From a virus (Duplodnaviria; Heunggongvirae; Uroviricota; Caudoviricetes): DNA of 64,000 bases. The translations under genes and the position numbers were made by a program. Shown here one piece after another: positions 1 through 64,000 of this stretch (the stretch's first letter is position 1; every line of letters begins with the position of its first letter). The notes beneath the pieces were generated by a model that saw only the letters and a program-made list of their open reading frames with translations, was not told where the DNA came from and ran no database searches. The stretch lies in IMG/VR virus record IMGVR_UViG_3300033076_000838, positions 111,836 through 175,835 of that record, one strand, 5' to 3'.

Positions 1-1
1 A

Positions 2-97
2 AAGTATGTAGAAACAAAAGATGTATCTGAATCAATTGAGTTTGCTAATAAAAACGCAACTCTTGTGGTTCAAAAACGTGGTGTTACAACTATATAG
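2..97 (+). CDS. 3' end of an upstream CDS (partial). The C-terminus ...ANKNATLVVQKRGVTTI resembles a PfkB-type sugar kinase C-terminus.
   Basis: Frame 2 is open from the window edge to TAG at 95-97; the start lies outside the window. Confidence 0.3.
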   Translation, partial: KYVETKDVSESIEFANKNATLVVQKRGVTTI

Positions 98-99
98 TT

Positions 100-714
100 A
101 TGAAATATAAATTAAATAGATTACCAATCATAACTGCAAGAACCGGTATTTGGATTAAACGTTATGATAGTGATAATTCAAATTTAATTGATTATAAATT
201 TAACGATTATGGTTATCGGGCATCATTTAATTACGAATCCCTTTTAGATACTGAAAAAATAGTATGTATTGGATGTTCGTTTACCGAAGGTGTTGGATTG
301 AATGAAAATGAAACTTGGCCATATCTCTTATCACAAAAAATAGGATTACCTTATTTGAATTTAGGTATTGCCGGTGGTTCGGATGGATATGTAATGTGGC
401 AAATAAAAAATGTATTAGAGAATATACAATCTAATAATATTTTTGTTTTATCACCACCATCTGGTAGATTTTTTGAATTAACGGATTTAGAATTTGAAAA
501 CACACAAAGTTGGGATGTGGAAACTCCAACAAAAAGTTATTCAAATTTTTATGATTTAAATGGATTTATTTTAAAATCGGTATGTGAACGATATAATATA
601 AAACATCTAAATTGTTTAGAATATGGTGATGAATGGGAACGTGCAAAAGATGGACAACATTTTGGAATAGATTATCAGAAAAAAATAGTAGAAGAATTTT
701 ATAAAACAATATAA
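100..714 (+). CDS. SGNH/GDSL-like hydrolase family protein
   Basis: ORF track. N-proximal GCSFTEG block resembles the GDSL catalytic Ser motif. Confidence 0.5.
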   Translation: MKYKLNRLPIITARTGIWIKRYDSDNSNLIDYKFNDYGYRASFNYESLLDTEKIVCIGCSFTEGVGLNENETWPYLLSQKIGLPYLNLGIAGGSDGYVMWQIKNVLENIQSNNIFVLSPPSGRFFELTDLEFENTQSWDVETPTKSYSNFYDLNGFILKSVCERYNIKHLNCLEYGDEWERAKDGQHFGIDYQKKIVEEFYKTI

Positions 715-717
715 GTT

Positions 718-1122
718 ATGTCAGAAAGAAAGTATTTACCAACCCTAGCGGAATTAGTGGATAGATTATCCATTTCACAATTAAAAGAGGTGTTTATTTC
801 AGAACACAAAGAAGAATATTCGCAAGAGATTTCGGATATTCTACATGATATTCAATTAATCATAGAAGAACAAGATGTAGTCCTAACGGCAGAAAGTATT
901 AGAGCAATCGTAGTACTTGCACAAATGAATTTACATATTTGGCATAATGAATCAAATGTTCGTAGTGGTAAAGAAGGACCGAATGCTCTTGCACTTACAC
1001 ATGGATTAAATGGTATTCGTAATACTGCAAAGAATAAAATCCAAGAGAAAGTTGGTGGTAGAAAGGATTATAAAATAGATTGTCTTGCAGCAGATTTCAA
1101 AGATTGGGAAATTAGTTGGTAA
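718..1122 (+). CDS. hypothetical protein
   Basis: ORF track; tightly packed + strand block. Confidence 0.45.
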   Translation: MSERKYLPTLAELVDRLSISQLKEVFISEHKEEYSQEISDILHDIQLIIEEQDVVLTAESIRAIVVLAQMNLHIWHNESNVRSGKEGPNALALTHGLNGIRNTAKNKIQEKVGGRKDYKIDCLAADFKDWEISW

Positions 1123-1123
1123 T

Positions 1124-1939
1124 ATGAATATATTAGTTTCGGGTTGTAGTTTTACAGGAGAAGATTGGGCATGGCCATCATATTTTGATTCCAAAAAACA
1201 CTATGTAGCTAATCTTGCACATCATGGTGCAGGTAATACATATATTCGTAGACAAATTCAAAAAGAACTCTTTTTCAAAGAACGTTTAAATAGAGATTTA
1301 GAATACGATTTTGTTATCGTGCAATGGAGTACAATAGATAGATGGGAATATCCATTCATCATCACATCAGAAACCGATAGTCCAATTATTAAATTTCAAA
1401 AACAAAATGGTGAAGATGTAATTGGTAAAGTTGCATATAATCGTAATGGAACATCATTAGAAGGTAAATGTAGTATTTTTTATGAAAATTTGTATTCAAA
1501 ATATGGACAATTGATAAATACATTAGATGATATTTATTACACACAATTGTTCTTAGAAAATTTAGGAATACCTTATATGATGTTTACTATTGCAAATTTC
1601 CTTACAACGGAAGTTTCATTTGATATGATTAAAAACATAAAAAATATTAAAGGTGATTTACAACAACAACGAACTAATAATTTAGAAATTGAAAGTATGT
1701 TGGAATTTTGTAAAACTACCGATACAATTGATATTTTAAAAAAACGTATAAATTGGGATAAATTTGTATGGACTAGTGATTTTAAAATCGATGGAATTGG
1801 TGATGGATTTACTGAATATTTAATTAACAAAGGTGAATCATTTAAACACAACGGAAATCATCCAGATGAAACACAACATTTGAATTTTTTTAATGATATA
1901 ATATATCCAAAATTTCAATCAAAAAAGAAATTGTTATGA
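1124..1939 (+). CDS. SGNH/GDSL-like hydrolase paralog (start trimmed to the ATG that follows the upstream stop)
   Basis: ORF 1085-1939 overlaps the upstream gene; the ATG at 1124 gives MNILVSGCSFTGE. Confidence 0.5.
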   Translation: MNILVSGCSFTGEDWAWPSYFDSKKHYVANLAHHGAGNTYIRRQIQKELFFKERLNRDLEYDFVIVQWSTIDRWEYPFIITSETDSPIIKFQKQNGEDVIGKVAYNRNGTSLEGKCSIFYENLYSKYGQLINTLDDIYYTQLFLENLGIPYMMFTIANFLTTEVSFDMIKNIKNIKGDLQQQRTNNLEIESMLEFCKTTDTIDILKKRINWDKFVWTSDFKIDGIGDGFTEYLINKGESFKHNGNHPDETQHLNFFNDIIYPKFQSKKKLL

Positions 1940-2307
1940 TATTAAAACCGGCAAAAATAGAAAAGACTTGGGGGTATGAATTATGGATTCATAATGATTC
2001 ACAATATTGTGGTAAATTATTAGTATTTCCAGAAATGGGTAATCATTTTTCAATGCATTATCATATGATTAAAAATGAAACTTGGTATATACAAAGTGGT
2101 AGTTTTGAATATCATTATATAGATACTGAAAATGCAAAAAAAGTTAAAAATATAATTAAAGAAGGTGATGTTGTTTATATTGAAAAGGGTAAACCACATC
2201 AGTTAATAGCATTAGAAGATAATTCGGTGGTATTTGAAGTATCAACCGAACATTTTGAAACCGATTCTTATAGAATATATAGAGATTCACATTACGATTT
2301 AAAATGA
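1936..2307 (+). CDS. cupin-fold protein (sugar isomerase or epimerase-like)
   Basis: ORF track; small His-rich beta-barrel-type sequence (HYHM...H); overlaps neighbours by ATGA. Confidence 0.4.
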   Translation: MILKPAKIEKTWGYELWIHNDSQYCGKLLVFPEMGNHFSMHYHMIKNETWYIQSGSFEYHYIDTENAKKVKNIIKEGDVVYIEKGKPHQLIALEDNSVVFEVSTEHFETDSYRIYRDSHYDLK

Positions 2308-2693
2308 CAAAAGTTTGGATAAATGGAACATTTGATGTCGTTCATTTGGGACATATTGAAATGTTAAAAAAAGGAGCAGATTTAGGTGATTTTTTAATTG
2401 TGGGGATTGATAGTGATAGAAGAGTGAGTGAACTAAAAGGTGAAACACGTCCAATAAATAAATTGGTAAGTAGAATGACACTTTTAGAATCCATACGATA
2501 TGTAGATAGAGTATTATCGTTTGATTCAGATAAAGAATTAGAAACTCTAATTAAAACCATAAGACCTCAAATTATGGTAATAGGTGAAGAATATAAAGAT
2601 AAACGAATTATAGGAAAAGAGTTTGTAGGTGAAATTGTGTATTTTCCTAAATTAGAAGGTTTTAGTTCAACCGATATAATAAGTAAACTATGA
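2304..2693 (+). CDS. cytidylyltransferase-like nucleotidyltransferase (TagD / RfaE domain II type)
   Basis: N-terminal INGTFDVVHLGHIEMLK carries the HxGH motif of the cytidylyltransferase family. Confidence 0.6.
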   Translation: MTKVWINGTFDVVHLGHIEMLKKGADLGDFLIVGIDSDRRVSELKGETRPINKLVSRMTLLESIRYVDRVLSFDSDKELETLIKTIRPQIMVIGEEYKDKRIIGKEFVGEIVYFPKLEGFSSTDIISKL

Positions 2694-3475
2694 TAAACAA
2701 AAAGTTTGAGTGGGAGAAAACCAAAACCGAAGGTTTCGGTAGAGTTGTTATAGATAATTTCTTAGATGAAGAAACTTGTATGCAACTTTATGAAGAATGT
2801 ATGAATGCTCCAAAAGGTGGATGGACAGTGTTTACCAGAGCAGGTTCGCGTATGGAAGAGTTTAATGACCTAATTTCACTACCAACTGCACATAGAGTTA
2901 CTTACGATATAATGCATTCAGGCGAATTCTTATATCAACTTGAAAATATGACAGGAATTGTAGGATTATTACCAGACCCACATTTAGTTGGTGCTGGATA
3001 TTCTATTTTAAGAAACGGAACTGTCCTTTCACCCCATTATGATTTCAATTGGAATGATAGAATTCGTTTACATAGAAAATTGACATCATTACTTTATATC
3101 ACACCAAATTGGAAAGAAGAGTGGGGTGGACATAATGTAATATGGAATGCAAATCCGGAGTTAGACCCATCTGCTAAGATAATCGAATCAACCGCACCAC
3201 TTTTCAATAGATTCGTTATAAATGAAAATGTACCAAAAGGACCAATACATTCGGTAAGTAAGGTAGAATGTCCAGATGATGTATATGGTAGATGTGCAAT
3301 TCGTTTTTTCTATTATGTTTCAACATCTGAACCTGATAAGGAAAATCCACCACATCGTAGTACATATTCATCAAATGAATATTCACATCATAAATTACAT
3401 GAGGAAGAAGAGTGGAATGGACATTTTGTAGGACAAGGTGGTGAAGATTATGGTTATAATCCTAAAAAGAAATAA
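2690..3475 (+). CDS. 2OG-Fe(II) oxygenase-like protein
   Basis: HYD ... GGH spacing resembles the HxD...H facial triad; weak. Confidence 0.4.
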   Translation: MINKKFEWEKTKTEGFGRVVIDNFLDEETCMQLYEECMNAPKGGWTVFTRAGSRMEEFNDLISLPTAHRVTYDIMHSGEFLYQLENMTGIVGLLPDPHLVGAGYSILRNGTVLSPHYDFNWNDRIRLHRKLTSLLYITPNWKEEWGGHNVIWNANPELDPSAKIIESTAPLFNRFVINENVPKGPIHSVSKVECPDDVYGRCAIRFFYYVSTSEPDKENPPHRSTYSSNEYSHHKLHEEEEWNGHFVGQGGEDYGYNPKKK

Positions 3476-4108
3476 ATGAAAGATTATATAATAAATGATA
3501 GTTGGGATTGGGTTACACATTTTGAAACCGAAATAGCACAATATTGTGGTTCAAAGTACGCAGTAGCATGTGATAGTAATTCAAATGCAATCCGATTGGT
3601 ATTACATTATTTAGGAATAGTAGGACAAGAGATTGGAATACCTGCAAGAACTTACGTTTCCGTACCCAACCAAATAATACTTTCAGGTAATAAACCAATA
3701 TTTGAAGATACGCAATGGGATGGTATGTATCAATTGGGTTACACAGGAATATATGATGCAGCAACTGCGTTTTATGAAAGAATGTATTACGATACTTTGG
3801 ATGAATCTTATATGATACTTTCATTTCATATTAAGAAAATCTTAAACATTGGCCAAGGTGGAATGATACTTACAAACGATGAAAGATTTAATGAGTGGGC
3901 AAGACCGATGATATACGATGGAAGACATAAATACAAATTGTATAAAGACGATGAGTTTGAATGTGTAGGTTGGCATATGTATATGTCACCCGAACAAGCA
4001 AAAAGAGGATTAGAGATTTTTCATTCACCAAAAATACAATCATTCAATCCACACTGCGGTGGTAGTTGGTTATATGATGATTTAAGTACTCAAAAAATAT
4101 ACCAATAA
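3476..4108 (+). CDS. DegT/DnrJ/EryC1-like PLP enzyme fragment (short)
   Basis: SFHIKKILNIGQGG resembles the PLP-Lys region of the DegT family; only 210 aa. Confidence 0.35.
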   Translation: MKDYIINDSWDWVTHFETEIAQYCGSKYAVACDSNSNAIRLVLHYLGIVGQEIGIPARTYVSVPNQIILSGNKPIFEDTQWDGMYQLGYTGIYDAATAFYERMYYDTLDESYMILSFHIKKILNIGQGGMILTNDERFNEWARPMIYDGRHKYKLYKDDEFECVGWHMYMSPEQAKRGLEIFHSPKIQSFNPHCGGSWLYDDLSTQKIYQ

Positions 4109-4830
4109 TGAAAGTATTATATTCTCATGGAGATTCGGTAGTATGGGGTGCGGAATTAGAAAATAAAGAAACCGAACGTTTTTCACATTATGTTGCTCAA
4201 CATTATGGTTGGATAGATTGTAATAACGCATCTGCAGGAGTATCAAACGATTATATATACAGACAAACACTTAGAGATGTTGCTCATTGGTTAGAACATA
4301 AAATAGTATGGAGTGAAGAAACCGGTTGGATTGAAGCAGATGAATTGGTTGTAGTTATTGGATGGACATCCCCTACAAGATTTGAATGGTGGACTGGTAA
4401 AGAATATCAACAAGAAAGGTTATGGGTAGGATACGATAAGTGGGGTGAGAATGATAAGGATAGAACAACGGAAGACAAATTCGTATTGAATCAGACAGAA
4501 GACATACCTTCTTATATTAGAACATATAATCACATTATATCCCTTGCGAGTTATTTAGATAAAAACAATATATCTTATTATTTTTTCAATACATTCTATG
4601 ATTATAAAAAACAATATGAACCAACAAATTTGATAGATAGATATGGTAAACCTAATTTTCAGTTAGGATTATCTGCTTTATGGAAACAATTACCAGATGA
4701 ATTTACATTTGGCAATATGTATGATTACATACGATTTATGGGTGAAGGATTTTTACCACGCAATCATCCCACAAAACAAGCACATAAAGAATGGAGTAAA
4801 TTTTTAATAGATGAACTTAAAGGATTATAA
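4108..4830 (+). CDS. SGNH-like hydrolase
   Basis: N-terminal YSHGDSVVWG resembles the GDSL block I. Confidence 0.45.
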   Translation: MKVLYSHGDSVVWGAELENKETERFSHYVAQHYGWIDCNNASAGVSNDYIYRQTLRDVAHWLEHKIVWSEETGWIEADELVVVIGWTSPTRFEWWTGKEYQQERLWVGYDKWGENDKDRTTEDKFVLNQTEDIPSYIRTYNHIISLASYLDKNNISYYFFNTFYDYKKQYEPTNLIDRYGKPNFQLGLSALWKQLPDEFTFGNMYDYIRFMGEGFLPRNHPTKQAHKEWSKFLIDELKGL

Positions 4831-6013
4831 ATTTATAGTTAGTTCTGGTTGTAGTTATGGAGTAATGATGCGAAGTTTATTTTTCAAAAACCCATACCTT
4901 AATTCAATATACACTAATTTTAATAATGATATTTTAAATTATAAAGTTGATAAAACTAAACTTATATTTTTAGGATTAAATTTACCAAGTCAATCATCAG
5001 AGTGGGCTTTTCATAGCGTTCAGTATGTAATAGATAAATTACTTAAAGAAGGAGTATCATCTGAAAACATATATTGTTTCGTAGAATGGACTCAATATGA
5101 TAGAATAACAAATACTAACGAAAATTTTATTGATATATCTAAATTAGAACAAATAAATTTAGTTCAAAATAATAGTAATGATATACCATATGATGTATTA
5201 AATCATCTTAATCTTACTTTTTTAAAAGATTTATCATGTATTGGTGTTATTAATAAATGTGCATACATAAATTCACAAAGTATAACATCGTCTGAAATTG
5301 AGAATGTTTTTGGAATATATGGTAAAATAATGTATGAGAAACACTTTGAAATACATAAAAAAACTACAAACATTTCATTCATAAAAAATTATCTAAATAA
5401 TATAATTTCCTTACAAAATTATTTAAAATCTTATGATATAAAATATAATTTTTGTAACATGCAATCAGAATTTGATGGTTGGGTAAGAAATGGGTTTGAA
5501 TATCAGCAAAAAATAAAATATGGAAGTAAATATCATAAATATTCTATAAATAGTAACGGTCAAATTCTTCAAAATTTGAATTATGAAAACGATAGATATG
5601 ATGGTATTCATATTACAACGGCATATCCACAAATAACACATTTATATAACCTAATTGATTTTTCAAATTGGTGGACTTATAATGAAGATGGTTATAAGTT
5701 TGGTGGTATTGATGAATATTTTTTATCTAAATACGATATATACGGATATTCAAACTTAATGCATTGGAAAGGTGGTGATATAAATCCATATGATATTGTC
5801 GGTGGATACAACTGGCATCCTACTGAAATTTTATATAGTTTATTACACAACACTGCATGTTTTAATAATTCATTTGTGAATGTTAAACAAGAATGGATAG
5901 ATTATTTAAATAAATTATTGAATGAAGATATTGAATTTGATGGTATTACTAAACACAAATTATCTTGTTCTAAAAATTATTATAAAAGTATTTTAAAATA
6001 TGATATTATCTGA
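4811..6013 (+). CDS. large SGNH-like protein, tandem paralog A
   Basis: KFIVSSGCSYG N-terminus; roughly 400 aa; paralogous to 6000-7193. Confidence 0.5.
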   Translation: MNLKDYKFIVSSGCSYGVMMRSLFFKNPYLNSIYTNFNNDILNYKVDKTKLIFLGLNLPSQSSEWAFHSVQYVIDKLLKEGVSSENIYCFVEWTQYDRITNTNENFIDISKLEQINLVQNNSNDIPYDVLNHLNLTFLKDLSCIGVINKCAYINSQSITSSEIENVFGIYGKIMYEKHFEIHKKTTNISFIKNYLNNIISLQNYLKSYDIKYNFCNMQSEFDGWVRNGFEYQQKIKYGSKYHKYSINSNGQILQNLNYENDRYDGIHITTAYPQITHLYNLIDFSNWWTYNEDGYKFGGIDEYFLSKYDIYGYSNLMHWKGGDINPYDIVGGYNWHPTEILYSLLHNTACFNNSFVNVKQEWIDYLNKLLNEDIEFDGITKHKLSCSKNYYKSILKYDII

Positions 6014-7193
6014 TTATAAATTTATAGTTGCAAGTGGGTGTAGTTATGGTACTACTCTTAATAGTTTAGATAGTAAATTAATAGACGTTAAATTAGAAAC
6101 TGATAATAAATTAATTTTTATTCAGGTAAATTGTGCAAGTCAAGGTGCAGATTGGGCGTATGATAGTACTATTTATACAATCGAAACATTATTAAAATTA
6201 GGAGTTAAATCTGAAAACATATATTGTTTCGTAGAATGGACAGAAATACAACGTATAACAATCAATCAACCAAATACATTACATAATTTCTTAAACGATA
6301 ATATTTCAAATTCAACTGCACATCATTTTTTTATTAAAGGAACGGATTCGAATATATTATCCTTTTTATATAACAAATTAAATATCAGGTCTTTAAATGA
6401 GGTTCATAATATAATGGCCATAGATGGTTTGTTTTATATAAATCCATTACATACCGACCCAAATGATATTTCAAAATTTAAAAATGTTGAGTTAGATTTC
6501 TATTACAATATTTGGTCGGATTATGAAATACAAATACCTATTGAAGTGAAAATAAAAAAATATTTAGATAATATTTTAAATTTACAACGATTTTTAACAC
6601 AATACGCAATCAACTATAATTTTGGTATGATGTATTCACAATTTAGTGGATGGGTTGAATTGGACGATAATATTATACACAAATATACAATTCACAAAAA
6701 TAAACCAGCAATAATTTTTGATAAATGTATTCATATAAACCCAAATTATAAAATAAATTTAAACATATCAGAATCGGATGATTTGATAAAAATATTTCCA
6801 CAATTTAAACATTTGGTTGATAAGATAAACTTTTCAAATTGGTGGTTTTATGAAAAAGGTGGGTATAGATATGGTGGAATAGATGAATATGCATTAGAAG
6901 AGTTTGGGATATATGGATATTTAACAACGGAATATGATGTTCGAAGCAATTTAAATAATATCGATGTATCACATATAAATCCATCATTTGGTTATCATCC
7001 TCATGAATTTATACATATTTTATTAACTAACGATATGATGTTTAACAATCCGTTTTTTAAAGTTAGTAGTGAAACTATAACTAAAATTAAAGAAATGGTT
7101 AATGAAGATGTTCAATCAAAAAATAAAACAAAACATAATTTAGCAGTATCCGAATTAGAATTTCAGAAATATAGTAAAATACAATACTTATAA
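6000..7193 (+). CDS. large SGNH-like protein, tandem paralog B
   Basis: KFIVASGCSYG; shares the SENIYCFVEWT and FSNWW blocks with paralog A. Confidence 0.5.
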   Translation: MILSDYKFIVASGCSYGTTLNSLDSKLIDVKLETDNKLIFIQVNCASQGADWAYDSTIYTIETLLKLGVKSENIYCFVEWTEIQRITINQPNTLHNFLNDNISNSTAHHFFIKGTDSNILSFLYNKLNIRSLNEVHNIMAIDGLFYINPLHTDPNDISKFKNVELDFYYNIWSDYEIQIPIEVKIKKYLDNILNLQRFLTQYAINYNFGMMYSQFSGWVELDDNIIHKYTIHKNKPAIIFDKCIHINPNYKINLNISESDDLIKIFPQFKHLVDKINFSNWWFYEKGGYRYGGIDEYALEEFGIYGYLTTEYDVRSNLNNIDVSHINPSFGYHPHEFIHILLTNDMMFNNPFFKVSSETITKIKEMVNEDVQSKNKTKHNLAVSELEFQKYSKIQYL

Positions 7194-7204
7194 AAAACAG
7201 GTAT

Positions 7205-8203
7205 ATGTCAATAGATTACAATTTAAAACTAAAAAACTTAGCGTGGAATTTTATTATCTATAAAATAGGTGAAAATTACTGGCTCACCAATCCCAAAATA
7301 GGTTCAAGATTTTTAACAAACTTTAGTCAGATTGATGGTAATTCCACACACTATTCGTTTGTAGTTTACCCATATACCACAATTTCAAATACAAATATTT
7401 CATTTGATTCATTACATGATACTTTTACCGATATTGCTTCAGATACTTTAATAGCGGGTAAGTTTAATAATTGGAAATTAAAAGGCGTTGATAATAAAAA
7501 TGAACCTATGACTTCCGAAAGTATCAAATCCATTTTAACCAATATATCACATGTTATAATACGGAATCCAATAGATAGATTAAAAAGTGGTATTATTCAA
7601 CTATTCGTAGAGTGGTTTTTTGAGACGAGAAAATATTTTCTAAAGAATGAATCTTGGCAACATGTAAATTTATTTGATGATTATACTAAACAAAATGATT
7701 ACGATATAAATTGGGAGTTATTTTATAATTTATTTGATGATGATTCATTAAACAAAATGAATTTAAATTTAGATATTGTCAATAGAAATTCTGCAAAAAT
7801 AAAATCAAATTGGAACGCGGAGTGGAATAAATTTTCACAATCATTTTTAAATGATGCAATTAAAACTAAATTTTTTGAATATAATATAGATTCAAACGTG
7901 CATACTCAATCTTTTTTATATAATCAATATCATTTTTTACACGATTTAGAATTGTATAATAAAATAAAAATATTAGATTTATCGGAATTAGATAATCATA
8001 AAAATTTATTACTACAAACCCATCCAAATAAACAAAACTTAATAAATCATTTCAATAGTCCTACTATAAAGGAAACAAACGATGTATTCAAGAATATAAA
8101 TTGGGGTGAAATATATAAATGGATTGAAAATTCAAAAATATATACACAAGAATTACATACTTATTTTTCTATGTTAGAATATTCAACTACTACTAAAAAT
8201 TAA
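7205..8203 (+). CDS. hypothetical protein, tandem paralog A (possible sulfotransferase-like fold)
   Basis: YWLTNPKIGSRF and IRNPIDRLKSG blocks resemble sulfotransferase PAPS-binding motifs; weak. Confidence 0.4.
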   Translation: MSIDYNLKLKNLAWNFIIYKIGENYWLTNPKIGSRFLTNFSQIDGNSTHYSFVVYPYTTISNTNISFDSLHDTFTDIASDTLIAGKFNNWKLKGVDNKNEPMTSESIKSILTNISHVIIRNPIDRLKSGIIQLFVEWFFETRKYFLKNESWQHVNLFDDYTKQNDYDINWELFYNLFDDDSLNKMNLNLDIVNRNSAKIKSNWNAEWNKFSQSFLNDAIKTKFFEYNIDSNVHTQSFLYNQYHFLHDLELYNKIKILDLSELDNHKNLLLQTHPNKQNLINHFNSPTIKETNDVFKNINWGEIYKWIENSKIYTQELHTYFSMLEYSTTTKN

Positions 8204-8210
8204 TTATCAT

Positions 8211-9188
8211 ATGACACAAAATATTTTAAATGGTTATCAATTAATGTTTGATTATACTTTAATACCGATTGGTAGTAGGTATTGGATTACTAATGCAAAG
8301 GTAGGTAGTAGATATTTGACACAATACCAAACGAAGGAAGAAGACACATTAAAAATAAAAATAATAATTTGCACTTCGGATGATGAAGAAACCACACCGG
8401 ATTCTATGATATACGATGTTAATGGGGTTAGATGTAAAATACAAATTAGTATGGGTACATATAATGAACCATATTTAAATTTAACACCTGTAAAGTTTAA
8501 AAATATTATGGATAGATGTTCAGTTTGGCTTATAAGAAATCCATTCGAACGTTTTAAATCGGGAGCAATTCAAAAAATTACTGAATTTTATTTAGATATG
8601 CGTGATGTTTATATGAATAATAGAGGCGAATGGGAATCCGTATTATTTACACCGAATAGAGCAATGCATAGAGAATATCCATTAGATTGGTCATTTTTCT
8701 TCGAGCGATTTCCTGATTTAGTTGATAATTCAGCCGAACAAAATAAAAAATGGTTTGAAACTTGGAAACGTTTTGCAGAGTATCTATTTTTAGATATAAG
8801 TAGATATGCAGATGTAAGCCAAATATTATCCGGTGATGTCCATACACAACCTTATTTATATCATTTGAACTTATTATTTACACAATTGGGTATATTAAAT
8901 AAATTGACTATTTTGGATATATCAGAATTGGATTCTCGAGATGACTTATTTATAACCGAAATTGGTAAAGTAAAATTTAATGAAATTAATTCAGAATTAA
9001 TAAAAGATTATAAGATAGATACAAAGGGTAATACTCGCACGGATACCGAATTTAAACATTTTATAAATGAATCATTAGTACAATATAAAGATGTAAATTA
9101 TACATCATTAGAACGTTATTTCAAAATATCAGATATATATCGATGGGAAATGGTAATGTATTTAATGCTACTTAATTCTAATAAATAA
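8211..9188 (+). CDS. hypothetical protein, tandem paralog B
   Basis: YWITNAKVGSRY and IRNPFERFKSG; paralog of 7205-8203. Confidence 0.4.
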   Translation: MTQNILNGYQLMFDYTLIPIGSRYWITNAKVGSRYLTQYQTKEEDTLKIKIIICTSDDEETTPDSMIYDVNGVRCKIQISMGTYNEPYLNLTPVKFKNIMDRCSVWLIRNPFERFKSGAIQKITEFYLDMRDVYMNNRGEWESVLFTPNRAMHREYPLDWSFFFERFPDLVDNSAEQNKKWFETWKRFAEYLFLDISRYADVSQILSGDVHTQPYLYHLNLLFTQLGILNKLTILDISELDSRDDLFITEIGKVKFNEINSELIKDYKIDTKGNTRTDTEFKHFINESLVQYKDVNYTSLERYFKISDIYRWEMVMYLMLLNSNK

Positions 9189-9309
9189 TCTTATGAAAAA
9201 ACTATTGATTAAAATACTATATACAATATGGATACGATTAGCAAACAAAAATCGTTTACCAAAAGTATGCGAACGATTAAATTTGTGGATAAACAAATTA
9301 GAAAAATAG

Positions 9310-9495
9310 ATGAGTAAGAATAGAATAAAAGGAATCTATGTAGAAGTAGAAACCGATGAGAATAAAGTAGAACAAATCCATATCAAAGAATTGGATAGGG
9401 AAGACTACGAACAATTTTTAGAAATGATGCATGGATTAAGGTTAGCATACATAACCTCAATGCGTAAAATAGATAATGGAGATGAGCGAGATTAA
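9310..9495 (+). CDS. small hypothetical protein
   Basis: ORF track. Confidence 0.35.
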   Translation: MSKNRIKGIYVEVETDENKVEQIHIKELDREDYEQFLEMMHGLRLAYITSMRKIDNGDERD

Positions 9496-9664
9496 TAGAG
9501 AAGAACATTTAATCAAAACGTTTCCATTAGAAGATGGAACGACATATATTCAATCATTAGATAAATTTAATCAAGTAGAAGATAGTTTGTGTCCTAAATG
9601 TCAATCAATAATACGTGATATGGATAAATTATGTTGGAAATGTTTAATAGAATCAAATAAATAA
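9476..9664 (+). CDS. small hypothetical protein (CxxC...CxxC)
   Basis: ORF track; CPKC...CWKC zinc-ribbon-like. Confidence 0.35.
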   Translation: MEMSEINREEHLIKTFPLEDGTTYIQSLDKFNQVEDSLCPKCQSIIRDMDKLCWKCLIESNK

Positions 9665-9670
9665 TAAGTT

Positions 9671-9862
9671 ATGAATAAAGAAAACATTAAAATTCCGCGT
9701 AGATATGAAAGAGAAATCAACGCATTAGGAGTGCAAATTTCTGGGTTGCGTAGTGAAAATGAAACTTTACAATATCAAATCGATAAGAATACAAAAATAA
9801 TCGAACAATTAGAACACCAAGTGGAATCAATCTACAATACTATTAAGAAAGAAGAAAACTAA
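9671..9862 (+). CDS. small coiled-coil protein
   Basis: ORF track. Confidence 0.35.
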   Translation: MNKENIKIPRRYEREINALGVQISGLRSENETLQYQIDKNTKIIEQLEHQVESIYNTIKKEEN

Positions 9863-10008
9863 TGCCTAAGATATCGTGGGATGAAATCGAACGAGAGAAT
9901 CGAACCCAAACGAAACCCAAAAAGAAAGTAACAAAATTAAAAACCGAAGAACCCAAAGACAAGAAGAGAGATAGTTGGATAGGGATAAACAAAAAACAAC
10001 GATGGTAA
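9862..10008 (+). CDS. small basic protein (48 aa)
   Basis: The ATG overlaps the upstream stop (TAATG); fills a gap; below the ORF-track cutoff. Confidence 0.25.
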   Translation: MPKISWDEIERENRTQTKPKKKVTKLKTEEPKDKKRDSWIGINKKQRW

Positions 10009-10009
10009 T

Positions 10010-10231
10010 ATGTACGAAGTCAAAATAAGATATAACACCAATGCAGTTAATTCAGATGACTTACATTGGCGAGTTATAATAGATGGAGTAGAACACCTAG
10101 CAAGAGAAGTAAATATAAACACACCTACACACACTACCAAAGACTTCATTAAGGAAGTTGGTGAGAAATGGCATATCACAACGAAATGCAAGAGTATCGT
10201 TTGGAAGGGGGATGTATGTATAATCAATTAA
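10010..10231 (+). CDS. hypothetical protein
   Basis: ORF track. Confidence 0.35.
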   Translation: MYEVKIRYNTNAVNSDDLHWRVIIDGVEHLAREVNINTPTHTTKDFIKEVGEKWHITTKCKSIVWKGDVCIIN

Positions 10232-10234
10232 GAT

Positions 10235-10426
10235 ATGAGAAAATTTTTTAGAAGTCAAACCGATAAGAAAATATTCGGAGTTTGTTCTGGTCTAGCAAGA
10301 TATACCAACACCGATGTTGCTTTATGGAGAATCGGTTTCTTAGTAGGTATATTCACACCACTACCGGTAATTATATTTTATTTAGTTACAACGATAGCAT
10401 CGGATGGAATAGAGTATTTAGATTAA
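10235..10426 (+). CDS. PspC-domain small membrane protein
   Basis: KKIFGVCSGLARYTNTDVALWRIGFLVGIF matches the PspC domain consensus, followed by a TM segment. Confidence 0.55.
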   Translation: MRKFFRSQTDKKIFGVCSGLARYTNTDVALWRIGFLVGIFTPLPVIIFYLVTTIASDGIEYLD

Positions 10427-10638
10427 ATCATATAGTGAAATAAAATATATACTAAAATAGTAGGAAAATCGAATAGTTTCGTTTATTTATCGGTATTTAT
10501 ATTCGTATAAGTTTTCCCCTAACACTTACCGATGATAACGATGAACTATATTTACACTATTATAGATGGAATAAATAATGGTATTATACTAATGATAGGC
10601 ATTGGTATGATATGTTACCTAATTAAAAAAAATAAACG

Positions 10639-10836
10639 ATGGAACAAATAATCGGCGGTTACAAAGAATTCGTAGTAATAGAAAGAGAATTACTAAACGA
10701 ATTATTAGAAGAAAGTAAAGACTATACGAATAGTAAAGGACTACATGCAAAGGGTATCGGTAAAGGAATCGAACGAGCAGTAGAACGAATCAAAGAGAAT
10801 AACATATACAACAAAGATTTTCAGATTAAAAAATAG
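10639..10836 (+). CDS. small hypothetical protein
   Basis: ORF track. Confidence 0.35.
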   Translation: MEQIIGGYKEFVVIERELLNELLEESKDYTNSKGLHAKGIGKGIERAVERIKENNIYNKDFQIKK

Positions 10837-10839
10837 GTT

Positions 10840-11211
10840 ATGAAAAGGTTTATAATCACACTTATTCTTATACTAGGAGTATCAATACAATCACAATCTC
10901 AAACCAAATCGGATAGTTTGCGTATAAACGAAATAGATAATACCTTACGAGAGTATGGTAAACAACAAACGTTATCAAACAAAATAACAATAGTATCCAT
11001 AGCAACAATAGGAATAGGTACTATATTAGGAATACCGGCAGGAACACTCTTAGTAGTCAACACAATAGCAGATTTAACCACAATCCTAATAAGTAGCAAA
11101 TCAAATAAACGATTAAGCAAACATAAATCAAACCCAACGGATACAACCCGCACGAAGGCCACGGAAGGGAATAGGACCGATGGGATAGGAATAAACTATA
11201 TAGTACAATAG
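10840..11211 (+). CDS. secreted or membrane protein
   Basis: N-terminal signal-like segment and a mid TM segment. Confidence 0.4.
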   Translation: MKRFIITLILILGVSIQSQSQTKSDSLRINEIDNTLREYGKQQTLSNKITIVSIATIGIGTILGIPAGTLLVVNTIADLTTILISSKSNKRLSKHKSNPTDTTRTKATEGNRTDGIGINYIVQ

Positions 11212-11312
11212 TATAAACTACAATACACTATAACACAACTAATCACAACTACAATCGATATGGTCGAATCCCTTTGGCCGGAGTCGTCAACTAAAATTTT
11301 TTTGATAGTAAT

Positions 11313-11498
11313 ATGAATGAATTTAATCAATTTCTACACACACTAGCAGATAGTGAATACTCAATGGAAAGGAAAACACAAATGTTAAGAATGGTAATCG
11401 AAGACATCCAATCCTACGGAATAGGTAGTGATGAGAATATAAAAGGACATTTAAATATAATAACCGATATAATAAACACACACAATGAATTGGATTAA
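11313..11498 (+). CDS. small hypothetical protein
   Basis: ORF track. Confidence 0.35.
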   Translation: MNEFNQFLHTLADSEYSMERKTQMLRMVIEDIQSYGIGSDENIKGHLNIITDIINTHNELD

Positions 11499-11709
11499 AC
11501 ACTATAAGCAAAATCATCAATGGTTTACCACTATGAGTAAATCATACATGCATGGAACACCAAAATTACAATATTGGTTTAGATACCCTATTGCGTATGT
11601 AAAGTATATGATATGGGCAATGAGAGGATGTATCCATTGGGAACGAGAAACCCATACGTTGCGTAACACTAATCATAATTCAGACTCACATAGTAGTAAT
11701 AAGAACTAA
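11485..11709 (+). CDS. small hypothetical protein
   Basis: ORF track. Confidence 0.3.
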   Translation: MNWIKHYKQNHQWFTTMSKSYMHGTPKLQYWFRYPIAYVKYMIWAMRGCIHWERETHTLRNTNHNSDSHSSNKN

Positions 11710-12677
11710 GTAGGGAATAGTAATCAATAAGACAATGATAAGGATAAACTCAGTCTAAATGAGAATATCCTTTTTTTATGTCCATACGATAACACACCCA
11801 GTACACATACACACTATAACGCACTATATAGTCGAGATAGGGATAGTATAAAGAAAAGAGTACCAACCCTTCACTCCTGAGCTTGTAGTATCCAACTCCT
11901 GAGCTCACACAAGTAGAGAGAATCGAGAGTGCTGAGACCACTGAAAAACATAGGGATTTTAAGGGGTGCTGAGGGGGATTGAGTGCCCATGCGATGAAAT
12001 TATTCTACCCTATTGGAATTAACCTCCCATTTTCCATCTAAGCGGGTCATATGAGGATGTTTGAGTGGGCTATGAGACTAAAAGGTTTGAAAATGGTTAA
12101 TGTGCGATAATCGGATTTTGATGGATTTGGCCATTTTCTCCCACATTTCGACACTATAGCAATATAATTCATAAGCATATACGCATTCTTTGTCACAAAA
12201 ACAAATTTTTATATCCATATTTTCATATACTTTTATACACATATGTAACGGCTTTATTCACATTTGTAAATCGGACATAATGTCATAGTGCCAAAGTCCT
12301 CTCGATTGCAGTATTATCAAGGATATCCCCAATGCGTTGAATGAATTGCAAATCGTTTGAATACGACATATTGTCATAGTTTTTATTTGGAATTGTGAAT
12401 TTTTTTTCGTACCTTTATAGGGTGGGAGGGCGGTAAGCGTTTGACTGACGTTGCCCAGTTTAATTTCCTTCGTGACTAGACAGAAATATAAATGGTTGAT
12501 AATCAGTGCGTTCCCTCTCTTAGAAAAATACAAATCCATTTTGTTATATAATTTACATTATGTTAAGTAGAGTGGCCTGAGATTAGAATAGTCCAACGAA
12601 TCGCAACGCACTGGAAGTCAACGAGTTAGCTAAACGTCTGATAGTCAATCGAGAATTTTTAAAAAAAGTAGGGAAGG

Positions 12678-12720
12678 ATTTGGTAATCTCAGCATTCTCT
12701 CCTATCTTAGCTATGTAATC
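12678..12720 (+). promoter_or_regulatory. phage promoter cassette (variant)
   Basis: ATTTGG ... TTAGCTATGTAAT about 10 nt before the ATG at 12733. Confidence 0.45.
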
Positions 12721-12732
12721 AAATGATAAGAT

Positions 12733-12954
12733 ATGTTAGATACAATTAAAATGAAATTCTTTTTGAAGATGAGGGAAATAGAAGAACAACGAGATGAGAC
12801 AATGTCTGACCCTAAGTTCCAACAATGGATGAGGGAGTTGAATGTGAGTCAGTCTTATGAAGACCCTACCTCTAAGATTAACGCAAAGGAGTTACAATCG
12901 CAGTATGGTTATCATGGTGCTAGGGGGTATAAGGGAATAAACTTTAAATTTTAA
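12733..12954 (+). CDS. hypothetical protein
   Basis: ORF track; GC-richer codon usage. Confidence 0.4.
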   Translation: MLDTIKMKFFLKMREIEEQRDETMSDPKFQQWMRELNVSQSYEDPTSKINAKELQSQYGYHGARGYKGINFKF

Positions 12955-12959
12955 TTATA

Positions 12960-13061
12960 TGGGTACGCACATTAGTATTTTAGAAGCAGTGGTCATCGCA
13001 GGTCTAGTCCTATTCGTTTACGTTTTTATTAAGACGTGGATGGAAAAAGATGAGAAATAAT
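12960..13061 (+). CDS. 33-aa single-TM peptide
   Basis: MGTHISILEAVVIAGLVLFVYVFIKTWMEKDEK; not in the ORF track (too short). Confidence 0.2.
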
Positions 13062-13102
13062 TTGGATATATCAGATTTTATTCGTATCTTAGCTTTGTAA
13101 TA
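13060..13102 (+). promoter_or_regulatory. phage promoter cassette (TTTGGATATAT-N-TTCGTATCTTAGCTTTGTAATA)
   Basis: Full consensus copy, but no ORF follows for about 340 nt. Confidence 0.6.
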
Positions 13103-13104
13103 AT

Positions 13105-13330
13105 GATACACCGATTGAGATGTTCTCTAGGAGGTATCTAAGATATAGAACATAAGTCCCTATAGGCGATGAAAGATACTCGGGCAATATCTATTGACAC
13201 TCTATCCGTAGTTGTAGGGGTACACTATGTGGTAGACTAAAAGGGAGGTCCTCTCATTCTCTCCTATCCTAAATGTTCGTTCTGAACTACCCACTCCGAA
13301 GATTGACCTCCGCGGGGTGGGTTTTATTTT
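13105..13330 (+). ncRNA. candidate small noncoding RNA (promoter-to-terminator unit, about 225 nt)
   Basis: A consensus promoter directly upstream and a GC-rich hairpin (CCCACTCCG...CGGGGTGGG) followed by a T-run at 13290-13330; no ORF longer than 25 codons. Confidence 0.4.
13290..13330 (+). terminator. intrinsic terminator
   Basis: A 9-bp GC-rich stem plus TTTTATTTT. Confidence 0.55.
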
Positions 13331-13389
13331 GCCCCTACTATATAGTATGACACATTGTCAGTAAAAAAAATTAAAAAAAGTGATAAAAT

Positions 13390-13442
13390 ATTTGGATATA
13401 TGGAGATTTATTCGTAGGTTAGCTATGTAATAAATGATAAGA
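13390..13442 (+). promoter_or_regulatory. phage promoter cassette
   Basis: TTTGGATATAT...TTCGTAGGTTAGCTATGTAATA upstream of the ATG at 13447. Confidence 0.55.
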
Positions 13443-13446
13443 CACT

Positions 13447-13671
13447 ATGACAAACGAAATGATTAAAAAGGAATTTGATGTGGAATACTTAGTAGATATG
13501 GCGTTAGATTCCCTAAAAGATGGTGATAGTATAGAAGATATGTTAAGATGGGTTCTACTATCTGCCAAGAGTGATGAGTGGTTTGAGGGTAAGTATCCCA
13601 ATAAATGTTCCGATAAGGAGTATGATGGTAATGAGGTTATATTTTACAACATTAAAACAATAGGTCAATAA
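13447..13671 (+). CDS. hypothetical protein
   Basis: ORF track. Confidence 0.45.
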   Translation: MTNEMIKKEFDVEYLVDMALDSLKDGDSIEDMLRWVLLSAKSDEWFEGKYPNKCSDKEYDGNEVIFYNIKTIGQ

Positions 13672-13672
13672 T

Positions 13673-13912
13673 ATGAGATATTCAGACAGTAAGATTCAAG
13701 AATTGGTTAAAGTAATAGGTAAAGAGGTATCAGAGAACTTCTCCCCAACCCTACGAGCTAAGTTGGTAAGTATTAATGAGTTCGCAGGTATGTGTACTAT
13801 GGAGGTTGTACCATCCCCATATGAGGGAAGTTGGTCTGCTTCTCAAAACTACACTGCTGGGCATAGGTATGAGGCCCCTATCTATCGTATCCACAACGCG
13901 TTCTTTTTCTAA
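13673..13912 (+). CDS. hypothetical protein
   Basis: ORF track. Confidence 0.45.
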   Translation: MRYSDSKIQELVKVIGKEVSENFSPTLRAKLVSINEFAGMCTMEVVPSPYEGSWSASQNYTAGHRYEAPIYRIHNAFFF

Positions 13913-13928
13913 AAATAATCCATAAAAT

Positions 13929-13972
13929 ATTTGGATATATCAGAAAAAGGTTGTATGTTAGCTTTGTAATAA
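13929..13972 (+). promoter_or_regulatory. phage promoter cassette
   Basis: AATAATCCATAAAATATTTGGATATAT...TTAGCTTTGTAATA. Confidence 0.55.
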
Positions 13973-13984
13973 GAGATAAACGTT

Positions 13985-14215
13985 ATGAATAATATGAACA
14001 CTGCCCTACTAAGTAATCCCAACAATCCCCACTACTTCATATGTGAGGGTGAGATTAACATCATTACAAGAGATACCAACCTAATCGATTTCCTTCCGTT
14101 TAAGGATGCCAAAGAAGCAGGTAAGTATGCTAAGAGTTTAGGTAAAGGCCACTTCGCAGTATTCGCCACTCATTTCGAATGGGAGAAGATGGTAGGATAT
14201 TGGGGCATAAAATAA
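13985..14215 (+). CDS. hypothetical protein
   Basis: ORF track. Confidence 0.45.
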   Translation: MNNMNTALLSNPNNPHYFICEGEINIITRDTNLIDFLPFKDAKEAGKYAKSLGKGHFAVFATHFEWEKMVGYWGIK

Positions 14216-14236
14216 TTCAAAAAAAAGTGAAGAAAT

Positions 14237-14280
14237 ATTTGGATATATCGTATATTCTTCGTATGTTAGCTTTGTAATAA
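14237..14280 (+). promoter_or_regulatory. phage promoter cassette
   Basis: TTTGGATATAT...TTCGTATGTTAGCTTTGTAATA. Confidence 0.55.
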
Positions 14281-14306
14281 GAGATAAACATTTAAAACAT
14301 AAAGAT

Positions 14307-14888
14307 ATGAAAAGTAAGAAAATCGGTTTGGTAATTGAAGGTATTAAGTTTGAGATTAAGGCGGAGGCGTTAAGAACTACTGATTATTGGGGTAAACCTA
14401 TTGAACCTAAAGTCTATGGTTCTGGTCCTATCGCTGGTGCTATGGTTAAGACATTTGTTAAGACCAAATACCCAAAGGTGGTTTGTTCGGTTAAATCATC
14501 ATCCTTTGCGAATGGTAACTCCTTAGATGTCTATGTTTCCTATCCTAATGGTAGTGAGGTAGAGAGTGAGATTTTCTCTGACATCGCTCGTTTCGCCAAT
14601 GCGTTTGAGTATGGTAGATATAATGGTTGGAATGAGAGTTACGAATCATATGAGGTGAGTGGTTTGAAAACTGATAAGGGAACTGAAATCGAAGCGGGTG
14701 TTAAGTATGTTCATGTAAATAACAAACCTGCCTTTGGTACTCCTGGTGATGTGGTTCGTATGTTAAGAGGTATGATTGCCGGTGAGTATGTATGGGGACC
14801 GATTTCCTTAGAGGAGGCGATTAAGAGAGTTAAGAGTTACAAGGTATCTGATTCTAACATTTCAAAAGCCTTACCTTACCTTGCGTAA
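14307..14888 (+). CDS. hypothetical protein
   Basis: ORF track. Confidence 0.5.
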   Translation: MKSKKIGLVIEGIKFEIKAEALRTTDYWGKPIEPKVYGSGPIAGAMVKTFVKTKYPKVVCSVKSSSFANGNSLDVYVSYPNGSEVESEIFSDIARFANAFEYGRYNGWNESYESYEVSGLKTDKGTEIEAGVKYVHVNNKPAFGTPGDVVRMLRGMIAGEYVWGPISLEEAIKRVKSYKVSDSNISKALPYLA

Positions 14889-14945
14889 CACTAATAATAC
14901 AAACAGCTCACTATATAGTATATAACACATAAAACAAATAAACAA

Positions 14946-15203
14946 ATGTATAAGATTCAAAAAGACGGTAGTTACAAATACAAAAACGTAAAATTCGTAG
15001 ACGTACCGCACCCAGTATTCCAAACTATGGTAGAGATAGAGAAAGCACCAGCAAGATTACGCTCTCTCATAGGTAAGAAGTATGTGACAGTAGAAAAGGC
15101 TATCATCGCAGTAGATGTACTCTCAGCAGAAACACTCATAGATAAAGGATACAAAGAGGCAGTGAAGGATATGCAAGATGCAGGACTTGCCTTAGATTTG
15201 TAG
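14946..15203 (+). CDS. hypothetical protein
   Basis: ORF track. Confidence 0.45.
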   Translation: MYKIQKDGSYKYKNVKFVDVPHPVFQTMVEIEKAPARLRSLIGKKYVTVEKAIIAVDVLSAETLIDKGYKEAVKDMQDAGLALDL

Positions 15204-15408
15204 TGGAGGGGGGGGGGTACGCTTGACCAGCCCCCACCGAATTTCTTGTAACTCAGGAATTTCGATTTTGGTATAGGGGGGCTCGTATTCGTTTTATTGT
15301 GCGGGCTAGCTTTTTCACCCCTAGGAAAAAACAGGCTACCTACCCCTAAGGGCTTGCGTTGTGTGTCAAAAGAGATAATGAGTCAATAACAATTATATAA
15401 CAGGTATT

Positions 15409-15702
15409 ATGCCAACAAATACAAATAAAAGATATGGGAATAAAGTAAACCCATATGAATTTACTCCATCTCATGTAAAGGGATTAGAAAGAATGGCAAA
15501 GTGGTATGGGGAGAAGAAAGGGAATACTATTTTTGAAATTCATTTGAATTGGGGTCTATGTAATGTCCTACGTTATGATGGGAGGAGTTGGGGAGAGTAT
15601 ATTACTAACTATATAGAGAGGGATAGATATGGGGATGTTGCAAAGGTGGTACTTAATGAGTTGAGGTCAATCTACTTGCAGTATATAGGGGAGAGTAAAT
15701 AG
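15409..15702 (+). CDS. hypothetical protein (Trp/Tyr-rich)
   Basis: ORF track. Confidence 0.4.
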   Translation: MPTNTNKRYGNKVNPYEFTPSHVKGLERMAKWYGEKKGNTIFEIHLNWGLCNVLRYDGRSWGEYITNYIERDRYGDVAKVVLNELRSIYLQYIGESK

Positions 15703-15741
15703 AGTGATGGGTTGGTACTCTTTTTTTAAACTATAAAGAAT

Positions 15742-16044
15742 ATGGATATGGAAGATAAGATAAAGTATATGGAAACCATGAGGGATTGGTTTCAATGGGT
15801 ATTGCATTTAGAGGATGTGAATGAGGGTATTCGTTGGAGGTATAGAGGTCGTGCGGGTGTGTATGTTACTACATCGGAAATAGTGAGGACTCTGAATACC
15901 ATGATAGGGAAGTATATTATAGGATGTACTATGGAAGATAGGGATAGGGGTACTCTTAATCTATATAGGGAGTTTTATAATAGGAATAAGGAATATAGGT
16001 TTGTTAGTAGGACTACTATTTATACTCTTATTACTACTATATAG
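15742..16044 (+). CDS. hypothetical protein
   Basis: ORF track. Confidence 0.4.
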   Translation: MDMEDKIKYMETMRDWFQWVLHLEDVNEGIRWRYRGRAGVYVTTSEIVRTLNTMIGKYIIGCTMEDRDRGTLNLYREFYNRNKEYRFVSRTTIYTLITTI

Positions 16045-16112
16045 TGAGTCAATTGTATTGTTAGTGTTACCGAAGATTTGGTTATTTGAAAAATTATTAG
16101 TATATTTGGATT

Positions 16113-16358
16113 ATGAAACATGAGATATTAAAACCTAAACAAAGGGATTGGTTAGAATGGTTATTGGGAGATGGTAGGTATTGGATGGCTATTCATATCA
16201 ACGCACCGGAGAATATAGAACGTATTCGTTGGACTTGTATAAATGGGATATATGAGGTGGGAACTAAACAACTACTCAATTTTCTTTTAATTCGATTTAA
16301 TGAGAATGAGGAGGCTAAGAAGGATTGGAGGAATTTTCAAAAATATAAAACAATGTAA
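16113..16358 (+). CDS. hypothetical protein
   Basis: ORF track. Confidence 0.4.
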   Translation: MKHEILKPKQRDWLEWLLGDGRYWMAIHINAPENIERIRWTCINGIYEVGTKQLLNFLLIRFNENEEAKKDWRNFQKYKTM

Positions 16359-16724
16359 ATGAGAAAGAACTCAATGTGGAGTGCATTAAGAACATCACCC
16401 GTACCAAATCACGTAGAGATGGACCCGATGTATGTTAAGTGGTTAGAAGGTATCGCAAAGATGTGGGGATGGTATAATGGTGTATATGATATTGCACCGG
16501 AATTAGTATGGAGGATGCCGAATGATGGTACGTTTCATAAATCGCACGATGTTCTATTGTTTGAAACCAAAGATATAAGGGAATACCTATCCGATGTCTT
16601 AGATAGGAGGTATTGGAAGGAAGAAGAAAAATATATTCTTAATGGGATACGGAAGTTCTACTTACTAAATCAAAAGTGGGGGATGGATGTAGAAAGGTAT
16701 GTAACAACAATAGTGACCATATAA
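16359..16724 (+). CDS. hypothetical protein
   Basis: ORF track. Confidence 0.4.
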   Translation: MRKNSMWSALRTSPVPNHVEMDPMYVKWLEGIAKMWGWYNGVYDIAPELVWRMPNDGTFHKSHDVLLFETKDIREYLSDVLDRRYWKEEEKYILNGIRKFYLLNQKWGMDVERYVTTIVTI

Positions 16725-16762
16725 TTTGGATATGTGGAAATAATTTCGTATCTTTAGGTATT
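16724..16762 (+). promoter_or_regulatory. phage promoter cassette
   Basis: ATTTGGATATGTGG...TTCGTATCTTTAGG. Confidence 0.5.
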
Positions 16763-16788
16763 CTAAAAATCGGTTAAAACGACAACAT

Positions 16789-17076
16789 ATGTCAAACATT
16801 AAAATATATAATCCAAAAACCTTTGAAGCCGGATATAAGTTATATGTGGAACAACGGAGTGGTCTGATGAAAATCCGTAATTGGTTAGTAACTTTGGATA
16901 CGAATTGGACATTACATATTTTTAAAGATACTGACCCTACCATACGAGATGTGTATGGTAAAGATTGGGTAATGGAAGTTATAAATGAGGTAATTACGGA
17001 TAATTTCTATACCGAAAAGCAAAGAGAAATATTAACAGCAATAAGAACCGAATACATTTACAATGCCAGTATATAA
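16789..17076 (+). CDS. hypothetical protein
   Basis: ORF track. Confidence 0.45.
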   Translation: MSNIKIYNPKTFEAGYKLYVEQRSGLMKIRNWLVTLDTNWTLHIFKDTDPTIRDVYGKDWVMEVINEVITDNFYTEKQREILTAIRTEYIYNASI

Positions 17077-17305
17077 ACTAACCAATGACCAAAGAGACCT
17101 CTTATTAGCTATGATACAGGATTTCGGTCAATTCGATAATCAAGAAGGTATTATACAAGCACTTACCAAAGTATATAACGATGGTGAATATATGGGTGGT
17201 ACAAAGATATATCTGAATAGTGTTAGGGAAATTTGGTTAAAGGACATATATGGTGAAGACCTATCTTGTTGGCACGAACTTAGAGAAACAATTGAATGGA
17301 GTTAG
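17063..17305 (+). CDS. hypothetical protein
   Basis: ORF track. Confidence 0.4.
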   Translation: MPVYKLTNDQRDLLLAMIQDFGQFDNQEGIIQALTKVYNDGEYMGGTKIYLNSVREIWLKDIYGEDLSCWHELRETIEWS

Positions 17306-17330
17306 AGAAACAATTAAACTATAAAGGATT

Positions 17331-17585
17331 ATGAGTGGATTAAAAAAAGGAGTATTATTTGTGGCGGTATTACTTTTAGTAGTAACCTTTGTTAGAATGG
17401 TGGCGTTATTCTTACCAAACCCAAAAACCAAATACACTATCTACGCAGCAGATAAAGTATATCACTGCAACCAATTCGATGTAAGTGGTAATACCATCTA
17501 CTTTAAAGATGTAAACAAAAAGAATGTTTGTATCAACGGAAACTACACCCTTATTTACGAAACCGAAGATAAAATTAAAGAATAA
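17331..17585 (+). CDS. small membrane-anchored protein
   Basis: N-terminal TM segment. Confidence 0.4.
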   Translation: MSGLKKGVLFVAVLLLVVTFVRMVALFLPNPKTKYTIYAADKVYHCNQFDVSGNTIYFKDVNKKNVCINGNYTLIYETEDKIKE

Positions 17586-18076
17586 TGGAAGAGAAAGATG
17601 AATTAGGTATAAAATATACCGATATGTTGGCGGAGATAGCAAAATACTTAGATGAACTCAAAGCCCCATCATCAGAATCGTATTATCATTTTGAAGACGG
17701 AGATGATATATTCGGAGATAACACGGGCATCATAAACCAAGTCCTTAACTCCGGCACTACCATCACCTATGATAAAGAACATACCTTAACAAGAGATAAA
17801 GGTTATTTCGTTTATTGGTTGATGATGAACTTTGCGTTCTTAGAAGACCATGGCTTCAAATCTAAATATAATATTGACCCAGCAAAGATAAGTACTGGTT
17901 GGGGAAGAAGCATTCTTCATTCAGGTACCTACAATAACACCGATAAGGCATTCTTACAGGAGGTAAGTGAATGGATGAAAGAAAAAGATTGGGTTTACAA
18001 AAAACCTATCCTTAATGAACATAACGACACCTTACCCCTTATTCAACGCCTACCAATAGAAGCAATGAAACTATAA
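17585..18076 (+). CDS. hypothetical protein
   Basis: ORF track. Confidence 0.45.
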   Translation: MEEKDELGIKYTDMLAEIAKYLDELKAPSSESYYHFEDGDDIFGDNTGIINQVLNSGTTITYDKEHTLTRDKGYFVYWLMMNFAFLEDHGFKSKYNIDPAKISTGWGRSILHSGTYNNTDKAFLQEVSEWMKEKDWVYKKPILNEHNDTLPLIQRLPIEAMKL

Positions 18077-18402
18077 TGGAATCACTAACTATCAAACAAC
18101 AGGAATTCCTTCTTTGGGTCAATCGCAACTATGAATGGTTAAAGATTCGAGGCTTCGAACCATCCATACAATCTTTTCCACATTGGCTCTATGAAATCTT
18201 AAATACTGGAGAATACACCGAAGAAGATAAATTCCACATCAACTACACTATTAAGTTTATTAAATCGATGGGATTGACTACTTACAATTCGGATTGGACG
18301 TGGGATAAGAATGGTGCGGAATTAGATTGGTTGTGTAATGTGAGAGGAGTGGGTATAAGTAAAATCATAAATGGCGGAACTGCATTAGGAACTATCAAAT
18401 AG
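18076..18402 (+). CDS. hypothetical protein
   Basis: ORF track. Confidence 0.45.
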   Translation: MESLTIKQQEFLLWVNRNYEWLKIRGFEPSIQSFPHWLYEILNTGEYTEEDKFHINYTIKFIKSMGLTTYNSDWTWDKNGAELDWLCNVRGVGISKIINGGTALGTIK

Positions 18403-18444
18403 CCGTAGGTTTCAAAAAAGCGATTTTCGACTAAAACGAACAAT

Positions 18445-18822
18445 ATGAAATATAGAACAAGAAAACTGATTAAGCCGGAAGACCTGAATAGTAGGGGAAC
18501 TTTATTCGGTGGACAATTACTTAAATGGATAGATGAAGAAGCAGCAATCTTTGCAATGTGTCAACTATCTCGTCCAACCGATAATGAAGTGCCCAACATC
18601 GTAACTAAGGCGATTTCGGAGATTGATTTTAAATCATCGGCGTATGTGGGGGATATTATTGAGATTGGGTGTGGGTTGGTGGGATTCGGTAATACATCCA
18701 TTACATTAGAATGTGAGGTTCGTAATAAGTACACACAAGAGATTATTGTAAAGATAGATGAGATAGTATTTGTCCAATTAGATAAGAGAGGGAAGCCCAC
18801 TCCACATGGATTTATAAAGTAA
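18445..18822 (+). CDS. hotdog-fold acyl-CoA thioesterase-like protein
   Basis: N-terminal LFGGQLLKWIDEEAAIFA resembles the YbgC/4HBT thioesterase signature. Confidence 0.5.
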   Translation: MKYRTRKLIKPEDLNSRGTLFGGQLLKWIDEEAAIFAMCQLSRPTDNEVPNIVTKAISEIDFKSSAYVGDIIEIGCGLVGFGNTSITLECEVRNKYTQEIIVKIDEIVFVQLDKRGKPTPHGFIK

Positions 18823-18843
18823 AACGAATATTTGTAAAGTAAA

Positions 18844-19110
18844 ATGGATTTAAAGAACGCAATTGAAGGTAAAACTTATACGGTCTTATGTGTGCCTCGA
18901 AATGAACCTTGTCAGAATTGTACCCCTTGTCTCAAATTGAAGATAATGGAAATGGGGATATACCCATCCGAACGTATCTTAATGGAAGGAAAGAGATTAG
19001 GTATATGGATAGTTAAAATATTAGATGGTAGGGGTAATGTAACATCCACCCTTGCAATGAGGGAAAATGAGGTAGAAGGAATTGAAGTAGAAGAATATTT
19101 GGATATATGA
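18844..19110 (+). CDS. hypothetical protein
   Basis: ORF track; its 3' end overlaps the next promoter. Confidence 0.4.
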   Translation: MDLKNAIEGKTYTVLCVPRNEPCQNCTPCLKLKIMEMGIYPSERILMEGKRLGIWIVKILDGRGNVTSTLAMRENEVEGIEVEEYLDI

Positions 19111-19136
19111 AATATTCTTCGTATATTAGCTAAATA
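19097..19136 (+). promoter_or_regulatory. phage promoter cassette
   Basis: TTTGGATATATGAAATATTCTTCGTATATTAGCTAAAT. Confidence 0.5.
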
Positions 19137-19146
19137 AACAAACAAT

Positions 19147-19740
19147 ATGAATAGTAAACTATTATCAGATTTTGCAAAACCAACGATTATAACCGGTCAA
19201 CAATATGGTACGAAGATTTCCGTAGAAATAGACCATAGTGATACTGACATCGATGAGTTATTCGATGCATTCCGAACACTTGTGATTGGATTAGGTTATT
19301 CCGATACAACATGGAAACAATGTATAATGGAAAGAGCCGAAGAGTATAATGATGAGGAAAATGAAATTTTACAATCCCAAAAAGATAGGGAAACATTCTT
19401 TGATGCAATAACCAATCCAACCCAACCAACTCAAGATGCGATAGATGTAATTGAAAGGTATGTTGCTGGTTTAGATGTATCCCAAATAGATGATGCCCTT
19501 AATGAACATAATGAAAATGAGTGGAATGATGAGATGGAGAAACGATATTGGGAGAATGAAGGTAATGAACATATGCCACCGGAGTTAGAAGAACAATTTT
19601 GGAACGAACAACCACCAGAACCATTTGCAACACCAGAAGAGGTAGAAAAGTATAACATAGATGGTGAGTTTGATGATTATGGTAAACGTATAGTTAAAAC
19701 CACAAAGAAGGTTGGTAGACGAGGAATCAAAAAGAAATAA
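19147..19740 (+). CDS. acidic hypothetical protein
   Basis: ORF track; Glu/Asp/Asn-rich. Confidence 0.45.
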   Translation: MNSKLLSDFAKPTIITGQQYGTKISVEIDHSDTDIDELFDAFRTLVIGLGYSDTTWKQCIMERAEEYNDEENEILQSQKDRETFFDAITNPTQPTQDAIDVIERYVAGLDVSQIDDALNEHNENEWNDEMEKRYWENEGNEHMPPELEEQFWNEQPPEPFATPEEVEKYNIDGEFDDYGKRIVKTTKKVGRRGIKKK

Positions 19741-19741
19741 G

Positions 19742-20254
19742 ATGAAAGTAATATTTTTGGATATAGATGGTGTATTAAATCACGAGGCATTTTACAAAGA
19801 ACGTCACGAAAGACGTGATGAAGAATGTGTGTGGGAACATCCGTATTCAGAAATAGACCCAAAAGCCGTAAGTAATCTAAACACACTATGCGATGAAACT
19901 GATGCTAAGATTGTTATATCATCAACGTGGAGACATTACGGATTGGAGTATTGTAAAGATGTATTAGAGAAGATGGGATTTACTGGTGAAATAATTGACA
20001 TAACACCATCCCACCAATCGAGATTCAGAGGTTTAGAAATTTTAGATTGGGTAAAAAGTAATGAAGAACTAATCGGTGATAGGTATTTTAACTTTACCGA
20101 ATATGTTATATTAGATGATGATTCCGATATGTTATATTGGCAACGAAATAATTTCCTTTTGATTGACCGATTTGTTGGTTTAACTATGGGAGATGTGTTT
20201 AGAGCAAAAAGAATTTTAAACGGAGGGAAGATTTTAAAAGTGAGTGAATTATGA
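19742..20254 (+). CDS. HAD-superfamily phosphatase-like protein (DxDGV)
   Basis: MKVIFLDIDGVLN matches HAD motif I; start trimmed to the ATG after the upstream stop. Confidence 0.5.
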   Translation: MKVIFLDIDGVLNHEAFYKERHERRDEECVWEHPYSEIDPKAVSNLNTLCDETDAKIVISSTWRHYGLEYCKDVLEKMGFTGEIIDITPSHQSRFRGLEILDWVKSNEELIGDRYFNFTEYVILDDDSDMLYWQRNNFLLIDRFVGLTMGDVFRAKRILNGGKILKVSEL

Positions 20255-20841
20255 AAGTAATATTTTTAGACCACGATGGTGTTATTTGTTTAGCAACTGA
20301 ATGGGGTGGTAGATTTAAGAAACAACGAAATGTAGGTAGGAAACTATCTCAATCCGTATTGTCCTTACCAGTCAGTGCAAGATTTGATAATTTTAATAAG
20401 AAAGCAATTATTGTATTAAATGAGATATTGGAAGAAACTAACGCTGATATTGTTGTCTCGTCTGATTGGAAAAGATGGGCAAGTGTTGAGGAGATGGGTG
20501 AGTATTATGAATCACAGGGCATCAAAAAGAAACCGATAGCATTCACAAAGACAGTAGGTGAATGTACGAACTACAATCCACATACGTTTCAATGGTCACC
20601 AAAATGGATGTTAGAACAAGAAAGAGCATTGGAGATTGACCAATTTTTAATAGACCACCCAGAGATTACGAATTGGGTAGCAGTGGATGACCTTAATATG
20701 GGTATTCCACAAACACACGAAACTTGGGGTGAGATGGAAATGGATTGGGGTTTAACTAATTTTGTACACACACCTAAGAGTAGAGAAGGAATTAAACAAT
20801 CAAATATAAAAGAACAAATAATTAAATTTTTAAATAACTAA
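20251..20841 (+). CDS. HAD-superfamily phosphatase-like protein, paralog
   Basis: MKVIFLDHDGVI N-terminus. Confidence 0.5.
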   Translation: MKVIFLDHDGVICLATEWGGRFKKQRNVGRKLSQSVLSLPVSARFDNFNKKAIIVLNEILEETNADIVVSSDWKRWASVEEMGEYYESQGIKKKPIAFTKTVGECTNYNPHTFQWSPKWMLEQERALEIDQFLIDHPEITNWVAVDDLNMGIPQTHETWGEMEMDWGLTNFVHTPKSREGIKQSNIKEQIIKFLNN

Positions 20842-20843
20842 CT

Positions 20844-21233
20844 ATGGGAAGATTTGCTAACACAAAATCGATGATTTACACCAAACAAAGGGTGAGAACT
20901 TTAAATGCAAAACGTTTAACCGCGATGCCACCATCTGGTGATGTTAGTAAAGTTGATGCATATAGACAGAAATTAGGTAAGTTATTGGCTGCAGGACATT
21001 TAAAGATTAATGGATTTAGTTCGATGCAGATACAAAAAGAACCACATTTTTTAGAACATGGTGTTACTATCAGACGTGAGCTTACATTTAGTAATGTAAT
21101 AAATCATAAAGGTGGGGGAGATGCTCCACATCTTACTGGTTACTTAGAAAGTGGTAATGAGATTGATTCTAAATATAAAATTAAAGGATGGTTCAACGAA
21201 GATGGGACAATCCGTATTGAATTAGTAAATTAA
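20844..21233 (+). CDS. hypothetical protein
   Basis: ORF track. Confidence 0.45.
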   Translation: MGRFANTKSMIYTKQRVRTLNAKRLTAMPPSGDVSKVDAYRQKLGKLLAAGHLKINGFSSMQIQKEPHFLEHGVTIRRELTFSNVINHKGGGDAPHLTGYLESGNEIDSKYKIKGWFNEDGTIRIELVN

Positions 21234-21242
21234 AGATAATAT

Positions 21243-21815
21243 ATGATAAAGTTAAAAAATCTTATTAAAGAAGAAAAAGAACCTGTATATGAATATGGGT
21301 GTGCAATGTTATATTTTGAACCCAATAATGAGGTTGTTGAGTTTCAAAAGACAATTAGACCAGAAGATATTTACACCGAAGATAAGAATGGTGGGTATGG
21401 ATTGGAAACTGAACCACACTGCACTCTATTGTATGGATTACACGAGGAAGTGGAATTAGAAGATGTTAAGAATGTATTAGATAATATTGTGTTTGGATAT
21501 TGTAGAATACATAACCCATCACTTTTTGAGAACGAAAAGTTTGATGTATTAAAGTTTGATGTTGGTTATACTCATAAAGGTGGTGCGTTTTTACATAATG
21601 CCAACCGATTGTTAAACAATTTACCAAATACACAAACATATCCAGATTACCACCCACATATGACGGTTGCGTATTTGAAGCCGGGAATGGGTAAAAAGTA
21701 TGTTGAAAGTTTAGGTGGTGTTCCTGCGTTTATATACAAACCAACACATTTAGTATATTCACAATCAGATGGAACTAAAACTGAAATTACATTACGTCAA
21801 AATAAAAATAAATAA
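21243..21815 (+). CDS. 2H phosphoesterase (LigT / cyclic phosphodiesterase-like)
   Basis: Two H-x-T/S-x motifs: HCTLLYGL and HPHMTVAY. Confidence 0.55.
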   Translation: MIKLKNLIKEEKEPVYEYGCAMLYFEPNNEVVEFQKTIRPEDIYTEDKNGGYGLETEPHCTLLYGLHEEVELEDVKNVLDNIVFGYCRIHNPSLFENEKFDVLKFDVGYTHKGGAFLHNANRLLNNLPNTQTYPDYHPHMTVAYLKPGMGKKYVESLGGVPAFIYKPTHLVYSQSDGTKTEITLRQNKNK

Positions 21816-21816
21816 T

Positions 21817-22179
21817 ATGAAAAGGGAGTATAAGGATTTTATTATTCGAGCTCTATATTTTACAATACCATCATCTGGTCCTGGTCTTAGGGATTGGGTA
21901 GGTAGAAGATTTTTTGACAAGTTTGGTATTCAACCTGATAAGATTGATGTACTACAAGAAGATAAATACACAAAGAGTGATAATGTATCAGAAACAAGTT
22001 GGATTGGGAAACTAACATTATCCCTAACGATTGATGGTGAAACATTTTCCCTAACAAGAGATTGGGAAGCAGAGTATGAATATGATACTAAACATCCTTG
22101 TTACAACGATGATTATTACTACGAATCAGAGGTCTGCCATTCAGTTATAACAGCAAAGGAGTTACTTAGAAACTTATAA
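21817..22179 (+). CDS. hypothetical protein
   Basis: ORF trimmed to the ATG following the upstream stop. Confidence 0.4.
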   Translation: MKREYKDFIIRALYFTIPSSGPGLRDWVGRRFFDKFGIQPDKIDVLQEDKYTKSDNVSETSWIGKLTLSLTIDGETFSLTRDWEAEYEYDTKHPCYNDDYYYESEVCHSVITAKELLRNL

Positions 22180-22182
22180 GGT

Positions 22183-22791
22183 ATGAAAACGTCAATAACA
22201 TCAGTGGATATGAAGATATGTGTTGCTGCAATAAATCATCATACTTATCCAAATCCACATCGTATAACTTTGAAACAACTTTTTGATAATTACAAAGATA
22301 TACCAAAACCACAAGGTTGGACGTTAGCTGAGAATGTTGGTCTTAATGTAGAGAAACGACATGCTATTCAACGATTAGCAAGTTGGAGTATGACTAATAC
22401 TCTACATTCATATCAAATGAGATTGCAATTGTTTTCACTATTACAACAAACATCATTAGATGGATATTATCCAATTCAAATGATTCCTCTATTAAATCGT
22501 TTAAGAGCAGATTATAGTAGAGAAAAAAGAAGCAAGAAAGATTTAATGCCAGGCGAATGGGGATATATCGGTTGGGCGATTCTAAACTATGTTGAGGATA
22601 AAGGATTCGCACGATATACTGAAATGGAGAACTTTTATCAAACCCAACTAAGAGGATTTGATAAACATACCAAAGGTGGTTCGTTTATACACCACTTAAA
22701 TAATTTAAAGAGAGAAGACCCGAATCGTAGATGTAAACGATATTTACATAAAAGCGATAATGAAGGTATGTGGGAAACCTTATACCTATAA
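22183..22791 (+). CDS. hypothetical protein
   Basis: ORF track. Confidence 0.45.
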   Translation: MKTSITSVDMKICVAAINHHTYPNPHRITLKQLFDNYKDIPKPQGWTLAENVGLNVEKRHAIQRLASWSMTNTLHSYQMRLQLFSLLQQTSLDGYYPIQMIPLLNRLRADYSREKRSKKDLMPGEWGYIGWAILNYVEDKGFARYTEMENFYQTQLRGFDKHTKGGSFIHHLNNLKREDPNRRCKRYLHKSDNEGMWETLYL

Positions 22792-22933
22792 CGAAAGGAG
22801 ACCGTTTGGAACACTTTATATGGGGATTTATTACCGGTATGGTATTTATGATGATTGGGAATATTGCGTATTGGGTGTGTGTAAAGATTGGTATTGATGA
22901 TAATGAATTTATAAACAAATAAACTATAAAACT

Positions 22934-23245
22934 ATGTTTAACGAAAACGAAGATTTTGAAAACTTTGAAGGTGATGAATTACCACAACGTTTAGGTCAAC
23001 TATTATTGAACTCTGATTTATTTAGAGATATGTTGATAGAGCAATCTATATCAGTATTAAGAGACCCTAAGTTTCAGATGGAATATGCATTAGAGGATTC
23101 GATAGATATACCTACTAAACTACAAGATATAGATGAACTGATTGAATGGGCTGTAGAACGTGAGATGTATGAAGATTGTGCAATGATGGTTAAACTAAAA
23201 GAACGTATCGTAGAAGCAATTGATATTCAATCAATTGTAAATTAA
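22934..23245 (+). CDS. hypothetical protein
   Basis: ORF track. Confidence 0.4.
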   Translation: MFNENEDFENFEGDELPQRLGQLLLNSDLFRDMLIEQSISVLRDPKFQMEYALEDSIDIPTKLQDIDELIEWAVEREMYEDCAMMVKLKERIVEAIDIQSIVN

Positions 23246-23304
23246 TCCCCTTTTATTTGGATTTCTCAATTATTTTTTGTATCTTTACACAATAAGAAAA
23301 AGAT

Positions 23305-23904
23305 ATGATAAATAATATAGAACTAATCAAACCCTTACTTACCTTTGATAAAGAAGGTGAGTTTTATATGTTGTATATCTTTAAGAGAAAGAAAGACCAG
23401 ACAACTGATAAAGCAAACCACCAATCAGTAAGAACAATCAAAACTTATTGTATTGAGAGTATTGAACAATTGGAGAAACGATATGATGAGATTATCCAAT
23501 TGTGTGAGATGTTTAAGGCAAGAGCATACATTCATATTCAAAAACAAAATCATAAGGATGTTGCAATGAATATGATTACTGAAATTGTCAATCGTATCCA
23601 ATCAGGCCAAATCAATCAACAACACGTTTTTGATAGTGTAGTTGGCCAAATCAAAACACAAGAGAAGAGATGGATTGTGGATATTGATGATGTTGAGTTG
23701 TATGATTTGAAACCTATAATGGATTTCATAGATACATTACGACCAGAAGGACATAAGACTGAAACCATCATTCCAACAAAGAGTGGCTATCATCTTATCA
23801 CTAAACGATTTGATGTGATGGAGTTTAAGAAGAGGTATCCTGAAATCGACATACAAAAGAAGAACCCAACATTATTATATTACCCAAATAGTATAGACAA
23901 TTAA
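23305..23904 (+). CDS. hypothetical protein
   Basis: ORF track. Confidence 0.45.
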   Translation: MINNIELIKPLLTFDKEGEFYMLYIFKRKKDQTTDKANHQSVRTIKTYCIESIEQLEKRYDEIIQLCEMFKARAYIHIQKQNHKDVAMNMITEIVNRIQSGQINQQHVFDSVVGQIKTQEKRWIVDIDDVELYDLKPIMDFIDTLRPEGHKTETIIPTKSGYHLITKRFDVMEFKKRYPEIDIQKKNPTLLYYPNSIDN

Positions 23905-23908
23905 AATT

Positions 23909-24109
23909 ATGGAAGAGAAAGATTACTCACAATATATTGGTAAACGAATTTCGGTAGTATCACCTCGTTGGCCAAAAGAAAGATTGGTTGGTACTTGTCA
24001 ATTTATTGGGATTGGATTTAGTGGTGATTTTCAAGTTACATTAGATAGAATGCCAATATGGCCAGTAGACCCAACTGATATTAGAATAATTAAAGATAAA
24101 ATAAAATAA
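23909..24109 (+). CDS. small hypothetical protein
   Basis: ORF track. Confidence 0.4.
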   Translation: MEEKDYSQYIGKRISVVSPRWPKERLVGTCQFIGIGFSGDFQVTLDRMPIWPVDPTDIRIIKDKIK

Positions 24110-24763
24110 ATGAAATTAACATTAAACAAAGGACAAAAGTTATGGTTTACAAGTGATACCCACTATAATCACGCAAACATTTGTTCTGCTACAACAAAGT
24201 GGACAGACCCCGTAACTTGTAGAGAGTTTAAATCATTAGAACAAATGAACGCTCATTTAGTTGGTAATATCAACGAGTTCGTAGGACAAGATGATATTCT
24301 ATTCCATTTAGGTGATTGGTCATTCGGTGGGTTCGAACAAATTGAAATATTCAGAAATCAAATCATTTGTAAAAACATTCACATCATTACAGGTAACCAC
24401 GACCACCACATTGAAAATAACAAAGAAGGTATTCAATCTATTTTCAGTTCGGTAAACAAATACCTAAACTTAAATGTGAAATGGAATGTGGGAACACACT
24501 TTGCAGGTGAACAACGATTTGCCTTAATGCACTTTCCAATTGCAAGTTGGGATAATATGGCTAAGGGTGCAATTCACTTACACGGCCACGTTCACTTTGA
24601 ACCTCGTTTACGAATCGGTAAAGGTAAGATGATGGATGTTGGTGTAGATGGTAATGCGTTATACCCAATTGAAATGAAGACGGTTTTAAGTTTGATGGAT
24701 AAACAACCAATTAAATCCCTTTTCAATTTTGACCATCACGAGATAGTTGAGAATTATAGATAA
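24110..24763 (+). CDS. calcineurin-like metallophosphoesterase
   Basis: Blocks SDTHYNH, FHLGDWSFGG, ITGNHDHH and GHVHF. Confidence 0.6.
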   Translation: MKLTLNKGQKLWFTSDTHYNHANICSATTKWTDPVTCREFKSLEQMNAHLVGNINEFVGQDDILFHLGDWSFGGFEQIEIFRNQIICKNIHIITGNHDHHIENNKEGIQSIFSSVNKYLNLNVKWNVGTHFAGEQRFALMHFPIASWDNMAKGAIHLHGHVHFEPRLRIGKGKMMDVGVDGNALYPIEMKTVLSLMDKQPIKSLFNFDHHEIVENYR

Positions 24764-24965
24764 TATGAAGAAACTAATTTGTAAAGTAATAGGCCATAAG
24801 TATTCCTATAATTTTGGATGGATGCCTTCTAAATGTGTATGTAAGAGATGTGGTATGAAATGGAAATCCGTAAATAACCCAAACTATATACCCGGTGAAT
24901 CCAATCCTTTAAGTGAGGATATAATGATTTGGGTAGAAGATAAACAAAATACAAATGGAAGATAA
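24747..24965 (+). CDS. small Cys-rich protein
   Basis: ORF track; CKVIGHK...CVCKRCG. Confidence 0.35.
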   Translation: MRIIDNMKKLICKVIGHKYSYNFGWMPSKCVCKRCGMKWKSVNNPNYIPGESNPLSEDIMIWVEDKQNTNGR

Positions 24966-25167
24966 AAAAATAACAATTAAACTATTCAATTTTCCTTATA
25001 TCCTATTTCAGTTACCAACTGCAATGATTGGATATACAATTCACAATAGTGGATTTTGGGCGGTAATGGATTTCTTCTTTGCTCCACTTGCGTGGTGTAA
25101 GTGGTTGATTTTCCAAGAGGTTAATATGAGTATTATCAAAGAAACATTCAATTTTTTCTTAAAATAA
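24955..25167 (+). CDS. small membrane protein
   Basis: Hydrophobic segments. Confidence 0.35.
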   Translation: MEDKKITIKLFNFPYILFQLPTAMIGYTIHNSGFWAVMDFFFAPLAWCKWLIFQEVNMSIIKETFNFFLK

Positions 25168-25172
25168 AATAT

Positions 25173-25352
25173 ATGATAAAAGTATTCACATCAAACGTAA
25201 GTCCAGATGATAATAAAGCTGGAGATAGTTTCACACAAATGATTGATAAGTGGTTATCAACACAACCAACATCTACAAAGATTACCAACATTCATAGTAA
25301 TTCAAATGAGTATGGTTGGATGATTATTATTCAATACGAAAGAGGATATTAA
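25173..25352 (+). CDS. small hypothetical protein (59 aa)
   Basis: ATG at 25173; fills a gap; below the ORF-track cutoff. Confidence 0.3.
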   Translation: MIKVFTSNVSPDDNKAGDSFTQMIDKWLSTQPTSTKITNIHSNSNEYGWMIIIQYERGY

Positions 25353-25353
25353 T

Positions 25354-25629
25354 ATGAATAGAGAATATAAGATTATGCGACATTCGTATTTTGATGAATA
25401 CGGAAAAGAAAGTAATATCTACTACTATATTTTAGAGAGTAGAAAATTTTTAGGTATTCCATTTTGGAAAGAGATAACACATCAGATATGTGGTATGGGT
25501 GATTGTTATAATGTAAGAACGCAATTCAAAACATTAGAAGAAGCAGATACTTTTGTTAAGGAAAAACTTTGTACAAAAGTAGCAGTATCTAAATGGGTGG
25601 AAGTTGAAGTTAAAAGTGTAAGTTGTTAA
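25354..25629 (+). CDS. hypothetical protein
   Basis: ORF track. Confidence 0.4.
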   Translation: MNREYKIMRHSYFDEYGKESNIYYYILESRKFLGIPFWKEITHQICGMGDCYNVRTQFKTLEEADTFVKEKLCTKVAVSKWVEVEVKSVSC

Positions 25630-25632
25630 ATT

Positions 25633-25794
25633 ATGGAAAAAATACAACGATTAGAAGAATTATCCGATAAAGTAAGAAAGGGAGAACCTATTGGATTTGG
25701 TGAAGCATTGGAAGTTATCCAATATCAACAGGCTTTAAAAGCAAACAAAGTATCATTAAAAGATAAAATTATTAATTTCTTTAAACGAAAATAA
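25633..25794 (+). CDS. small hypothetical protein (53 aa)
   Basis: Fills a gap between ORFs. Confidence 0.25.
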   Translation: MEKIQRLEELSDKVRKGEPIGFGEALEVIQYQQALKANKVSLKDKIINFFKRK

Positions 25795-25795
25795 T

Positions 25796-26104
25796 ATGAG
25801 TATAACAATATCAAATGATTCATCACATTTAACGATGGAAGGTAGTACTAAAGTTACTATTAAAGCATCGCAAACGATAATGGGTACTAATACACAATTA
25901 CCAATTGAAATAACGGGTGACTTCAAAAATATTCCACCACACTTACATCAATTGTATATGCAATCTATGTGGGCTTCGTATGGTAGTGTGAATGTGTATA
26001 ACAATACGGATGATGAACCATATCCAATGACAATAGAAGAAAAGCAAAAGGAGTGGCGTTGGAATAGGTTGACAAAATTACTTTTGAAAGCAATAGGAAA
26101 ATAA
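25796..26104 (+). CDS. hypothetical protein
   Basis: ORF track. Confidence 0.4.
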
Positions 26105-26105
26105 T

Positions 26106-26714
26106 ATGGCAAAGTTTAGAAAACAACCAGTTGAGGTTGAAGCAGTTCAATATAAAGGTTGGATGACTGATGAAGTTAAAGATTTCGTTGGAGATAATTT
26201 AATATCAGAATCCCGTTGGGGAGATGAAGGTGGACCAGTTGGATACTTTATTAAAACATTAGAAGGTACATCATATATGTTAAGTAAAGGTGATTGGGTT
26301 ATCAAAGGAGTACATGGTGAGTTCTATCCTTGTAAACCTGATATATTTGAAAAAACATATGAATCAGTAGAAGGTATAACTGAATTAGAAGCATATAAAG
26401 AATTAGTACATAGTATGTTTACTGGTTGGTTCAACGCCAATGATTACTTCGCTTACGCATGTGCATGGGGTGTAACTATTTCGGAAGAAGATTTCTATTG
26501 GATTATCGAACACATTAAAAAACATCCAAAGGAAGGTATGTATTCCGCAATGGCTTACATACAAAATATAGAACCAATTCCACCACATATCAACGATGAG
26601 TTCAAAATTGCAATTCAAGAGTTAGTAGATAGAAAACAAGAAGTGAGTTCTGATTTTGATAATGGTGATGATTATTATCAAAAAGGCCCTTATAGAAAAA
26701 TAAACAAAGATTAA
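26106..26714 (+). CDS. hypothetical protein
   Basis: ORF track. Confidence 0.45.
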
Positions 26715-26715
26715 A

Positions 26716-27138
26716 ATGTTACCAAAGAATTTAATATTATTGAGAGGATTACCAGGAGCTGGTAAATCTACATTTGCTAAAACAATGTGGAGTGAATATG
26801 TTATATGTGAAGCAGATGATTATTTCGTTGATGAAGAAACCGGTGAATACAAATTCAATGCAAGAGATTTACCAAAAGCACATAGTTGGTGTAAATCCAA
26901 AGTTGAAACCTTTATGCAAGATAATCAAGCGAATGCCCAATTCTATACAAACATCGTAGTATCTAATACATTCACACAAGAATGGGAAATGGAGGATTAT
27001 ATCAGATTGGCACGAACCTATGGATATAAAGTATTCTCGTTGATTGTTGAAAATAGACATGGTGGAGTAAATCAGCATAATGTCCCTGCGGATAAGTTGG
27101 TCGAAATGCAAAATCGTTTCAGTATAAAATTAATATAA
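26716..27138 (+). CDS. P-loop NTPase, polynucleotide-kinase-like (AAA_33 type)
   Basis: Walker A LLRGLPGAGKSTFAK at the N-terminus; 140 aa kinase-domain size. Confidence 0.5.
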   Translation: MLPKNLILLRGLPGAGKSTFAKTMWSEYVICEADDYFVDEETGEYKFNARDLPKAHSWCKSKVETFMQDNQANAQFYTNIVVSNTFTQEWEMEDYIRLARTYGYKVFSLIVENRHGGVNQHNVPADKLVEMQNRFSIKLI

Positions 27139-27139
27139 G

Positions 27140-27544
27140 ATGGCGAATGAAATGCTGGAACGAATGAAGACGTTTTTAGAATCCGAAGAGGGTCAGAAAT
27201 CTATATCGGAATTTGCTAAAAAATATGCAAGAGATTTAGACCACAAAGCTAGATGGGTTGAAAAATTCAAAGAACGATGTGAATCGGATTTAAATGGTAC
27301 ATTAAAAAAATTAACAAATAAATACTATTCCAAAGAATATACGGATAGGGAATATTATAAATGTAAATGTGAACCAAGAGAACCCCTACTTTGGTTAGCA
27401 TATGAATACGCTACGAAATATTGTAAACCATATAGGGGTAAGAAATACATAAATATGTTTACTGCCGATGCATATCATTTCGGTTCATATGTTATTCAGC
27501 TAATGATAGGTCAGGGTTCTGCATTAAGAATTGATAAAAAATAA
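27140..27544 (+). CDS. hypothetical protein
   Basis: ORF track. Confidence 0.4.
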   Translation: MANEMLERMKTFLESEEGQKSISEFAKKYARDLDHKARWVEKFKERCESDLNGTLKKLTNKYYSKEYTDREYYKCKCEPREPLLWLAYEYATKYCKPYRGKKYINMFTADAYHFGSYVIQLMIGQGSALRIDKK

Positions 27545-28091
27545 AACTATGGGTATAATAAAACCACCAATTGGAAACATTAAAAAGTTTGAATCCAATT
27601 TAGAACATATTCCACAATCTCATTTCGTAAAGAAAACTGAAAGGGAAGCAATTACCAAACATATACCGGTAGAAGAACCATTTACAACCGGTAGTTTTAA
27701 GGTGGGTGATAATGAGTTTCATATCACAACACCACCACAACCAACATCTTCGTATAACCCATACACTTTTACGATGGAAACATCATATAAGGGTGTATTA
27801 GAAGCAATTGAAAATGGTAAGGATACTGATTTAGTTGCAATGCCAGTTGGTGAGGTTCGTAAGATGCAAGAAAGGATTAGGGTGTTGGAAAGAGAGGTAA
27901 TGAAATCCCCATCAGGAAAAACGGCACTTCATACCCAAATGATGTTGGATATGGAAAGAGAAAGGATAAAGACGGAACAAGAGAGGATAAAATTTATTTC
28001 AAAACATAAACAAGAAACCGAATTAAGGAAAGAGGAGATTAAACGACAGATTATGATGTCAAAGGGGTGGGATAAAATGTTTAAATCATAA
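27531..28091 (+). CDS. hypothetical protein with C-terminal coiled coil
   Basis: ORF track. Confidence 0.4.
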   Translation: MIKNKTMGIIKPPIGNIKKFESNLEHIPQSHFVKKTEREAITKHIPVEEPFTTGSFKVGDNEFHITTPPQPTSSYNPYTFTMETSYKGVLEAIENGKDTDLVAMPVGEVRKMQERIRVLEREVMKSPSGKTALHTQMMLDMERERIKTEQERIKFISKHKQETELRKEEIKRQIMMSKGWDKMFKS

Positions 28092-28105
28092 GTAATTGAT
28101 AATCA

Positions 28106-28131
28106 ATGGGTTGTAAAATAACCCATTTTTT
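28106..28131 (+). terminator. intrinsic terminator
   Basis: ATGGGTT-GTAAAAT-AACCCAT hairpin plus T-run, immediately followed by a promoter. Confidence 0.5.
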
Positions 28132-28132
28132 A

Positions 28133-28167
28133 TTTGGATATATCCCAAAAAGTTTGTATATTAGCAG
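28133..28167 (+). promoter_or_regulatory. phage promoter cassette
   Basis: ATTTGGATATATCCC...GTTTGTATATTAGCAG. Confidence 0.5.
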
Positions 28168-28187
28168 TATAACATTAAAACATAAAT

Positions 28188-29048
28188 ATGAGATTATTAT
28201 TAGACCTTACCGATATTTCTAATTCGGATATTAGTTACGAAATATCAAAGTTTCCAGATGGGCAACAATCAATTACAATCAGTTCATTTTTAGTTGAATC
28301 AAATAAAGATTCAATAGTTCAACTTTCTTCTCGTATGAATTCATTCAGAGATATTGAGATGATTATTTGTGCTAATCAGATTCTAAAAGAAATGGGTGTT
28401 CAAAAGGTTGAATTATATACTCCTTATTTTTTAGGAGCACGTAGTGATAGAAAGTTTGGTGAAGGTCAAACTAACTATCTTAAAAATGTGATTTGTCCGA
28501 TTATCAATTCACAAGGATTTTCCAAAGTGATTGTGTTAGACCCACATAGTGATGTATTAGAGGCTTGTTTAAATAACTTTCATAAGATAAATAATATTCG
28601 TTTAGTTGATGATGCATTATCTTACTTTCTTAAAGAAAATGATGATGATAAAGTTATGTTAGTATCGCCTGATGCTGGTGCGTTGAAAAAAATATTCGAT
28701 GTTGCAAAAGAGTTTGGTATTAGTAAAGTAACTACCGCTTCCAAAGTTAGAGATGTGTTAAGTGGACGTATTTTACGAACCGAATTACCAACTATGGATT
28801 TGAGAGGTATAGAACATATTGTTATTATAGATGATATTTGTGATGGTGGTAGAACCTTTATCGAATTGGCGAAAGCAATCAAAGAAATTACTACATTACC
28901 AATTCACTTAATTATAACACATGGTATATTCTCAGCAGGATTTGGTGAGTTAGAAAAATATTTTGATTCCATTCACACTACTGATTCAATTCATGAGGAT
29001 GTATTAGAATTAGGAGCAACAAAGGTTACACAATTAGCAGTATTTTAA
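28188..29048 (+). CDS. prs: ribose-phosphate pyrophosphokinase (PRPP synthetase)-like protein
   Basis: VLDPHSD, MLVSPDAGALKK and the PRPP-binding loop IIDDICDGGRT. Confidence 0.6.
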   Translation: MRLLLDLTDISNSDISYEISKFPDGQQSITISSFLVESNKDSIVQLSSRMNSFRDIEMIICANQILKEMGVQKVELYTPYFLGARSDRKFGEGQTNYLKNVICPIINSQGFSKVIVLDPHSDVLEACLNNFHKINNIRLVDDALSYFLKENDDDKVMLVSPDAGALKKIFDVAKEFGISKVTTASKVRDVLSGRILRTELPTMDLRGIEHIVIIDDICDGGRTFIELAKAIKEITTLPIHLIITHGIFSAGFGELEKYFDSIHTTDSIHEDVLELGATKVTQLAVF

Positions 29049-29059
29049 AAAATAGTAAT

Positions 29060-29533
29060 ATGAATTATTTAGATGAATTTCTTAACCCAACCGAACCAAT
29101 TCGTACCAATTCAAATGTGGATGAGTATTTAGAAACCGGCAAATCTTTACGAAGATTGGTAGATGAATATACAAAGTATGGGTCATTATGTATTGGTTTT
29201 GATTTTGATGGCACGGTCTATGATTATCATAAGACTGGTGCAAAGTATGACCAAGTAATTGACCTATTGAGAGATTTAAAAGAATTGAATTGTACGTTGA
29301 TTTGTTGGACAGCTCAAAAGGATTTAATCTTTGTCGAGGAATTCTTAATAGATAACAACATTCCGTTTGATGGTATAAACACCGATGGAATCAATTTAGG
29401 TTGGGAGAGTAGAAAACCTTTCTTTTCAGCCCTATTAGATGATAGAGCCGGGTTGAAACAGGTCTATGAAGACCTCTACAAATTGGTAAATATTATGAAA
29501 AAACGTATCGATAAATTTGGTAATACCAAATAA
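29060..29533 (+). CDS. HAD-like hydrolase (DFDGT)
   Basis: CIGFDFDGTVYDYH is HAD motif I; LLDDRAG is motif IV-like. Confidence 0.45.
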   Translation: MNYLDEFLNPTEPIRTNSNVDEYLETGKSLRRLVDEYTKYGSLCIGFDFDGTVYDYHKTGAKYDQVIDLLRDLKELNCTLICWTAQKDLIFVEEFLIDNNIPFDGINTDGINLGWESRKPFFSALLDDRAGLKQVYEDLYKLVNIMKKRIDKFGNTK

Positions 29534-29552
29534 AAGTTGTATATTAGCTTTA
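29515..29552 (+). promoter_or_regulatory. phage promoter cassette (variant)
   Basis: AAATTTGG ... GTTGTATATTAGCTTTAT. Confidence 0.4.
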
Positions 29553-29574
29553 TAAAATTAAAACATAAAAGATT

Positions 29575-31047
29575 ATGAATCCATTATTATTGACCGATGG
29601 TTATAAGACAGGACATCACCAACAATACCCAAAAGGGACTACGTTGGTTTATTCCAATTTTACCCCACGTTCTAATAAGTACGCACCAAAAGGGTGTGAC
29701 AAAGTTGTATCATTTGGTCAACAAATGATTATGAAACAAATTCACGAGGCATTCCAAAATGAGTTTTTCTCCAAACCAAAAGATGAGGTTTGTGGTGAAA
29801 TGAAACGTGAGTTAAGTATGTATTTGGGAACTGATTATGATGTTACTCATTTTGAGAAACTACATGATTTAGGTTATTTACCAATTGCAGTAAAAGGTAT
29901 TGAGGAAGGTACAATAGTTCCTATCAAAGTACCAGTATTAACAATCTATAATACTCTACCCGAATTCTATTGGGTAACGAATTATTTAGAAACAATCATC
30001 TCAAATTTATTGTGGAAACCAATGACCTCTGCTACAATTGCACATACATATCGTAAGGTATTAACTGCTTGGTTAGCAATGACCGATATTGAAAAAGATT
30101 GGTTTATTGATTGGCAAGGACACGATTTCTCAATGAGAGGTATGGATTCAGTTGAGGCTACAATCGCAAGTGGTTTAGGTCACTTAACATCATTTAGTGG
30201 AACTGATAGTTTACCTGCAATTTATGGAGCAAGAAAGTACTATGGTGAGAAAGAATTTGTAGGCGGTTCAGTAAATGCAACCGAACATAGTGTAATGTGT
30301 GCGGGTAGTAAAGATGATGAGGTTGGTACATTCCGTAGATTATTAGAAACATATCCAACGGGTATTCTTTCAGTTGTATCTGATACATGGGATTTATGGA
30401 AAGTATGTACCAAACACGTTGTTACTTTGAAAGAAGAAATTTTAGCAAGAGATGGTAAGTTGGTAATCAGACCTGATAGTGGTGACCCTGTCGATATTCT
30501 TTGTGGAAATGGTAGAGAGGTTGATGCTTATAACGATGTTGATGGTAGAGAGCGTTGTGAAAGTAAAGGTGTTATTGAATTACTTTGGGATGTGTTTGGT
30601 GGAACTATCAACGGACAAGGTTACAAAGTATTAGATTCTCATATCGGAGCAATCTATGGTGATAGTATTACGATTGAAAGAGCTAATGAAATTTGTAAAA
30701 GATTAGAAGCAAAAGGTTTCGCATCTACAAACGTTGTATTAGGAATTGGTTCATTCACTTACCAATATAACACTCGTGATACGTTTGGTTTCGCAATGAA
30801 AGCTACTTACGTTGAGATTGATGGTGAAGGTAGAGAAATCTTCAAAGACCCAATTACCGATGATGGAACTAAAAAATCAGCAACAGGTCTATTAAAGGTG
30901 TTTAAAACAACTTTGGAAGGTGATATTGTATTACATGACCAAGTTAGTTGGGAAGAAGAGAGCGAAGGTATATTACAAACCATTTATGAAAATGGTGAGT
31001 TCTATAACGAAACAACTTTGACAGAAATTAAAAATAGATTAAAATAA
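29575..31047 (+). CDS. nadV: nicotinamide phosphoribosyltransferase (NAMPT / NadV-like)
   Basis: N-terminal LLLTDGYKTGHHQQYP is the NAMPT signature; 490 aa. Confidence 0.65.
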   Translation: MNPLLLTDGYKTGHHQQYPKGTTLVYSNFTPRSNKYAPKGCDKVVSFGQQMIMKQIHEAFQNEFFSKPKDEVCGEMKRELSMYLGTDYDVTHFEKLHDLGYLPIAVKGIEEGTIVPIKVPVLTIYNTLPEFYWVTNYLETIISNLLWKPMTSATIAHTYRKVLTAWLAMTDIEKDWFIDWQGHDFSMRGMDSVEATIASGLGHLTSFSGTDSLPAIYGARKYYGEKEFVGGSVNATEHSVMCAGSKDDEVGTFRRLLETYPTGILSVVSDTWDLWKVCTKHVVTLKEEILARDGKLVIRPDSGDPVDILCGNGREVDAYNDVDGRERCESKGVIELLWDVFGGTINGQGYKVLDSHIGAIYGDSITIERANEICKRLEAKGFASTNVVLGIGSFTYQYNTRDTFGFAMKATYVEIDGEGREIFKDPITDDGTKKSATGLLKVFKTTLEGDIVLHDQVSWEEESEGILQTIYENGEFYNETTLTEIKNRLK

Positions 31048-31067
31048 ACAATTAAAATTAAAACAAA

Positions 31068-32942
31068 ATGTTACAATCAATTTTAGGTTACGCATGGTTA
31101 CTAATCCCATTCTTAGCATTAGTATTTTATAAATTCGTATTAAGAGTTTTCTTCGGTATGGTTATTATACCAGAAAACAAAATCGGTTTGATTACCAAAA
31201 AGTTCGTTCTTTTTGGAACAAACAAATCTTTACCAGATGGTAAGATTATCGCATTGAATGGTGAACCGGGTTTCCAAGCTCATACTTTAGCTCCTGGTTT
31301 ATATTGGGGATATTGGATTTGGCAATATTCGATTGACCAAGCTAATTTGACCGTAATCGAAAAAGGTAGAATCGGTTTATTATCAGCAAAGGATGGTGCT
31401 CAATTACCAACCGGTGCAATCTTAGCTCGTCATATTGAGTGTGATAATTTCCAAGATACAAGAGCGTTTTTATTAAATGGTGGACAGAGAGGTAAACAAG
31501 TAGGTTATTTGAATAACGGGGTTTATCGTATCAATCCATTCTTATTTGATGTGGCAACAGCAGATATTACAAATATTGAAGATGGACAAGTTGGTATTAT
31601 CACAGCCTTAGATGGTACTCCATTAGATGCAGGAAATATCGCAGGTACTGTCGTTGAAGGACATAATAACTTTCAGGACTTTGATAAGTTTTTAGCAAAT
31701 GGTGGTCAGAGAGGTTTACAAACACAAGTAGTTCAAGCAGGTAACTATTCATTTAACCCGTGGGCAGTACAAGTTGAGAAAGTACCGATGACACAAATTC
31801 CAATTGGTCACGTAGGAGTAGTAATCTCATATGTGGGTAAAGAAGGTAAAGATACATCAGGTGCATCTTTCAAACATGGTAATATTGTAGGTAAAGGTGA
31901 GAAGGGTGTTTGTGGTTCTCCATTAGACCCAGGTAAGTATGCAATTAATCCTTATACACATAAGATTGAAGTTGTACCAACTACTAACCTTGTATTGAAT
32001 TGGGCAAACGCACGTTCTGAATCTCATAATTTAGATAAAGGATTAAGTACAATCACAGTCCGTTCAAAAGATGGTTTCCCATTCAATTTGGATGTATCAC
32101 AAATCATTCACATTCCCGCAACCGAAGCACCAAAAGTAATTGCACGTTTCGGTTCAATGCAGAATTTAGTTTCACAAGTATTAGAACCAACGATTGGTAA
32201 CTATTTCAGAAACTCTGCACAAGATAGTGATGTAATCGCGTTCTTATCAACTCGTCAAAGTAGACAAGATGCAGCGAAGGTAGCAATCTCAAAAGTATTG
32301 GATGAGTATAACGTATATGCAGTAGATACTTTGATTGGTGATATTAACCCACCAGAATCATTAATGAAAACATTAACTGATAGAAAGATTGCACAAGAAG
32401 AAGAGGTTACATTTGAAACACAACGTAAAGCACAAGACCAACGTAAAACATTGGAATCAGCGAAGGCGTTAGCGGATATGCAAGGTCAAATGGTAGCAGC
32501 ACAACAATCGGTAGAAATTTCCGAAAGAGAAGCACAGGCATCGGTTAAGAAATCAGAGGGTGAGGCTAAAGCAATTGAATTAAAAGCAACTGCACAAGCA
32601 AACGCGAAGAAAGTAACTGCACAAGCAGATGCTGCACAAATTGAATTGACCGGTAAAGCGGAAGCAACAAAGATTGAAGCCATTGGTAAATCAACCGCGG
32701 AGGCATATCAATTACAAGTTAAAGCAATGGGTTCTGACAACTTCTCTAAATTTAAGATTACCGAAGAGATTGGTAAGAACGGAATTAAGATTATTCCAGA
32801 GGTTCTTATCGGTGGTAATGGTAATGGTTCTCCAATTGATGGTTTATTAGGTATGGAGTTGTTAAAACAAATTACCGACAAAAGAGATTTGCAATCAATT
32901 GTAGATACAACAACTGAAACTACAACTAAAAAAGGTAAGTAA
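31068..32942 (+). CDS. SPFH / band-7 (flotillin-like) membrane protein
   Basis: N-terminal TM segments, an SPFH core, and a long Ala/Gln/Glu/Lys-rich coiled-coil C-terminus as in flotillin YqiK. Confidence 0.55.
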   Translation: MLQSILGYAWLLIPFLALVFYKFVLRVFFGMVIIPENKIGLITKKFVLFGTNKSLPDGKIIALNGEPGFQAHTLAPGLYWGYWIWQYSIDQANLTVIEKGRIGLLSAKDGAQLPTGAILARHIECDNFQDTRAFLLNGGQRGKQVGYLNNGVYRINPFLFDVATADITNIEDGQVGIITALDGTPLDAGNIAGTVVEGHNNFQDFDKFLANGGQRGLQTQVVQAGNYSFNPWAVQVEKVPMTQIPIGHVGVVISYVGKEGKDTSGASFKHGNIVGKGEKGVCGSPLDPGKYAINPYTHKIEVVPTTNLVLNWANARSESHNLDKGLSTITVRSKDGFPFNLDVSQIIHIPATEAPKVIARFGSMQNLVSQVLEPTIGNYFRNSAQDSDVIAFLSTRQSRQDAAKVAISKVLDEYNVYAVDTLIGDINPPESLMKTLTDRKIAQEEEVTFETQRKAQDQRKTLESAKALADMQGQMVAAQQSVEISEREAQASVKKSEGEAKAIELKATAQANAKKVTAQADAAQIELTGKAEATKIEAIGKSTAEAYQLQVKAMGSDNFSKFKITEEIGKNGIKIIPEVLIGGNGNGSPIDGLLGMELLKQITDKRDLQSIVDTTTETTTKKGK

Positions 32943-32945
32943 TAT

Positions 32946-33422
32946 ATGGCATTAGTATTAAAGCCAAGTATGGAAGGGGTGGATAGATTTCCAACCCCTA
33001 CCATATTTTTAGCAGGTTCAATCGAAATGGGAGCCGCTGAGAATTGGCAAGAACGAATAGAAAGAGAATTCAAAGATGAAGAGGTTACATTCTTCAATCC
33101 ACGTAGAGATGATTGGGATAGTAGTTGGTCACATACGAGTGAACAATTCAACACACAAGTAAATTGGGAATTAAATGCATTAGATGATTCGGATATTATC
33201 TTTATGTATTTTTCACCCGAAACTAAATCACCAATTTCTTTATTAGAATTAGGATTATATGCAGACCATCACAAAATGATTGTAGTTTGTCCTGATGGAT
33301 TTTGGAGAAAGGGTAATGTAAGTGTAGTTTGTACACGATATTCAATTCCGATGTTTAACACAATTCAGGAAGGTATATTTGCTTTACGAACAGCCGTTAG
33401 AAAAAATCAAACATTATATTAG
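32946..33422 (+). CDS. nucleoside 2-deoxyribosyltransferase-like protein
   Basis: IFLAGSIE ... SLLELGLY blocks are typical of the NDT-like fold. Confidence 0.45.
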   Translation: MALVLKPSMEGVDRFPTPTIFLAGSIEMGAAENWQERIEREFKDEEVTFFNPRRDDWDSSWSHTSEQFNTQVNWELNALDDSDIIFMYFSPETKSPISLLELGLYADHHKMIVVCPDGFWRKGNVSVVCTRYSIPMFNTIQEGIFALRTAVRKNQTLY

Positions 33423-33424
33423 GA

Positions 33425-33452
33425 TATTTGAAAAATTTTTCGTATATTTGTA
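33425..33452 (+). promoter_or_regulatory. phage promoter (short form)
   Basis: ATATTTGAAAAATTTTTCGTATATTTGTAAT. Confidence 0.4.
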
Positions 33453-33467
33453 ATATAAACGATAAAA

Positions 33468-34598
33468 ATGGAAAATTTAAATTCAATTTGCTACATTGCA
33501 ACAATTAATGAGATTAACCCAATTGAGGGTGCGGATAACATCGAACTAGCAGTAGTTGGTGGGTGGAACTGCATCACCAAAAAGGGAGAACAAAAGATAG
33601 GTGATTTGGTAATGATTGCTACAACCGATGCAATTATCCCATTTGAGTTATCCGAAAAGATGGGCGTTACTAACTATCTACGAAAAGGTGGTAGAGTTAG
33701 GACAGTAAAATTAAGAGGCGTTTATTCAGAATGTTTAATCATCCCAATCCAACATATTCCATTTATGGAAAACTATTATGAAGGTAAGGATATGATGAAA
33801 GTGATGGGTATTTACAAATACGAACCACCTGTTAAAATGGTTCAACTTGCAGGTGGTAGAAAGATTCGTTATCAAGACAATCCTAATTTCCATGTGTACT
33901 ATAAGTTCCCTAACTTAAAGAATGTGCCGGGAATGTTTACCGAAGAAGACACGGTCGAAATCACTCGTAAGATTCACGGAACTAATGCCCGTTATGGTAT
34001 TGTTAAGAAAAACAAATTATCATTATGGGATAAAATTAGAAAGTTTATTGGATTAGCAGATAAGTGGATTGAATACGAATTCGTAGTTGGTTCGCATAAT
34101 GTGGAGAAGGGTTCAGATTCTAACGGATTCTATGATACTAATGTTTGGTATGAAATCGAAAAGAAATACAACATCAAACAAAAGTTATGGGATTATGTTA
34201 AGGATGATGCAATGGAACCTGAAATCGGTGATGGTATTACCTTATATGGTGAGATTTACGGAGCGGGAATCCAAAAGGGATATGATTATGGGTTGAAAGA
34301 GATTGAGTTCGTAGGATTCGATGTAAAGGAGGAAGGTGAGTATTTAGACCCAATCAATTCAAAGTTGTTAATCGAACATATTTTGGAATTACCATATGTG
34401 GAGCAATTATATTATGGTAGATGGTCACAAGAAGTGCAAGATAAGTATGTATTCAATAACTACATCAAAGGTACGAAAGTACCAGAAGAGGGTATTGTAA
34501 TCAAACATCAATCTAAGGGAAGAGAAAAAATAGCAAAGGTAATCAACCCTGATTATTTAATCTTCGCTGAAAAACATAACGTAGGTGATTCACACTAA
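33468..34598 (+). CDS. ATP-dependent RNA ligase (Rnl2 family) with an N-terminal tRNA-binding OB domain
   Basis: Motif I TRKIHGTNA (T4 Rnl2 has EKIHGTN), motif IV EGIVIKH, and a KIAKV motif V. The N-terminal roughly 130 aa resemble the Myf/CsaA tRNA-binding fold (EGADNIELAVV...IGDLVMIA). Confidence 0.65.
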   Translation: MENLNSICYIATINEINPIEGADNIELAVVGGWNCITKKGEQKIGDLVMIATTDAIIPFELSEKMGVTNYLRKGGRVRTVKLRGVYSECLIIPIQHIPFMENYYEGKDMMKVMGIYKYEPPVKMVQLAGGRKIRYQDNPNFHVYYKFPNLKNVPGMFTEEDTVEITRKIHGTNARYGIVKKNKLSLWDKIRKFIGLADKWIEYEFVVGSHNVEKGSDSNGFYDTNVWYEIEKKYNIKQKLWDYVKDDAMEPEIGDGITLYGEIYGAGIQKGYDYGLKEIEFVGFDVKEEGEYLDPINSKLLIEHILELPYVEQLYYGRWSQEVQDKYVFNNYIKGTKVPEEGIVIKHQSKGREKIAKVINPDYLIFAEKHNVGDSH

Positions 34599-35118
34599 AC
34601 CAACTGCATTAAATCACAACGATTCCAAAGATAGAATCATTGCAACTCATTTCTTACAAGAAAGAGGTTGGTATGATATTGAGGAAGGTGGTGAGTTTGA
34701 ATTAGATTTAATTGTTCCAAAATTCAAACGTGGAGCAGATGTAGAATGTTTTAAGGGTGATATTAATACATTCAAAACTGATGGGTATTTTAGAATTCCA
34801 TTTAGAAAACAAAAGTATTGGAGTGGCGAACCCACTTACATAGATAATGGTGATAGTCAACAAATTAATCCTTACAAAGATTGGTTAGTTGACTATATCC
34901 AATTTTGTAATTCAGGTACCGATGAATTACTTTGGTATAACTACAAACTTGTAAAACACTATCATAAAAACATAATTGAGTGGAAGGGTTTATATAAAAA
35001 GAATTTTATAGGCAATCAAGCTAAATTTATAAAAATACCATATGAAGATGGTATAAAGTATATTCAAAGATGGAAACTGATTAATGGAAGGTGGACAAAA
35101 ATAGATTTGGTAAAGTAA
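34585..35118 (+). CDS. hypothetical protein
   Basis: ORF track. Confidence 0.45.
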   Translation: MIHTKPTALNHNDSKDRIIATHFLQERGWYDIEEGGEFELDLIVPKFKRGADVECFKGDINTFKTDGYFRIPFRKQKYWSGEPTYIDNGDSQQINPYKDWLVDYIQFCNSGTDELLWYNYKLVKHYHKNIIEWKGLYKKNFIGNQAKFIKIPYEDGIKYIQRWKLINGRWTKIDLVK

Positions 35119-35140
35119 AAAATATTTCGTATCTTTGTAA
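35105..35140 (+). promoter_or_regulatory. phage promoter (short form)
   Basis: GATTTGG...TTCGTATCTTTGTAAA. Confidence 0.5.
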
Positions 35141-35150
35141 AAAGTAATTA

Positions 35151-35561
35151 ATGAGACTTACTAAAAAATTATTAAAACGTATTGAAAAAAGTTTCGATAT
35201 GATTATAGAGGAATATGGTGAGAGCAAATGGTATGATGATATACCATACTTAGATATAATGGGTAGAGATTCTATTATGGATTATGCTGATGATTTTGCA
35301 GATGGTAAAGTTCGTAAAAAAGATTTAGATTATATACAAGGATGGTTTGACCCGACTGATAATAGTATTGTTCTGATACTAGAAAATATAGATTCAATCA
35401 AAGAGGTCATAAAAACCATATTACATGAATATCAACATTATTTACAATGCCCTAGTTGGATACAACGTTATTACAATATGGGATATACTTATGATAATCA
35501 CCCATATGAAATTCAGGCATTTGATGCTGAACGTAAATGGAAACACTTTTTAACTAAATAA
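35151..35561 (+). CDS. small HExxH (zincin-like) protein, paralog of 55821-56219
   Basis: HEYQHYLQCPSWIQRYYNMGY...HPYE. Confidence 0.45.
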   Translation: MRLTKKLLKRIEKSFDMIIEEYGESKWYDDIPYLDIMGRDSIMDYADDFADGKVRKKDLDYIQGWFDPTDNSIVLILENIDSIKEVIKTILHEYQHYLQCPSWIQRYYNMGYTYDNHPYEIQAFDAERKWKHFLTK

Positions 35562-35564
35562 CTT

Positions 35565-35840
35565 ATGGCAGAATTTAGTAAACAATATTGTGAAATCTAT
35601 GAACCAATGCTAAGTTGGGATTTTGATATTGATGAAATAGCAGAAGGAATACCAAAAGGACATTACAAACCAATCGTATGCGAAGGGTTTGGGTTTTTAG
35701 GTATTGGTGTTAGATTGGATGGGACAATAACCATCTTAATTGATGATAGTGATGAGAGTCGTGAAAACGCAGGTTCGATGAGACAGGTAGAATATAAAAA
35801 ATATATTGATACACATAAATCAAAATCACAAGGAATCTAA
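35565..35840 (+). CDS. hypothetical protein
   Basis: ORF track. Confidence 0.4.
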   Translation: MAEFSKQYCEIYEPMLSWDFDIDEIAEGIPKGHYKPIVCEGFGFLGIGVRLDGTITILIDDSDESRENAGSMRQVEYKKYIDTHKSKSQGI

Positions 35841-35841
35841 T

Positions 35842-36009
35842 ATGGGCAAGTTCTATGAAGATTTAGATACTCTTAATGAGTTAGTTAAAAAGTTTGAAAA
35901 GAAAAATAAAATAAGTGAGTTCATCATTAGGGCTTTGAGAAATATGAAAGAAACTCCAACTAAATCAGTATCAGATGTCATTAGAGAAACAAAACGAGAA
36001 TTCAATTAA
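35842..36009 (+). CDS. small hypothetical protein
   Basis: ATG after the upstream stop. Confidence 0.35.
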   Translation: MGKFYEDLDTLNELVKKFEKKNKISEFIIRALRNMKETPTKSVSDVIRETKREFN

Positions 36010-36031
36010 TTCTGGTCATTATTTGGAATTA

Positions 36032-36211
36032 ATGGATAGATTGCATGTTGTTAATTGCACGATTGATGACCATATCTTAAATCATCCTCTTACGGAACAT
36101 CACAAAGATATACAAGATAAAATTGGAGATGCCTTAGAATTATTATTTGAAGCTTACCAAATGGTTGGCAATGAAAGTTACGAATATGATAAAGAGAATA
36201 ACACACATTAG
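36032..36211 (+). CDS. small hypothetical protein
   Basis: Internal ATG of ORF 35975-36211. Confidence 0.25.
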   Translation: MDRLHVVNCTIDDHILNHPLTEHHKDIQDKIGDALELLFEAYQMVGNESYEYDKENNTH

Positions 36212-36965
36212 TGATACACACAACAAACACAATCAACTTACCGATAAATTATCAGGTGGGGATATTCTCATTCATAGTGGGGATATATCTTCGTTAGGTA
36301 GAGAACGCGAAGTTGAAGGGTTTATCAAATGGTTTAATAAGATTGAGGGTTATACTCACAAAATCTTTATTGCCGGTAATCACGATATGTCTTTTGAATC
36401 TGAAATCTTAATGCAAAATAAAATTGATTATTTTGATGGTAAAAGGACAGTATGGGAAACCGAAGGTAATACACATTTTCCATCAAACGGAAAACCACAA
36501 TGGTTGGATATATTGTTAAATTCATGCTTAAACGATAATGTTTATTATTTAGAAAATTCTGACATTACAATTGATGGATTAAAGATTTGGGGTTCTCCTA
36601 TTACACCAACGTTTGGATATAATTGGGCATTCAACAAAGATAGAGGGCATGATATTAATGAGGTGTGGAGTAAAATTCCAACTGATACTGATATTGTTAT
36701 TACACACGGTCCAATCTTTGGATATTGTGATAGAACTGATAGAGGTTATTTAAATGTAGGGTGTGAAGATTTATACCACCGATTAAATGAAATTAAACCA
36801 CACTTACACTTTTCGGGTCACATCCACGAAGCATATGGATATAGACACACCGGGTGGGGTTATGCGTTTAATGGATGTAATTGTGATTTAAGTTATTTAG
36901 TAAATAACAAACCACTTACATTTGATTATGATTTTGAATTGAAAAGTATTATAGATTTTATATAA
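36186..36965 (+). CDS. calcineurin-like metallophosphoesterase (second copy)
   Basis: ITHISDTHNKHN, GDISSLG, IAGNHD and GHIHE blocks; the start is ambiguous (36147 or 36186). Confidence 0.55.
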   Translation: MIKRITHISDTHNKHNQLTDKLSGGDILIHSGDISSLGREREVEGFIKWFNKIEGYTHKIFIAGNHDMSFESEILMQNKIDYFDGKRTVWETEGNTHFPSNGKPQWLDILLNSCLNDNVYYLENSDITIDGLKIWGSPITPTFGYNWAFNKDRGHDINEVWSKIPTDTDIVITHGPIFGYCDRTDRGYLNVGCEDLYHRLNEIKPHLHFSGHIHEAYGYRHTGWGYAFNGCNCDLSYLVNNKPLTFDYDFELKSIIDFI

Positions 36966-37433
36966 ATGGAAACAAATAAAAAAATATGGTTATATTTGGA
37001 TGATGTAAGAACTCCAACTGATAGCAAATGGCAAGTGGTTAGAAACTACGATGAGTTTATTGCACACATCCGTATGAATGGGTTGAATAATTACGAATTG
37101 ATTTCATTAGACCACGATTTAGGAGATACTGCAATGAATGAGTATTTCAACAACGTTTCACCTAACTATACCTTAGATTACAACAACATACAAGAGAAGA
37201 CTGGATTGCATTGTGCTAAATGGTTGGTGAATCAATTTTATAACGAAAATCCAAAATGGAGTAAGTTAGCAAGAGATGTGAAAAAGGGTAAACCATTTCC
37301 ATTTCCAAAAGTATATGTTCATTCAGCAAACCCAATCGGTTCTGCTAATATGATGGGATATATAAACAATTTCTTTATGAACGAAGCCCAACCACAAACA
37401 TGTATTAGGGTTAATATAGAACACACAATTTAA
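36966..37433 (+). CDS. hypothetical protein
   Basis: ORF track. Confidence 0.45.
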   Translation: METNKKIWLYLDDVRTPTDSKWQVVRNYDEFIAHIRMNGLNNYELISLDHDLGDTAMNEYFNNVSPNYTLDYNNIQEKTGLHCAKWLVNQFYNENPKWSKLARDVKKGKPFPFPKVYVHSANPIGSANMMGYINNFFMNEAQPQTCIRVNIEHTI

Positions 37434-37444
37434 AACAAAAAGTT

Positions 37445-38101
37445 ATGACAGGAACATTAATTTTAATTGCAATCGCAGTATTCATATTATGGATGATTTA
37501 TTCAGGTTGGTCTGCACCTCTTATGAAAGAAAACAAAGATGGTAGTTTTACAACAATCAGACCCGAACGAAAGTTTAGTGATTTATTTAAAAAGAAAGAT
37601 GAGGTTAAAGAGGTAGAACAACCAAATGAATTTCATAATGTTGAAGCATTTCAAAAGTTAGCAGGTATTAAACCACATGATAAAGATAAAGCTGCATTTA
37701 ATCCTCTTAACAATAAGTTGAATGAAACTCTTGTTGATGCTCTAATGAAGGCTGCAGAACTACATGAATTTCCAACACAAGATGAGACTATTCCAGTTAG
37801 AACGGAAAAGATTACTACTATTCAACGAGAAACCAAAGAAGATATTGACCCATTAGCTTCAATCCCTTTGAGTAGAGTATCGCGTGAAGCTAAATTAAGA
37901 ATTGCAGAAATTGCTAAGGAAGACATCAATAGACAATTAGAAGAACAAGCATCTAATATACATCCAGCAATCAAAGCAGAATTTGAAAAAGAATTAGAAG
38001 AAGCAAATAAAATAGTAACAGGTCAAATTATAAATGACCAAAGAGTTGGTGTAGAATTTACAAAACCAAAACGTAAATATACCAAGCGTAAAACAAAATA
38101 A
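37445..38101 (+). CDS. membrane-anchored charged protein
   Basis: N-terminal TM segment; Lys/Glu-rich. Confidence 0.45.
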   Translation: MTGTLILIAIAVFILWMIYSGWSAPLMKENKDGSFTTIRPERKFSDLFKKKDEVKEVEQPNEFHNVEAFQKLAGIKPHDKDKAAFNPLNNKLNETLVDALMKAAELHEFPTQDETIPVRTEKITTIQRETKEDIDPLASIPLSRVSREAKLRIAEIAKEDINRQLEEQASNIHPAIKAEFEKELEEANKIVTGQIINDQRVGVEFTKPKRKYTKRKTK

Positions 38102-38102
38102 A

Positions 38103-38726
38103 ATGAAATTAGAATTTAAAGATACATTTTTTGAAAGTGTAGAAAAGTTAGTTTGGTATGATTCCAAACTATGGAAGATATGGGAATTTTTTAAAAGAGG
38201 ATTACCAACATTCTTTAAGAATATTTGGAGATTCCGTAAAGAATTATATAATCACCAGTGGTGGGATTATCGATATACATTAGAGATGTTGCATCGTTCT
38301 CTAGTGATTATGGAAAAGGAAATTTCCGTAAAGGGAATAGAAGAAGATGTTAGTAGAAATAAGAAAGTTGCTAAAATGCAAAGAGCAATTCAACTTATAG
38401 AGAATCGATTGAATGACAATTATGTTGAACAAGCTGAAAAAGAATTGGGTGAAATCATTCATCGTGATTGGGAGTTTGAACCAAATGAAAGTGGAACATA
38501 TACTCTAAAAGATAACGAAACCAAAGAAGAAAAAGAACATAATGGTAAGGTGTTTAGATTAGCACAAACTATTGATGATAGAGAATGGAGAGAATTATGG
38601 AATATCTTCAAAGGACAATCTACAATTGATTTTAAGAAATATAAAAAGACACTATCAAAAGAAGAACAAGCAACCGCATGGGATAGTTGGTTCAATGGTT
38701 CTGATATGAGAGGTTGGTGGGATTAA
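38103..38726 (+). CDS. hypothetical protein
   Basis: ORF track. Confidence 0.45.
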   Translation: MKLEFKDTFFESVEKLVWYDSKLWKIWEFFKRGLPTFFKNIWRFRKELYNHQWWDYRYTLEMLHRSLVIMEKEISVKGIEEDVSRNKKVAKMQRAIQLIENRLNDNYVEQAEKELGEIIHRDWEFEPNESGTYTLKDNETKEEKEHNGKVFRLAQTIDDREWRELWNIFKGQSTIDFKKYKKTLSKEEQATAWDSWFNGSDMRGWWD

Positions 38727-38740
38727 TTAAAATTTAAATT

Positions 38741-39058
38741 ATGACAACAAAGGAATTCAACGAAAAGTATAAAGACTATTTAGAAGAAGGTCATTATGGA
38801 TTGGATATAAACATTCCATCGGTAGTAGAATATTTGGATAGTATATTTGAATATGGTTTAACATTTTTACCTGGTTTCAAATATTCCCAAATAAAATTAA
38901 AGTTTGATATGGCTAGATTTTACTTTGATACAGACATTCAGGATAAAAGAATTGAAGCACCAATTGGTAATAGAATTGAAAGTGAAATAAATCGATTGGT
39001 AAAGGAATATGATAATTCTTTAAAAGGCCATAATCCAGAAATTAAAGATATTGTATAA
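38741..39058 (+). CDS. hypothetical protein
   Basis: ORF track. Confidence 0.4.
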   Translation: MTTKEFNEKYKDYLEEGHYGLDINIPSVVEYLDSIFEYGLTFLPGFKYSQIKLKFDMARFYFDTDIQDKRIEAPIGNRIESEINRLVKEYDNSLKGHNPEIKDIV

Positions 39059-39219
39059 TGGAAGCAAAATTAGTAGTAATAGCAGTTATTTTTATATCAC
39101 TTATACCAATTGTATATTTATGGGTAAGAGGTATTGATTATATGCATAAAAATCATTCAGATTATACTGGTGATGACCTCTTCGGTATAACGGAAACAAA
39201 AAAGGAAACAAATGAATAA
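39058..39219 (+). CDS. small single-TM protein (53 aa)
   Basis: MEAKLVVIAVIFISLIPIVYLW...; the ATG overlaps the upstream stop. Confidence 0.3.
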   Translation: MEAKLVVIAVIFISLIPIVYLWVRGIDYMHKNHSDYTGDDLFGITETKKETNE

Positions 39220-39340
39220 ATTTGAAAAAATCGGTGAAGGTATTTTGTTAGGTATTGGAATATCAGTTGGAGTTTTAGTAATATCCACATGTCTAATAAT
39301 TTTAAAAGCGTTTATTGAATCAGTATTAACAATATTTTGA
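39212..39340 (+). CDS. small TM protein (42 aa)
   Basis: MNKFEKIGEGILLGIGISVGVLVISTCLIILKAF. Confidence 0.25.
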   Translation: MNKFEKIGEGILLGIGISVGVLVISTCLIILKAFIESVLTIF

Positions 39341-39663
39341 GTATGATACAAAAATTAATAGGGTTCTTTTCAAAGAATCAAAAGTATTTCACAATTGGTG
39401 GTGCGTGTTTATTGTTAGTTCTTAATGGAGAACAACGAACTAGAATCTTTAAATTACAGCAAGAATTGAAAACTGCACAAATGTTACAAGGTGGTGATAT
39501 TGTTAAAGATTCGTTAGTAAATGAAAACGATAGTTTAAGATTAGAATTATTCAATTCACAAAATCTAAATGGTAGATACGAAATGGGTATGGAATATCTC
39601 TATGAAATCAATCCAAAAGCTGGAAAAGAGTTTGAGGAGTATATAAACAATAATACCGAATAG
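39337..39663 (+). CDS. membrane protein
   Basis: N-terminal TM segment. Confidence 0.4.
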   Translation: MSMIQKLIGFFSKNQKYFTIGGACLLLVLNGEQRTRIFKLQQELKTAQMLQGGDIVKDSLVNENDSLRLELFNSQNLNGRYEMGMEYLYEINPKAGKEFEEYINNNTE

Positions 39664-40008
39664 ATGCCACTTAATTTATTATATGGAATCCTTTATGGTA
39701 TTTTAGGACAAGTTATATCTTTTATGCAATTACAAGGTAGTATAAAGTATGGTTGGTTTCAAAAATATCCAATCTTAGTTTTATTATCAGCAATACCATC
39801 AACTTGGTTATACATTAAATCAGTTGATAATTTAGTAATATGGGGTGATGGTCAATTATGGCCAAGTAGATTAATTGGGTTTGGTATTGGAATAATCATA
39901 TTCGTTACTCTAAGTATGATACTTTTTAATGAAGAACTGACACTTAAAACTATAACCTGTTTATTACTTGCATTAAGTATTTTATTAATTCAGCTGTTTT
40001 GGAAATAA
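39664..40008 (+). CDS. multi-pass membrane protein
   Basis: 3-4 hydrophobic segments. Confidence 0.45.
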   Translation: MPLNLLYGILYGILGQVISFMQLQGSIKYGWFQKYPILVLLSAIPSTWLYIKSVDNLVIWGDGQLWPSRLIGFGIGIIIFVTLSMILFNEELTLKTITCLLLALSILLIQLFWK

Positions 40009-40060
40009 TGTATATATTTATACATGAAATATTTTCCATCACCACTTAATTTTTTCTATT

Positions 40061-40297
40061 ATGTTCTCCAAATTCATCAAAAGCCGTATGTCTTTGGTGG
40101 AACAAGAATCTAAAAAAAACACCAATTCCTTTGCGTTCGGTAGAACGGATTTGGAAGGGTTAGAGGAATGGTTGTATAATAGAGAAGCCCGTTCTATTAG
40201 ACAAACTGACTCGAATGTTACTTTGGATAATGTCAATTCCCTTACAGGCCGCGATGGTTGGGATGACAACTTGATTCACACCGAAGGTGATTTCTAA
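40061..40297 (+). CDS. hypothetical protein
   Basis: ORF track; followed by a terminator. Confidence 0.4.
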   Translation: MFSKFIKSRMSLVEQESKKNTNSFAFGRTDLEGLEEWLYNREARSIRQTDSNVTLDNVNSLTGRDGWDDNLIHTEGDF

Positions 40298-40305
40298 AAG
40301 AAATT

Positions 40306-40333
40306 AAAAAGCCCCTATGTTGGGGTTTTTTTA
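40306..40333 (+). terminator. intrinsic terminator
   Basis: AAAAAGCCCC-TATGTT-GGGGTTTTTTT. Confidence 0.6.
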
Positions 40334-40364
40334 TGCAAAATATTTTAAAAATAATCCATAAAAT

Positions 40365-40406
40365 ATTTGGAAATATCAGCTTTATTTCGTAGTTTAGCTT
40401 TGTAAT
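40365..40406 (+). promoter_or_regulatory. phage promoter cassette
   Basis: AATAATCCATAAAATATTTGGAAATATCAG...TTAGCTTTGTAATA. Confidence 0.55.
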
Positions 40407-40431
40407 AGGAATTAAACATAAAACATAAAAT

Positions 40432-40692
40432 ATGGATATTAGAGAAAAATGTAGAGAACGTGCGATTGAATTCGCGAAAGAGTGGGAAAATGAATTCCCA
40501 ATTGTAACTGAACATAACATCGATATTATGGTTTCGATTATGTGTACCCGTGATAAGAGTTCTTATCCCGGTGGTGGATTCGTTGAAGCAGTTTGTGATA
40601 ATAATTTATATCAAGCAGTAACACGTGCAGATTCATCAAATCTTAAAGTATTAAAATTGTTAGTGTTGTGTCATCGTAATTGTTTCGTATAA
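40432..40692 (+). CDS. hypothetical protein
   Basis: ORF track. Confidence 0.45.
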   Translation: MDIREKCRERAIEFAKEWENEFPIVTEHNIDIMVSIMCTRDKSSYPGGGFVEAVCDNNLYQAVTRADSSNLKVLKLLVLCHRNCFV

Positions 40693-40693
40693 A

Positions 40694-40825
40694 ATGAAAG
40701 TATTAGATAAATGGGATTTGGCAGTTATAGTAGTTGATGGAATCCATCTTACATTATTATCCGGTCTTTTGATTGGAATGGTGTATTTATTTTTTAAAGA
40801 AATTTTAAAAGAAGAATATGAGTAA
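40694..40825 (+). CDS. small TM protein (43 aa)
   Basis: MKVLDKWDLAVIVVDGIHLTLLSGLLIGMVYLFF. Confidence 0.3.
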   Translation: MKVLDKWDLAVIVVDGIHLTLLSGLLIGMVYLFFKEILKEEYE

Positions 40826-40988
40826 TGAATTAACAATAGGCGATTTACAAACCATCGAACTTATTCTAACCGAAGCATCAGCATGGGGATTACGTTATGA
40901 GGTTGAAGAAACTGCCAAAAAACTTATTGAAGAAGGTAGTGATATTTTGGCAGCATATGAAGATGCGTATGCTGATTGGGTAAAATAA
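40818..40988 (+). CDS. small acidic protein (56 aa)
   Basis: MSNELTIGDLQTIELILTEA... Confidence 0.3.
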   Translation: MSNELTIGDLQTIELILTEASAWGLRYEVEETAKKLIEEGSDILAAYEDAYADWVK

Positions 40989-40999
40989 TTTTTTCTAAT

Positions 41000-41125
41000 A
41001 TATACTATTATGGATATAAATCAAGTAGTAAATAGTGTAGGTGCAGGATTAGCAGGAGCTTTAACTTTCTGGTTAATGGGTGCACTTAAACGTGATATAC
41101 AACGTAGAAAAAATAAAAAAAAATA
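41000..41125 (+). CDS. small TM peptide (about 40 aa, holin-like); exact end uncertain inside an A-run
   Basis: MDINQVVNSVGAGLAGALTFWLMGALKRD. Confidence 0.25.
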
Positions 41126-41386
41126 ATGGCCAAAATAGTACACATTTTAGAAGGTTGGGGAAACTATGTTATGGACAAGTTCGATATGTTAGATTCCGAT
41201 ACACAAGAGTTAGCAAGTAAAAGATTATTACATTGCGATGCATGTCATATGAGAGATGGTAATTCATGTTCAACAAGTAGAATAGGATTTCATGAGATTA
41301 CGAAACAATTAACAAAAGGTTGTGGTTGTAATATATCAGCAAAAACTTTATCAAGAGGTTCTCATTGTCCATTAGGTAAATGGTAA
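41126..41386 (+). CDS. Cys-rich small protein
   Basis: HCDACH...CGCN...HCPLG. Confidence 0.4.
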   Translation: MAKIVHILEGWGNYVMDKFDMLDSDTQELASKRLLHCDACHMRDGNSCSTSRIGFHEITKQLTKGCGCNISAKTLSRGSHCPLGKW

Positions 41387-41395
41387 ATAAATTTT

Positions 41396-41665
41396 ATGAA
41401 AATAATAAAAAATGAAAAAGTAATCGAATTACTTGAAGGTATTGGAGTTGTGATGCGAATCATAGCATTTGGAACTCTATCTATTATGGGCCCGAATACT
41501 CCGTTTCTTTGGATGTGGATTTGGAATACCATCGATGCTGTTATTTTAACTTATGCGGCATGGGAAAGAGATAATAAATCATACATCTTATTAAACACAT
41601 TTTGGTTAATTGTAGGTGTTGTTGGTATTTACACCTCAATATATGGAAATGGAATTTCACACTAA
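41396..41665 (+). CDS. membrane protein
   Basis: Two TM segments. Confidence 0.4.
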   Translation: MKIIKNEKVIELLEGIGVVMRIIAFGTLSIMGPNTPFLWMWIWNTIDAVILTYAAWERDNKSYILLNTFWLIVGVVGIYTSIYGNGISH

Positions 41666-41686
41666 CCTTGCCCGTCTAAAATTCAA

Positions 41687-41938
41687 ATGAGCGGTAAAGT
41701 AATACACATAGATGAGAGTCAGATTCAATTAATCAATCTAATAGATGCTTGGTTAAGAGATGAGATGCGAAATGATAAAAATGATTATACCACAATTGGG
41801 GTAGTTGCAAATGCAAGAGTATTTTTATCAAAAATTTTAGAAGAAGGTTGGTATAGAGAAGGTAGTGAACAACAAGCCCTACTAACCGATTTAAGAAATG
41901 ATTGGATTCGTAATGGTGGTAAGTGGAAAGCTAAGTAG
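41687..41938 (+). CDS. hypothetical protein
   Basis: ORF track. Confidence 0.4.
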   Translation: MSGKVIHIDESQIQLINLIDAWLRDEMRNDKNDYTTIGVVANARVFLSKILEEGWYREGSEQQALLTDLRNDWIRNGGKWKAK

Positions 41939-42115
41939 CTATAAGCTCTTACTTATACTCTTTTTATTTAACTTTATCAGCTTCTAGTTTTAAAGCTCTT
42001 TTATAATTATTAGCTTTTCAGAAAATTTATAACACTTTTTTCAAAAAAAGTTATTAACATATTAAATATTCATAATATGTTGATAATCAATCCCTTATAA
42101 ATCCAATAAAATAAA

Positions 42116-42152
42116 TTTGGAAATATGGGGATTTTTTCGTAATTTAGTCTTA
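42116..42152 (+). promoter_or_regulatory. phage promoter cassette (variant)
   Basis: AAATTTGGAAATATGGGG...TTCGTAATTTAGTCTTAT. Confidence 0.45.
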
Positions 42153-42165
42153 TAAAATTTAAACG

Positions 42166-42411
42166 ATGAAAGTATTAGAGTTAATAAGATGTATGAAATG
42201 TGGTGGTGATATGCCACTTTTACGATTATCTAAATATGGATACAAATCTTGTGTAAATTGTAGTACAACTGAAAGAGTTGGTGGTGTTCCAATTACCAAT
42301 CACAAAACAGGTAATACAATTCAGATTGTTCCCAAAGAGGTGGCAGAAAATCTTATTCGTTTATCACAACGACAAGGGTATGGTGTGTGTAAAGGAATGA
42401 AATATAATTAA
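42166..42411 (+). CDS. C4 zinc-finger protein (TraR/DksA-like)
   Basis: CMKCGG...CVNCS. Confidence 0.4.
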   Translation: MKVLELIRCMKCGGDMPLLRLSKYGYKSCVNCSTTERVGGVPITNHKTGNTIQIVPKEVAENLIRLSQRQGYGVCKGMKYN

Positions 42412-42421
42412 AACTTAAACT

Positions 42422-42691
42422 ATGAAACGAATAATAATTGGATGTATATTGCTATCAGCATGTGGACCAATTCAGCCTGAATATGTAGATAAAGATGGTA
42501 AAGAATACGTGTTCATATCACATTGTGTCAAATCTCATACTGAAACTGATTATGGCTATCATTATGGATACAATACAATAAAGGGTGGGTTTGATTGGCA
42601 CTATGGTATGGATACTAAAACTATTTGTGATAGTTCAGTAGTTGATACGATTGAAATCAATAAAGATAAAAAATTCTACGCTAAGAAATAG
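42422..42691 (+). CDS. lipoprotein
   Basis: MKRIIIGCILLSAC lipobox. Confidence 0.45.
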   Translation: MKRIIIGCILLSACGPIQPEYVDKDGKEYVFISHCVKSHTETDYGYHYGYNTIKGGFDWHYGMDTKTICDSSVVDTIEINKDKKFYAKK

Positions 42692-42693
42692 TT

Positions 42694-43254
42694 ATGATGG
42701 TATATAGACGGTTTCAATATGAAGATGGATTAGATATTATTGCTCCTTTAAAACATGGAACTCGTTGGTTAGAAGAAGAAACACATCCAATTAAAATAAT
42801 AGAAGACCCACTATCCAAAGGAGAATTAAAAAAATATCCAATTAATGAAACTACATATTGGATATATAGAAATGGTAAAGACCATTTATTATCTGCTTTG
42901 ATGACAGAAATACGTGGTGCTATTGAATTTGAAACCGATGATATACAAACTATTATTGATAAATTTTTAAGTGGTGATACAACACATTGGTCATCAACTA
43001 CCTACAAAAAAATGTATCAGTATTGGAATATCCATAATTTTATACCAATACATCTATCAAATATTTCATCATTATTTAATGTTAGGTTTCAAAAAGAAAA
43101 ATATGAAATGCAATCTTATACCAAAACACCATACGATGTAAATTATATTATTGAATTAGTTGGTGATAAAACTTTAAATCAATTATTGAAAATGGTAAGT
43201 AAAGATGAAATTTATTTAAATATGATATTAACAAATACCCATAAAATAATTTAA
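42694..43254 (+). CDS. hypothetical protein
   Basis: ORF track. Confidence 0.45.
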   Translation: MMVYRRFQYEDGLDIIAPLKHGTRWLEEETHPIKIIEDPLSKGELKKYPINETTYWIYRNGKDHLLSALMTEIRGAIEFETDDIQTIIDKFLSGDTTHWSSTTYKKMYQYWNIHNFIPIHLSNISSLFNVRFQKEKYEMQSYTKTPYDVNYIIELVGDKTLNQLLKMVSKDEIYLNMILTNTHKII

Positions 43255-43913
43255 TGAAAGTAAATTATAAAATACAACAAGTAAAACCTAAAATATTTGC
43301 AGTAATTATTAAAGATGATTACGATAGGGCAATGACTTTTTGCAGAATGCAAGAATACTACGAATCTCCAAACCCCAAGTTCAGAGGTAAATCATTTGAT
43401 ATGTGGGAATATATGAAATGGTATAGTAAAGAATATGGTAGAGGATTTACTTATGGAACTGATTGGAGTGGATTCAACGTTCCGTTGGAAGTTGCATATA
43501 ATTGTTATGATAAACATTACGATACTTACACTCCATATGATGAGATAATGGAAAAGATTGTATTTGATATTTACGAAATGAATGGTGATAGTTGTGATGG
43601 TTATATTATTGGATGTGGTAATATAAAAGATGATACATTCAAACATGAGGTTTGTCATGGGTTATATCATACGAATAGTGAATATAAAAAGTTGGCTAAT
43701 GAAAACATTAAGTTAATTTCAAAAGACCACTACACTATTTTCAAAAACAATTTATTGGAAATGGGATACACTACCAAAGTAATAGATGATGAGATTCAAG
43801 CGTATTTACAATATGGTTGGGAAAGTAATAAATTTGGTAAAGGTGTTTCATTAGAAATACGCGAAATGTATAATAGTTGGTATGAAGATGATTTGAAAAA
43901 ATATTCAAAATAA
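43254..43913 (+). CDS. HExxH-motif protein
   Basis: FKHEVCHGLYH. Confidence 0.4.
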   Translation: MKVNYKIQQVKPKIFAVIIKDDYDRAMTFCRMQEYYESPNPKFRGKSFDMWEYMKWYSKEYGRGFTYGTDWSGFNVPLEVAYNCYDKHYDTYTPYDEIMEKIVFDIYEMNGDSCDGYIIGCGNIKDDTFKHEVCHGLYHTNSEYKKLANENIKLISKDHYTIFKNNLLEMGYTTKVIDDEIQAYLQYGWESNKFGKGVSLEIREMYNSWYEDDLKKYSK

Positions 43914-43936
43914 AAAAACGTAATATATATAAATAT

Positions 43937-45106
43937 ATGGATAGTAAAGTTGATTTAACAAAATACGTTTGTAGAGCACCATTTGAAGATTTTATGGTTT
44001 TCAATAATTCTACTTGGTTTTGTTGTCCAGATTGGATGGAAATACCTTTTGAAGAATGGTCGATGATTACTGAAAATGAAACTGATAATTTAAAATCAGT
44101 TTGGTTTAATGATATTAATCAACGAGTAAGACAAGGTGTTTTAGATGGAACATATAAATATTGTTCTAAAACAAAGTGTCCGTATTTATCAAAATTAATT
44201 AATACCGATGAAAAAACTTTATTAAAACAATTTGAATCGGATGCCGGTAAATCAGTTTATTTTGGATATTTTTATAAAAGAAATGAATTTTTTAAAAAAT
44301 ACAATTTAAGTGAAACTGATAAAGAGTGGAAATTATTTCCTCGTCTTATTTACTTTAATTTTGATTATGCATGTAATTTACGATGTCCATCATGTAGATT
44401 AGATACTATAACAAATCGTAGAGATAAAGTGATAGACGGTATTATTGATGATATAAATAATCAATTTAGTGAAGATGTTGAAGTAATACATATGACAGGA
44501 AGTGGTGACCCATTTTACTCAAACGCATTTAGAAACTTTATGCAAACATTTGATGTAAAAAAATATCCAAAATTAAAAGCTATTTATTTAGTTTCTAATG
44601 GAAATATGTGGACACAAGAAATGTGGGAATCGGTAAAAGCAATTCATCCATATGTGTATGAATATGAAATTTCAATCGATGCAGCAACACGTGATACATA
44701 TGAAAATAAAGTAAGATTAAATGGTCATTGGGATACTTTAATTAAAAATTTAAAATATCATTCTACATTAAAATTCATAAATAGAAATTTTTCTTTTGTA
44801 GTACAAGACCATAATGTAGGTGAGATAAACAAATTTGTAAAATTGATTCAAAGTATATATGATTATAATGAAACACCATATACTATTACTTTTAGAGCAA
44901 TACAAGATTGGAATCATCAAACAAAAGAATGGATAAAGGAACGTTCAGTGCAAGACCCGTCCCACCCATTACACAACGTATTATTAGAACAATTAAGAGA
45001 ATTAGGTAACAAAAAATATGTAATACATAACTTTTGGCATTTATTGACGGAAGAACAAAAAACGAATGAAATTTTCGATGAACCAAAAAGAACAAAATTA
45101 ATATAA
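43937..45106 (+). CDS. radical SAM domain protein
   Basis: CNLRCPSC, a CxxxCxxC cluster at about aa 147. Confidence 0.5.
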   Translation: MDSKVDLTKYVCRAPFEDFMVFNNSTWFCCPDWMEIPFEEWSMITENETDNLKSVWFNDINQRVRQGVLDGTYKYCSKTKCPYLSKLINTDEKTLLKQFESDAGKSVYFGYFYKRNEFFKKYNLSETDKEWKLFPRLIYFNFDYACNLRCPSCRLDTITNRRDKVIDGIIDDINNQFSEDVEVIHMTGSGDPFYSNAFRNFMQTFDVKKYPKLKAIYLVSNGNMWTQEMWESVKAIHPYVYEYEISIDAATRDTYENKVRLNGHWDTLIKNLKYHSTLKFINRNFSFVVQDHNVGEINKFVKLIQSIYDYNETPYTITFRAIQDWNHQTKEWIKERSVQDPSHPLHNVLLEQLRELGNKKYVIHNFWHLLTEEQKTNEIFDEPKRTKLI

Positions 45107-45109
45107 ATT

Positions 45110-45310
45110 ATGACACTACAAGACATCAGCAGAAAATATAGAATTTCTGACAACTATTTAAGTTCAAAAGAAGATGCATTAATCGTTACTGCAGCATCTA
45201 TAAACGATTTGATTGAAGAATTACAACCAATCAACGGAACAACAAGTGTAACGGAAAAAATGCAACGATTAGTGGATTTTTTACAAGATGTAAAAAATTC
45301 TACATTTTAA
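45110..45310 (+). CDS. small hypothetical protein
   Basis: ORF track. Confidence 0.4.
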   Translation: MTLQDISRKYRISDNYLSSKEDALIVTAASINDLIEELQPINGTTSVTEKMQRLVDFLQDVKNSTF

Positions 45311-45346
45311 TTTGGAAAATTAAAAAACTTTTCGTATCTTTGTATA
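45310..45346 (+). promoter_or_regulatory. phage promoter (short form)
   Basis: ATTTGGAAAATTAAAAAACTTTTCGTATCTTTGTATAAA. Confidence 0.5.
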
Positions 45347-45367
45347 AATTAAATAAAATCATAAAAG

Positions 45368-45796
45368 ATGAACGTAAAACAAGCATTAAAGGTTAAAAAC
45401 AAATTGGTTACTGAAATGAAGGCTGCATATGGTATTCTTCAAAAGTATAACTCAATTGAAGAAGGTAATCCTCGTAGATATTCTATGATGAATACTTTGG
45501 AAAAAATCAAAACTCTACAAGCGGAGTTGGTGGATTTAAAAACAAAAATCCATAAAGCAAATCAACCAGTGTATGATAAAATCTTTGCATTGGCAGAATT
45601 AAAAGGAATGATTAAGGAGTTGAAAAAAGTTTCAACCGAAGAAGGTAAGGTTAATGAAAGATACGGAAGTGTTGTTTCAGTAAAAGAAGTAGAATTAAAT
45701 GTAACTGATATTGATGCTGCAATTGCAGTGTTAGAATCACAAATTGAGGGATTGCAAAATGAATTAGATATTCATAATGCAACAACTCAAATTTAA
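45368..45796 (+). CDS. coiled-coil protein
   Basis: ORF track. Confidence 0.45.
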   Translation: MNVKQALKVKNKLVTEMKAAYGILQKYNSIEEGNPRRYSMMNTLEKIKTLQAELVDLKTKIHKANQPVYDKIFALAELKGMIKELKKVSTEEGKVNERYGSVVSVKEVELNVTDIDAAIAVLESQIEGLQNELDIHNATTQI

Positions 45797-45979
45797 AAAT
45801 ATTGAGTGAGTGGGGTTTGAAAACTATTAATTAGTTTATTCTTACAATTCTACTATGATGCCAAAATAGCGGATGAACGAATAAGATAACGAATAATTTA
45901 CAAACCTCAAAAATATTAGGGTCTCTTGTCGGCACGTCAATACAATCAAACCTCGCTGAAACCCGAATAACCTTTTTGA

Positions 45980-46264
45980 TTGGATTCATTCTCCACAAAC
46001 TCAAACTTATTAACCACTAAAACAAAAATTATGAATTGGTTTATTACCTATTACGTTCTTTGTATTATTTATTGTTTCTATCAATTAAGCAAAAAATATA
46101 AAGCAAGAGGTGTAGATTATGGAACATCACCAGAGTTAGATTCGATAATGGTATTAGTTATGGCTGGAATATTAGCACCAGTAGATGTAACAATTACTTG
46201 GATTAAAATGGTGAAAGAAGCTGAAGAAGTTAAACGTGAAATTGAAAAAAGGAATATATATTAA
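45980..46264 (+). CDS. small membrane protein
   Basis: Two TM segments. Confidence 0.4.
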   Translation: MDSFSTNSNLLTTKTKIMNWFITYYVLCIIYCFYQLSKKYKARGVDYGTSPELDSIMVLVMAGILAPVDVTITWIKMVKEAEEVKREIEKRNIY

Positions 46265-46277
46265 TATATTCTAATTT

Positions 46278-46366
46278 AGAGAGTTGGCCGAGTTGGTTGA
46301 TGGCACCGGTCTTGAAAACCGGCAGATGTAAAAGTCTCGGGGGTTCGAATCCCTCACTCTCTGCCA
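46278..46366 (+). tRNA. tRNA-Ser (anticodon TGA), type II, CCA encoded
   Basis: Acceptor AGAGAGT/ACTCTCT, anticodon loop CTTGAAA, long variable arm, T-loop GGTTCGAATCC. Confidence 0.8.
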
Positions 46367-46370
46367 AAGT

Positions 46371-46580
46371 ATGATGTTAGAGTTCAAAAAACCAATACCA
46401 GTAGTAGTAGAAGGTAACAAAGATGGATACGCAATCTACGTTACTGATAGTGGTATGTTTGAAAATGATATTTGGTGTGTAGTATTATGTGATGGTGGTA
46501 TAGTTAGACATTACAATTCATCTCAAATAAGGATTTTTCATAACGCAACATTTGACATCAAAAAAGATAATAAATTGTAG
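46371..46580 (+). CDS. small hypothetical protein
   Basis: ORF track. Confidence 0.4.
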   Translation: MMLEFKKPIPVVVEGNKDGYAIYVTDSGMFENDIWCVVLCDGGIVRHYNSSQIRIFHNATFDIKKDNKL

Positions 46581-46748
46581 TGTGTTGGAATTGATTGTGT
46601 AATAACAATCGTGGCAGACAAGCCCTCCTGTCTCGGGGGTGGTGAGAACGAAATAGGTTAGTAATATGGGGTAGACCACCATCCGGCCGGAGAAGTGTTA
46701 TTAACTGAATCGCATCGTGGAGTGTTCGAATCCTCCCACTACAGCAAA
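46576..46748 (+). ncRNA. tRNA-like element of abnormal length (about 173 nt): canonical T-loop plus an acceptor-like pairing TGTAGTG/CACTACA
   Basis: 3' end GGAGTGTTCGAATCCTCCCACTACAG pairs with TGTAGTG at 46576, but the D and anticodon arms are not canonical. Could be an intron-containing or degenerate tRNA. Confidence 0.25.
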
Positions 46749-46770
46749 AGTAAAAAGTTCTTTAACATAT

Positions 46771-47116
46771 GGGGATGTCTGGTATTGACAGATATGAAGT
46801 GTTAGTACAACTGCAAGCAAGGTTAGATGGAAACCTTTGAATACCTATCAAACAATAAACGGCGTTAATAACTACGCTTTGGCTGCCTAATCCCAAAGGG
46901 AAAAGACAACCTCGGGTCGATGCACATTAAACCTCGGAACACAAGTGCTTACAAAGGTGGAAACCAATTGAACCCAAAATCGAATTGGAAACATTAATGA
47001 TAACGAATGTATAAATCTTTATCTATTTTGTTCAGTTAGAAAACGGAACTAAGCTTGTGAATGAAGTTTATTAAACCATATTTTGGACGGGGTTTCGATT
47101 ACCCCCATCTCCACCA
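46771..47116 (+). ncRNA. ssrA: tmRNA (SsrA), tag peptide (A)GVNNYALAA
   Basis: 5' GGGGATGTCTGGTATTGACAG and 3' GGACGGGGTTTCGATTACCCCCATCTCCACCA match the tmRNA tRNA-like domain, with a G3-U70 pair. Internal GGC GTT AAT AAC TAC GCT TTG GCT GCC TAA at 46861-46890 reads GVNNYALAA plus stop. Confidence 0.85.
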
Positions 47117-47276
47117 TTTTTTACGTTTTGTATATTTTTATATATTTATACATACGTTTTGGAATAAGGGTTGAAGCCAACAACTAATAAAACCGATTGT
47201 GTGAACATCTTTCCAACTTATTAGCGGAGGGGTTAAAAAGCCGGATACCCTTAATTCAAAAAAAAAATAAAAAAAG

Positions 47277-47314
47277 ATTTGGAAATATGAAAACTATTTC
47301 GTATCTTTACAAAG
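47277..47314 (+). promoter_or_regulatory. phage promoter (short form) driving the initiator tRNA
   Basis: GATTTGGAAATATGAAAACTATTTCGTATCTTTACAAAG. Confidence 0.5.
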
Positions 47315-47345
47315 TAAAAAGAAAACGTTCTTTAAAATATTATAT

Positions 47346-47417
47346 CGCAGGGTAGAGCAGTGGTAGCTTGGTGGGCTCATAACCCATAGGTCGGAGGTTC
47401 GAATCCTTCCCCTGCAA
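47346..47417 (+). tRNA. initiator tRNA-fMet (CAT)
   Basis: C1-A72 mismatch; three consecutive G-C pairs closing the anticodon stem (GGG-CTCATAA-CCC). Confidence 0.75.
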
Positions 47418-47442
47418 CTAAATAAAAAAACTTTAAAAAAGA

Positions 47443-47479
47443 TTTGGAAATATGAAAACTATTTCGTATCTTTACAAAG
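47443..47479 (+). promoter_or_regulatory. phage promoter (short form), duplicate
   Basis: Identical to the 47277 copy. Confidence 0.5.
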
Positions 47480-47535
47480 TAAAAGAAACCAACCAAACAA
47501 CACAACTATTTTTTAACAATTTAAACAATTAGTAT

Positions 47536-47694
47536 ATGACAAAGTTTTGGAAGTGGTTCGAAAAGTATGGATTTTTAGTTTTAGGTATTAGTAACCTATT
47601 ATGTTTTAATCCTTACAATGCAGTAATTGGGTTAGTATTTATTACCTGGTTTATTGTAGACAAAAAAAATAATAAAAAAGATTTGGAAAATTAA
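47536..47694 (+). CDS. small TM protein (52 aa)
   Basis: MTKFWKWFEKYGFLVLGISNLLCFNPYNAVIGLVFITWFIV...; its 3' end overlaps the next promoter. Confidence 0.3.
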   Translation: MTKFWKWFEKYGFLVLGISNLLCFNPYNAVIGLVFITWFIVDKKNNKKDLEN

Positions 47695-47719
47695 AAAAGT
47701 TTTCGTATCTTTACAAAGT
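47682..47719 (+). promoter_or_regulatory. phage promoter (short form) preceding the ORF-free RNA region
   Basis: GATTTGGAAAATTAAAAAAGTTTTCGTATCTTTACAAAG. Confidence 0.5.
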
Positions 47720-47759
47720 AATCAAACGGATTACAAAAAACGTTCTTTAAAATTATTGA

Positions 47760-49195
47760 AAATATTGTACATAGTAGACTTGTTCTACATAGTACATACC
47801 CGCCGCATATGGTGGTTAAATAAACTTGGAAACAAGGATAAAGTGAATACAATGGTTATTGTGTTTGCGGTTTCATCTTCGGATGGAGCTTGAGTATGCA
47901 AGTGGAATATCATTAGACCTGATTAGTGAGGGTAACTCCGTAGTGAAATGGTTTGATGACTGGGCTCTAGTAGAAGTTCAGTTGAGGTAGGAATATCAAT
48001 AAGAATAATCCATAGAGTTATTGCAAGAAGTAAGGACTTAATCTCTCCTTATCATTGCGTGATTCAATATTAGAGGTTGCTTAAAACCGAAAGGTATGTT
48101 GATGTACAGGTGGTGCTGTTATTTACCTTACCTACATCTCACCAAAGAGTGGGTAATGAAGTAATCTTAAAGTATGACGTTAGAGATAACGTATCGAGTA
48201 GTATAGTATTCCGTTCTTCAAAATGGAACGGAGCTAGTGGTAATCCACTACTTGAATTCATCTACAACCAAAACTCAATTTGCTATTGGTGCAAACTATA
48301 AACAAATAAAGAGAAAGAGGTTACCAGTTGCAGACGAAAGGTGTGTACATAGTAGGGAGTTGTTCCCTGCCACAAATCCCCTCAAAGGAGATGTGATTCT
48401 TTCGAAAAGCTTCTAGCACTGCGAGGTGTTAATCGGGTCGGCGGATTCGAAGAGGTAGAGTACGAAGAGAGTAGTTTGTAACTTTATGAGTGGTAGGCAT
48501 TACTTACCCACATTGAATTGGTACTTCTCAAAAGGAAGTGGAAATTAAGGCAACCCATAACCCTTATAAAGCTGGTTCACAATATGGAGTATTCTCATCC
48601 TTATATTTTTACAATGGTTGTATATTGGTTCGATTCCAATAGTAAAAGCTTCGTAGTGGTTTACGCCAGATTGGTTCGATGTACCTTCGAATAACTGAAT
48701 ACCACTTAAAATAAAAAAGAAAAAAGGTATAATGGTATGGTTTTCCGTAGGGGATTTTCGCCTTAAAGAATCTCAATGATACGAATTTAATTGATGGTAA
48801 GTAACGGATGTAGCTAGTCCTTTGAAAGAACCACCCTACAAAATCTTTCTTTTTTAAACGAACTAATCCTTCGAGGCTTATATTAACCAGAGCATGACTT
48901 GGATGGAGTATTTTGAAGATGGATTAGTTTTTTTATTTAGCTAATAACAAAAAAACAAACAAACGTTACGAAAAAATAATTTTTAGATATTTATAACAAG
49001 ATGAAAAACTTAGCATTACATACAAACAACCAATTACCTACACAAAGACGTGAGTGGGCTGGGAATTGTATGTTTAGTACGATAGTCCTTCCGCAAGCAG
49101 AATTGAATTTTGGCAAGGTAGATTATATTAGTACTCCGTTAAGGGAAGCATCAGGTTGGTAATGATGTAAGATTTAAATAGAAAATATTTGAAGA
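47760..49195 (+). ncRNA. candidate large structured noncoding RNA (about 1.4 kb ORF-free, GC-richer region inside the tRNA array)
   Basis: Promoter at 47682 and terminator at 49197-49229. No ORF longer than 75 aa on either strand. UUCG and GNRA-type hairpins such as CATCTTCGGATG, and tRNA-like T-loop fragments such as ATTGGTTCGATTCCAAT at about 48617. Confidence 0.4.
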
Positions 49196-49196
49196 A

Positions 49197-49229
49197 CCCT
49201 TAACTGATAAAAAAGTTAAGGGTTTTTTC
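49197..49229 (+). terminator. intrinsic terminator
   Basis: CCCTTAAC-TGATAAAAAA-GTTAAGGG plus TTTTTT. Confidence 0.6.
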
Positions 49230-49235
49230 GTATAA

Positions 49236-49307
49236 GGGTTGGTAGCTCAGAGGCAGAGCAATGGTCTGTTAAACCATAGGTCGAGATTTCGAAATTCTCC
49301 CTTCCCT
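49236..49307 (+). tRNA. tRNA-Asn (GTT)-like; acceptor stem has U4-U69 and U5-U68 mismatches
   Basis: D arm GCTC/GAGC, anticodon loop CTGTTAA, T-loop TTCGAAA; acceptor GGGTTGG/CCTTCCC is imperfect. Confidence 0.5.
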
Positions 49308-49325
49308 CAATTAGTTCTTTGATAT

Positions 49326-49397
49326 GCGAATATCGTATAGTGGTTATTACTCCTTCCTTCCAAGTAGGAGACGTAGGTTCGATTCCTACTATTCGCT
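49326..49397 (+). tRNA. tRNA-Gly (TCC)
   Basis: Acceptor GCGAATA/TATTCGC; anticodon loop CTTCCAA. Confidence 0.65.
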
Positions 49398-49405
49398 CAA
49401 TAAAT

Positions 49406-49477
49406 TGCCCGATGGTGTAATGGTTAGCATACATCACTTTGACTGATGTAGTATAGGTTCGAATCCTATTCGGGCAT
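49406..49477 (+). tRNA. tRNA-Gln (TTG)
   Basis: U1-A72; anticodon stem CATCA/TGATG; loop CTTTGAC. Confidence 0.7.
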
Positions 49478-49483
49478 CAATTA

Positions 49484-49559
49484 GGAGATTAGCTCAGTTG
49501 GTTAGAGCATTTGGTTTACATCCAAAGGGTCATAGGTTCGAATCCTATATCTCCTACCA
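49484..49559 (+). tRNA. tRNA-Val (TAC), CCA encoded
   Basis: Acceptor GGAGATT/ATCTCCT; loop TTTACAT. Confidence 0.75.
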
Positions 49560-49566
49560 TTTAAAT

Positions 49567-49648
49567 GCCGACGTCGCATAGTGGCAATTGCAAGGGACTG
49601 TAAATCCCTCCTCTTCGGAGTTCGTAGGTTCGAGTCCTACCGGCGGCA
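49567..49648 (+). tRNA. tRNA-Tyr (GTA), type II
   Basis: Anticodon stem AGGGA/TCCCT, loop CTGTAAA, long variable arm. Confidence 0.7.
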
Positions 49649-49656
49649 CAACAAAT

Positions 49657-49729
49657 GGAGCTTTCGTATAGCTGGTGCGTACGTTGGACTGAAAATCCAA
49701 AGGACGAGGTTCGATTCCTCGAGGCTCCA
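49657..49729 (+). tRNA. tRNA-Phe (GAA)
   Basis: Acceptor GGAGCTT/AGGCTCC; loop CTGAAAA. Confidence 0.75.
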
Positions 49730-49735
49730 CATAAT

Positions 49736-49809
49736 GAATCCGTAGCTCAGTTGGTTAGAGCACCTCACTTTTAATGAGGGAGTCAATGGTTCGAGTCCAT
49801 TCGGGTTCA
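49736..49809 (+). tRNA. tRNA-Lys (TTT)
   Basis: Acceptor GAATCCG/CGGGTTC; loop CTTTTAA. Confidence 0.75.
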
Positions 49810-49814
49810 CATAT

Positions 49815-49890
49815 AGGGTAATAGAGGAGTCCGGTCTATCTCGCTTCGTTTGGGACGAAGAGCACGCAGGTTCGAATCCTGCTTACCCTA
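49815..49890 (+). tRNA. tRNA-Pro (TGG)
   Basis: Acceptor AGGGTAA/TTACCCT; anticodon stem CTTCG/CGAAG, loop TTTGGGA. Confidence 0.7.
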
Positions 49891-49896
49891 CAACAC

Positions 49897-49970
49897 TGGT
49901 AGTTAGCTCATTTGGTTAGAGCATCTCGCTGATACCGAGAAGGTGGCAGGTTCGAATCCCGCACTACCAA
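49897..49970 (+). tRNA. tRNA-Ile (GAT)
   Basis: Acceptor TGGTAGT/ACTACCA; loop CTGATAC. Confidence 0.7.
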
Positions 49971-49981
49971 CTTTGAAATAC

Positions 49982-50052
49982 ACGAGTATGGTGCAATGGT
50001 AGCATACGGCTCTCCAAAAGCTTTGATGTGGGTTCGAATCCTACTACTCGTG
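49982..50052 (+). tRNA. tRNA-Trp (CCA)
   Basis: Acceptor ACGAGTA/TACTCGT; loop CTCCAAA. Confidence 0.65.
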
Positions 50053-50115
50053 CTAAATGAATAAAACTATGAAACAATTATTTGACAAACATTAGGTAAC
50101 GAAACCTAATGTAAA

Positions 50116-50307
50116 ATGAAAGAAGAAAAAGTAAAAAAAATGAATGCAATCTACAACTATTGTATGATTTGCAACAAACGAAATGGTAGTTGGTACTATG
50201 ATTGTCACCCATCATCATTTGGAGCAAAAAGACATGGTAGTGGTAAGATTGTAAGAGTAAGAGAGTGTAAAAGTTGGAAACACAACCGAAAGACTCAATG
50301 GAAGTAA
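50116..50307 (+). CDS. small basic Cys-containing protein embedded in the tRNA array
   Basis: ORF track; CMICN...C...C. Confidence 0.35.
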   Translation: MKEEKVKKMNAIYNYCMICNKRNGSWYYDCHPSSFGAKRHGSGKIVRVRECKSWKHNRKTQWK

Positions 50308-50311
50308 AGAT

Positions 50312-50383
50312 AGTTCCGTAGTTTAACGGATAGAACAATTGGCTACGAACCAGTAAATGGGAGTTCGATTCTCTCCGGAACTA
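50312..50383 (+). tRNA. tRNA-Arg (ACG)
   Basis: Acceptor AGTTCCG/CGGAACT; anticodon stem ATTGG/CCAGT, loop CTACGAA. Confidence 0.7.
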
Positions 50384-50390
50384 CACAATT

Positions 50391-50463
50391 GTCAGGTTGG
50401 CCGAGATGGTTTAGGTGGTGCTCTGCAAAAGCATTTACGTTGGTTCGAATCCAACACTTGACT
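50391..50463 (+). tRNA. tRNA-Cys (GCA)
   Basis: Acceptor GTCAGGT/ACTTGAC; loop CTGCAAA; short D stem. Confidence 0.6.
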
Positions 50464-50468
50464 CAGAT

Positions 50469-50538
50469 TGCGTGACTTAGTGGAAAAGAGTTATCTCTCA
50501 TAAGGATGACCAATTGAGTTCGAACCTCAAACACGCAA
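50469..50538 (+). tRNA. tRNA with CAT anticodon (elongator Met or Ile2 type); D arm atypical
   Basis: T arm TTGAG-TTCGAAC-CTCAA; loop CTCATAA; acceptor TGCGTGA/ACACGCA. Confidence 0.45.
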
Positions 50539-50543
50539 CATAT

Positions 50544-50629
50544 AGAGAGTTACCCAAGTTGGTGAAGGGGCCTGTTTGCTAAACAGGTAGGATGTAAAAG
50601 TCGCAAGAGTTCGAGCCTCTTACTCTCTA
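50544..50629 (+). tRNA. tRNA-Ser (GCT), type II
   Basis: Acceptor AGAGAGT/ACTCTCT; loop TTGCTAA; long variable arm. Confidence 0.75.
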
Positions 50630-50649
50630 CGGAAAAAAATAATACTTAT

Positions 50650-50723
50650 GTCCGTATGGCGTAATTGGCAACCGCACTGGTCTTAGAAACCAGTTTGTGT
50701 AGGTTCGAATCCTACTATGGACA
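50650..50723 (+). tRNA. tRNA with TAG anticodon (reads CUA, Leu by the code) but with a short, type-I variable arm
   Basis: Acceptor GTCCGTA/TATGGAC; perfect anticodon stem CTGGT/ACCAG; loop CTTAGAA; 5-nt variable loop. Confidence 0.55.
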
Positions 50724-50748
50724 CAAAACTAAAAAAAAAGGTAATACT

Positions 50749-51207
50749 ATGGTTTTTAAAAAATTACAATCGAAAGAAGAAATCCAATTGGTTCAGTACA
50801 TTAAAGAGTATATGGAATTAAATACTGATGCTGAGATATTGATTGGTTGTGATTCACAAAACTCTCGTAGTAAAACTATTTACGCAATTGTAGTAGCATT
50901 ATATAGACCGGGTAAAGGTGGTCATGTTCTTTATAGAAAATGGAGTACTGAAAGAGAAAGAGTTCGTTCTATTAGATTATTACAAGAAGTTTGGTTTGCA
51001 ATTGAAACTGCAGAATACTTAAAAGAGAATGGTGTTAAAAAACCTAAGTGGATTGATGTGGATTTAAATCCAGACCCACGATACAAATCTAATGAGGTAT
51101 TCAGACAGGCAGTTGGTATGGTTGAAGGTATGGGATATTCAGTAAGGTATAAATCCTTAGGTCCTATTGCAACATATTGTGCTGACCATTTAGTAAAAAA
51201 TAATTAA
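50749..51207 (+). CDS. hypothetical protein, possibly an RNase H-like fold (weak)
   Basis: Start trimmed to the ATG after the tRNA (the ORF-track start lies inside the tRNA). ILIGCDSQNS...YAIVVALYRPGKGGHVL is weakly RNase H-like. Confidence 0.4.
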   Translation: MVFKKLQSKEEIQLVQYIKEYMELNTDAEILIGCDSQNSRSKTIYAIVVALYRPGKGGHVLYRKWSTERERVRSIRLLQEVWFAIETAEYLKENGVKKPKWIDVDLNPDPRYKSNEVFRQAVGMVEGMGYSVRYKSLGPIATYCADHLVKNN

Positions 51208-51214
51208 ACAAATG

Positions 51215-51252
51215 TTTGGATATATTAAAATAAATTCGTATATTTGTTAAAC
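51215..51252 (+). promoter_or_regulatory. phage promoter cassette
   Basis: TGTTTGGATATATTAAAATAAATTCGTATATTTGTTAAAC. Confidence 0.5.
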
Positions 51253-51279
51253 AATTAGGGAGAACGTTCCCTAATACAT

Positions 51280-51350
51280 CGCGAGGGGGAGGTAAGGTAT
51301 TTCATTGGTCTCATAAGCCAAACTAAGTGGGTTCGATTCCCACCCTACGC
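51280..51350 (+). tRNA. tRNA with CAT anticodon (Met or Ile2 type); acceptor and D arms imperfect
   Basis: Anticodon stem TTGGT/GCCAA, loop CTCATAA, T arm GTGGG-TTCGATT-CCCAC. Confidence 0.45.
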
Positions 51351-51371
51351 AACAAAAAAATGTTAAAAAAG

Positions 51372-51409
51372 ATTAGGAAATTTAAAAATTATTTCGTATC
51401 TTTACAATG
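51372..51409 (+). promoter_or_regulatory. phage promoter (short form) driving tRNA-His
   Basis: GATTAGGAAATTTAAAAATTATTTCGTATCTTTACAATG. Confidence 0.45.
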
Positions 51410-51439
51410 TTCTTTGAGATGATGGTTAGTAAGTAATAT

Positions 51440-51514
51440 GGTGTTTGTAGCTCAACTGGTTAGAGCATCCGATTGTGGTTCGGAAGGTTGTGAGTTCGAA
51501 ACTCATCATTCACC
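51440..51514 (+). tRNA. tRNA-His (GTG) with G-1; acceptor has U4-U69 and U5-U68 mismatches
   Basis: Extra 5' G pairing with C73; D arm GCTC/GAGC; loop TTGTGGT. Confidence 0.65.
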
Positions 51515-51587
51515 CAAGGGGTTTTCAGTCCCAAGTGCTGGTTAGATGAAACACGCTATCCGTATGAGCCCATCAAAACTGAAACTT

Positions 51588-51659
51588 GCTCGGTTCGACA
51601 AGCGGTTAAGTCACGTCCCTTTCACGGATGAGTCACGGGTTCGATTCCCGTACCGAGTA
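51588..51659 (+). tRNA. tRNA-Glu (TTC)
   Basis: Acceptor GCTCGGT/ACCGAGT; anticodon stem CGTCC/GGATG; loop CTTTCAC. Confidence 0.6.
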
Positions 51660-51962
51660 CAAGACATACATCAGCCACATTAATTCCTTCAACCATATTG
51701 AGAGGTTAGTGTATGTTTAGGTAAGAGAGAAGAAGTGGTTGGGACATCTCTTTTACCGATAATATTGTATCAAATGTGCAGTGAAAATTGATGTAGGCAT
51801 ACATTGATGAGGTGGGTTCGATTCCCGTTTAATAATTCTTAGGTCAAAAGCCGGAGGAAGAAGCCAAGTAATTGAGAACACATTATAGCCGGAGTGGGTG
51901 TGCACCTCGTCTAGAGACCCTAATAGTTCCTAATAGGTCGGTATGGAACTGATACATAATTT

Positions 51963-52035
51963 GCCTCCTTAGCTCAGTTGGTAGAGCATCTCATTTGTAA
52001 TGAGAATGTCACTGGTTCGAACCCGGTAGGAGGCT
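51963..52035 (+). tRNA. tRNA-Thr (TGT)
   Basis: Acceptor GCCTCCT/AGGAGGC; loop TTTGTAA. Confidence 0.75.
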
Positions 52036-52329
52036 CGAGTGGATTCATCAGTTGATGAAAACCAATCGGGGGTTGTCCCACTAGAATGGAAACATCCCCT
52101 GCAAATAATGGCTCTATAATTGTTGAGGTCGCACCAAAAGCAATGAGTGGGTGAATGATGATTGAATGTAGCAATCTCCTTAATACTAGGATTGGAGTGT
52201 AAAATTGTTCATACATTTAGTAAGTAGTTCATAAGATGGGTTCGATTCCCATTAGAGTCTCAATGATTACTGAAATTGAATGATACGAGTCCTCAAAGTT
52301 CGAAAAGAGTCAGGCAGTAATCGTTATTT

Positions 52330-52406
52330 GGTGTATTGGTGTAGAGGCCCAACATGCTTCCCTGTCACGGAAGAGACCACGAGTTCGAATCTCGTATACA
52401 CCGCCA
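52330..52406 (+). tRNA. tRNA-Asp (GTC), CCA encoded
   Basis: Acceptor GGTGTAT/ATACACC; anticodon stem CTTCC/GGAAG; loop CTGTCAC. Confidence 0.75.
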
Positions 52407-52407
52407 T

Positions 52408-52479
52408 GGCTCCATAGGTAAAGGGATATACCGCCTCTCTTCTAAAGAGGATTTTCAAGTTCGAGTCTTGATGGGGCTA
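52408..52479 (+). tRNA. tRNA-Arg (TCT)
   Basis: Acceptor GGCTCCA/TGGGGCT; D stem GGTA/TACC; loop CTTCTAA. Confidence 0.7.
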
Positions 52480-52526
52480 CATAACATTAAAACATTAAAC
52501 CTTAAAATAAACCAAAACAAAATTGT

Positions 52527-52937
52527 ATGCAAAATCTTTTTATTAGTATTATTATGTTGTTTTTACCATTAGAGGTTACGACAACAAATGTAGAAATTGA
52601 AGAAAGTAGTAATTTAGAAGAGTTAGGAGTAGTGACGGTCACAACTTACAAACCAACATCAGGAGAAACTGATTCTACACCAAACGTTACCGCAAGTGGA
52701 TTTAAGATTAGTAAGAAGAATCCTAAGAAACACCGAATCATCGCAGTAAGTCGTGATTTAAAACGTAAGTTAAAATTCGGACAGAAAGTTCGATTGAAGA
52801 ACGCAGGTAAGTATAATGGTGAGTATGTTGTAAGGGATGTAATGAATAAGAGATATAAAAAACGTATTGATATTCTAATCAACCCAAAAGACAAACAAAC
52901 AAAACTTTCAAAAGTGAAAGTCTATAAAGTGAAATAG
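52527..52937 (+). CDS. 3D-domain (MltA / YuiC-like) cell-wall hydrolase-like protein
   Basis: TTYKPTSGETDSTPNVTASG...IIAVSRD...LKFGQKV...GEYVVRDVM...RIDIL matches the three-Asp 3D-domain pattern; N-terminal signal segment. Confidence 0.5.
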   Translation: MQNLFISIIMLFLPLEVTTTNVEIEESSNLEELGVVTVTTYKPTSGETDSTPNVTASGFKISKKNPKKHRIIAVSRDLKRKLKFGQKVRLKNAGKYNGEYVVRDVMNKRYKKRIDILINPKDKQTKLSKVKVYKVK

Positions 52938-52942
52938 AGTTT

Positions 52943-53028
52943 GCCCCGATGGAGAAACTGGTAGACTCGCAGCACTTAAAATGCTGTTCGCCGTAAGGAG
53001 AGTGCAGGTTCAAATCCTGCTCGGGGCA
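52943..53028 (+). tRNA. tRNA-Leu (TAA), type II
   Basis: Acceptor GCCCCGA/TCGGGGC; loop CTTAAAA; long variable arm. Confidence 0.8.
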
Positions 53029-53131
53029 CAATGTAATGATTCGAAAGAATAGCGGAACGGATGCTAAGAATGAAATGGAAACAATTGAAGCTCGTATAAA
53101 GGAGTGAATTTGAAACAAACCGCACAGACAT

Positions 53132-53215
53132 TACATTATTTGGGGGTGTAGCTCAGTTGGCTAGAGCACTTGCCTTGCACGCAAGGGGTCGTGGGTTCGA
53201 GTCCCTCCTCCTCCA
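53132..53215 (+). tRNA. tRNA-Ala (TGC) with G3-U70; U6-U67 mismatch
   Basis: Acceptor GGGGGTG/CTCCTCC; loop CTTGCAC. Confidence 0.65.
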
Positions 53216-53267
53216 CTATCGTTGATATAAACGATAAAAACTATTATCATCAATATAGATGATATTA

Positions 53268-53344
53268 GGGCTTGTAGCTCATTCGGTTAGAGCAACTGAC
53301 TCATAATCAGTAGGTAATAGGTTCGATTCCTATCTGGCCCACCA
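53268..53344 (+). tRNA. tRNA-Met (CAT), CCA encoded; U6-U67 mismatch
   Basis: Acceptor GGGCTTG/CTGGCCC; D arm GCTC/GAGC; loop CTCATAA. Confidence 0.7.
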
Positions 53345-53360
53345 ATTTAATAAATAAATT

Positions 53361-53549
53361 ATGCAACACTTAAATGAATACATGAAAGGGTTATTACCTA
53401 TCGTAGTTGTTACACTTGCGTTATACATATACGATTCACATAGGAATCCTTATACCCATAGTTCTATTTTAGAAATTTTCGGTGGAGTTATGGTGTGTGT
53501 TCTTTTAATAGGTGCTGTTAAGGAATACAATCGTAACGATGAGGTATAG
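53361..53549 (+). CDS. small membrane protein
   Basis: Two TM segments. Confidence 0.4.
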   Translation: MQHLNEYMKGLLPIVVVTLALYIYDSHRNPYTHSSILEIFGGVMVCVLLIGAVKEYNRNDEV

Positions 53550-53748
53550 TAGTTTTAATTACCCAATAAGACGAATTAACGATAAATTATATCAGGTCAT
53601 TGCTGAATATTCTTTTGAAGTTGTCAAAGATGTCAATAGTATCAAAGAATGGTTAGAATGTGATGTAGCATTCAAAAGTAACCAAACAAACACTTATCTT
53701 TTTTGTAGAACAATCGAAGATGTCAATTTCGAATCTATAACCACATAA
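53539..53748 (+). CDS. small hypothetical protein
   Basis: Internal ATG of ORF 53512-53748. Confidence 0.35.
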   Translation: MRYSSFNYPIRRINDKLYQVIAEYSFEVVKDVNSIKEWLECDVAFKSNQTNTYLFCRTIEDVNFESITT

Positions 53749-53757
53749 TTTTATTGG

Positions 53758-54651
53758 TTGATATTTATAGGTATGGATTATAAACGTTTACGCAGTTTAA
53801 GAAACTCATACCCTGCAGTATCAAATACTGATGTTTCATCTTATTATGAAGATAAGGGTGAATACATACGCAGATATGGTAATGATAGAGATAATGCATA
53901 TATAGACCTATTTTCATATCCAATCGATAAAATACAAACCTTAGACCCCGTAACATATCCTTATGTTGATTTTTCATTCATCGTTCAATTCTATGATGAA
54001 GAACAAGGTTTTATAGAAGAATGGACATCTGCTCCTTTTAAGAAATTATTGGAAGAAGCAAAAAAAGAAAAAAATCCTTATTTTAATAAATTTACTGTCG
54101 CAGTTATTCCAATCGATTATGGTGATTTAAAAAACCATCATCGTAAAAATAAATTAGCAATTGGTGAAAAATATGCGGAAGTTGAAGTAACAAAAACCAT
54201 ATCAACTATTGAAGATATGCTATTACACATTCAATGGCTGACAGTATTCACCGACCAATTCCGTAATACAAATATTGGTAATAAAATTGATGACCCTAAA
54301 TATCCAATCGATGGTATTGGTAGTTGGATTAGTACCCATAATCCAAATGGAACGTTTGGGTTTGGTTGGGAAAAATATTTAAAACAAACGTTGGAAGATA
54401 AGGTTTTCGCTGATGAAATTACAAGTGATACTTTAATACCAGATGTAATTAAAAAAACAAAACCATCTGATAAGAGTTTACCGATTCAACAACAACCAAC
54501 ACAATTACCTGCAGTAGAACCTACACCACCAAATGTTCCACCACAACAACCTGTATATTACAATACTCGTTATAATCAATATTATCCAACGGATGTAAGT
54601 CAAGAACAAGATATAATTCGTTTCAGAAATGGTGAATATAATTATCGTTAA
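53758..54651 (+). CDS. hypothetical protein with a Pro/Gln-rich C-terminus
   Basis: ORF track. Confidence 0.45.
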   Translation: MIFIGMDYKRLRSLRNSYPAVSNTDVSSYYEDKGEYIRRYGNDRDNAYIDLFSYPIDKIQTLDPVTYPYVDFSFIVQFYDEEQGFIEEWTSAPFKKLLEEAKKEKNPYFNKFTVAVIPIDYGDLKNHHRKNKLAIGEKYAEVEVTKTISTIEDMLLHIQWLTVFTDQFRNTNIGNKIDDPKYPIDGIGSWISTHNPNGTFGFGWEKYLKQTLEDKVFADEITSDTLIPDVIKKTKPSDKSLPIQQQPTQLPAVEPTPPNVPPQQPVYYNTRYNQYYPTDVSQEQDIIRFRNGEYNYR

Positions 54652-54671
54652 TTTAACCCAATTTAAATAAT

Positions 54672-55031
54672 ATGAAAAGAAGAACCTTTACAACAATCGA
54701 TTGGAGAAGATACTTAGAACCAACTAATGATAAACGCGTTGAAAAGTTTTTAGAGGCCAGAGGGTTTGATGTAATGAATCAGGTTTCTCAAAATATTCAT
54801 AACGCAGGATTGAAAGGTTGGGATGAAGTGGCAATATTAGTTCATCCTAATGCATCTGCAATATCATTAGTTCCAAAAGAAGAATATATAGAGGCATTAG
54901 ACCATTGTTTAGAATGGTTCAAAAATAAAGAAGAATATGAGATGTGTGGAAAAATCGTAAAGTATAAAGAAGACATACTTAACTATAAGAAACCGGTGAG
55001 GAAGAAGAGAGAAAGTAAAAAGTTAATTTAA
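54672..55031 (+). CDS. hypothetical protein
   Basis: ORF track. Confidence 0.45.
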   Translation: MKRRTFTTIDWRRYLEPTNDKRVEKFLEARGFDVMNQVSQNIHNAGLKGWDEVAILVHPNASAISLVPKEEYIEALDHCLEWFKNKEEYEMCGKIVKYKEDILNYKKPVRKKRESKKLI

Positions 55032-55052
55032 AAAAACAAACGTTTCATTTTT

Positions 55053-55778
55053 ATGGCAGAGAATCAATCCCAAAAACACAAGCAGTTGACAGAACAAATA
55101 CAAGAAGATAAAACAAACAGACCAAAGGCTCCAATTAAGTTTCAGTTACAATTAAACGAAGAACAAAAAGAAGCAAAAGAAAAGATTCTCAATAACGCAA
55201 TTACCATCCTAAGTGGTAAAGCTGGAAGTGGTAAAACTCTTTTGGCATGTCAGGCAGCATTGGATATGTTGTTCAAAAAGAAAATCAATAAAATTATTAT
55301 CACAAGACCGACAGTTAGTAAAGAAGAAATCGGATTCTTACCAGGTGACCTTAGAGAAAAAATGGAGCCGTGGATGCAACCAATTTATTCTAACTTTTAT
55401 CAATTATACAATAAAGAAAAAATTGATAAGATTTTAGAATCTGGTCAAGTAGAAATCGTTCCTCTTGCATTTATGAGAGGTAGAACTTTTTTAGATTCAT
55501 TTATTATTGTGGATGAAGCACAAAACTGCACGAATGACCAAATGGAAATGATTACATCTCGTTTAGGTATTCGTAGTAAAATGGTAATTTGTGGTGATAC
55601 CCAACAAGTGGATTTAAAATATAAGGGAGAAAGTGGATTTAAGTTCTTATTATCCGTTGCAAAGAAAATTAAGGATATGGATTCCCAAACCCTACTTACC
55701 AACCATAGACACCCAGTCGTTGATGCCCTATTAGATGCATATACTGAATTCAACGAAACAATAGGTAAAAAATCATAA
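55053..55778 (+). CDS. phoH: PhoH-like ATPase
   Basis: Walker A SGKAGSGKT; ITRP, GFLPG, IVDEAQN and GD-QQ-DL blocks typical of PhoH. Confidence 0.7.
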   Translation: MAENQSQKHKQLTEQIQEDKTNRPKAPIKFQLQLNEEQKEAKEKILNNAITILSGKAGSGKTLLACQAALDMLFKKKINKIIITRPTVSKEEIGFLPGDLREKMEPWMQPIYSNFYQLYNKEKIDKILESGQVEIVPLAFMRGRTFLDSFIIVDEAQNCTNDQMEMITSRLGIRSKMVICGDTQQVDLKYKGESGFKFLLSVAKKIKDMDSQTLLTNHRHPVVDALLDAYTEFNETIGKKS

Positions 55779-55792
55779 GTAGTTGATAATGA

Positions 55793-55818
55793 ATGGGTTA
55801 GAAAATAACCCATTTTTT
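55793..55818 (+). terminator. intrinsic terminator (near-duplicate of the 28106 copy)
   Basis: ATGGGTT-AGAAAAT-AACCCAT plus T-run. Confidence 0.5.
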
Positions 55819-55857
55819 ATTTGGAAAATCCAAAAAAACATCGTATATTAGCATATA
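55819..55857 (+). promoter_or_regulatory. phage promoter cassette
   Basis: TATTTGGAAAATCC...CATCGTATATTAGCATAT. Confidence 0.45.
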
Positions 55858-56219
55858 TGAATAAGAGAGATATTTCCCAAATAATTCACCAATACTTTGA
55901 TAAGATAGTTTCACATTATGGGTATTCATCCCATCATACTGAAACGCCCTGGTTGGTTATTGAGGATTCTCCATATTCAGATGCTGATGATAAAGATATA
56001 ATCGGTGAGTATTGTGCGATGGATAATGAGTTGATTGTGTATTGGAAAAACATCAAAGATACGGAAGAGTTGATTAAAACTCTTATTCATGAATATCAAC
56101 ATTATTTACAATCTCCTTCATGGATGACACGTTATTACAAAATGGGGTATGATTATCATAATCATCCATACGAAACTATTGCCTACGAAAGAGAGAAAGA
56201 TTATAAATTATTTATATGA
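55821..56219 (+). CDS. small HExxH (zincin-like) protein, paralog of 35151-35561
   Basis: HEYQHYLQSPSWMTRYYKMGY...HPYE. Confidence 0.45.
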   Translation: MENPKKHRILAYMNKRDISQIIHQYFDKIVSHYGYSSHHTETPWLVIEDSPYSDADDKDIIGEYCAMDNELIVYWKNIKDTEELIKTLIHEYQHYLQSPSWMTRYYKMGYDYHNHPYETIAYEREKDYKLFI

Positions 56220-56581
56220 AAACAAAGCAATTCAAAAGCGAATTTAACCCAACATTAGAAGTTGCAATAATGGGAAAAGATGATTTCCGTTATGAGATTA
56301 TTAAACCTATGTTTGAGGAATATGGTTTTGGATTTATCTTACCTGCATTTAATTTAATCGTAATGGATGGTGAATTGAAGTTAGGTAAAGACATTTATAA
56401 ATTTATCGAGGCGCATGAAGTTGCACATTATATGTTAGGTCATACCGAACATCATAATTCAGATGATGAAATTATGGCTGATAGATTAGCTCATAAAATG
56501 TTGGATGGTAAGGGATATAAAAAATCGGCACAATTGGTAATTGATAAGTTCGAAGAAAGACACGGAATAAAATTTTATTAA
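56216..56581 (+). CDS. small HExxH protein (ImmA/IrrE-like motif)
   Basis: EAHEVAHYMLGH. Confidence 0.4.
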   Translation: MKTKQFKSEFNPTLEVAIMGKDDFRYEIIKPMFEEYGFGFILPAFNLIVMDGELKLGKDIYKFIEAHEVAHYMLGHTEHHNSDDEIMADRLAHKMLDGKGYKKSAQLVIDKFEERHGIKFY

Positions 56582-56585
56582 AAAT

Positions 56586-56624
56586 ATTAGGATATATGAA
56601 AATAATTTCGTATGTTAGCTGAGT
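56586..56624 (+). promoter_or_regulatory. phage promoter cassette
   Basis: ATTAGGATATATGAAAATAATTTCGTATGTTAGCTGAGTAATA. Confidence 0.5.
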
Positions 56625-56638
56625 AATAAGAACACACT

Positions 56639-57061
56639 ATGGGTAAATATAAATTCAAAAATCGCAAGTTTCCAATTCAGTTTCAGAAAGTAGTTGATTA
56701 CATCAATAACCTAAAAGGTATTGAGGTTTCCCTTTCTAACTCTACTTGTTTTATGGGACACTTTAATAGACAGATTTTCATTCATCACAATTACGATTTG
56801 AATGAGAATGGATTATTTGCTTTACTACATGAATGTGGACATGCATTACAACCGGTAAATAATGTTGGCTGTAATGCTTACAAAAACATCGATAATGATG
56901 AACATCCAAAAGAATTTATGATGGGTCAATTCTTAAATGAATTAGATGCATGGAATAGAGGATGGGATATTGCTCAAAAATTAAACCTTAAAATAAATGT
57001 TAAACAATTTGAAAAAGAAAAACAAATGGCTTTACTTACCTATTTTACTACTACTTGCTAG
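56639..57061 (+). CDS. small HExxH protein
   Basis: LLHECGHALQP. Confidence 0.4.
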   Translation: MGKYKFKNRKFPIQFQKVVDYINNLKGIEVSLSNSTCFMGHFNRQIFIHHNYDLNENGLFALLHECGHALQPVNNVGCNAYKNIDNDEHPKEFMMGQFLNELDAWNRGWDIAQKLNLKINVKQFEKEKQMALLTYFTTTC

Positions 57062-58238
57062 TTGTACTAAGGAAGATATACCAACTCCACAACCGATACC
57101 ATCGGTAGTAAATACTGATAAACTAAAACAATCTACTACAATTTATAATGAAAGTGTTTTTAATCAAGAAAACAATTTAGGTTGGTATAGTTCTCATTTA
57201 GGAAATACTCCTACAAAAGATGTTGCAGTTGGTGTTGCGTATTTTGATTTTAATGGAGATTCGGAAATGGATATGTTACTTAAAAACGCTAGTAGTGGTA
57301 TATTTGAATTTTGGATTAAATCGGGTAATACCTACATAAAAGAAGATTACACTAAGGGTAAGATTATCCAATTAAAAGGAACGCGTAGAATTATTACCAC
57401 CGATATAAATGGGGATAAGTATGTAGATTTCGTATTAGCATTAGCAGATGATAATGATTTTACACAACGAGGATTATATTTTCTTAAAGGTGATAAAGAT
57501 GGGTTTGAACTGATTCAATATTCAAACGATAGTAAAGATTTTTATCATGGTGCCACTGCAGGAGATGTAAATAAAGATGGTAAAATAGATATTATACTTT
57601 CCGGCCCAACTTATTTCTTAGCAGGAAATGGTGATTTTACATTTTCAAAAATAGATTGGCCTACACAAATGTTAGAAATGGGTGGGTTGGGTTTATATTT
57701 TGGAGCAGCATGTATGGATTTGGTTGATTTAAATAAAGATGGATATTTGGATTTGATTAGAGGATTTCATAATAACAAAGACGAACAGCCAGGAAATTTA
57801 TATGGTAAATCTATGATAATTAATTTTGGCAAATCTGATTATCCGTACTTTGGAGAAAAACAATACTTGGAAACGATAGAACCAAATTCAAACGTTACGT
57901 TAGATTTTGCTTTCTATGATTACGATAAAGATGGTGATATAGATATTTTTTCAAATAGTAATTTTGATTATAACGATGAATACTATATTCAGTATTTTGA
58001 AAATAATTCAGGCAAATTTTCCAATAAAACCAAAACAATATTTGATGGGGATTCGTATAAAGTTTTTAACCATTATGCAATTGATTGGATTAAAGTATGT
58101 GATTGGGATAAGGATGGTAATGTTGAAATCTTAATAGAAGGTAAGAATCATAAAAGAGAAAATGGCGTATGGGTAGAACCCAATTTTAACTCATTTAAGA
58201 TGGGAACAAGTGGTAAATTTTTACAATATAAGTTTTAA
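56997..58238 (+). CDS. lipoprotein with FG-GAP / beta-propeller-type Asp-rich repeats
   Basis: Lipobox LLLASC; repeated D-x-[DN]-x-DG blocks (DINGDKYVD, DVNKDGKID, DLNKDGYLD, DYDKDGDID, DWDKDGNVE). Confidence 0.5.
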   Translation: MLNNLKKKNKWLYLPILLLLASCTKEDIPTPQPIPSVVNTDKLKQSTTIYNESVFNQENNLGWYSSHLGNTPTKDVAVGVAYFDFNGDSEMDMLLKNASSGIFEFWIKSGNTYIKEDYTKGKIIQLKGTRRIITTDINGDKYVDFVLALADDNDFTQRGLYFLKGDKDGFELIQYSNDSKDFYHGATAGDVNKDGKIDIILSGPTYFLAGNGDFTFSKIDWPTQMLEMGGLGLYFGAACMDLVDLNKDGYLDLIRGFHNNKDEQPGNLYGKSMIINFGKSDYPYFGEKQYLETIEPNSNVTLDFAFYDYDKDGDIDIFSNSNFDYNDEYYIQYFENNSGKFSNKTKTIFDGDSYKVFNHYAIDWIKVCDWDKDGNVEILIEGKNHKRENGVWVEPNFNSFKMGTSGKFLQYKF

Positions 58239-58297
58239 TTGATAATCAACTAGTTACATATTATGATAAAAAAAGTTTCTAAATAGATAAGAAAATG

Positions 58298-58336
58298 TTT
58301 GGATATATGAGAAATTCTTCGTATATTAGCTGTATA
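58298..58336 (+). promoter_or_regulatory. phage promoter cassette
   Basis: TGTTTGGATATATGAGAAATTCTTCGTATATTAGCTGTATAAG. Confidence 0.5.
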
Positions 58337-58364
58337 AGATTGAGAGATAATAAAAGACAACAAA

Positions 58365-58844
58365 ATGAACAAAAAAATTATTTACATTGACATGGATGGT
58401 GTGTTGGTCGATTTAAAGGCCGAGTTTGACAAGTGGTTTGAACGTCATCCACATTTAGTTGATAAATACAAAAAATGTCCTGACCATATTCCTGGTATTT
58501 TCCGAATTCCCCCACCAATCGAAGGGGCAGTTGAGGCAGTTAAGAAATTGGCAGAAAGTGGAAAGTACGAATTGTTTATCGCTACCGCAGCACCGTGGGG
58601 AAACCCTGATTCTGCTTCCGATAAACGATATTGGGTTGAGGAATACTTTGGAAACATCTTCCACAAACGAATGATTGTTACTCACCGAAAAGACCTTTTA
58701 ATGGGCGATTACTTAATTGATGACCGATTAAAGAATGGGGCCGGAGAATTTAGAGGTGAATTATTACGATTTGGTTGGGCGTATGAGAGTGAAACTTGGA
58801 ATGAATATCCAAATTGGGAATCAATCTTAAACAAATTGTTATGA
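58365..58844 (+). CDS. 5'(3')-deoxyribonucleotidase-like HAD hydrolase (NT5C type)
   Basis: IIYIDMDGVLVDLKAEF N-terminus. Confidence 0.5.
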   Translation: MNKKIIYIDMDGVLVDLKAEFDKWFERHPHLVDKYKKCPDHIPGIFRIPPPIEGAVEAVKKLAESGKYELFIATAAPWGNPDSASDKRYWVEEYFGNIFHKRMIVTHRKDLLMGDYLIDDRLKNGAGEFRGELLRFGWAYESETWNEYPNWESILNKLL

Positions 58845-59398
58845 TAAACAAATGGGTGATAATTGGGTGTTTACTATTTACTGCTTGTAGTAAAGAGGAT
58901 ATTGGAGAACCGCAATGGGGACCAGAACAACAAATTCGACAAAATACTACTACACAAACAAAACCAATACCAATATTAGAATTGGATGGTAGATTACCAA
59001 TAGATAGAAACGGATATTATCACTTACCATTAGTTAGTACATCTACCCAAACTATACATCGAATTACCGGTAGTGTAAAAAATACAATAGAACCGATAAA
59101 GGTAGAATGGGAAAATAATTTGTTTTGGTGGTTACTAAAAGGTGATACGATTAGTAATGTAACCAAACTATATATCAATCCCCTCGATGGTTCACGTAAT
59201 TACGTTAATTTACCCCCAATTACTACTTGGAAGGATGAGTTAGTACCAACGATAAATACATCTTCATATGCCGGCACAAACGGGGAAATAAATACGGTCA
59301 TTGCTCCTATCTATAAAATGAAAGGTGATACGATGCGAGTGGTATGTAGAGTAATTGAATATAATGTAAGTAAACAAATAAACATAGTATTAGAGTGA
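58841..59398 (+). CDS. lipoprotein
   Basis: MINKWVIIGCLLFTAC lipobox; start trimmed to the ATG overlapping the upstream stop. Confidence 0.45.
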   Translation: MINKWVIIGCLLFTACSKEDIGEPQWGPEQQIRQNTTTQTKPIPILELDGRLPIDRNGYYHLPLVSTSTQTIHRITGSVKNTIEPIKVEWENNLFWWLLKGDTISNVTKLYINPLDGSRNYVNLPPITTWKDELVPTINTSSYAGTNGEINTVIAPIYKMKGDTMRVVCRVIEYNVSKQINIVLE

Positions 59399-59724
59399 GT
59401 AAGAAAAAAATGTCACCCATATCATTTCCAGAATCTTTGATTACGGAACAAATCTTTGAAAGACAAGGTTGGGAAAAAGTTCAGCTAGATGAAGATGAAG
59501 GCCCGAATGGATATTATTGGATATTACCTTTACCAAAAGATAATCCATCCGAAGATGCTCCAATTTTAATTTCATCGGTAAATGATGAGTGGAAAGATAT
59601 TGGATTACCAGAAGGTAGTTATGTAGTTGAAATTGAAGATTTTTTAGGATTAGGATTTTGTGAAAGTGTAGAACAATTAGAAATCTTATATCGAGCATTA
59701 ACTGGTTCAGAAATAGACGATTAA
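59395..59724 (+). CDS. acidic hypothetical protein
   Basis: ORF track. Confidence 0.4.
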   Translation: MSKKKMSPISFPESLITEQIFERQGWEKVQLDEDEGPNGYYWILPLPKDNPSEDAPILISSVNDEWKDIGLPEGSYVVEIEDFLGLGFCESVEQLEILYRALTGSEIDD

Positions 59725-59734
59725 AATATAAATT

Positions 59735-60394
59735 ATGAAAAATTACACAGCAGAAGACCTACAAAAGAATTATGATAAATTCATTGAGGCATTGAGTAAA
59801 GTATTTAGTGGTGAAAGATTAGAGAAATTAAAGTTTATGTATTCCGAAGGTGAATTGGGAACTGAATTAGTCTTAGCACCTGCAAGTGGTAAAGAACATT
59901 ACCATTCGGCATATACTGGCGGATACTTAGACCATGTGATGAATGTAGCACGTAATGCATATAAAATGAAGAAGATTTATGAAGAAGGTGGAATCAAAGT
60001 AGATTTTACTGATGAAGAATTATTCTTTGCAGCATTCCATCACGATTTAGGTAAGTTGGGTACAAAGGGTAAACCACATTATATTGAGGAAGAATCTGAA
60101 TGGCATAAAAAGAATCAGGGTTCTATGTTTAAAATAAATGGTGAAAATCATTATATGGATGTAACCCATCGTGCATTATGGTTACTTAATCAATATGGTA
60201 TCACATATACCGAAAAAGAAATGATTGGGATTATGTTAGCAGATGGATTATACAACGAAGGTACTAAACCTTACTTTATCAGTTTCCGCCCCGAGATGAG
60301 GTTAAAAACCGACCTTCCGTACATTCTACATTGGGCAGACCATATGAGTTGTAGACAAGAGAATAAGCAGTGGGAAGATTCGCAAGTATTCTAA
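59735..60394 (+). CDS. HD-domain phosphohydrolase
   Basis: H...FHHDLGK motif. Confidence 0.5.
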   Translation: MKNYTAEDLQKNYDKFIEALSKVFSGERLEKLKFMYSEGELGTELVLAPASGKEHYHSAYTGGYLDHVMNVARNAYKMKKIYEEGGIKVDFTDEELFFAAFHHDLGKLGTKGKPHYIEEESEWHKKNQGSMFKINGENHYMDVTHRALWLLNQYGITYTEKEMIGIMLADGLYNEGTKPYFISFRPEMRLKTDLPYILHWADHMSCRQENKQWEDSQVF

Positions 60395-60509
60395 CTGACA
60401 AGTTGTCAAATGAATTTTTAAAATACTGACAATATGTCATATAATATCGATTGGTATGGATATTGTATAATATGTGGTATATTGTTTAACTAAAAAAAAG
60501 AAAAAGATT

Positions 60510-60905
60510 ATGTACACAGCAAATTTAAACCATTTATTAGATTTATTTGAAAAAGATTTACCAAAATGGCCAAACTGGACAACAACAACAATCAACGAAT
60601 CTCCGTTAGGATATGTCAAACAACATGATGATTCATATCAACTTGCGTTTGATGTAGTAGGACATTCAAAAGAATCAATCAATATTGATGTAGAAGGAAA
60701 CCTTTTAAAAATCAAAGCAGAAACTAAATTAGAAGAAGATTCTATTCTTAAAAATTTGGTTTCAACTATAAACCATTCGATTCGTATTTCAAATACATAT
60801 GATATTACACAAACATCTGCTGAGGTGGAAAATGGTATCTTATTAATCAGTATTCCAAAAAAGGAAGAAGCAAAACAAAAGAAAATTTCAGTAAAAGTAA
60901 AATAG
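60510..60905 (+). CDS. small heat-shock protein (Hsp20 / alpha-crystallin family)
   Basis: YQLAFDVVGHSKESINIDVEGNLLKIKAE ... GILLISIPKK is a typical ACD; start trimmed to the second ATG. Confidence 0.55.
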   Translation: MYTANLNHLLDLFEKDLPKWPNWTTTTINESPLGYVKQHDDSYQLAFDVVGHSKESINIDVEGNLLKIKAETKLEEDSILKNLVSTINHSIRISNTYDITQTSAEVENGILLISIPKKEEAKQKKISVKVK

Positions 60906-60927
60906 TTTTAGTATCTCTCTCTCATAA

Positions 60928-60957
60928 AAGGTCATCATTATATGGTGGCCTTTTTTA
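60928..60957. terminator. bidirectional intrinsic terminator between convergent gene blocks
   Basis: AAGGTCATC-ATTATAT-GGTGGCCTT, flanked by T-runs on both strands. Confidence 0.55.
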
Positions 60958-61338
60958 TATTAAAGAATTGGTGTAGTTATTACCAAAGTTTTTTAAGATT
61001 ATGTTATTGAAATATTGTTTATAAAAAACACCTGCAGGAGCATTTGTTAAGATTTCCATAAATACATAATCAACAACAATTTCATCTCCAACATTTATAT
61101 TACAATTTGCATATAAATCATATCCATCTAAATTGATGGTTTCTTTTACATAGGTATTTGGTGTATTTGAATGATTACAATATCTACCCAACTCTCTATC
61201 ATACCATCCGTAAATATTTTTTGGATATTCTTTAATCGGTGTATTTTTATAATATTCACCTATGAATTCATCTTTTACAAATATCTTTGTTGCAAATACT
61301 GCTTTACCTTTTATTTTAGTATCTAAGATAGAATACAT
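60955..61338 (-). CDS. SET-domain protein (putative protein-lysine methyltransferase)
   Basis: RYCNHSNTPN (NHSxxPN motif) and the C-terminal GDEIVVDY post-SET-like block. Confidence 0.5.
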   Translation of the reverse strand: MYSILDTKIKGKAVFATKIFVKDEFIGEYYKNTPIKEYPKNIYGWYDRELGRYCNHSNTPNTYVKETINLDGYDLYANCNINVGDEIVVDYVFMEILTNAPAGVFYKQYFNNIILKNFGNNYTNSLI

Positions 61339-61955
61339 TATAATAAATGTTTTAAACTATCATCACTATAAAAATCAACACCATTAAATTTCGTATGCCA
61401 TATGACATATTGGTTGTTTTGAAATAATCGATGGTGTTTCCATGAATCTGGCCAAGATGCTACCTCTTCATCGGTAAACGTTATAATTTCAGAATTTAAT
61501 TTACTATTAGGGTGATAGTGTGCATAATAGGTTAATATTGTCCCTTCTTTACAATTAGGTTTAACCATATCCATAAAAAATGGAAGATTTCCATCAGTAT
61601 CGGTATCAAAATATACACCATCAAATTTTTTATCTTCTAATGGTAATACATCTACCCAATTACCAAAAATAACATTTATTGGTATAGTTTTTGTCTTTGC
61701 CCATTCTAATGCTCGTTGATATTGTTGTGGATGAATTTCTATGACAGTATAAGATGTTACGTTTGGATTACTTGTAATGAAATCTGCAGAGATGTGCATA
61801 CCAAATCCTAACTCTAAAATATCACCACCATTTTGTATAGTAATTTCTGCCATACGTTTTGATATTTTAGTTTCACATACGTGCATTATTGTATGATTAG
61901 TTTCTGGATTATAAATCCCCTCATCAGTAATAATAATATTTTCAGTTCCGTTCAT
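61338..61955 (-). CDS. class I SAM-dependent methyltransferase-like protein
   Basis: GGDILELGFGMH, a glycine-rich motif I. Confidence 0.45.
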   Translation of the reverse strand: MNGTENIIITDEGIYNPETNHTIMHVCETKISKRMAEITIQNGGDILELGFGMHISADFITSNPNVTSYTVIEIHPQQYQRALEWAKTKTIPINVIFGNWVDVLPLEDKKFDGVYFDTDTDGNLPFFMDMVKPNCKEGTILTYYAHYHPNSKLNSEIITFTDEEVASWPDSWKHHRLFQNNQYVIWHTKFNGVDFYSDDSLKHLL

Positions 61956-62659
61956 TACAATATAGTTGTTGGTTTATTTAAGTTTGGATGTTTTATATAA
62001 ATAGATGATTTTTGTAATGAGTTGAAATCTAATAATGTTAAATCATTTTCTGGTTTATATGTTGGAATATATTTGTTAATTTTATAATCGGTATCTAATA
62101 AAAATTTATAAAACCATACCCAAACTGATTCATTTGGTTTTGAATTTGACTTTCCTTTTACTTGTCTAATATTACCACTTTCAGTTTCATATACAATTAT
62201 CATATGACTTATATTTGAATCTTTGGTTTGTTCTCTTAACTCTAATGTAGTATGACCGTAATTTACTCTACCACAATCCTCCATTCTAAGCATGGATTCA
62301 ATACAAAACAATTTTTGTAAATCTATCCAATAAAATCCAATCCCATTTTCTCTATAATCTAAAATAATTTTATTTTTCTCTATATAATTTTGAGTATCGT
62401 AGGTTTTTTTATATTGATTAAAAAAATTTATCCATATATTTTGAATTTTGGTTAATGATATTGCATCTAATGATTCATATGATATAGTTGTGGAATCTAC
62501 ATAATTACAAAGATGATATACCATATTTATTATATCCGATTTTTTTATGGAATTAATATCATCAATATCATTTTTCAACTTATTAAAAATAATACTACCC
62601 AAATCTGGTCCTAATATTTTATAAATCTCTTGCTCTCTTTTGGATAATTTGCTTGACAT
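61955..62659 (-). CDS. hypothetical protein
   Basis: ORF track; translationally coupled to its neighbours. Confidence 0.45.
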   Translation of the reverse strand: MSSKLSKREQEIYKILGPDLGSIIFNKLKNDIDDINSIKKSDIINMVYHLCNYVDSTTISYESLDAISLTKIQNIWINFFNQYKKTYDTQNYIEKNKIILDYRENGIGFYWIDLQKLFCIESMLRMEDCGRVNYGHTTLELREQTKDSNISHMIIVYETESGNIRQVKGKSNSKPNESVWVWFYKFLLDTDYKINKYIPTYKPENDLTLLDFNSLQKSSIYIKHPNLNKPTTIL

Positions 62660-63267
62660 TATATTAAAGTTTTATCAGATTTTTTATAAAATTCTACATT
62701 TACATCGTATTGTATCGATTGCGATTTGATTTTATTTATATCGTTTAAATTACTTATATCAAATCCGTTTTCGATTAAAAAACTAATTGATGTTTCTAAA
62801 TCATTACATACGTTTTTATATAATTCATTATTTAAACTTACTTCAATTTTACCTGCACGGATTGATTGTAATTTATCACCAAATGATTTTAATATTGTCA
62901 AATCATTACCTTGTGCATCGCAGTGAAAATAATCAATAATATCAATATTGTTTTGAATTAAAAATGTATCCATTCTAATAACATCAACCAATACTTGAGA
63001 TACATATTTAATTTTGGTATTCTCTTTTGAAAATGTAGATAATTCATATAAAGATGATGATTGTCCATCTGCTGAAATATTAAATGTGGATGTGCCATCA
63101 AAATCACTAACAGCCTTTTCTATTATTTGAATGTTTGTATTATTTTTAAATTTATATCGTAATGTTTTTGCAAGAAATGGATTTGGTTCAAATGACCATA
63201 TTATAGCATCTTTGAAAAACTTAGAAGTATTACCACCATCATTAGCACCGATTTCTATTATATTCAT
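62659..63267 (-). CDS. FkbM-family methyltransferase
   Basis: MNIIEIGANDGGNT N-terminus. Confidence 0.5.
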   Translation of the reverse strand: MNIIEIGANDGGNTSKFFKDAIIWSFEPNPFLAKTLRYKFKNNTNIQIIEKAVSDFDGTSTFNISADGQSSSLYELSTFSKENTKIKYVSQVLVDVIRMDTFLIQNNIDIIDYFHCDAQGNDLTILKSFGDKLQSIRAGKIEVSLNNELYKNVCNDLETSISFLIENGFDISNLNDINKIKSQSIQYDVNVEFYKKSDKTLI

Positions 63268-63965
63268 TATAATATTTTTTTAGTGTTATTAAATCTACTT
63301 GTAACATTTTTCTCGGCCATATGACATAATCCATTTGAATCTAGATTTTCATATGATGGGTTTTCGTTAAATAAATAATTTATATCCGTAAAATACAAAT
63401 TTGGATATTGTTGATTCAACGTTATAGGTGGAATAGTATTATATCGTTTAGAAAAAAAATCGTAATTAATATCTATGATATTTAATACTTCTGAATATGC
63501 TTTATTAATCAATTCGTATTTGTTTGTAGATAATATGGATGTATTATTTAATTCGGTAAATTCTAATTTATTAATAGAATATTTTTCAAAAATATATTCA
63601 AAATCAGATATAGCATTTAATTTAATAGGATGTTTGTAACACAGATTTAATTTATCTGGAATTATTATTTTATCTAATTTACTAAAATCTTTAATAATCA
63701 AATCATTATCCAAATGAATGAATGGTCTATCTATTAGTGATAATACTTTTAATTTTGGATAAGACCATAACGTATCTATTTTATATTTAGTATCAACATC
63801 AAATTCAATCCAATTATATTGTAGTGATGTATTTTTAAAATAATCAATATCCGAATATATGGTTGGGATTATACCATATGTATTTAGATTTTGAATAGAA
63901 TATCTTAAATACACTTCTGTCACATCTTTTAATCTTATAGGTAAGTAAGTGAATACAACATCCAT
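63267..63965 (-). CDS. hypothetical protein (possible glycosyltransferase-like)
   Basis: ORF track; first gene of the minus-strand cassette. Confidence 0.4.
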   Translation of the reverse strand: MDVVFTYLPIRLKDVTEVYLRYSIQNLNTYGIIPTIYSDIDYFKNTSLQYNWIEFDVDTKYKIDTLWSYPKLKVLSLIDRPFIHLDNDLIIKDFSKLDKIIIPDKLNLCYKHPIKLNAISDFEYIFEKYSINKLEFTELNNTSILSTNKYELINKAYSEVLNIIDINYDFFSKRYNTIPPITLNQQYPNLYFTDINYLFNENPSYENLDSNGLCHMAEKNVTSRFNNTKKIL

Positions 63966-64000
63966 TATATTAAAGATTGTTTTGTAGTGGTTGATGTATT

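Follow-up and report, generated by a model that had tools for sequence, protein, structure and literature searches.

The 64-kb stretch of viral DNA analyzed here (the window) contains a real, complete tmRNA (ssrA) gene. We consider it very probable that its product is a functional tmRNA of a large phage with Bacteroidota-type signals, that it is a mosaic with an exchanged tag cassette and that it keeps ribosomes available during infection. Sequence comparison indicates that this tmRNA is a mosaic in its phage lineage, in which the cassette with the tag and pseudoknot PK2 was exchanged for a short, host-like version. The features are listed in Table 1.

Table 1. Features of the tmRNA gene and its surroundings in the window.
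Feature	Position	Strand	Details	Source
RNA gene island around tmRNA	46278..53344	+	25 tRNA genes, all 20 amino acids; GOLLD RNA	ARAGORN, Rfam
Conserved tRNA-like structured RNA	46575..46746	+	ends 24 nt upstream of tmRNA	alignments A2, A4
tmRNA (ssrA) gene	46771..47116	+	346 nt	ARAGORN + Rfam RF00023
Acceptor stem H1, 5' strand GGGGAUG	46771..46777	+	pairs with 47106-47112 (CAUCUCC), includes G3-U70	sequence
Helix 2, 5' strand	46789..46818	+	H2a 46789-46796 with 47077-47085; H2d 46813-46818 with 47053-47058	Rfam alignment
Pseudoknot PK1	46819..46849	+	S1 46819-46824 with 46832-46837; S2 46826-46830 with 46845-46849	drawn from sequence
Tag frame	46861..46890	+	resume codon GGC, peptide GVNNYALAA, stop TAA	ARAGORN, L089, L060
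Replaced cassette (tag, hairpin, PK2)	46861..46950	+		segment identities, alignment A5
PK2 candidate	within 46861..46950	+	S1 46912-46916 with 46933-46937; S2 46922-46925 with 46945-46948	
PK3	within 46956..47023	+	S1 46956-46958 with 46972-46974; S2 46964-46969 with 46983-46988	hand-drawn
PK4	within 46956..47023	+	S1 46991-46995 with 47006-47010; S2 46999-47003 with 47019-47023	hand-drawn
T-arm	47089..47105	+	stem GGGGU/ACCCC, loop UUCGAUU	covariation
Acceptor 3' end	47106..47116	+	3' strand 47106-47112, discriminator A 47113, encoded CCA 47114-47116	sequence
Bacteroidota-type promoter motif copy	47278..47309	+	TTTG, 20 nt, TATCTTTA; 37 nt upstream of tRNA-Met	repeat family D2
GOLLD RNA	48194-48601	+		Rfam

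The gene was called by ARAGORN on the plus strand with the tag GVNNYALAA*, the coding part of which occupies gene positions 91-120 (46861-46890). The Rfam model RF00023 matched the same 346 nt over its full length (model positions 1-374) with 82.8 bits and an E value of 1.3e-30; its gathering score is 47 bits. Both programs returned exactly the coordinates, 46771-47116, at which a preliminary description had placed a tmRNA, and the covariance-model search that it had proposed scored well above threshold. At the ends of the gene, 5' GGGGATG faces 3' CATCTCC, which yields the G3-U70 pair, and is followed by the discriminator A and the encoded CCA. The full set of alanine identity elements (G3-U70, A73 and 3' CCA) is thus present; the pair and the CCA had already been pointed out in the preliminary description. 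The tag frame it had proposed, GGC GTT AAT AAC TAC GCT TTG GCT GCC TAA, likewise stands in the sequence and in the ARAGORN call. The signal is far beyond chance, and these features are also kept in homologues from 39 distinct viral sequences.

On viral contigs reaching 288 kb, 45 tmRNA calls were made; the family has at least 40 tmRNAs on contigs of up to this length, and 39 distinct members were aligned for the structure tests. The two helices on which the preliminary description had staked its assignment are both fully paired. The acceptor stem forms 7/7 pairs in 39/39 members, which have 15 different stems; G3-U70 is invariant (39/39) and A73 occurs in 38/39. The T-arm forms 5/5 pairs and is 100% paired in the 39 sequences, with 16 distinct stems and compensatory changes in all 5 pairs. 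In helix 2, compensatory changes occur at 7/8 pairs of H2a, and H2d is 100% paired in the family alignment. The S1 pairs of PK1 also covary (AU:26/CG:13 and GC:29/UA:8). The covariation score of the whole tmRNA structure was 0.271, compared with 0.126 in shuffles (0/500) and at most 0.125 with slid partners.

The downstream pseudoknot region, PK2 to PK4, has low Rfam posterior probabilities. S2 of PK3 covaries in the family alignment, while its S1 is unsupported, with 33% of cells paired. The PK3/PK4 segment of the window is 88-100% identical to the contigs L029 and L042, which have the same version, and PK4 is identical in L029 and is therefore uninformative as a covariation test. The candidate S2 of PK2 shows one compensatory change, from GCAC/GUGC in the window to GAAC/GUUC in L089, a second jumbo-phage contig. 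PK2 and stem 1 of PK3 are weakly supported. A classical helix 5 (CUUUGG/CCAAAG, with the stop codon in the loop) can be drawn in the window; it was rejected, as it is not conserved in L089. In the region after the tag, only a small CCC-AAA-GGG hairpin is conserved between the window and L089.

The comparison with L089 also bears on the translation of the short tag. The tag codons of the two tmRNAs specify the same peptide. Of the substitutions between them, 4 are synonymous and none is non-synonymous, for which the chance is about 0.004; the non-coding part of the cassette beside the tag has only 72% identity. As all four substitutions are synonymous, we infer that the short tag frame is translated and held by purifying selection at the peptide level. 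U and A are found at -5 and -4 upstream of the resume codon GGC. The majority of the family has a different, conserved tag of 24 residues, xVELSTMTFEDAMAFVGADYAVAA, with a pN/pS of 0.35; its variable sites at codon positions 1/2/3, in the order given, are 7/6/17.

The window cassette is unrelated to that of the long-tag relatives and homologous to that of L089 alone. It is common to the window, to L089 and to L060, an independent metagenome strain that is 95.7% identical and in which the junction can be read through into GGCGTTAATAACTACG. Since the junction is reproduced in this independent assembly, it is no assembly artefact. The contigs found by exact-protein match are 0.5 to 2.2 kb long, and among them L060 and L061 alone extend to the tmRNA; one of the ORFs had no recorded match. 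Alignment A1 had suggested a simple 45-nt deletion as the sole origin of the short tag. This origin was rejected because the sequence after the stop codon is unrelated as well and the entire cassette is common to L089.

The same observations bear on whether the gene might be a decaying relic, i.e. a lineage tmRNA whose tag frame was shortened by a 45-nt deletion and which fell out of use. The window gene is indeed shorter than its relatives (346 nt versus about 375) and has a lower Rfam score (82.8 bits versus 91.2 in L001 and 111.5 in L002). Furthermore, 24 minus 15 codons leaves exactly 9, and the tag ends can be aligned (AVE...DYAVAA with GVN-NYALAA). However, a simple deletion leaves the unrelated cassette downstream of the stop codon unexplained, in the divergent L089 the cassette is kept, its tag differing at synonymous sites only and its PK2 by a compensatory change, and the tRNA-like domain and PK1 of the window gene are intact. 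We regard a relic as very unlikely.

The search for a donor of the cassette gave few matches. Scans of GTDB genomes and JGI metagenomes for GVNNYALAA followed by a stop codon found one bacterial-type tmRNA each (L055 and L056), and neither has similarity to the window beyond the tag. A further tmRNA, L088 with the tag GENNYALAA, has 35/38 nt in common with the window across the tag; this match is too short to prove a transfer. When viral contigs were scanned for exact copies of the 3' end and of the tag codons of the window tmRNA, none was found.

These scans are also relevant to the question of whether the gene could be the ssrA of a host, with the contig representing the end of a prophage, an assembly chimera or a bacterial island. 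tmRNA genes are common integration sites of prophages, and a scan of viral contigs for NNYALAA returned mostly tmRNAs with the tag GENNYALAA and a length of 393-399 nt; many of these lie near DNA ends, and they resemble host genes beside prophages. Moreover, Pfam and NCBIfam, and PHROGs on the large ORFs, revealed no gene for a capsid, portal or terminase protein in the 64-kb window, so that the designation as a phage rests on relatives and gene content. Against a host origin, some 17 kb separate the gene from the nearer window end, it is surrounded by dense genes on one strand and the array of 25 tRNAs, and only the tag codons of this 346-nt gene are shared with bacterial-type tmRNAs. The same gene is found in the same order in viral contigs of 45-288 kb, and the junction was reproduced by an independent assembly. 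A host gene is, in our judgement, extremely improbable.

That the tmRNA is carried by a large phage is, as part of the whole explanation that we favor, very likely. This view is based on the syntenic IMG/VR contigs of 45-288 kb, a T4-type DNA polymerase that adjoins the tmRNA in the relative L012, the phage-type RNA ligase of the window (phrog_968) and the island of tRNA and GOLLD genes. The whole genome of this phage is probably larger than 200 kb. Judged by DNA similarity, the phage has no cultured relative: blastn of the tmRNA against cultured-phage DNA gave no match, and megablast of the surrounding 20 kb gave only a trivial match of 160 nt.

The host phylum was approached via the expression signals. 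Bacteroidota promoters have the consensus TTTG, about 19-21 nt, TAnnTTTG, and translation in these bacteria starts without a Shine-Dalgarno sequence. The strict promoter motif occurs 5 times in the window, with 0.2 expected (0/100 shuffles). A relaxed -33/-7 motif occurs 13 times on the plus and 4 times on the minus strand, with a shuffle mean of 2.8, and mostly lies 5-62 nt before genes. Shine-Dalgarno-like motifs were found in 3/66 leaders, compared with a background of 9.6%, and the leaders contain 54% A. These promoter motifs and leaders indicate a phylum, probably Bacteroidota, without proving a host. The neighboring proteins were not informative in this respect: NAMPT has matches in phages that infect many different hosts, and for the radical-SAM protein the cultured phages gave no match. 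A Bacteroidota-type promoter motif is missing immediately before the tmRNA, so that its transcription unit is putative. In a scan for sigma-70 promoters and terminators around the tmRNA, sites were no more frequent than in shuffles. The sequence GTTCTTTAAMATAT occurs before the tmRNA and before tRNA-Met; two copies against 0.45 expected (7/100 shuffles) are not significant alone.

The order of tmRNA, GOLLD and tRNA array in the island also occurs in L001 and L002, IMG/VR contigs of 45 and 229 kb. Just upstream of the tmRNA lies a conserved RNA of about 172 nt. It is closed by a stem of 8 bp and further contains a 6-bp stem topped by a 7-nt loop, a long arm (about 85 nt) and a T-arm; its position 73 is a G. 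The pairs of this RNA form in 95.8% of cells, with a covariation score of 0.347 versus 0.148 in shuffles (0/500) and 17 compensatory pairs. A pseudoknot is possible in this RNA. It had no match in Rfam at E<=1, and ARAGORN at default settings called no tRNA. With relaxed settings ARAGORN proposed a tRNA-Ser(aga) with an 81-nt intron; an ordinary tRNA of this kind contradicts the covarying helices and was rejected. The upstream RNA is a candidate for a new RNA family. It may be co-transcribed with the tmRNA and may belong to the same translation-takeover module. The phage T4 species 1 and species 2 RNAs are stable tRNA-like RNAs from the tRNA cluster of that phage. The upstream RNA may be compared with them for its tRNA-like ends, for not being a decoding tRNA and for its location among phage tRNA genes; features of its own are its length of about 172 nt, the long covarying arm and the possible pseudoknot.

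The window also encodes the RNA-repair genes that the preliminary description had mentioned, and these proved to be real: the Rnl-type RNA ligase, two HAD_SAK_2 proteins, a 2H phosphoesterase-like protein, cREC_REC, an AAA_33 kinase and metallophosphatases. From this gene neighborhood it is plausible that the tmRNA serves to cope with RNA damage, as had been suggested.

No gene for SmpB was detected in the 64-kb window, whether by Pfam or NCBIfam scans of about 50 ORFs or by tblastn; the genome is probably larger than 200 kb. The best tblastn match to an approximate E. coli SmpB query had an E value of 1.6 and fell in the ORF 17585-18076, which is negative in Pfam and NCBIfam. As none was found in the window, the phage tmRNA likely works with the SmpB of the host. 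By established tmRNA biology, the host alanyl-tRNA synthetase would charge the phage tmRNA, which together with SmpB, presumably that of the host, would enter ribosomes that have run to the 3' end of a broken or stop-less mRNA and stalled there. Translation would resume at GGC and append (A)GVNNYALAA, and the ribosome would be freed at TAA. The tag is the same as the native Bacteroides degron GETNYALAA at 7/9 positions, in line with its earlier description as a Bacteroidetes-type tag; host proteases should therefore destroy the tagged fragments. In this way ribosomes would stay available while mRNAs and tRNAs are being cut by nucleases of the host or the phage and while the supply of host tmRNA may fail. 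Since the tmRNA lies amid 25 tRNA genes, GOLLD and RNA-repair enzymes, ribosome availability appears to be the most likely benefit.

Alternatively, the phage tmRNA could act as a decoy or competitor that ties up host SmpB and stalled ribosomes and thereby blocks or redirects trans-translation, e.g. by disabling a host stress or defence response that relies on trans-translation. Such an RNA would draw on the host pool, as no SmpB gene was found in the window, and the very different, conserved 24-residue tag of most relatives suggests roles beyond mimicry of the host degron. A decoy, however, requires neither a translated frame nor a degron, yet the window tag nearly copies a host-type degron, apparently under purifying selection, and every element for productive trans-translation is retained. 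We consider a decoy unlikely and favor ribosome rescue for the window tmRNA.

A more tentative reading, to which we give some but limited credence, concerns the cassette itself. The tag-coding part could be an exchangeable cassette and the 24-residue peptide more than a plain degron; the window, L060 and L089 would then have swapped in a mimic of the host degron, and the choice between the two would be adaptive. With the same reserve, the 24-residue tag might, e.g., hand the proteins that bear it over to a specific adaptor or protease, or it might serve a phage-specific purpose. If this is true, the choice of cassette tunes the fate of proteins from broken mRNAs during infection.

The window tmRNA resembles the bacterial one-piece tmRNA (RF00023) in its tRNA-like domain with G3-U70, A73 and CCA, in helix 2 and PK1, in a start-less frame that ends in YALAA and a stop codon, in the further candidate pseudoknots and in the T-arm. 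L055 and L056 are rare bacterial cases of the identical tag. Unlike the bacterial-type tmRNAs retrieved, which are 393-401 nt long, it has only 346 nt; it has no sequence similarity to them apart from the codons of the tag and the tRNA-like ends, which are generic, it lies in a phage tRNA island, and modules of the phage lineage are combined as a mosaic in its pseudoknot region.

tmRNAs are carried by the mycobacteriophages Bxz1, Catera and Wildcat (PMC1475703) and by huge phages, in some of them along with SmpB (Al-Shayeb et al. 2020, PMC7162821), and they are routine in papers on jumbo phages. The statement in the preliminary description that a tmRNA is uncommon in a phage was thus overstated. 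The present case is like those of the huge, jumbo and mycobacteriophages in that the tmRNA belongs to a large phage with a large tRNA set (PMC7162821, PMC1475703). These two papers list the genes and do not analyze tags or structure. Here, by contrast, the host is apparently a member of the Bacteroidota, the conserved tag of the lineage has 24 residues, and a short cassette has been swapped into the window tmRNA; the SmpB gene of some huge phages was not found in the 64 kb examined. While phage tmRNAs as such were known, the mosaicism of the tag cassette and the unannotated tRNA-like RNA upstream are added here. The window thus provides a further well-supported ribosome-rescue RNA of a phage, from an uncultured jumbo-phage lineage that apparently infects Bacteroidota. 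The combination of tmRNA, full tRNA set, GOLLD and RNA repair fits the view that large phages sustain translation under RNA attack.

The closest comparison is with the long-tag family (L001, L002, L029, L031 and others). The order of tRNA-Ser, tRNA-like RNA, tmRNA, tRNA-Met, GOLLD and tRNA array is the same, as are the promoter motif and the leaders without Shine-Dalgarno sequences, and the tRNA-like domain, helix 2, PK1 and the 3' part are 75-97% identical. The window tmRNA differs in its tag of 9 residues instead of 24 and in the unrelated sequence with PK2 after the stop codon. Near relatives with similar tmRNAs, which have either a long conserved or a short host-like tag, therefore constitute a natural experiment on the purpose of the tag.

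ARAGORN called 26 RNA genes in the window, all on the plus strand, one of which is a tmRNA. The Rfam model RF00023 covers the identical 346 nt from end to end (model positions 1-374) and scores 82.8 bits where the gathering score is 47 (E 1.3e-30). Both searches thus return the gene exactly where the preliminary description had placed it. Direct reading of the sequence also bore out every detail of that description, namely the two ends, the G3-U70 pair, the encoded CCA and the GVNNYALAA frame. The 5' GGGGAUG faces the 3' CAUCUCC, which creates G3-U70; the discriminator is an A. The tag is read as GGC GUU AAU AAC UAC GCU UUG GCU GCC UAA. The U at -5 and the A at -4 relative to the resume codon are the counterparts of E. 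coli U85 and A86.

Relatives were reached through the neighbouring radical-SAM protein, which led to three IMG/VR loci. The homologous protein has 88% amino-acid identity to that of the window in L001, a 45-kb contig, and 75% in L002, a 229-kb contig. The order tRNA-Ser, tmRNA, tRNA-Met, GOLLD and tRNA array is common to the window and these two loci. An 18-mer that is invariant in the three tmRNAs was scanned over viral contigs and matched 51 of them, many with a length of 100 to 288 kb; ARAGORN found a tmRNA in most. The resulting family comprises 45 tmRNA calls with 39 distinct sequences, the window, L001 and L002 included. In one member of the family (L012) the tmRNA is adjoined by a T4-type DNA polymerase (phrog_262, E 2e-161) and GroEL. 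Within the window, genes for capsid, portal or terminase were not recognised, and no relative at the DNA level was found among 50,697 cultured-phage records. The polymerase of L012 and the IMG/VR classification support a large-phage origin of the tmRNA locus; this assignment is based on relatives and classification and not on a structural gene in the window.

The tRNA-like domain of the tmRNA is conserved throughout this family. The acceptor stem is paired at 7/7 positions in all 39 distinct sequences, in spite of 15 different stems, and the T-arm at 5/5 positions with 16 different stems. G3-U70 occurs in 39/39 sequences and the discriminator A in 38/39. The structure drawn on the window tmRNA for testing included the acceptor stem (H1), H2a and H2d of helix 2, the pseudoknots PK1 and PK3, the T-arm and a 3' hairpin. 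Its covariation in the alignment of the 39 sequences was 0.271, compared with 0.126 +/- 0.007 after shuffling (0/500) and at most 0.125 with slid partners. Compensatory changes were present in H2a, PK1 stem 1, PK3 stem 2 and all T-arm pairs; support was poor for PK3 stem 1 and for the 3' hairpin in our placement. H1 was scored apart from the alignment because MAFFT puts some of the 5' ends out of register.

Most members of the family have a tag of 24 residues with the pattern [A/D/G][V/E]E[L/K]S[T/S][M/F]TFEDAMAFVGADYAVAA. A tmRNA with the tag xVELSTMTFEDAMAFVGADYAVAA lies at 12837-13211 in L001, at 12705-13080 in L002 and in some 30 further viral loci. In 16 distinct frames of 24 codons the variable sites are distributed 7/6/17 over codon positions 1/2/3, with a pN/pS of 0.35. 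This pattern indicates that the long frame is translated and constrained as a peptide; by this measure the long tag is under purifying selection. The pseudoknot regions are mosaic among the long-tag members.

The window tmRNA combines the backbone of this family with a short tag, and its similarity to the relatives differs along the gene (see table). The two relatives that match best in PK3-PK4, L029 and L042, are both still long-tagged. The junction between backbone and short-tag cassette is no assembly artefact, since it is reproduced in L060 (ENA ERZ28594481), a contig of 616 nt which comes from an independent metagenome and has 95.7% identity to the window. This contig extends from the small upstream ORF to position 106 of the tmRNA, with …AACAATAAAC GGC GTT AAT AAC TAC G as its last nucleotides.

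Short-tag relatives were sought by scanning viral contigs for N-N-Y-A-L-A-A-stop. The scan identified L089, a 266-kb contig with the family backbone and a tag of the same peptide sequence, GGC GTT AAT AAC TAC GCA TTA GCA GCG TAA. Over positions 121-180 of the cassette only L089 is homologous to the window, while all other relatives are at the background of 43-57%. The two tags differ at 4 sites, and all 4 differences are synonymous; given 6.7 synonymous sites out of 27, this would happen by chance with a probability of about 0.004. The short tag, too, hence appears to be translated and selected as a peptide. In the proposed PK2 stem 2, GCAC/GUGC of the window is replaced by GAAC/GUUC in L089, a compensatory pair. 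A classical helix 5 (CUUUGG/CCAAAG, with the stop codon in the loop) can be drawn in the window but is not conserved in L089; a CCC-NNN-GGG mini-hairpin is the sole part of this region which is kept. The simplest reading of these alignments is that phage tmRNAs recombined with each other repeatedly.

Features of the window and segments of its tmRNA (tmRNA positions are those of the gene)
Feature	Position	Strand	Basis or remark
tmRNA, tag GVNNYALAA-stop	46771-47116	+	ARAGORN, Rfam RF00023
Tag frame	tmRNA 91-120 = 46861-46890	+	ARAGORN
tRNA-like structured RNA, 172 nt	46575-46746	+	3' end 24 nt before tmRNA start
RNA gene island	46278-53344	+	ARAGORN; 25 tRNA genes, all 20 amino acids, three with anticodon CAT
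GOLLD RNA, full-length	48194-48601	+	Rfam, 261.5 bits
RNA-repair-type genes	19712-20841, 21243-21815, 26716-27138, 33468-34598, 36147-37433		
Promoter-like element TTTGG-N15-TTCGTATCTTT[A/G]	47242-47315, 47407-47480, 47646-47719, 51179-51252, 51337-51410		
Promoter-like element, further sites	16077, 16725, 23256, 35106, 45311		
tRNA-like domain, helix 2, PK1, 3' part	tmRNA 1-93, 256-346		75-97% identity to long-tag relatives
Tag, next hairpin, PK2	tmRNA 94-180		background identity to long-tag relatives
PK3-PK4	tmRNA 181-255		best match L029/L042, 88-100%
Segment	tmRNA 1-41		best match L031, 93%
Segment	tmRNA 42-180		best match L089: 42-90 90% (tie with L029), 91-120 87%, 121-180 72%
Segment	tmRNA 256-346		best match L001/L020/L031, about 89%

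The order of the RNA island is almost identical in L001 and L002. There too GOLLD follows tRNA-Met and precedes the main tRNA array (L001 14627-15036, L002 14850-15259; 261-268 bits). An unrelated 210-kb viral contig (L078) has a tmRNA with the tag ADNNYALAA at 6621-6983 inside its own tRNA array, which indicates that the pairing recurs in other phage lineages. Two small ORFs between the RNA genes of the window, 46371-46580 (+, 69 aa) and 47536-47694 (+, 52 aa), have identical products in several independent metagenomes and are possibly genuine small genes. The tRNA array also contains an ORF with an RNase H-like domain (50665-51207, +; PF04308, E 2e-20), which overlaps the end of a tRNA-Leu. 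The 300-nt spacers between called tRNAs contain T-arm-like hairpins GGGTTCGATTCCC (51804-51829 and 52228-52253, +); the spacers gave no ARAGORN call and no Rfam match at E<=0.1, and the hairpins may be more tRNA-like RNAs or tRNA remnants.

Upstream of the tmRNA we found a 172-nt RNA element, which, unlike the spacers on either side of it, is near-invariant between the window, L001 and L002. Nine further related loci, the ENA contigs L060 and L061 among them, have a homologue 5' of their tmRNA and on its strand, and another homologue occurs in L019 without a called tmRNA. The element is single-copy in the genomes that have it, a subclade of the related phages. The element has an 8-bp closing stem, the last base of which is the G of …UACAG, followed by an invariant 3' CA. 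It also has a T-arm, an arm of about 85 nt, an optional variable hairpin and a 6-bp stem with the 7-nt loop CUGUCUC; pairing of this loop with an invariant AGACA is possible and would form a pseudoknot. In a model of 41 pairs (consensus fold plus one pseudoknot stem) 95.8% of the cells are paired and 17 pairs show compensatory change; covariation is 0.347 versus 0.148 +/- 0.016 shuffled (0/500) and at most 0.132 with slid partners. The element was not called as a tRNA by ARAGORN at default settings and had no match in Rfam at E<=1. It is a candidate for a new family of tRNA-like RNAs from the tRNA islands of phages. Between the element and the tmRNA there are 16-24 nt in the window and in L001. 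L002 has an insert of ~700 nt (about 12010-12704) at this place, which by eye in the alignment resembles an ATG-started ORF with a TAA just before the tmRNA. No promoter motif was seen directly upstream of the window tmRNA, which may be co-transcribed with the tRNA-like RNA and freed by RNase P.

Almost all ORFs of the window are on the plus strand, and its G+C content is about 32%. The only minus-strand block, five back-to-back ORFs of 127-234 aa (60955-63965), lies in the part with the lowest G+C (23-29%). Neighbours of the tmRNA include NAMPT, PRPP-synthetase-like, SPFH and radical-SAM proteins. The first two form an NAD salvage pair (28188-31047), with nearest phage homologues of ~55% identity in Bacillus phages and in metagenomes of spring water. 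A sugar-nucleotide modification pathway is suggested by consecutive genes (1936-4108, +) for a cupin, a cytidylyltransferase-like protein and a DegT-family aminotransferase. The RNA-repair-type set comprises two HAD_SAK_2 proteins, a 2H/2'-5' RNA-ligase-like protein with weak Acb1 similarity, cREC_REC, an AAA_33 kinase, an Rnl-type RNA ligase (phrog_968, E 1.7e-60) and metallophosphatases.

As judged from its sequence, the window tmRNA has a complete predicted fold, the alanine identity elements and a short, apparently peptide-selected frame with a host-type degron end. According to established tmRNA biology it would be charged by the host AlaRS, and SmpB would bring it to ribosomes that have stalled on truncated mRNAs. 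The template switch at GGC would add (A)GVNNYALAA before termination at UAA, and the tagged product would undergo proteolysis. A tblastn search of the window with E. coli SmpB as query had its best match at E 1.6, in an ORF that was negative in Pfam and NCBIfam; a Pfam scan detected no SmpB in about 50 window ORFs. Huge phages encode SmpB in some cases (PMC7162821). Our working assumption is that the tmRNA uses host SmpB; the search covered the 64-kb window, a minority of the genome. From the neighbourhood, the tmRNA, the full tRNA set, RNA ligase, kinase, phosphatases and GOLLD could form one module, which would sustain translation while host defences or the phage takeover cut RNAs.

Several signals point to the host phylum. 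A repeat family (D2) has five copies in the window with TTTG, 20 nt and TATCTTTA. The strict motif occurs 5 times versus 0.2 expected (0/100 shuffles). The relaxed motif TTTG-N18-21-TAnnTTT[AG] occurs 13 times on the plus and 4 times on the minus strand (shuffle mean 2.8), mostly 5-62 nt 5' of ORFs and 35-37 nt 5' of two tRNA-Met genes. This repeated motif matches the Bacteroidota -33/-7 promoter consensus. A Shine-Dalgarno-like motif is present in 3/66 ORF leaders versus a background of 9.6%, and the leaders contain 54% A; leaders of this kind are typical of Bacteroidota. The leaders of the long-tag relatives also lack the motif, and many of these relatives have the strict promoter motif. Long and short tags therefore coexist within one apparent host phylum, and the difference in tag is no phylum-level host effect. 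A distant tmRNA group with tags ANNN…LAA has a Shine-Dalgarno-like motif in 31-48% of its genomes' leaders.

A reporter fused to GETNYALAA, the native SsrA tag of Bacteroides, was strongly degraded (bioRxiv 10.1101/2025.03.18.644028). The window tag is identical to this native tag at 7/9 positions. The exact sequence GVNNYALAA is rare in bacteria, with one GTDB genome (L055) and one metagenome contig (L056). These bacterial tmRNAs are ordinary one-piece molecules of about 400 nt, which are similar to that of the window in the tag only. L055 (tmRNA at 2940-3340; GTDB record CAZRQL010000007.1) belongs to a MAG labelled Roseobacteraceae. Alphaproteobacteria have two-piece permuted tmRNAs, so this contig may be mis-binned.

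A limited literature search, which is weak evidence, found no description of the conserved 24-residue tag family, of tag/PK2 cassette exchange between related phage tmRNAs or of a host-mimicking short tag as a minority state. GOLLD RNAs in tRNA clusters of phage origin were already known (PMC6582537). Knowledge of phage tmRNAs goes back to the mycobacteriophages Bxz1, Catera and Wildcat (PMC1475703), tmRNA and SmpB are among the translation genes of huge phages (PMC7162821), and tmRNAs turn up in many jumbo-phage genome papers. With these precedents from mycobacteriophages and huge phages, the window tmRNA as such belongs to a known kind.

Follow-up and report, generated by a model that had tools for sequence, protein, structure and literature searches.

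Identification of the RNA gene in the tRNA island

What does the long, frame-poor interval between the tRNA-Met (47346–47418) and tRNA-Asn (49236–49308) genes of this phage encode? The window (the whole 64-kb stretch of DNA that was analysed; all coordinates are positions in it) carries an island of 25 tRNAs and a tmRNA. The initial annotation had placed here, within a tRNA cluster, a promoter-to-terminator unit of ~1.4 kb, taken as a giant structured non-coding RNA of the GOLLD or ROOL kind or, alternatively, as a novel RNA class. The tRNA setting was borne out by the two flanking genes, and we estimate with a probability of roughly 0.93 that 47802–48601 on the plus strand is a GOLLD RNA gene of ~800 nt, carried by a huge-phage relative of LR756502 within its tmRNA/tRNA island. 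The features of the locus were as follows.

47682–47714, plus strand: predicted Bacteroidota-type phage promoter, with a -33 TTTG at 47682–47685 and a -7-like TATCTTTA at 47707–47714; its function is deduced from the consensus
47766–47797, plus strand: leader hairpin (TGTAC..GTAGA-loop-TCTAC..GTACA) just upstream of GOLLD P1; −8.6 kcal/mol, z = −2.3
47802–48193, plus strand: GOLLD RNA 5′ domain, 67% identical to env-38 residues ~1–420; predicted helices with compensatory changes
48194–48601, plus strand: GOLLD RNA 3′ domain (covered by RF02032), 72% identical to env-38; 261.5 bits
48606–48649, plus strand: tRNA-like minihelix without an anticodon arm, separated from GOLLD by 4 nt
48650–48853, plus strand: conserved GOLLD-trailing element of ~205 nt, with curated helices and no Rfam family
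48860–48934, plus strand: long hairpin (CTAATCC 48863–48869 / GGATTAG 48921–48927) followed by U7 (48928–48934); −17.3 kcal/mol, z = −1.8
49001–49162, plus strand: small conserved ORF of 53 aa (MKNLALHTNNQLPTQRREWAGNCMFS...) with an ATG start; frame open in relatives
49197–49228, plus strand: strong intrinsic terminator, an 8-bp G+C-rich core in a 15-bp stem followed by T6, 7 nt before tRNA-Asn

The covariance-model search that the initial annotation had proposed returned a match of 48194–48601 (plus strand) to the full Rfam GOLLD model (RF02032, positions 1–416 of 416) at 261.5 bits, well above the gathering score of 150 (E = 2.4e-73), in agreement with its guess of a GOLLD/ROOL-like RNA. GOLLD was the sole Rfam family besides tRNA and tmRNA in the window. 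ROOL, HEARO, OLE, RNase P, and group I/II introns gave nothing at the gathering thresholds over the whole window, and in 47400–49300, searched with permissive filters, none of them had a match at E ≤ 1, a level reached there only by GOLLD and tRNA.

The RF02032 family is known from Lactobacillales phages and prophages, mycobacterial tRNA arrays, and lake metagenomes (Weinberg et al. 2009). The window copy shares with it the full model, including the pseudoknot, and a location in phage DNA with adjoining tRNA genes, whereas its inferred host lineage is Bacteroidota and its carrier is kin to 630–640-kb phages. The 5′ half of the RNA lies outside the Rfam model. There, the window copy has a covarying 5′ domain that brings the total to the ~800 nt expected of GOLLD; among several 5′ variants, this domain belongs to the env-38 type.

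Relatives and conservation of the locus

The window proteins matched LR756502, a huge phage of 642 kb from a clade with predicted Bacteroidota hosts, and GOLLD was also called in LR756502 itself (275 bits) and in the huge phage LR745206 (287 bits). The 5′ domain was retained in both, as it was in the majority of 53 IMG/VR contigs containing a 16-mer of this domain. The 16-mer probes used to collect relatives also matched unrelated coding DNA (L057–L066 and L067–L089), which was removed by nhmmer. A further 63 contig matches to such probes were nearly all unrelated coding DNA, and the GOLLD subtype was present in only one of them, a 5.9-kb contig binned as Saccharibacteria; with a single contig of this kind, no host was called on the basis of prophages.

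The order tmRNA, tRNA-Met, GOLLD, tRNA-Asn was conserved in relatives. The closest relative (L112) was 92.3% identical over 47735–49400, compared with 77–79% in the flanking coding DNA; the GOLLD locus is thus more conserved than its neighbouring genes. In the same comparison, 48602–48940 was as conserved as GOLLD itself and more so than the flanking genes.

Covariation in the GOLLD helices

From 28 full-length homologues, RNAalifold predicted 206 pairs in ~36 helices spanning 47803–48601, and compensatory changes were found in 137 of the 206 pairs, counts that flatter the predicted structure because they were obtained from kin sequences in MAFFT and RNAalifold alignments. A first alignment of the 5′ domain (42 sequences) had been spoiled by eight non-homologous or divergent members and was redone on these 28 clean sequences. 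Most helices were 95–100% canonical. A long-range pseudoknot helix (48326–48335 / 48474–48483) comprised 10 bp, eight of them with compensatory changes, and the remaining helices of the 3′ domain were 84–100% canonical across the same 28 sequences. The GOLLD helices are therefore maintained by compensatory changes. The initial annotation had named a conserved protein frame, or a lack of conservation or covariation, as speaking against an RNA gene; no such frame covered the RNA, and both conservation and covariation were strong among related phages. The hairpins it had quoted were present (CATCTTCGGATG at 47874–47885; CGAAAG at 48088–48093 and 48335–48340), as was its T-loop motif (ATTGGTTCGATTCCAAT at 48624–48640).

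Comparison with the solved env-38 cage

GOLLD env-38 is an 833-nt RNA from a marine metagenome that forms a protein-free, D7-symmetric 14-mer nanocage by cryo-EM (PDB 9MEE; Kretsch et al. 2025, PMC12286853). Its 833-nt transcript assembles alone, its 5′ domain caps the half-shell, and it is located downstream of a Met-tRNA (PMC12286853). Env-38 positions 6–816 and window positions 47802–48601 were identical in 578 of 835 alignment columns (69%; 67 and 72% in the 5′ and 3′ domains, respectively), where the env-38 sequence was machine-read from Supplementary Table 4 of PMC12286853 at 816 nt instead of 833 nt (17 nt fewer) and contact mapping is approximate.

The two RNAs were colinear in both domains and similar in length (about 800 vs 833 nt), and shared the 3′ end motif GUAUUCUCA, a location downstream of tRNA-Met, and an A-rich linker separating two halves of the 3′ region (variable in sequence and at ~48262–48315 in the window). 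GAAA, GC-containing, and GGCR loops were found in the same places. Loops reported to make inter-subunit contacts in env-38 appear to be kept at 48089–48092 (GAAA), 48420–48424 (UGCGA, with an internal GC), and 48440–48443 (GGCG), a mapping in which the residue numbers of the contacts are not exactly transferable, the supplementary alignment of env-38 spanning the 3′ end only. The window RNA differed in 31% of the sequence, which could alter its stoichiometry, in the 14–17-nt shortening of the helix capped by GGGGAAACCCC in env-38, and in the upstream leader hairpin, which is not in the env-38 construct. It also has a defined genomic setting, the tmRNA-containing island of 25 tRNAs in a huge phage. 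ROOL likewise occurs in phage DNA near tRNA islands and yields an RNA-only cage, but has another fold and is an 8-mer, and no sequence or structure match to it was found in the window.

A novel class is excluded for the main RNA because the alignment with the solved env-38 shows orthology across the full length. It is a new copy of GOLLD, a known class, and adds no new principle.

Promoter, leader, and terminators

The promoter claimed in the initial annotation at 47682 was recovered as TTTG (47682–47685), 17 nt, and then TCGTATCTTTA (47703–47713). The motif TTTG-N16–18-TCGTAnnTTT occurred eight times in the window, with all eight copies on the plus strand and none on the minus strand, whereas first-order Markov simulations averaged 0.11 copies and never exceeded one. 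Relatives carried TATCTTTG at the -7 position in the same place upstream of GOLLD. The promoter fits the Bacteroidota -33 TTTG / -7 TAnnTTTG type as judged from its motif, with a predicted transcription start near 47720. A generic sigma-70 scan, the wrong promoter model for the inferred host type, found nothing at 47682. Downstream, the apical stem of the leader hairpin varied yet remained paired in relatives (GTAGA/TCTAC, GTATT/AATAC, and GTA.CC/GG.TAC, by eye).

The terminator that had been claimed at 49197 was also upheld. Its stem (CCCTTAAC/GTTAAGGG, 49197–49222) folded at −19.3 kcal/mol, far better than shuffled sequences (z = −6.1; 0 of 200 as stable), and was kept with compensatory changes in three relatives (L018, L006, and L027). 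A terminator scan missed this site solely through its 8-nt loop limit. The hairpin at 48860–48934 had a conserved apical part (GAGGC..AACCAGAGCATGAC..) and a basal stem that covaried in 12 relatives, each with a T run after it. It was also present in L027, which is without the trailing element, and is likely the terminator of the GOLLD transcript, possibly a leaky one. Only 7 nt, and no promoter motif, separate the strong terminator from tRNA-Asn, an arrangement hard to square with a simple operon.

Base composition and small reading frames

Base composition and reading frames agreed with the initial annotation in part. GC content was 0.36–0.42 in 47750–48650, higher than in coding DNA (0.24–0.30 in 44000–46000) as had been stated, but the tRNA array reached 0.40–0.49. 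No ORF exceeded 74 aa on either strand between promoter and terminator, yet the interval is not entirely free of reading frames, as it includes the conserved 53-codon ORF at 49001–49162. This frame was open in nine relatives (40–53 aa), whereas the other two frames contained 3–7 stops; synonymous and non-synonymous codon pairs numbered 139/384 in frame vs 73/441 and 32/481 out of frame, and tblastn E-values went down to 8e-18. Neither this ORF nor another small one at 47536–47694 had a Pfam or PHROG match. The latter had a counterpart in no fetched locus and may be spurious.

The segment following GOLLD

Elements resembling tRNA without an anticodon arm include the tRNA-like domain of tmRNA and the mascRNA-type RNase P signals with which some long non-coding RNAs end, and RNase P needs no more than an acceptor stem joined to a T arm for recognition. 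The minihelix at 48606–48649 likewise combines an acceptor stem and a T arm directly 3′ of a long structured RNA. Its acceptor stem has 7 bp (TTTTTAC 48606–48612 / GTAAAAG 48642–48648) with discriminator C, accompanied by a D-loop remnant (AATGGTT) and a T arm (ATTGG-TTCGATT-CCAAT, 48624–48640). Neither ARAGORN nor Rfam RF00005 called a tRNA at 48606–48649. The acceptor stem covaried in relatives (TTATCTA/TAGATAG, TCATCTA/TAGATGA, and TTATCAT/ATGATAG), holding 7 bp through four sequences. Other relatives had a full-size but degenerate tRNA at this site, and the minihelix was not universal, being missing in L017 and L027 and without its T arm in L075-type relatives. It differs from tmRNA- and mascRNA-type elements in resembling a recently truncated phage tRNA gene, and any cleavage or CCA addition would be hypothetical. 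The tRNA island carries other orphan T-arm motifs.

Viral and metagenome contigs yielded 23 distinct copies of the trailing element (48650–48853; nhmmer E = 1e-41 to 1e-62), and in all 22 that extend far enough upstream, a GOLLD 3′ end precedes the element by no more than 160 nt. Its best matches among 4227 Rfam covariance models (E = 0.12–9) were at chance level and far below the gathering scores. The curated structure contains the helices AGTGG 48655–48659 / CCACT 48702–48706 and GTAGGG 48747–48752 / CCCTAC 48834–48839 and the hairpins TTCGA-UGUACCU-TCGAA (48675–48691) and GGAT-GUAGCUA-GTCC (48806–48820). Across the copies, 98.9% of cells were paired, with seven pairs changed on both sides and compensatory changes in four helices; none of 500 shuffles reached this level, and slid controls gave 0–2. 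One- and two-base indels among the copies break any frame, and the element is therefore non-coding. Some candidate helices were rejected: the RNAalifold pairings GTAGTGG/CCACCCTAC and CCTTAA/TTGATGG were broken by variable positions, AGTGG/CCACT and CTCAA/TTGAG covarying instead, and GGTTTT/AGAACC was broken in L075 and L033.

This GOLLD-trailing RNA module is possibly the sole new item at the locus. It is possible, though less likely than not, that the segment after GOLLD is an undescribed accessory RNA module of minihelix, 205-nt RNA, and terminator hairpin, co-transcribed with GOLLD in one clade of huge phages, in which the minihelix would act as RNase P punctuation and the 205-nt RNA as a second functional non-coding RNA, perhaps one that partners the cage or is carried in it. 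Only slightly less likely is that 48602–48940 consists of non-functional, decayed tRNA genes and an ordinary terminator, with GOLLD alone functional. Decay would account for a graded series at the site, from real tRNAs (L049) through odd tRNAs with an 8-nt anticodon loop (L001 and L019) and a decayed T arm (L075) to the window minihelix, as well as for the orphan T arms elsewhere in the island, and it is in keeping with the single-sequence folding of 48600–48945, which was no better than that of shuffles (z = +0.27). It fits poorly with the conservation of the 205-nt element in full-length copies and its compensatory changes, with the persistence of the 7-bp acceptor stem, and with a segment conservation equal to that of GOLLD and above that of the flanking genes.

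The remaining readings concern the extent and nature of the main RNA. That 47.7–49.2 kb is one giant RNA of ~1.4–1.5 kb, a new class or a much-extended GOLLD with the downstream 600 nt in the same fold, is very improbable. A single primary transcript is possible, with no phage promoter motif between 47712 and 51215, the trailing element always follows GOLLD, and the identity to L112 (92%) extends across the whole interval, but 48601 is the GOLLD 3′ end by the Rfam model and also by comparison with env-38, an RNA of 833 nt that assembles unaided. Moreover, 48602–48860 was entirely absent in L017 and L027 and replaced by real tRNAs in L049 and L023, the interval is divided by the conserved small ORF and the internal U7 hairpin, and RNAalifold found no helices joining GOLLD to the downstream part. 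Both ends of the ~1.4-kb promoter-to-terminator unit thus stand, but not the single giant RNA, the structured RNA being the ~800 nt of 47802–48601. A degraded, frameshifted, or intron-split protein gene, or a ROOL, HEARO, OLE, RNase P, or group I/II intron RNA, has nothing in its favour beyond the scarcity of long ORFs and can be dismissed, given that only GOLLD and tRNA reached E ≤ 1 with the covariance models in 47400–49300, that the longest ORF (74 aa, 48077–48301) begins with TTG, and that substitutions in the GOLLD region were paired across helices without codon periodicity.

Proposed mechanism and significance

On the GOLLD reading, host RNA polymerase would start at the phage promoter (47682–47714) and transcribe through GOLLD, the minihelix, and the 205-nt element to the U7 hairpin (48860–48934), with possible read-through into the small ORF and on to the terminator at 49197–49228. 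A rise in expression during the lytic cycle is expected of GOLLD RNAs, and the window copy has a phage promoter motif upstream. The odds appear even that RNase P would cleave just before the minihelix, between 48605 and 48606, and so fix the 3′ end of GOLLD in the manner of transcripts punctuated by tRNAs; this model is weakened by the absence or decay of the minihelix in some relatives. The transcript ends, the RNase P processing, and the terminator efficiency are all predictions from sequence. The 5′ and 3′ domains of the released RNA would fold separately, and fourteen copies of the window RNA probably associate, with no protein required, into a cage of D7 symmetry that encloses the A-rich linker, as suggested by its full-length homology to env-38 and the retained loop motifs.

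We know of no function for the GOLLD family. The placement among tRNAs and a tmRNA suggests a putative role in translation takeover or buffering during infection, e.g., in holding tRNAs or ribosomal material. GOLLD is among the most striking bacterial and phage RNAs, a protein-free cage of 14 subunits larger than the ribosome, and a close full-length relative of the solved env-38 is now available in a readable genomic setting: a huge-phage carrier, a Bacteroidota-type promoter, and a fixed slot with tmRNA and tRNA-Met on its upstream side and a series of tRNAs downstream. Structure-function work can draw on dozens of natural variants of the two GOLLD domains, and the conserved trailing module offers a new lead on the processing or the partners of the GOLLD transcript. 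Together, the fixed slot and the conservation of the locus support the view that the cage may serve the translation take-over programme of the phage.

A full-length GOLLD RNA between tRNA-Met and tRNA-Asn

The sequence between tRNA-Met (47346-47418) and tRNA-Asn (49236-49308) matches the description in the initial annotation, which had proposed 47682-49229 as a promoter-to-terminator unit and candidate giant GOLLD- or ROOL-like RNA: the longest ORF on either strand is 74 aa, and the GC content is 0.36-0.42, compared with 0.24-0.30 in nearby coding DNA. An Rfam scan of the whole window returned GOLLD (RF02032) as the sole family besides 25 tRNAs and a tmRNA, so the proposed covariance-model check bore out the guess for GOLLD. 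A permissive scan of 47400-49300 gave no further family, and no ROOL, HEARO, OLE, RNase P or intron. The idea of a single RNA of ~1.4 kb stood only in part, since a GOLLD of ~800 nt lies inside but the 1.55-kb interval is a composite of separate elements.

Features of the GOLLD locus and copies of its promoter motif (window coordinates)
12386, 16725, 35106, 45311, 47278, 47443, 47682 and 51215, + strand: promoter motif copies (TTTGG-N16-TTCGTATCTTT(G/A))
47766-47797: leader hairpin, upstream of the env-38 start
48194-48601, + strand: match to RF02032 (261.5 bits, gathering score 150, E = 2.4e-73, model positions 1-416 of 416)
48606-48649: tRNA-like minihelix, beginning four bases past the GOLLD 3' end
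48650-48853: conserved 205-nt trailing element
48860-48934: 70-nt hairpin ending in U7; apical sequence conserved, basal stem covarying
49001-49162: 53-codon ORF, its frame open in nine relatives and the other two frames with 3-7 stops
49197-49228: strong terminator, 7 nt upstream of tRNA-Asn

Only the conserved 3' half of GOLLD is represented in the Rfam model, and the 5' half was sought by comparison with other phages. Alignments from window position 47802 on were obtained with the genomes of two uncultured huge phages, LR756502 (642 kb) and LR745206 (635 kb), in which Rfam calls GOLLD at 275 and 287 bits, respectively. The 16-mer GAGGGTAACTCCGTAG (at 47928, in the upstream part) is present in 53 IMG/VR viral contigs, most of which align over the full RNA. 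Three IMG/VR contigs (L009, L031, and L034) contain this exact 16-mer and have CAAAAG-type motifs in common; elsewhere they align poorly with the 5' domain of the window copy, and what they encode may be another RNA or a GOLLD with a different type of 5' domain.

The marine-metagenome GOLLD env-38 forms a homo-14-mer cage in its cryo-EM structure (Kretsch et al. 2025, PMC12286853). Its sequence, taken from Supplementary Table 4 of that paper, is colinear with 47802-48601 from env-38 position 6 to the last base, with 578 of 835 columns identical (5' domain, 67%; 3' domain, 72%). Given this colinearity, the window contains a full-length env-38-type GOLLD of ~800 nt. Both RNAs lie downstream of a Met-tRNA, as reported for env-38, and the reported subunit-bridging loops of env-38 are kept in the window at GAAA 48089-48092, a GC-containing loop 48420-48424, and GGCG 48440-48443 (approximate residue mapping). 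All testable features of the family were found (model score, pseudoknotted 3' domain, structured 5' domain, total size, and a phage setting beside tRNAs), and the models of ROOL and of the remaining large RNA families gave no match; this makes the locus a further GOLLD member.

Structure and conservation

RNAalifold, applied to env-38 and 27 phage or metagenome sequences (28 distinct full-length homologues in all), gave 206 base pairs in ~36 helices spanning 47803 to 48601, in agreement with the published secondary structure. The covariation that the initial annotation had proposed to seek in relatives was present: compensatory double changes occurred in 137 of the 206 pairs, and most helices were 95-100% canonical; these counts somewhat overstate significance because the sequences are related and the structure is alignment-derived, but the signal is nevertheless large. 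The Rfam model includes a long-range pseudoknot helix (48326-48335/48474-48483), in which 8 of 10 pairs covary. Metagenome contig L112, the closest relative found, shares 92.3% identity over 47735-49400, against only 77-79% in the protein-coding DNA on both flanks; this difference indicates that the RNA locus is under purifying selection.

Promoter

The suspected promoter (47682-47714) is one of eight window copies of the motif TTTG-N16-18-TCGTAnnTTT, all on the + strand, far above the expectation from first-order Markov simulations (mean 0.11 copies, maximum 1). Three copies lie within 450 nt, upstream of tRNA-Met, a small ORF, and the GOLLD region, respectively. The motif is not sigma-70-like and was not flagged by a generic sigma-70 scan; exact TATCTTTG occurs at the -7 position in relatives. 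Bacteroides promoters follow the pattern -33 TTTG/-7 TAnnTTTG, and the window motif fits this Bacteroidota pattern rather than sigma-70.

The small ORF between tRNA-Met and the GOLLD promoter (47536-47694; 52 ATG-started codons, hydrophobic product, own motif copy at 47443) had no counterpart in related loci and only a very weak PHROG match (E = 0.15), and may be lineage-specific or spurious.

Elements downstream of GOLLD

The minihelix comprises a 7-bp acceptor stem, a D-loop remnant, and a perfect T arm, lacks an anticodon arm, and was called by neither ARAGORN nor the Rfam tRNA model. Its acceptor stem is preserved across four different sequences in relatives. At the same site, full-size aberrant tRNAs occur in related contigs L001, L019 (8-nt anticodon loop), and L075 (decayed T arm), real tRNAs in L049, and nothing in L017 and L027.

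The trailing element had no Rfam match. With its motifs as probes, 23 distinct copies were found in viral and metagenome contigs, and all 22 copies with enough upstream sequence are preceded, within 160 nt, by the 3' end of a GOLLD and by a tRNA-like element. A curated six-helix structure was 98.9% canonical, with seven pairs changed on both sides, a value reached by none of 500 shuffles (slid controls, 0-2). As the element is highly conserved in sequence, this covariation is suggestive, not conclusive. A coding frame was ruled out by single-base indels.

The hairpin at 48860-48934 is also found in L027, which has neither minihelix nor trailing element; it most likely terminates the GOLLD transcript, perhaps with some leakage. 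In L019 (4916-5220) and, at the same position, L033, its place is taken by another tRNA-like fragment plus a small lipoprotein-like ORF (MKKVLAIFAVASLVVLASCGG...), which marks the slot from GOLLD to the small ORF as an insertion hotspot. The ORF at 49001-49162 has an in-frame excess of synonymous differences and is probably a real small gene.

The strong terminator described in the initial annotation was recovered, folding very stably at -19.3 kcal/mol (z = -6.1) just before tRNA-Asn, and L018, L006, and L027 show the same arrangement. No promoter motif copy occurs between 47712 and 51215, though 13 tRNAs sit at 49236-50724; their transcription might be explained by read-through, or by a role of the hairpin as a processing or stability element.

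Carrier phage and tRNA island

Among the ORF products tested, the largest (an SPFH/Band-7 protein) was 64% identical to its LR756502 match. Phages with genomes above 634 kb are predicted to replicate in Bacteroidetes (Al-Shayeb et al. 2020), and the promoter type is in line with this host prediction. No prophage copy of this GOLLD subtype was found when one genome per prokaryotic species was scanned. The order tmRNA, tRNA-Met, GOLLD, tRNA-Asn, tRNA-Gly onward is common to L018, L019, L033, L027, and L006.

The phage-encoded tmRNA (46771-47116) has a short tag, GVNNYALAA, which is much longer in the close relatives L018, L019, L027, and L033 (...MTFEDAMAFVGADYAVAA). The stretches 29575-34598 and 50665-51207 hold auxiliary genes typical of huge phages, for a NAMPT/NAPRTase-like enzyme, an SPFH/Band-7 protein, and an RNA ligase carrying a PHA02142 OB domain, as well as an RNase H-like ORF that lies inside the tRNA array. 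Orphan T-arm-like motifs (GGTTCGAaTCC plus flanking stem) occur outside called tRNAs at 46724, 51816, and 52240, in G+C-rich island gaps (46367-46770, 51661-51962, and 52037-52329; GC 0.37-0.45) without Rfam matches except tRNA-Thr. These gaps are well conserved (52037-52104, 100% identical to L018 over 68 nt; 51766-52036, 90%) and may hold further degenerate tRNAs or unknown structured RNAs.

Proposed working of the GOLLD transcript

Beyond the observed identity, structural conservation, and genomic placement of the RNA, we infer the following working steps. Transcription from the phage promoter would begin near 47720. RNase P might then cleave on the 5' side of the minihelix, thereby setting the GOLLD 3' end, a step given about an even chance because the minihelix is not universal. 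By homology with env-38, GOLLD would probably (at roughly 70%) fold into two domains and assemble protein-free into a 14-mer cage of D7 symmetry that encloses the A-rich linker. Relative to known GOLLD, the locus is new only in its trailing module and in being carried by a huge phage whose clade is predicted to have Bacteroidota hosts. That GOLLD is invariably accompanied by tRNAs and a tmRNA suggests a link between the cage and translation during infection.

Follow-up and report, generated by a model that had tools for sequence, protein, structure and literature searches.

A C-terminal tetrapeptide shared by nearly all enzymes of a jumbo phage island encoding SET-domain, GAMT/RMT2-type and GNAT/MYST-like proteins

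The analyzed window comprises 64,000 nucleotides of the viral sequence IMGVR_UViG_3300033076_000838, and all positions are counted from its first nucleotide. Close to its end, five open reading frames are located on the minus strand. These are ORF1, coding for a SET-domain protein (60955-61338; 127 aa), ORF2, for a predicted guanidino N-methyltransferase of the GAMT/RMT2 type (61338-61955; 205 aa), ORF3, for a protein with a predicted GNAT/MYST-like fold (61955-62659; 234 aa), ORF4, for an FkbM-family SAM methyltransferase (62659-63267; 202 aa), and ORF5, for a DUF6734-like protein with a DxD motif (63267-63965; 232 aa). A sequence-only reading of this DNA had described them as the only minus-strand block, translationally coupled and set apart by a bidirectional terminator. 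The five frames and the motifs NHSNTPN, GDEIVVDY, ILELGFGMH and IEIGANDGGNT, on which it relied, were all found, and all 4 junctions between ORF1 and ORF5 carry the sequence TAATG, a 1-nt overlap of stop and start codon. Since most other ORFs of 90 aa or more on the minus strand of the window fall within longer plus-strand ORFs, this is the sole clear minus-strand block, although it is cut by the window end. The strand switch is also visible in the composition, as the GC skew changes from about +0.2 to −0.06 and the GC content falls to 23%.

The SET gene is the last gene of its operon and is convergent with an HSP20 gene on the plus strand (60474-60905). The interval from the HSP20 gene to the stop codon of SET holds a hairpin terminator at 60926-60954, which is assigned to neither strand and consists of a stem of 13 base pairs and a loop of 3 nt, flanked by an A-run and a T-run (AAAAGG...CCTTTT), in agreement with the bidirectional terminator proposed before. 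In the region around it, 3 terminator-like sites were observed compared to 0.7 expected.

Upstream of ORF5, the window contains only the 3′-end of the next gene (63965-64000, minus strand), which is cut by the window edge and codes for a protein of 415 aa ending in ...TKQSLI. Two further contigs (L001 and L013) are 100% identical to the window across 3046 bp. They contain this gene in full and add 11 co-directional genes upstream of ORF5, resulting in an operon of 16 genes and about 11.4 kb. ORF1 to ORF5 thus make up its promoter-distal end and are not a cassette of five genes, as had been assumed. The operon also encodes a homolog of FAD-dependent Trp halogenases, three 2OG oxygenases of the P4H type (2OG-FeII_Oxy_3), sulfotransferase-like proteins (f174/f215) and an SGNH hydrolase, with GDSL and SGNH/DUF6071 among the Pfam matches of the island. 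Two conserved proteins of the operon, f492 and f45, are not enzymes. The carrier of the island is an uncultivated low-GC jumbo phage, whose hosts are probably freshwater Bacteroidota.

For ORF1, a profile search had been set beforehand as the test of the SET assignment. The protein was matched to PF00856 with an E-value of 7.9e-9 and 36.3 bits (GA 22.4) over positions 5 to 104 of the 105 model positions. The best PDB matches were Set2, NSD, SETD8 and MLL, with E-values of 8e-4 or weaker over the segment RYCNHSxxPN...EIVVDY. Across 16 SET homologs the elements KG..VF, RYCNH, NTY and E..V.Y are invariant. The motifs RxxNHSxxPN (R52-Y-C-N55-H56-S...P-N61) and ExxxxY (E86..V89.Y91) are present in 16 of 16 homologs and align to those of Set2, NSD and SETD8. 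In the SAM-binding motif GxG, K10 and G11 are invariant, whereas the second glycine is substituted (KGKAVFA, KGxSVFA). ORF1 is a putative protein-lysine N-methyltransferase. Like the chlorovirus PBCV-1 protein vSET (A612L) and the minimal SET proteins of bacteria and archaea, which are about 120-130 aa long and likewise show the two motifs, it lacks pre-SET and post-SET regions. A specific sequence affinity to vSET was not found, given the best PDB matches named above. Unlike vSET, ORF1 has a likely host that is a histone-less bacterium, carries the C-terminal tag of the island and stands at the end of a 16-gene operon. Relatives of this SET type were absent from 50,697 GenBank phage records, which is consistent with the rarity of SET proteins in phages noted in the earlier reading.

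The class-I methyltransferase call for ORF2 held and could be refined. Residues 23-118 were matched to human and rat GAMT in the PDB with E-values of 1.5e-10 (3orh) to 5.6e-9, an alignment that stops short of the carboxylate-binding region of GAMT, and the precomputed Pfam family PF27704 (GuanidinoAc_N-MeTrfase) is listed for ORF2 and its orthologs with E-values of 1e-5 or better. The residues E28 (CET) and D117 (FDT) are invariant in 10 homologs and align to Glu45 (WET) and Asp134 (YDT) of GAMT, which we take to be the guanidino-binding glutamate and the catalytic aspartate. Both GAMT and the yeast delta-N-arginine methyltransferase Rmt2 have in common with ORF2 a motif I of the form (V/I)LE(V/L)GFGM, here ILELGFGMH, and the Glu/Asp pair holding the guanidino group. 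ORF2 is therefore predicted to be a guanidino N-methyltransferase of the GAMT/RMT2 type. Its possible substrates are a free guanidino compound or a protein arginine. Compared to GAMT and Rmt2 it is shorter, and its tag sits on an extension of the C-terminus. Close relatives were not found in GTDB species genomes.

ORF3 is one of the two proteins left as unknowns in the sequence-only reading. Its model is confident and joins a bundle of helices at the N-terminus to an alpha/beta core that appears GNAT/MYST-like. Two independent structure searches placed protein acetyltransferases of the GNAT superfamily on top, the closest likenesses being MYST (Esa1/MOF/Tip60), HAT1, ESCO1 and NatD. A Q-x-K-G motif lies at a junction of beta strand and helix, in the place of GNAT motif A (Q/RxxGxG/A). 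Here Q166, K168 and G169 are invariant, whereas the final G/A of motif A is not conserved (QVKGKS). Searches against Pfam, including Acetyltransf_* and MOZ_SAS, gave no match at E ≤ 1, those against PDB profiles nothing except a chance-level ENTH match, and an acetyltransferase domain was not found in distant homologs. ORF3 is a possible acyl-CoA N-acyltransferase. The ORF3-like domain family comprises at least 1016 representatives, mostly the N-terminal half of phage proteins of 500-560 aa. Some lie within giant polyvalent-type proteins together with InPase, RNA-ligase and cytidylyltransferase domains, and in BFVD ORF3 matches phage 'PcfJ-like' proteins.

The FkbM assignment of ORF4 was confirmed by PF05050 (E = 1.9e-12; 48.1 bits, threshold 22.7), by TIGR01444 (E = 2.9e-17; 63.4 bits, cut-off 37.7) and by the methyltransferase family phrog_8156 (E = 4e-16). 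ORF5, the other former unknown, was matched to DUF6734 with E = 1.5e-3 and 18.5 bits, which is under the GA of 27. Alignments of ORF5 with true DUF6734 proteins encoded beside related islands show 25-28% identity, with F82, D86 and D88 invariant, and it had no match to PDB profiles. ORF5, with its invariant DxD motif (D86/D88), is possibly a nucleotide-sugar-type transferase.

FkbM and ORF5 are variable members of the island; the FkbM gene was found in only 2 of 11 related islands. The conserved unit is formed by ORF3, the GAMT-like gene and SET, which are adjacent in 3 of 4 divergent loci in shuffled order; at the locus L006 the GAMT-like gene is located at the island start, away from ORF3 and SET. 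In the 11 islands their presence is nested (ORF3 > GAMT-like > SET), and every island with SET also has the other two. Among the near-identical loci L010 and L019, the GAMT-like gene and SET were lost jointly, with a remnant of the SET 3′-end kept in L019. The three genes are thus a nested module conserved in related uncultivated low-GC jumbo phages. It may be the first case of a phage operon that unites, as a co-inherited module, a lysine methyltransferase of the SET type with a GAMT/RMT2-type guanidino methyltransferase and a protein resembling acetyltransferases. The protein f492 was found in at least 545 clusters. The small conserved ORF f45 (45 aa) adjoins a large conserved protein, the tail of which is rich in Cys and Trp and comes after an invariant His-Asn. 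A search of the five window proteins, f492 and f415 against PADLOC anti-phage defense profiles gave no family at E ≤ 0.01.

All five window proteins end in a similar tetrapeptide: N-S-L-I in the SET protein (60958-60969), K-H-L-L in the GAMT-like protein (61341-61352), T-T-I-L in ORF3 (61958-61969), K-T-L-I in FkbM (62662-62673) and K-K-I-L in ORF5 (63270-63281), all on the minus strand. Residues 231-234 of ORF3 are the sole segment of its model with a pLDDT below 50; the tag is therefore a disordered tail in the model. The presence of a common C-terminal tetrapeptide on all five proteins and on nearly all island enzymes had not been mentioned in the sequence-only reading.

Across the phage lineage, the island enzymes belong to at least 17 unrelated families, radical-SAM-like proteins among them. 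A C-terminus of the form [LIVM][LIVM] was found in 109 of 113 island enzymes (17 families, 11 loci), in 8 of 53 neighboring genes and in none of the 26 f492, f45, APS kinase, DUF2061 and DUF6734 proteins (Fisher p = 1.5e-27). The logo is K at position −4, S, K, T or N at −3, L or I at −2 and I or L at −1, followed by the carboxyl end. The 16 SET homologs all end in K/N-x-L/I-I/L/V, and 3′ of the SET gene in the window only the terminator and no gene is found. Outside the island, a radical-SAM-like protein of 389 aa (43937-45106, plus strand) ends in R-T-K-L-I. It is a homolog (E = 2e-73) of the L006 island gene f355 with a weak Radical_SAM match (E = 1.6e-5), and has kept the tag despite a distance of 16 kb and the opposite strand. 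Homologs beyond the lineage are untagged, as seen for a GAMT-like protein of a huge phage (L014), which also lacks the C-terminal extension, and for the halogenase and 2OG oxygenases of pelagiphage HTVC008M. At the nucleotide level, synonymous codons for Leu and Ile, and also for Ser and Thr, are used at the tag as in the rest of the genes, which end in any of the three stop codons. The logo is identical for ATGA overlaps (25), 1-nt overlaps (41) and other junctions (47). Because synonymous codons vary and the overlap register is irrelevant, selection acts on the protein sequence of the tag.

On the basis of gene structure, family assignments, conservation of catalytic residues, synteny and the tag statistics, we infer a tag-addressed multi-enzyme system for the modification of protein or peptide side chains; tag function, substrate identity and all enzyme activities belong to this inferred part, and we hold it tentatively, with a confidence somewhat short of an even chance. 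The tetrapeptide would act as a short motif for addressing or docking, through which the enzymes gather at a single shared partner. The untagged proteins f492 and f45 would be the simplest choice for this partner, with a shared hub or compartment as the alternative. There, the enzymes would install many covalent marks on the side chains of a protein or peptide. ORF3, ORF2 and ORF1 would form a nested accessory module responsible for N-acyl, guanidino-N-methyl (Arg-type) and Lys-N-epsilon-methyl marks, while ORF4 and ORF5 would be variable extras for O- or N-methylation and possibly glycosyl transfer, and the untagged APS kinase would supply a cofactor. More doubtful is the extended form of this proposal, in which the tag on at least 17 enzyme families would be a protein-addressing code of the phage lineage's own, recruiting them to f492 and/or f45 and yielding a halogenated, hydroxylated, sulfated, acylated and Lys-/Arg-methylated protein or peptide.

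The concept of a short C-terminal element that gives unrelated enzymes one destination is known from PTS1 (-SKL), KDEL, encapsulin cargo-loading peptides, dockerins, PDZ ligands and ClpX C-motif 2. The phage-borne motif K-[STKN]-[LI]-[IL] is not known to match any of these, and no fit was obtained to the consensus motifs of PTS1 ([SAC][KRH][LM]), KDEL and the encapsulin cargo-loading peptide (LxxGSL). In gene content, the island is similar to regions of T4-like cyanophages and HTVC008M, in which a halogenase homolog adjoins a P4H-type 2OG oxygenase and several 2OG paralogs occur; the HTVC008M halogenase is the best annotated relative of the island halogenase (36% identity). However, these phages lack f492, f45, SET, GAMT-like and ORF3 genes and their enzymes are untagged. 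With its conserved core (f492) and variable tailoring genes for halogenase, hydroxylase, methyltransferase, sulfotransferase and acyltransferase functions, the island resembles a biosynthetic cluster for natural products or RiPPs. Membership in the RiPP clusters was not supported, as the candidate peptides (f45 and the f492 tail) are conserved and not hypervariable as RiPP precursors are, and neither a RiPP core enzyme family nor an RRE was detected with Pfam, PHROGs and PDB. The island also differs from RiPP clusters in its host, a lytic-type jumbo phage, and in recruitment, which would proceed via enzyme tails and not via a substrate leader.

Other explanations of the island and its tag were weighed. 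It is unlikely, in our estimate, that the enzymes are host-takeover effectors that act separately on host proteins (ribosome, nucleoid proteins, RNA polymerase, elongation factors) and that the tag is a capsid-packaging/ejection or stability signal, for delivery with the DNA or scheduled turnover. Typical substrates of SET and RMT2-type enzymes are abundant nucleic-acid-binding or ribosomal proteins, which would fit to such a role, and Lys-rich, hydrophobic-ended tails resemble ClpX C-motif-2 degrons such as RRKKAI of MuA. The polyvalent-type proteins with ORF3-like domains and the 'PcfJ-like' matches also point in this direction, and there is established precedent for phage GNATs and ADP-ribosyltransferases that modify ribosomal proteins or the RNA polymerase of the host (PMC7824862). 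However, halogenase, sulfotransferase-like, SGNH and FkbM proteins would be odd as injected effectors, the known capsid-targeting signals of phages (T4 CTS) are N-terminal, and nothing would explain the close linkage to f492 and f45, both untagged and highly conserved. Somewhat less probable still is a role of the island in tailoring a glycan or small molecule. The product would be either a surface polymer of the virion or host whose sugars are methylated, sulfated or acylated, or a secondary metabolite, with SET as the odd one out. Polysaccharide tailoring typically involves proteins such as FkbM, the DxD protein ORF5, SGNH/DUF6071 and the sulfotransferase-like proteins, which are accompanied in relatives by an APS-kinase-like gene; in L006, GT1/GT4, GT9 and GT2 genes and a GT-FkbM fusion border directly on the island; and the natural substrate of GAMT is a small molecule. 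Against this, every characterized SET-domain enzyme acts, to our knowledge, on protein side chains, P4H-type 2OG oxygenases and Trp-halogenase homologs point to amino-acid side chains, the L006 glycosyltransferases are untagged, and FkbM and ORF5 are variable rather than conserved. A connection to a glycan block at the opposite window end, suggested before, was found to be weak: only family types (2OG, DUF6071) are common to both, and the far block is untagged. Nor is the glycan label of that plus-strand block clear, as its Pfam matches are limited to DUF6071, a fragment resembling DegT and a 2OG oxygenase, while no matches were obtained for its four large ORFs at 4811-9188.

The tag could also be a by-product at the nucleotide level, such as an A-rich translation context, of a re-initiation or Kozak-like kind, in the Shine-Dalgarno-less Bacteroidota or a short recombination site through which cassettes are shuffled, with the genes as unrelated morons. 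In 66 of the 109 tagged genes the end overlaps the next start codon, and AAA NNN TTA ATA TAATG places A at −3, −6, −12 and −13; A at these positions reportedly favors initiation in Flavobacterium, a result said to be that of Baez et al. from 2019. The shuffled gene order between loci and the L019 deletion breakpoints at gene 3′-ends would also fit. This explanation is nevertheless improbable, since the logo is the same in three overlap registers, synonymous codons vary as described and A is the third base of the last codon in only 49% of the non-overlap class. A preference for NNA codons does not account for the Leu/Ile specificity, the tag occurs on the dispersed opposite-strand homolog and in 26 cases on genes that are terminal or separated from the next gene by more than 10 nt, and 7 of 10 other coupled gene pairs in the window are untagged. 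Very improbable is post-replicative hypermodification of DNA, in which a clamp-binding-like tail at the C-terminus would anchor the enzymes at a hub of the replisome, for example the sliding clamp, where they would build and decorate an amino-acid-bearing base. Some tags read Q-x-S-L-I, loosely like the clamp-binding motif QL[SD]LF, but the Gln is not conserved. Kinase, 2OG oxygenase, radical SAM, GNAT-like, methyltransferase and glycosyltransferase-like genes occur in known phage DNA hypermodification clusters. Mom is a GNAT (PMC7824862). However, a hydroxymethylase, a TET/JBP-type oxygenase or an aGPT-Pplase signature was not found in the island, its 2OG domains are of the P4H type, and SET and the Trp-halogenase homolog are without known precedent on DNA.

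If the extended proposal of an addressing code is true, it would be a viral counterpart of targeting in the style of PTS1 or dockerins, with a eukaryote-like 'writer' trio (SET, RMT2-type, MYST-like) in a bacterial cell. Phage islands rich in 2OG oxygenases and halogenase homologs have been catalogued for more than 10 years in cyanophages and pelagiphages, with no substrate known for them. The tetrapeptide provides a handle here, as it marks the members of the system, dispersed ones included, and separates the enzymes from the untagged f492 and f45. These two are the obvious candidates for substrate or hub, and the question becomes experimentally approachable. Should the tag prove to be a portable address signal, it could serve for the co-localization of enzymes, and the module of SET, GAMT-like and acetyltransferase-like proteins bears on how viruses may rewrite protein chemistry in bacteria.

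Five minus-strand ORFs proposed for positions 60955-63965 by a sequence-only reading were found at exactly these coordinates in the ORF listing, and every peptide motif quoted for them is present in the five proteins. They encode a SET-domain protein (ORF1, 60955-61338, 127 aa), a guanidinoacetate N-methyltransferase (GAMT)-like protein (ORF2, 61338-61955, 205 aa), a protein with a putative GNAT/MYST-like core (ORF3, 61955-62659, 234 aa), an FkbM-family protein (ORF4, 62659-63267, 202 aa) and a DUF6734-like protein (ORF5, 63267-63965, 232 aa). The expected translational coupling was borne out, as the sequence TAATG was found at four out of four junctions, so that neighbouring stop and start codons overlap by one base. 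The presumed terminator between the opposing strands corresponds to a 13-bp hairpin at 60926-60954, with an A-run on one side and a T-run on the other, which separates the SET stop codon from the convergent HSP20 gene. Around the block, three terminator-like sites were found compared to 0.7 expected from shuffled sequences. Across it the GC skew switches sign and the GC content drops to 23%. Most of the remaining minus-strand ORFs with a length of 90 aa or more in the window lie inside longer plus-strand ORFs. Whereas the five genes were thus confirmed, they do not form a complete unit: the block is truncated by the window edge and the operon continues upstream.

The Logan contig L001/L013 encodes the SET protein and matches the window with 100% identity across 3046 bp. 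Upstream of the five genes it carries 11 further co-directional, mostly overlapping genes, here named by protein length where needed. In the listed order, these encode a 2OG oxygenase, a Trp-halogenase homologue, a second 2OG oxygenase (f216, phrog_81), f253, a 95-aa Cys-rich protein, f492, the 45-aa ORF f45, an SGNH/DUF6071 hydrolase, a third 2OG oxygenase, f174 and f415. The start of this 16-gene operon of tailoring enzymes, hereafter the island, is preceded by a divergent intergenic region that is conserved, AT-rich and about 87 nt long. The protein f174 (L013 6897-7421) and its relative f215 (locus L008, 8664-9311) are sulfotransferase-like, with an N-terminal PRTGS motif and profile matches to SULT1B1, CurM-ST and NodH; some members of this group match Pfam Sulfotransfer_1/3. 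An APS-kinase-like gene is present in related islands (further coordinates listed for the sulfotransferase-like/APS-kinase-like set: L008 2607-3035, L006 109-351, L010 877-1314). Together, these predicted functions imply that a phage would carry out PAPS-dependent sulfation.

The SET assignment is backed by a Pfam SET match above the gathering score (E=7.9e-9; 36.3 bits, gathering score 22.4). The sequence-only reading would have been refuted by a lack of profile support and so withstood this check. The closest solved structures are Set2, NSD, SETD8 and MLL, aligned over RYCNHSxxPN...EIVVDY, and residues K10-G11, R52-Y-C-N-H56, N61-T-Y63 and E86..V89.Y91 are invariant in 16 homologues. The FkbM call for ORF4 likewise held (PF05050, E=1.9e-12; TIGR01444, E=2.9e-17; phrog_8156). 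ORF2 had been described as a class-I methyltransferase; the methyltransferase assignment stood and could be refined. Generic methyltransferase models of Pfam gave only sub-threshold matches, and human and rat GAMT were matched with E=1.5e-10 to 5.6e-9. Binding and deprotonation of the guanidino group in GAMT depend on the Glu of WET and the Asp of YDT, whose aligned counterparts in ORF2 are E28 and D117, both invariant in 10 homologues. Based on the GAMT matches, a precomputed Pfam match (PF27704) and the conserved guanidino residues, ORF2 is a putative guanidino N-methyltransferase of the GAMT/RMT2 type, the substrate of which could be a free guanidino compound or protein arginine.

The domain family of ORF3 comprises at least 1016 representatives at E <=1e-3. 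The domain mostly forms the N-terminal half of proteins of 500-560 aa and is found in some giant polyvalent-type proteins; the ORF3 model matches phage 'PcfJ-like' proteins in BFVD. Three unrelated viral contigs encoding a 555-aa protein with an ORF3-like domain carry four to five tandem genes for proteins of 270-400 aa, all ending in (L/F)KNI(E/K)(L/I) (L026 13019-16915, L029 13442-18180, L030 9678-13161). These ends may represent a second, different common C-terminus or merely paralogues. For ORF5, a sub-threshold match to DUF6734 was obtained, and the protein aligns with true DUF6734 proteins flanking related islands, with which it has an invariant DxD in common. A GT-A glycosyltransferase was considered because of this DxD and was not retained, since no solved relative was found in the PDB profile search.

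The proteins ORF1 to ORF5 end in NSLI, KHLL, TTIL, KTLI and KKIL, respectively, and similar ends were found on nearly all other island enzymes. The consensus is K at position −4, S/K/T/N at −3, L/I at −2 and I/L at −1. An [LIVM][LIVM] end was identified in 109 of 113 island enzymes from 17 unrelated families and 11 loci, compared to 0 of 26 proteins among f492, f45, APS kinase, DUF2061 and DUF6734 and 8 of 53 neighbouring genes (Fisher p=1.5e-27); these counts include orthologues and are hence non-independent, the motif nonetheless being found on all 17 families.

The Leu, Ile, Ser and Thr codons of the tag vary in the manner of the gene bodies, and all three stops (TAA, TGA and TAG) occur. 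The motif is unchanged whether adjoining genes overlap by 4 nt, by 1 nt or not at all, and 26 tagged genes, SET among them, are separated from the next gene by over 10 nt or are not followed by any gene. A radical-SAM-like gene at 43937-45106 (+), homologous to island gene f355 (E=2e-73), ends in RTKLI and has thus kept the tag despite a distance of 16 kb and the opposite strand. In the predicted structure of ORF3 the tail is the sole disordered segment. Outside the lineage, the tag is absent from a huge-phage GAMT-like protein and from the halogenase and 2OG oxygenases of HTVC008M. Taken together, these observations indicate that the signal acts at the protein and not at the DNA level. The lack of the motif in 7 of 10 coupled pairs from the rest of the window agrees with this. 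A nucleotide-level origin (translational coupling or Kozak-like) was largely rejected by the codon, overlap-register and gap tests. The sequences do not fit PTS1, KDEL, encapsulin CLP or clamp-binding motifs.

Tag-like tails were also observed on five more plus-strand proteins of the window, namely KKKLL (1085-1939), SIKLI (26716-27138, AAA_33 kinase), THKII (42694-43254), SKKLI (54672-55031) and LNKLL (58365-58844, NT5C). Such tails may mark scattered members of the tagged set or be due to chance.

Another 15 loci (ENA, JGI, Logan and IMG/VR) carry versions of the island. Four divergent loci retain the ORF3, GAMT-like and SET genes, which lie side by side in varying order in three of these; in locus L006 the GAMT-like gene is placed at the island start. 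Their co-occurrence in 11 islands is nested (ORF3 > GAMT-like > SET), SET never being found without the other two, and FkbM, ORF5 and f415 are variable members. Compared to the near-identical locus L010 (8710-10387), locus L019 lacks precisely the GAMT-like gene and SET, and a tag-coding remnant of the SET 3′ end of about 37 nt is left at about 10672-10730. Since the breakpoints coincide with gene 3′ ends, the tag-coding ends may double as recombination points. A complete island of the same phage type is located on a contig labelled as a giant-virus MAG in IMG/VR (IMGVR_UViG_GVMAG-M-3300009164-63_000001), which is probably a mis-binned phage contig.

Searching the cassette and 21 kb of flanking DNA against GenBank phages yielded nothing useful (tRNA only), and SET gave no tblastn match to phages. 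The GAMT-like protein had a single such match, in a 634-kb uncultured phage where the neighbourhood is not an island. PADLOC returned no match to a defence system.

The most widespread and most conserved island component is f492 (L013 3867-5345), a protein of 492-512 aa found in at least 545 clusters with 64-88% identity on contigs of up to 324 kb. Behind an invariant His-Asn, the protein ends in about 27 residues, CWCPWN(W/Y)CG..C....CP.C..G(G)..K(L/I/V), with Cys, Trp, Pro and Lys among them; this tail may be a zinc knuckle or a peptide that is released or modified. Because the His-Asn precedes a Cys/Trp-rich tail, a Hint/intein-like module was suspected; with no Pfam family at E <=1 and no PDB profile match it is kept as a lead only. 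An N-terminal ATP-grasp (ETNTN) was unsupported, and the AF2 model reached a pLDDT of 48, too low for use. The protein was absent from GenBank phages (tblastn) and scanned GTDB genomes. Since the GAMT-like protein also lacked relatives in the scanned GTDB genomes, these scans gave no host clue. Directly 3′ of f492 lies f45 (L013 5369-5506 and orthologues), an untagged ORF of 45-50 aa with the pattern M..(R/K).ERP...IK...P....K.K......Q..VN.IK.KHL(S/G) and conserved ERP, Lys and Pro positions, which is a candidate substrate or adaptor.

The source genome fits an uncultivated jumbo phage. The window has a GC content of about 31% and encodes PhoH, NAMPT, RNA ligase and HSP20, and contigs bearing island genes are 200-324 kb long. 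An array of 25 tRNA genes and a tmRNA (46278-53344, +) includes, just 3′ of the tmRNA (46771-47116, tag GVNNYALAA), a full-length GOLLD RNA (48194-48601, +; RF02032, 261.5 bits, GA 150). The G-initial ...NYALAA tag resembles Bacteroidota tags and is a possible host clue. Published freshwater Bacteroidota jumbo phages include some of 293-331 kb with 31-34% GC and 5-25 tRNAs (PMC9723584); this similarity and the tmRNA tag are leads to the host. A PRPP-synthetase-like protein and NAMPT (28188-31047, +) form an NAD salvage pair, and the following gene (31068-32942, +) encodes a 624-aa SPFH/Band-7 protein with 64% identity to one of the 642-kb uncultured phage LR756502.1. At the other window end, a P4H-type 2OG oxygenase (2690-3475, +), a 210-aa DegT/DnrJ-like aminotransferase fragment (3476-4108, +) and a DUF6071 protein (4108-4830, +) belong to island-type families but lack the tag. 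Four large ORFs at 4811-9188 had no Pfam or PHROG match, and 9188-14307 and 40008-42694 contain only short ORFs (below about 125 aa) on both strands.

Each island enzyme is a new member of an already known family, and halogenase and 2OG clusters are already known from cyanophages and pelagiphages. Literature searches turned up neither a description of the island nor one of jumbo-phage SET domains, DUF6734, DUF6071 or DUF6171; a SET-domain ORF is listed, but not studied, in one Stenotrophomonas phage paper. Nor was a description found of a co-inherited phage module of SET, GAMT/RMT2-type and GNAT-like proteins, of the f492/f45 core or of 17 unrelated enzymes with one C-terminal tetrapeptide in common. 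It is rather doubtful that the tag system belongs to a categorically new kind.

The predicted activities of the island enzymes are directed mostly at amino-acid side chains. SET would act on Lys, the GAMT/RMT2-type enzyme on guanidino groups and the GNAT-like protein in amine acylation, while the P4H-type 2OG oxygenases would modify Pro and other residues and the halogenase homologue Trp. Sulfation, O-/N-methylation, esterase activity and possibly glycosyl transfer would be additional to this chemistry. Tailoring of a glycan, as considered in the sequence-only reading, or of a small molecule is given little credence here, and hypermodification of DNA would be a most improbable task for the set. 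The polyvalent-protein affinity of the ORF3 domain supports a role as injected or scheduled effectors of host takeover, whose tag would signal packaging or stability, although we regard such a role as unlikely. The overlap-register and codon tests are contrary to the tag being a nucleotide-level by-product on an unrelated grab-bag of genes, which is highly unlikely.

Our tentative reading is that the tag directs the enzymes to a single macromolecular partner. It is based on the combination of a conserved core with variable tailoring genes, on the presence of one tag on all enzymes and on its lack in the cofactor-supplying kinase and two conserved non-enzymes. The tagged enzymes of the phage would thereby be recruited to one common partner, for which f492 and f45 are the obvious candidates.
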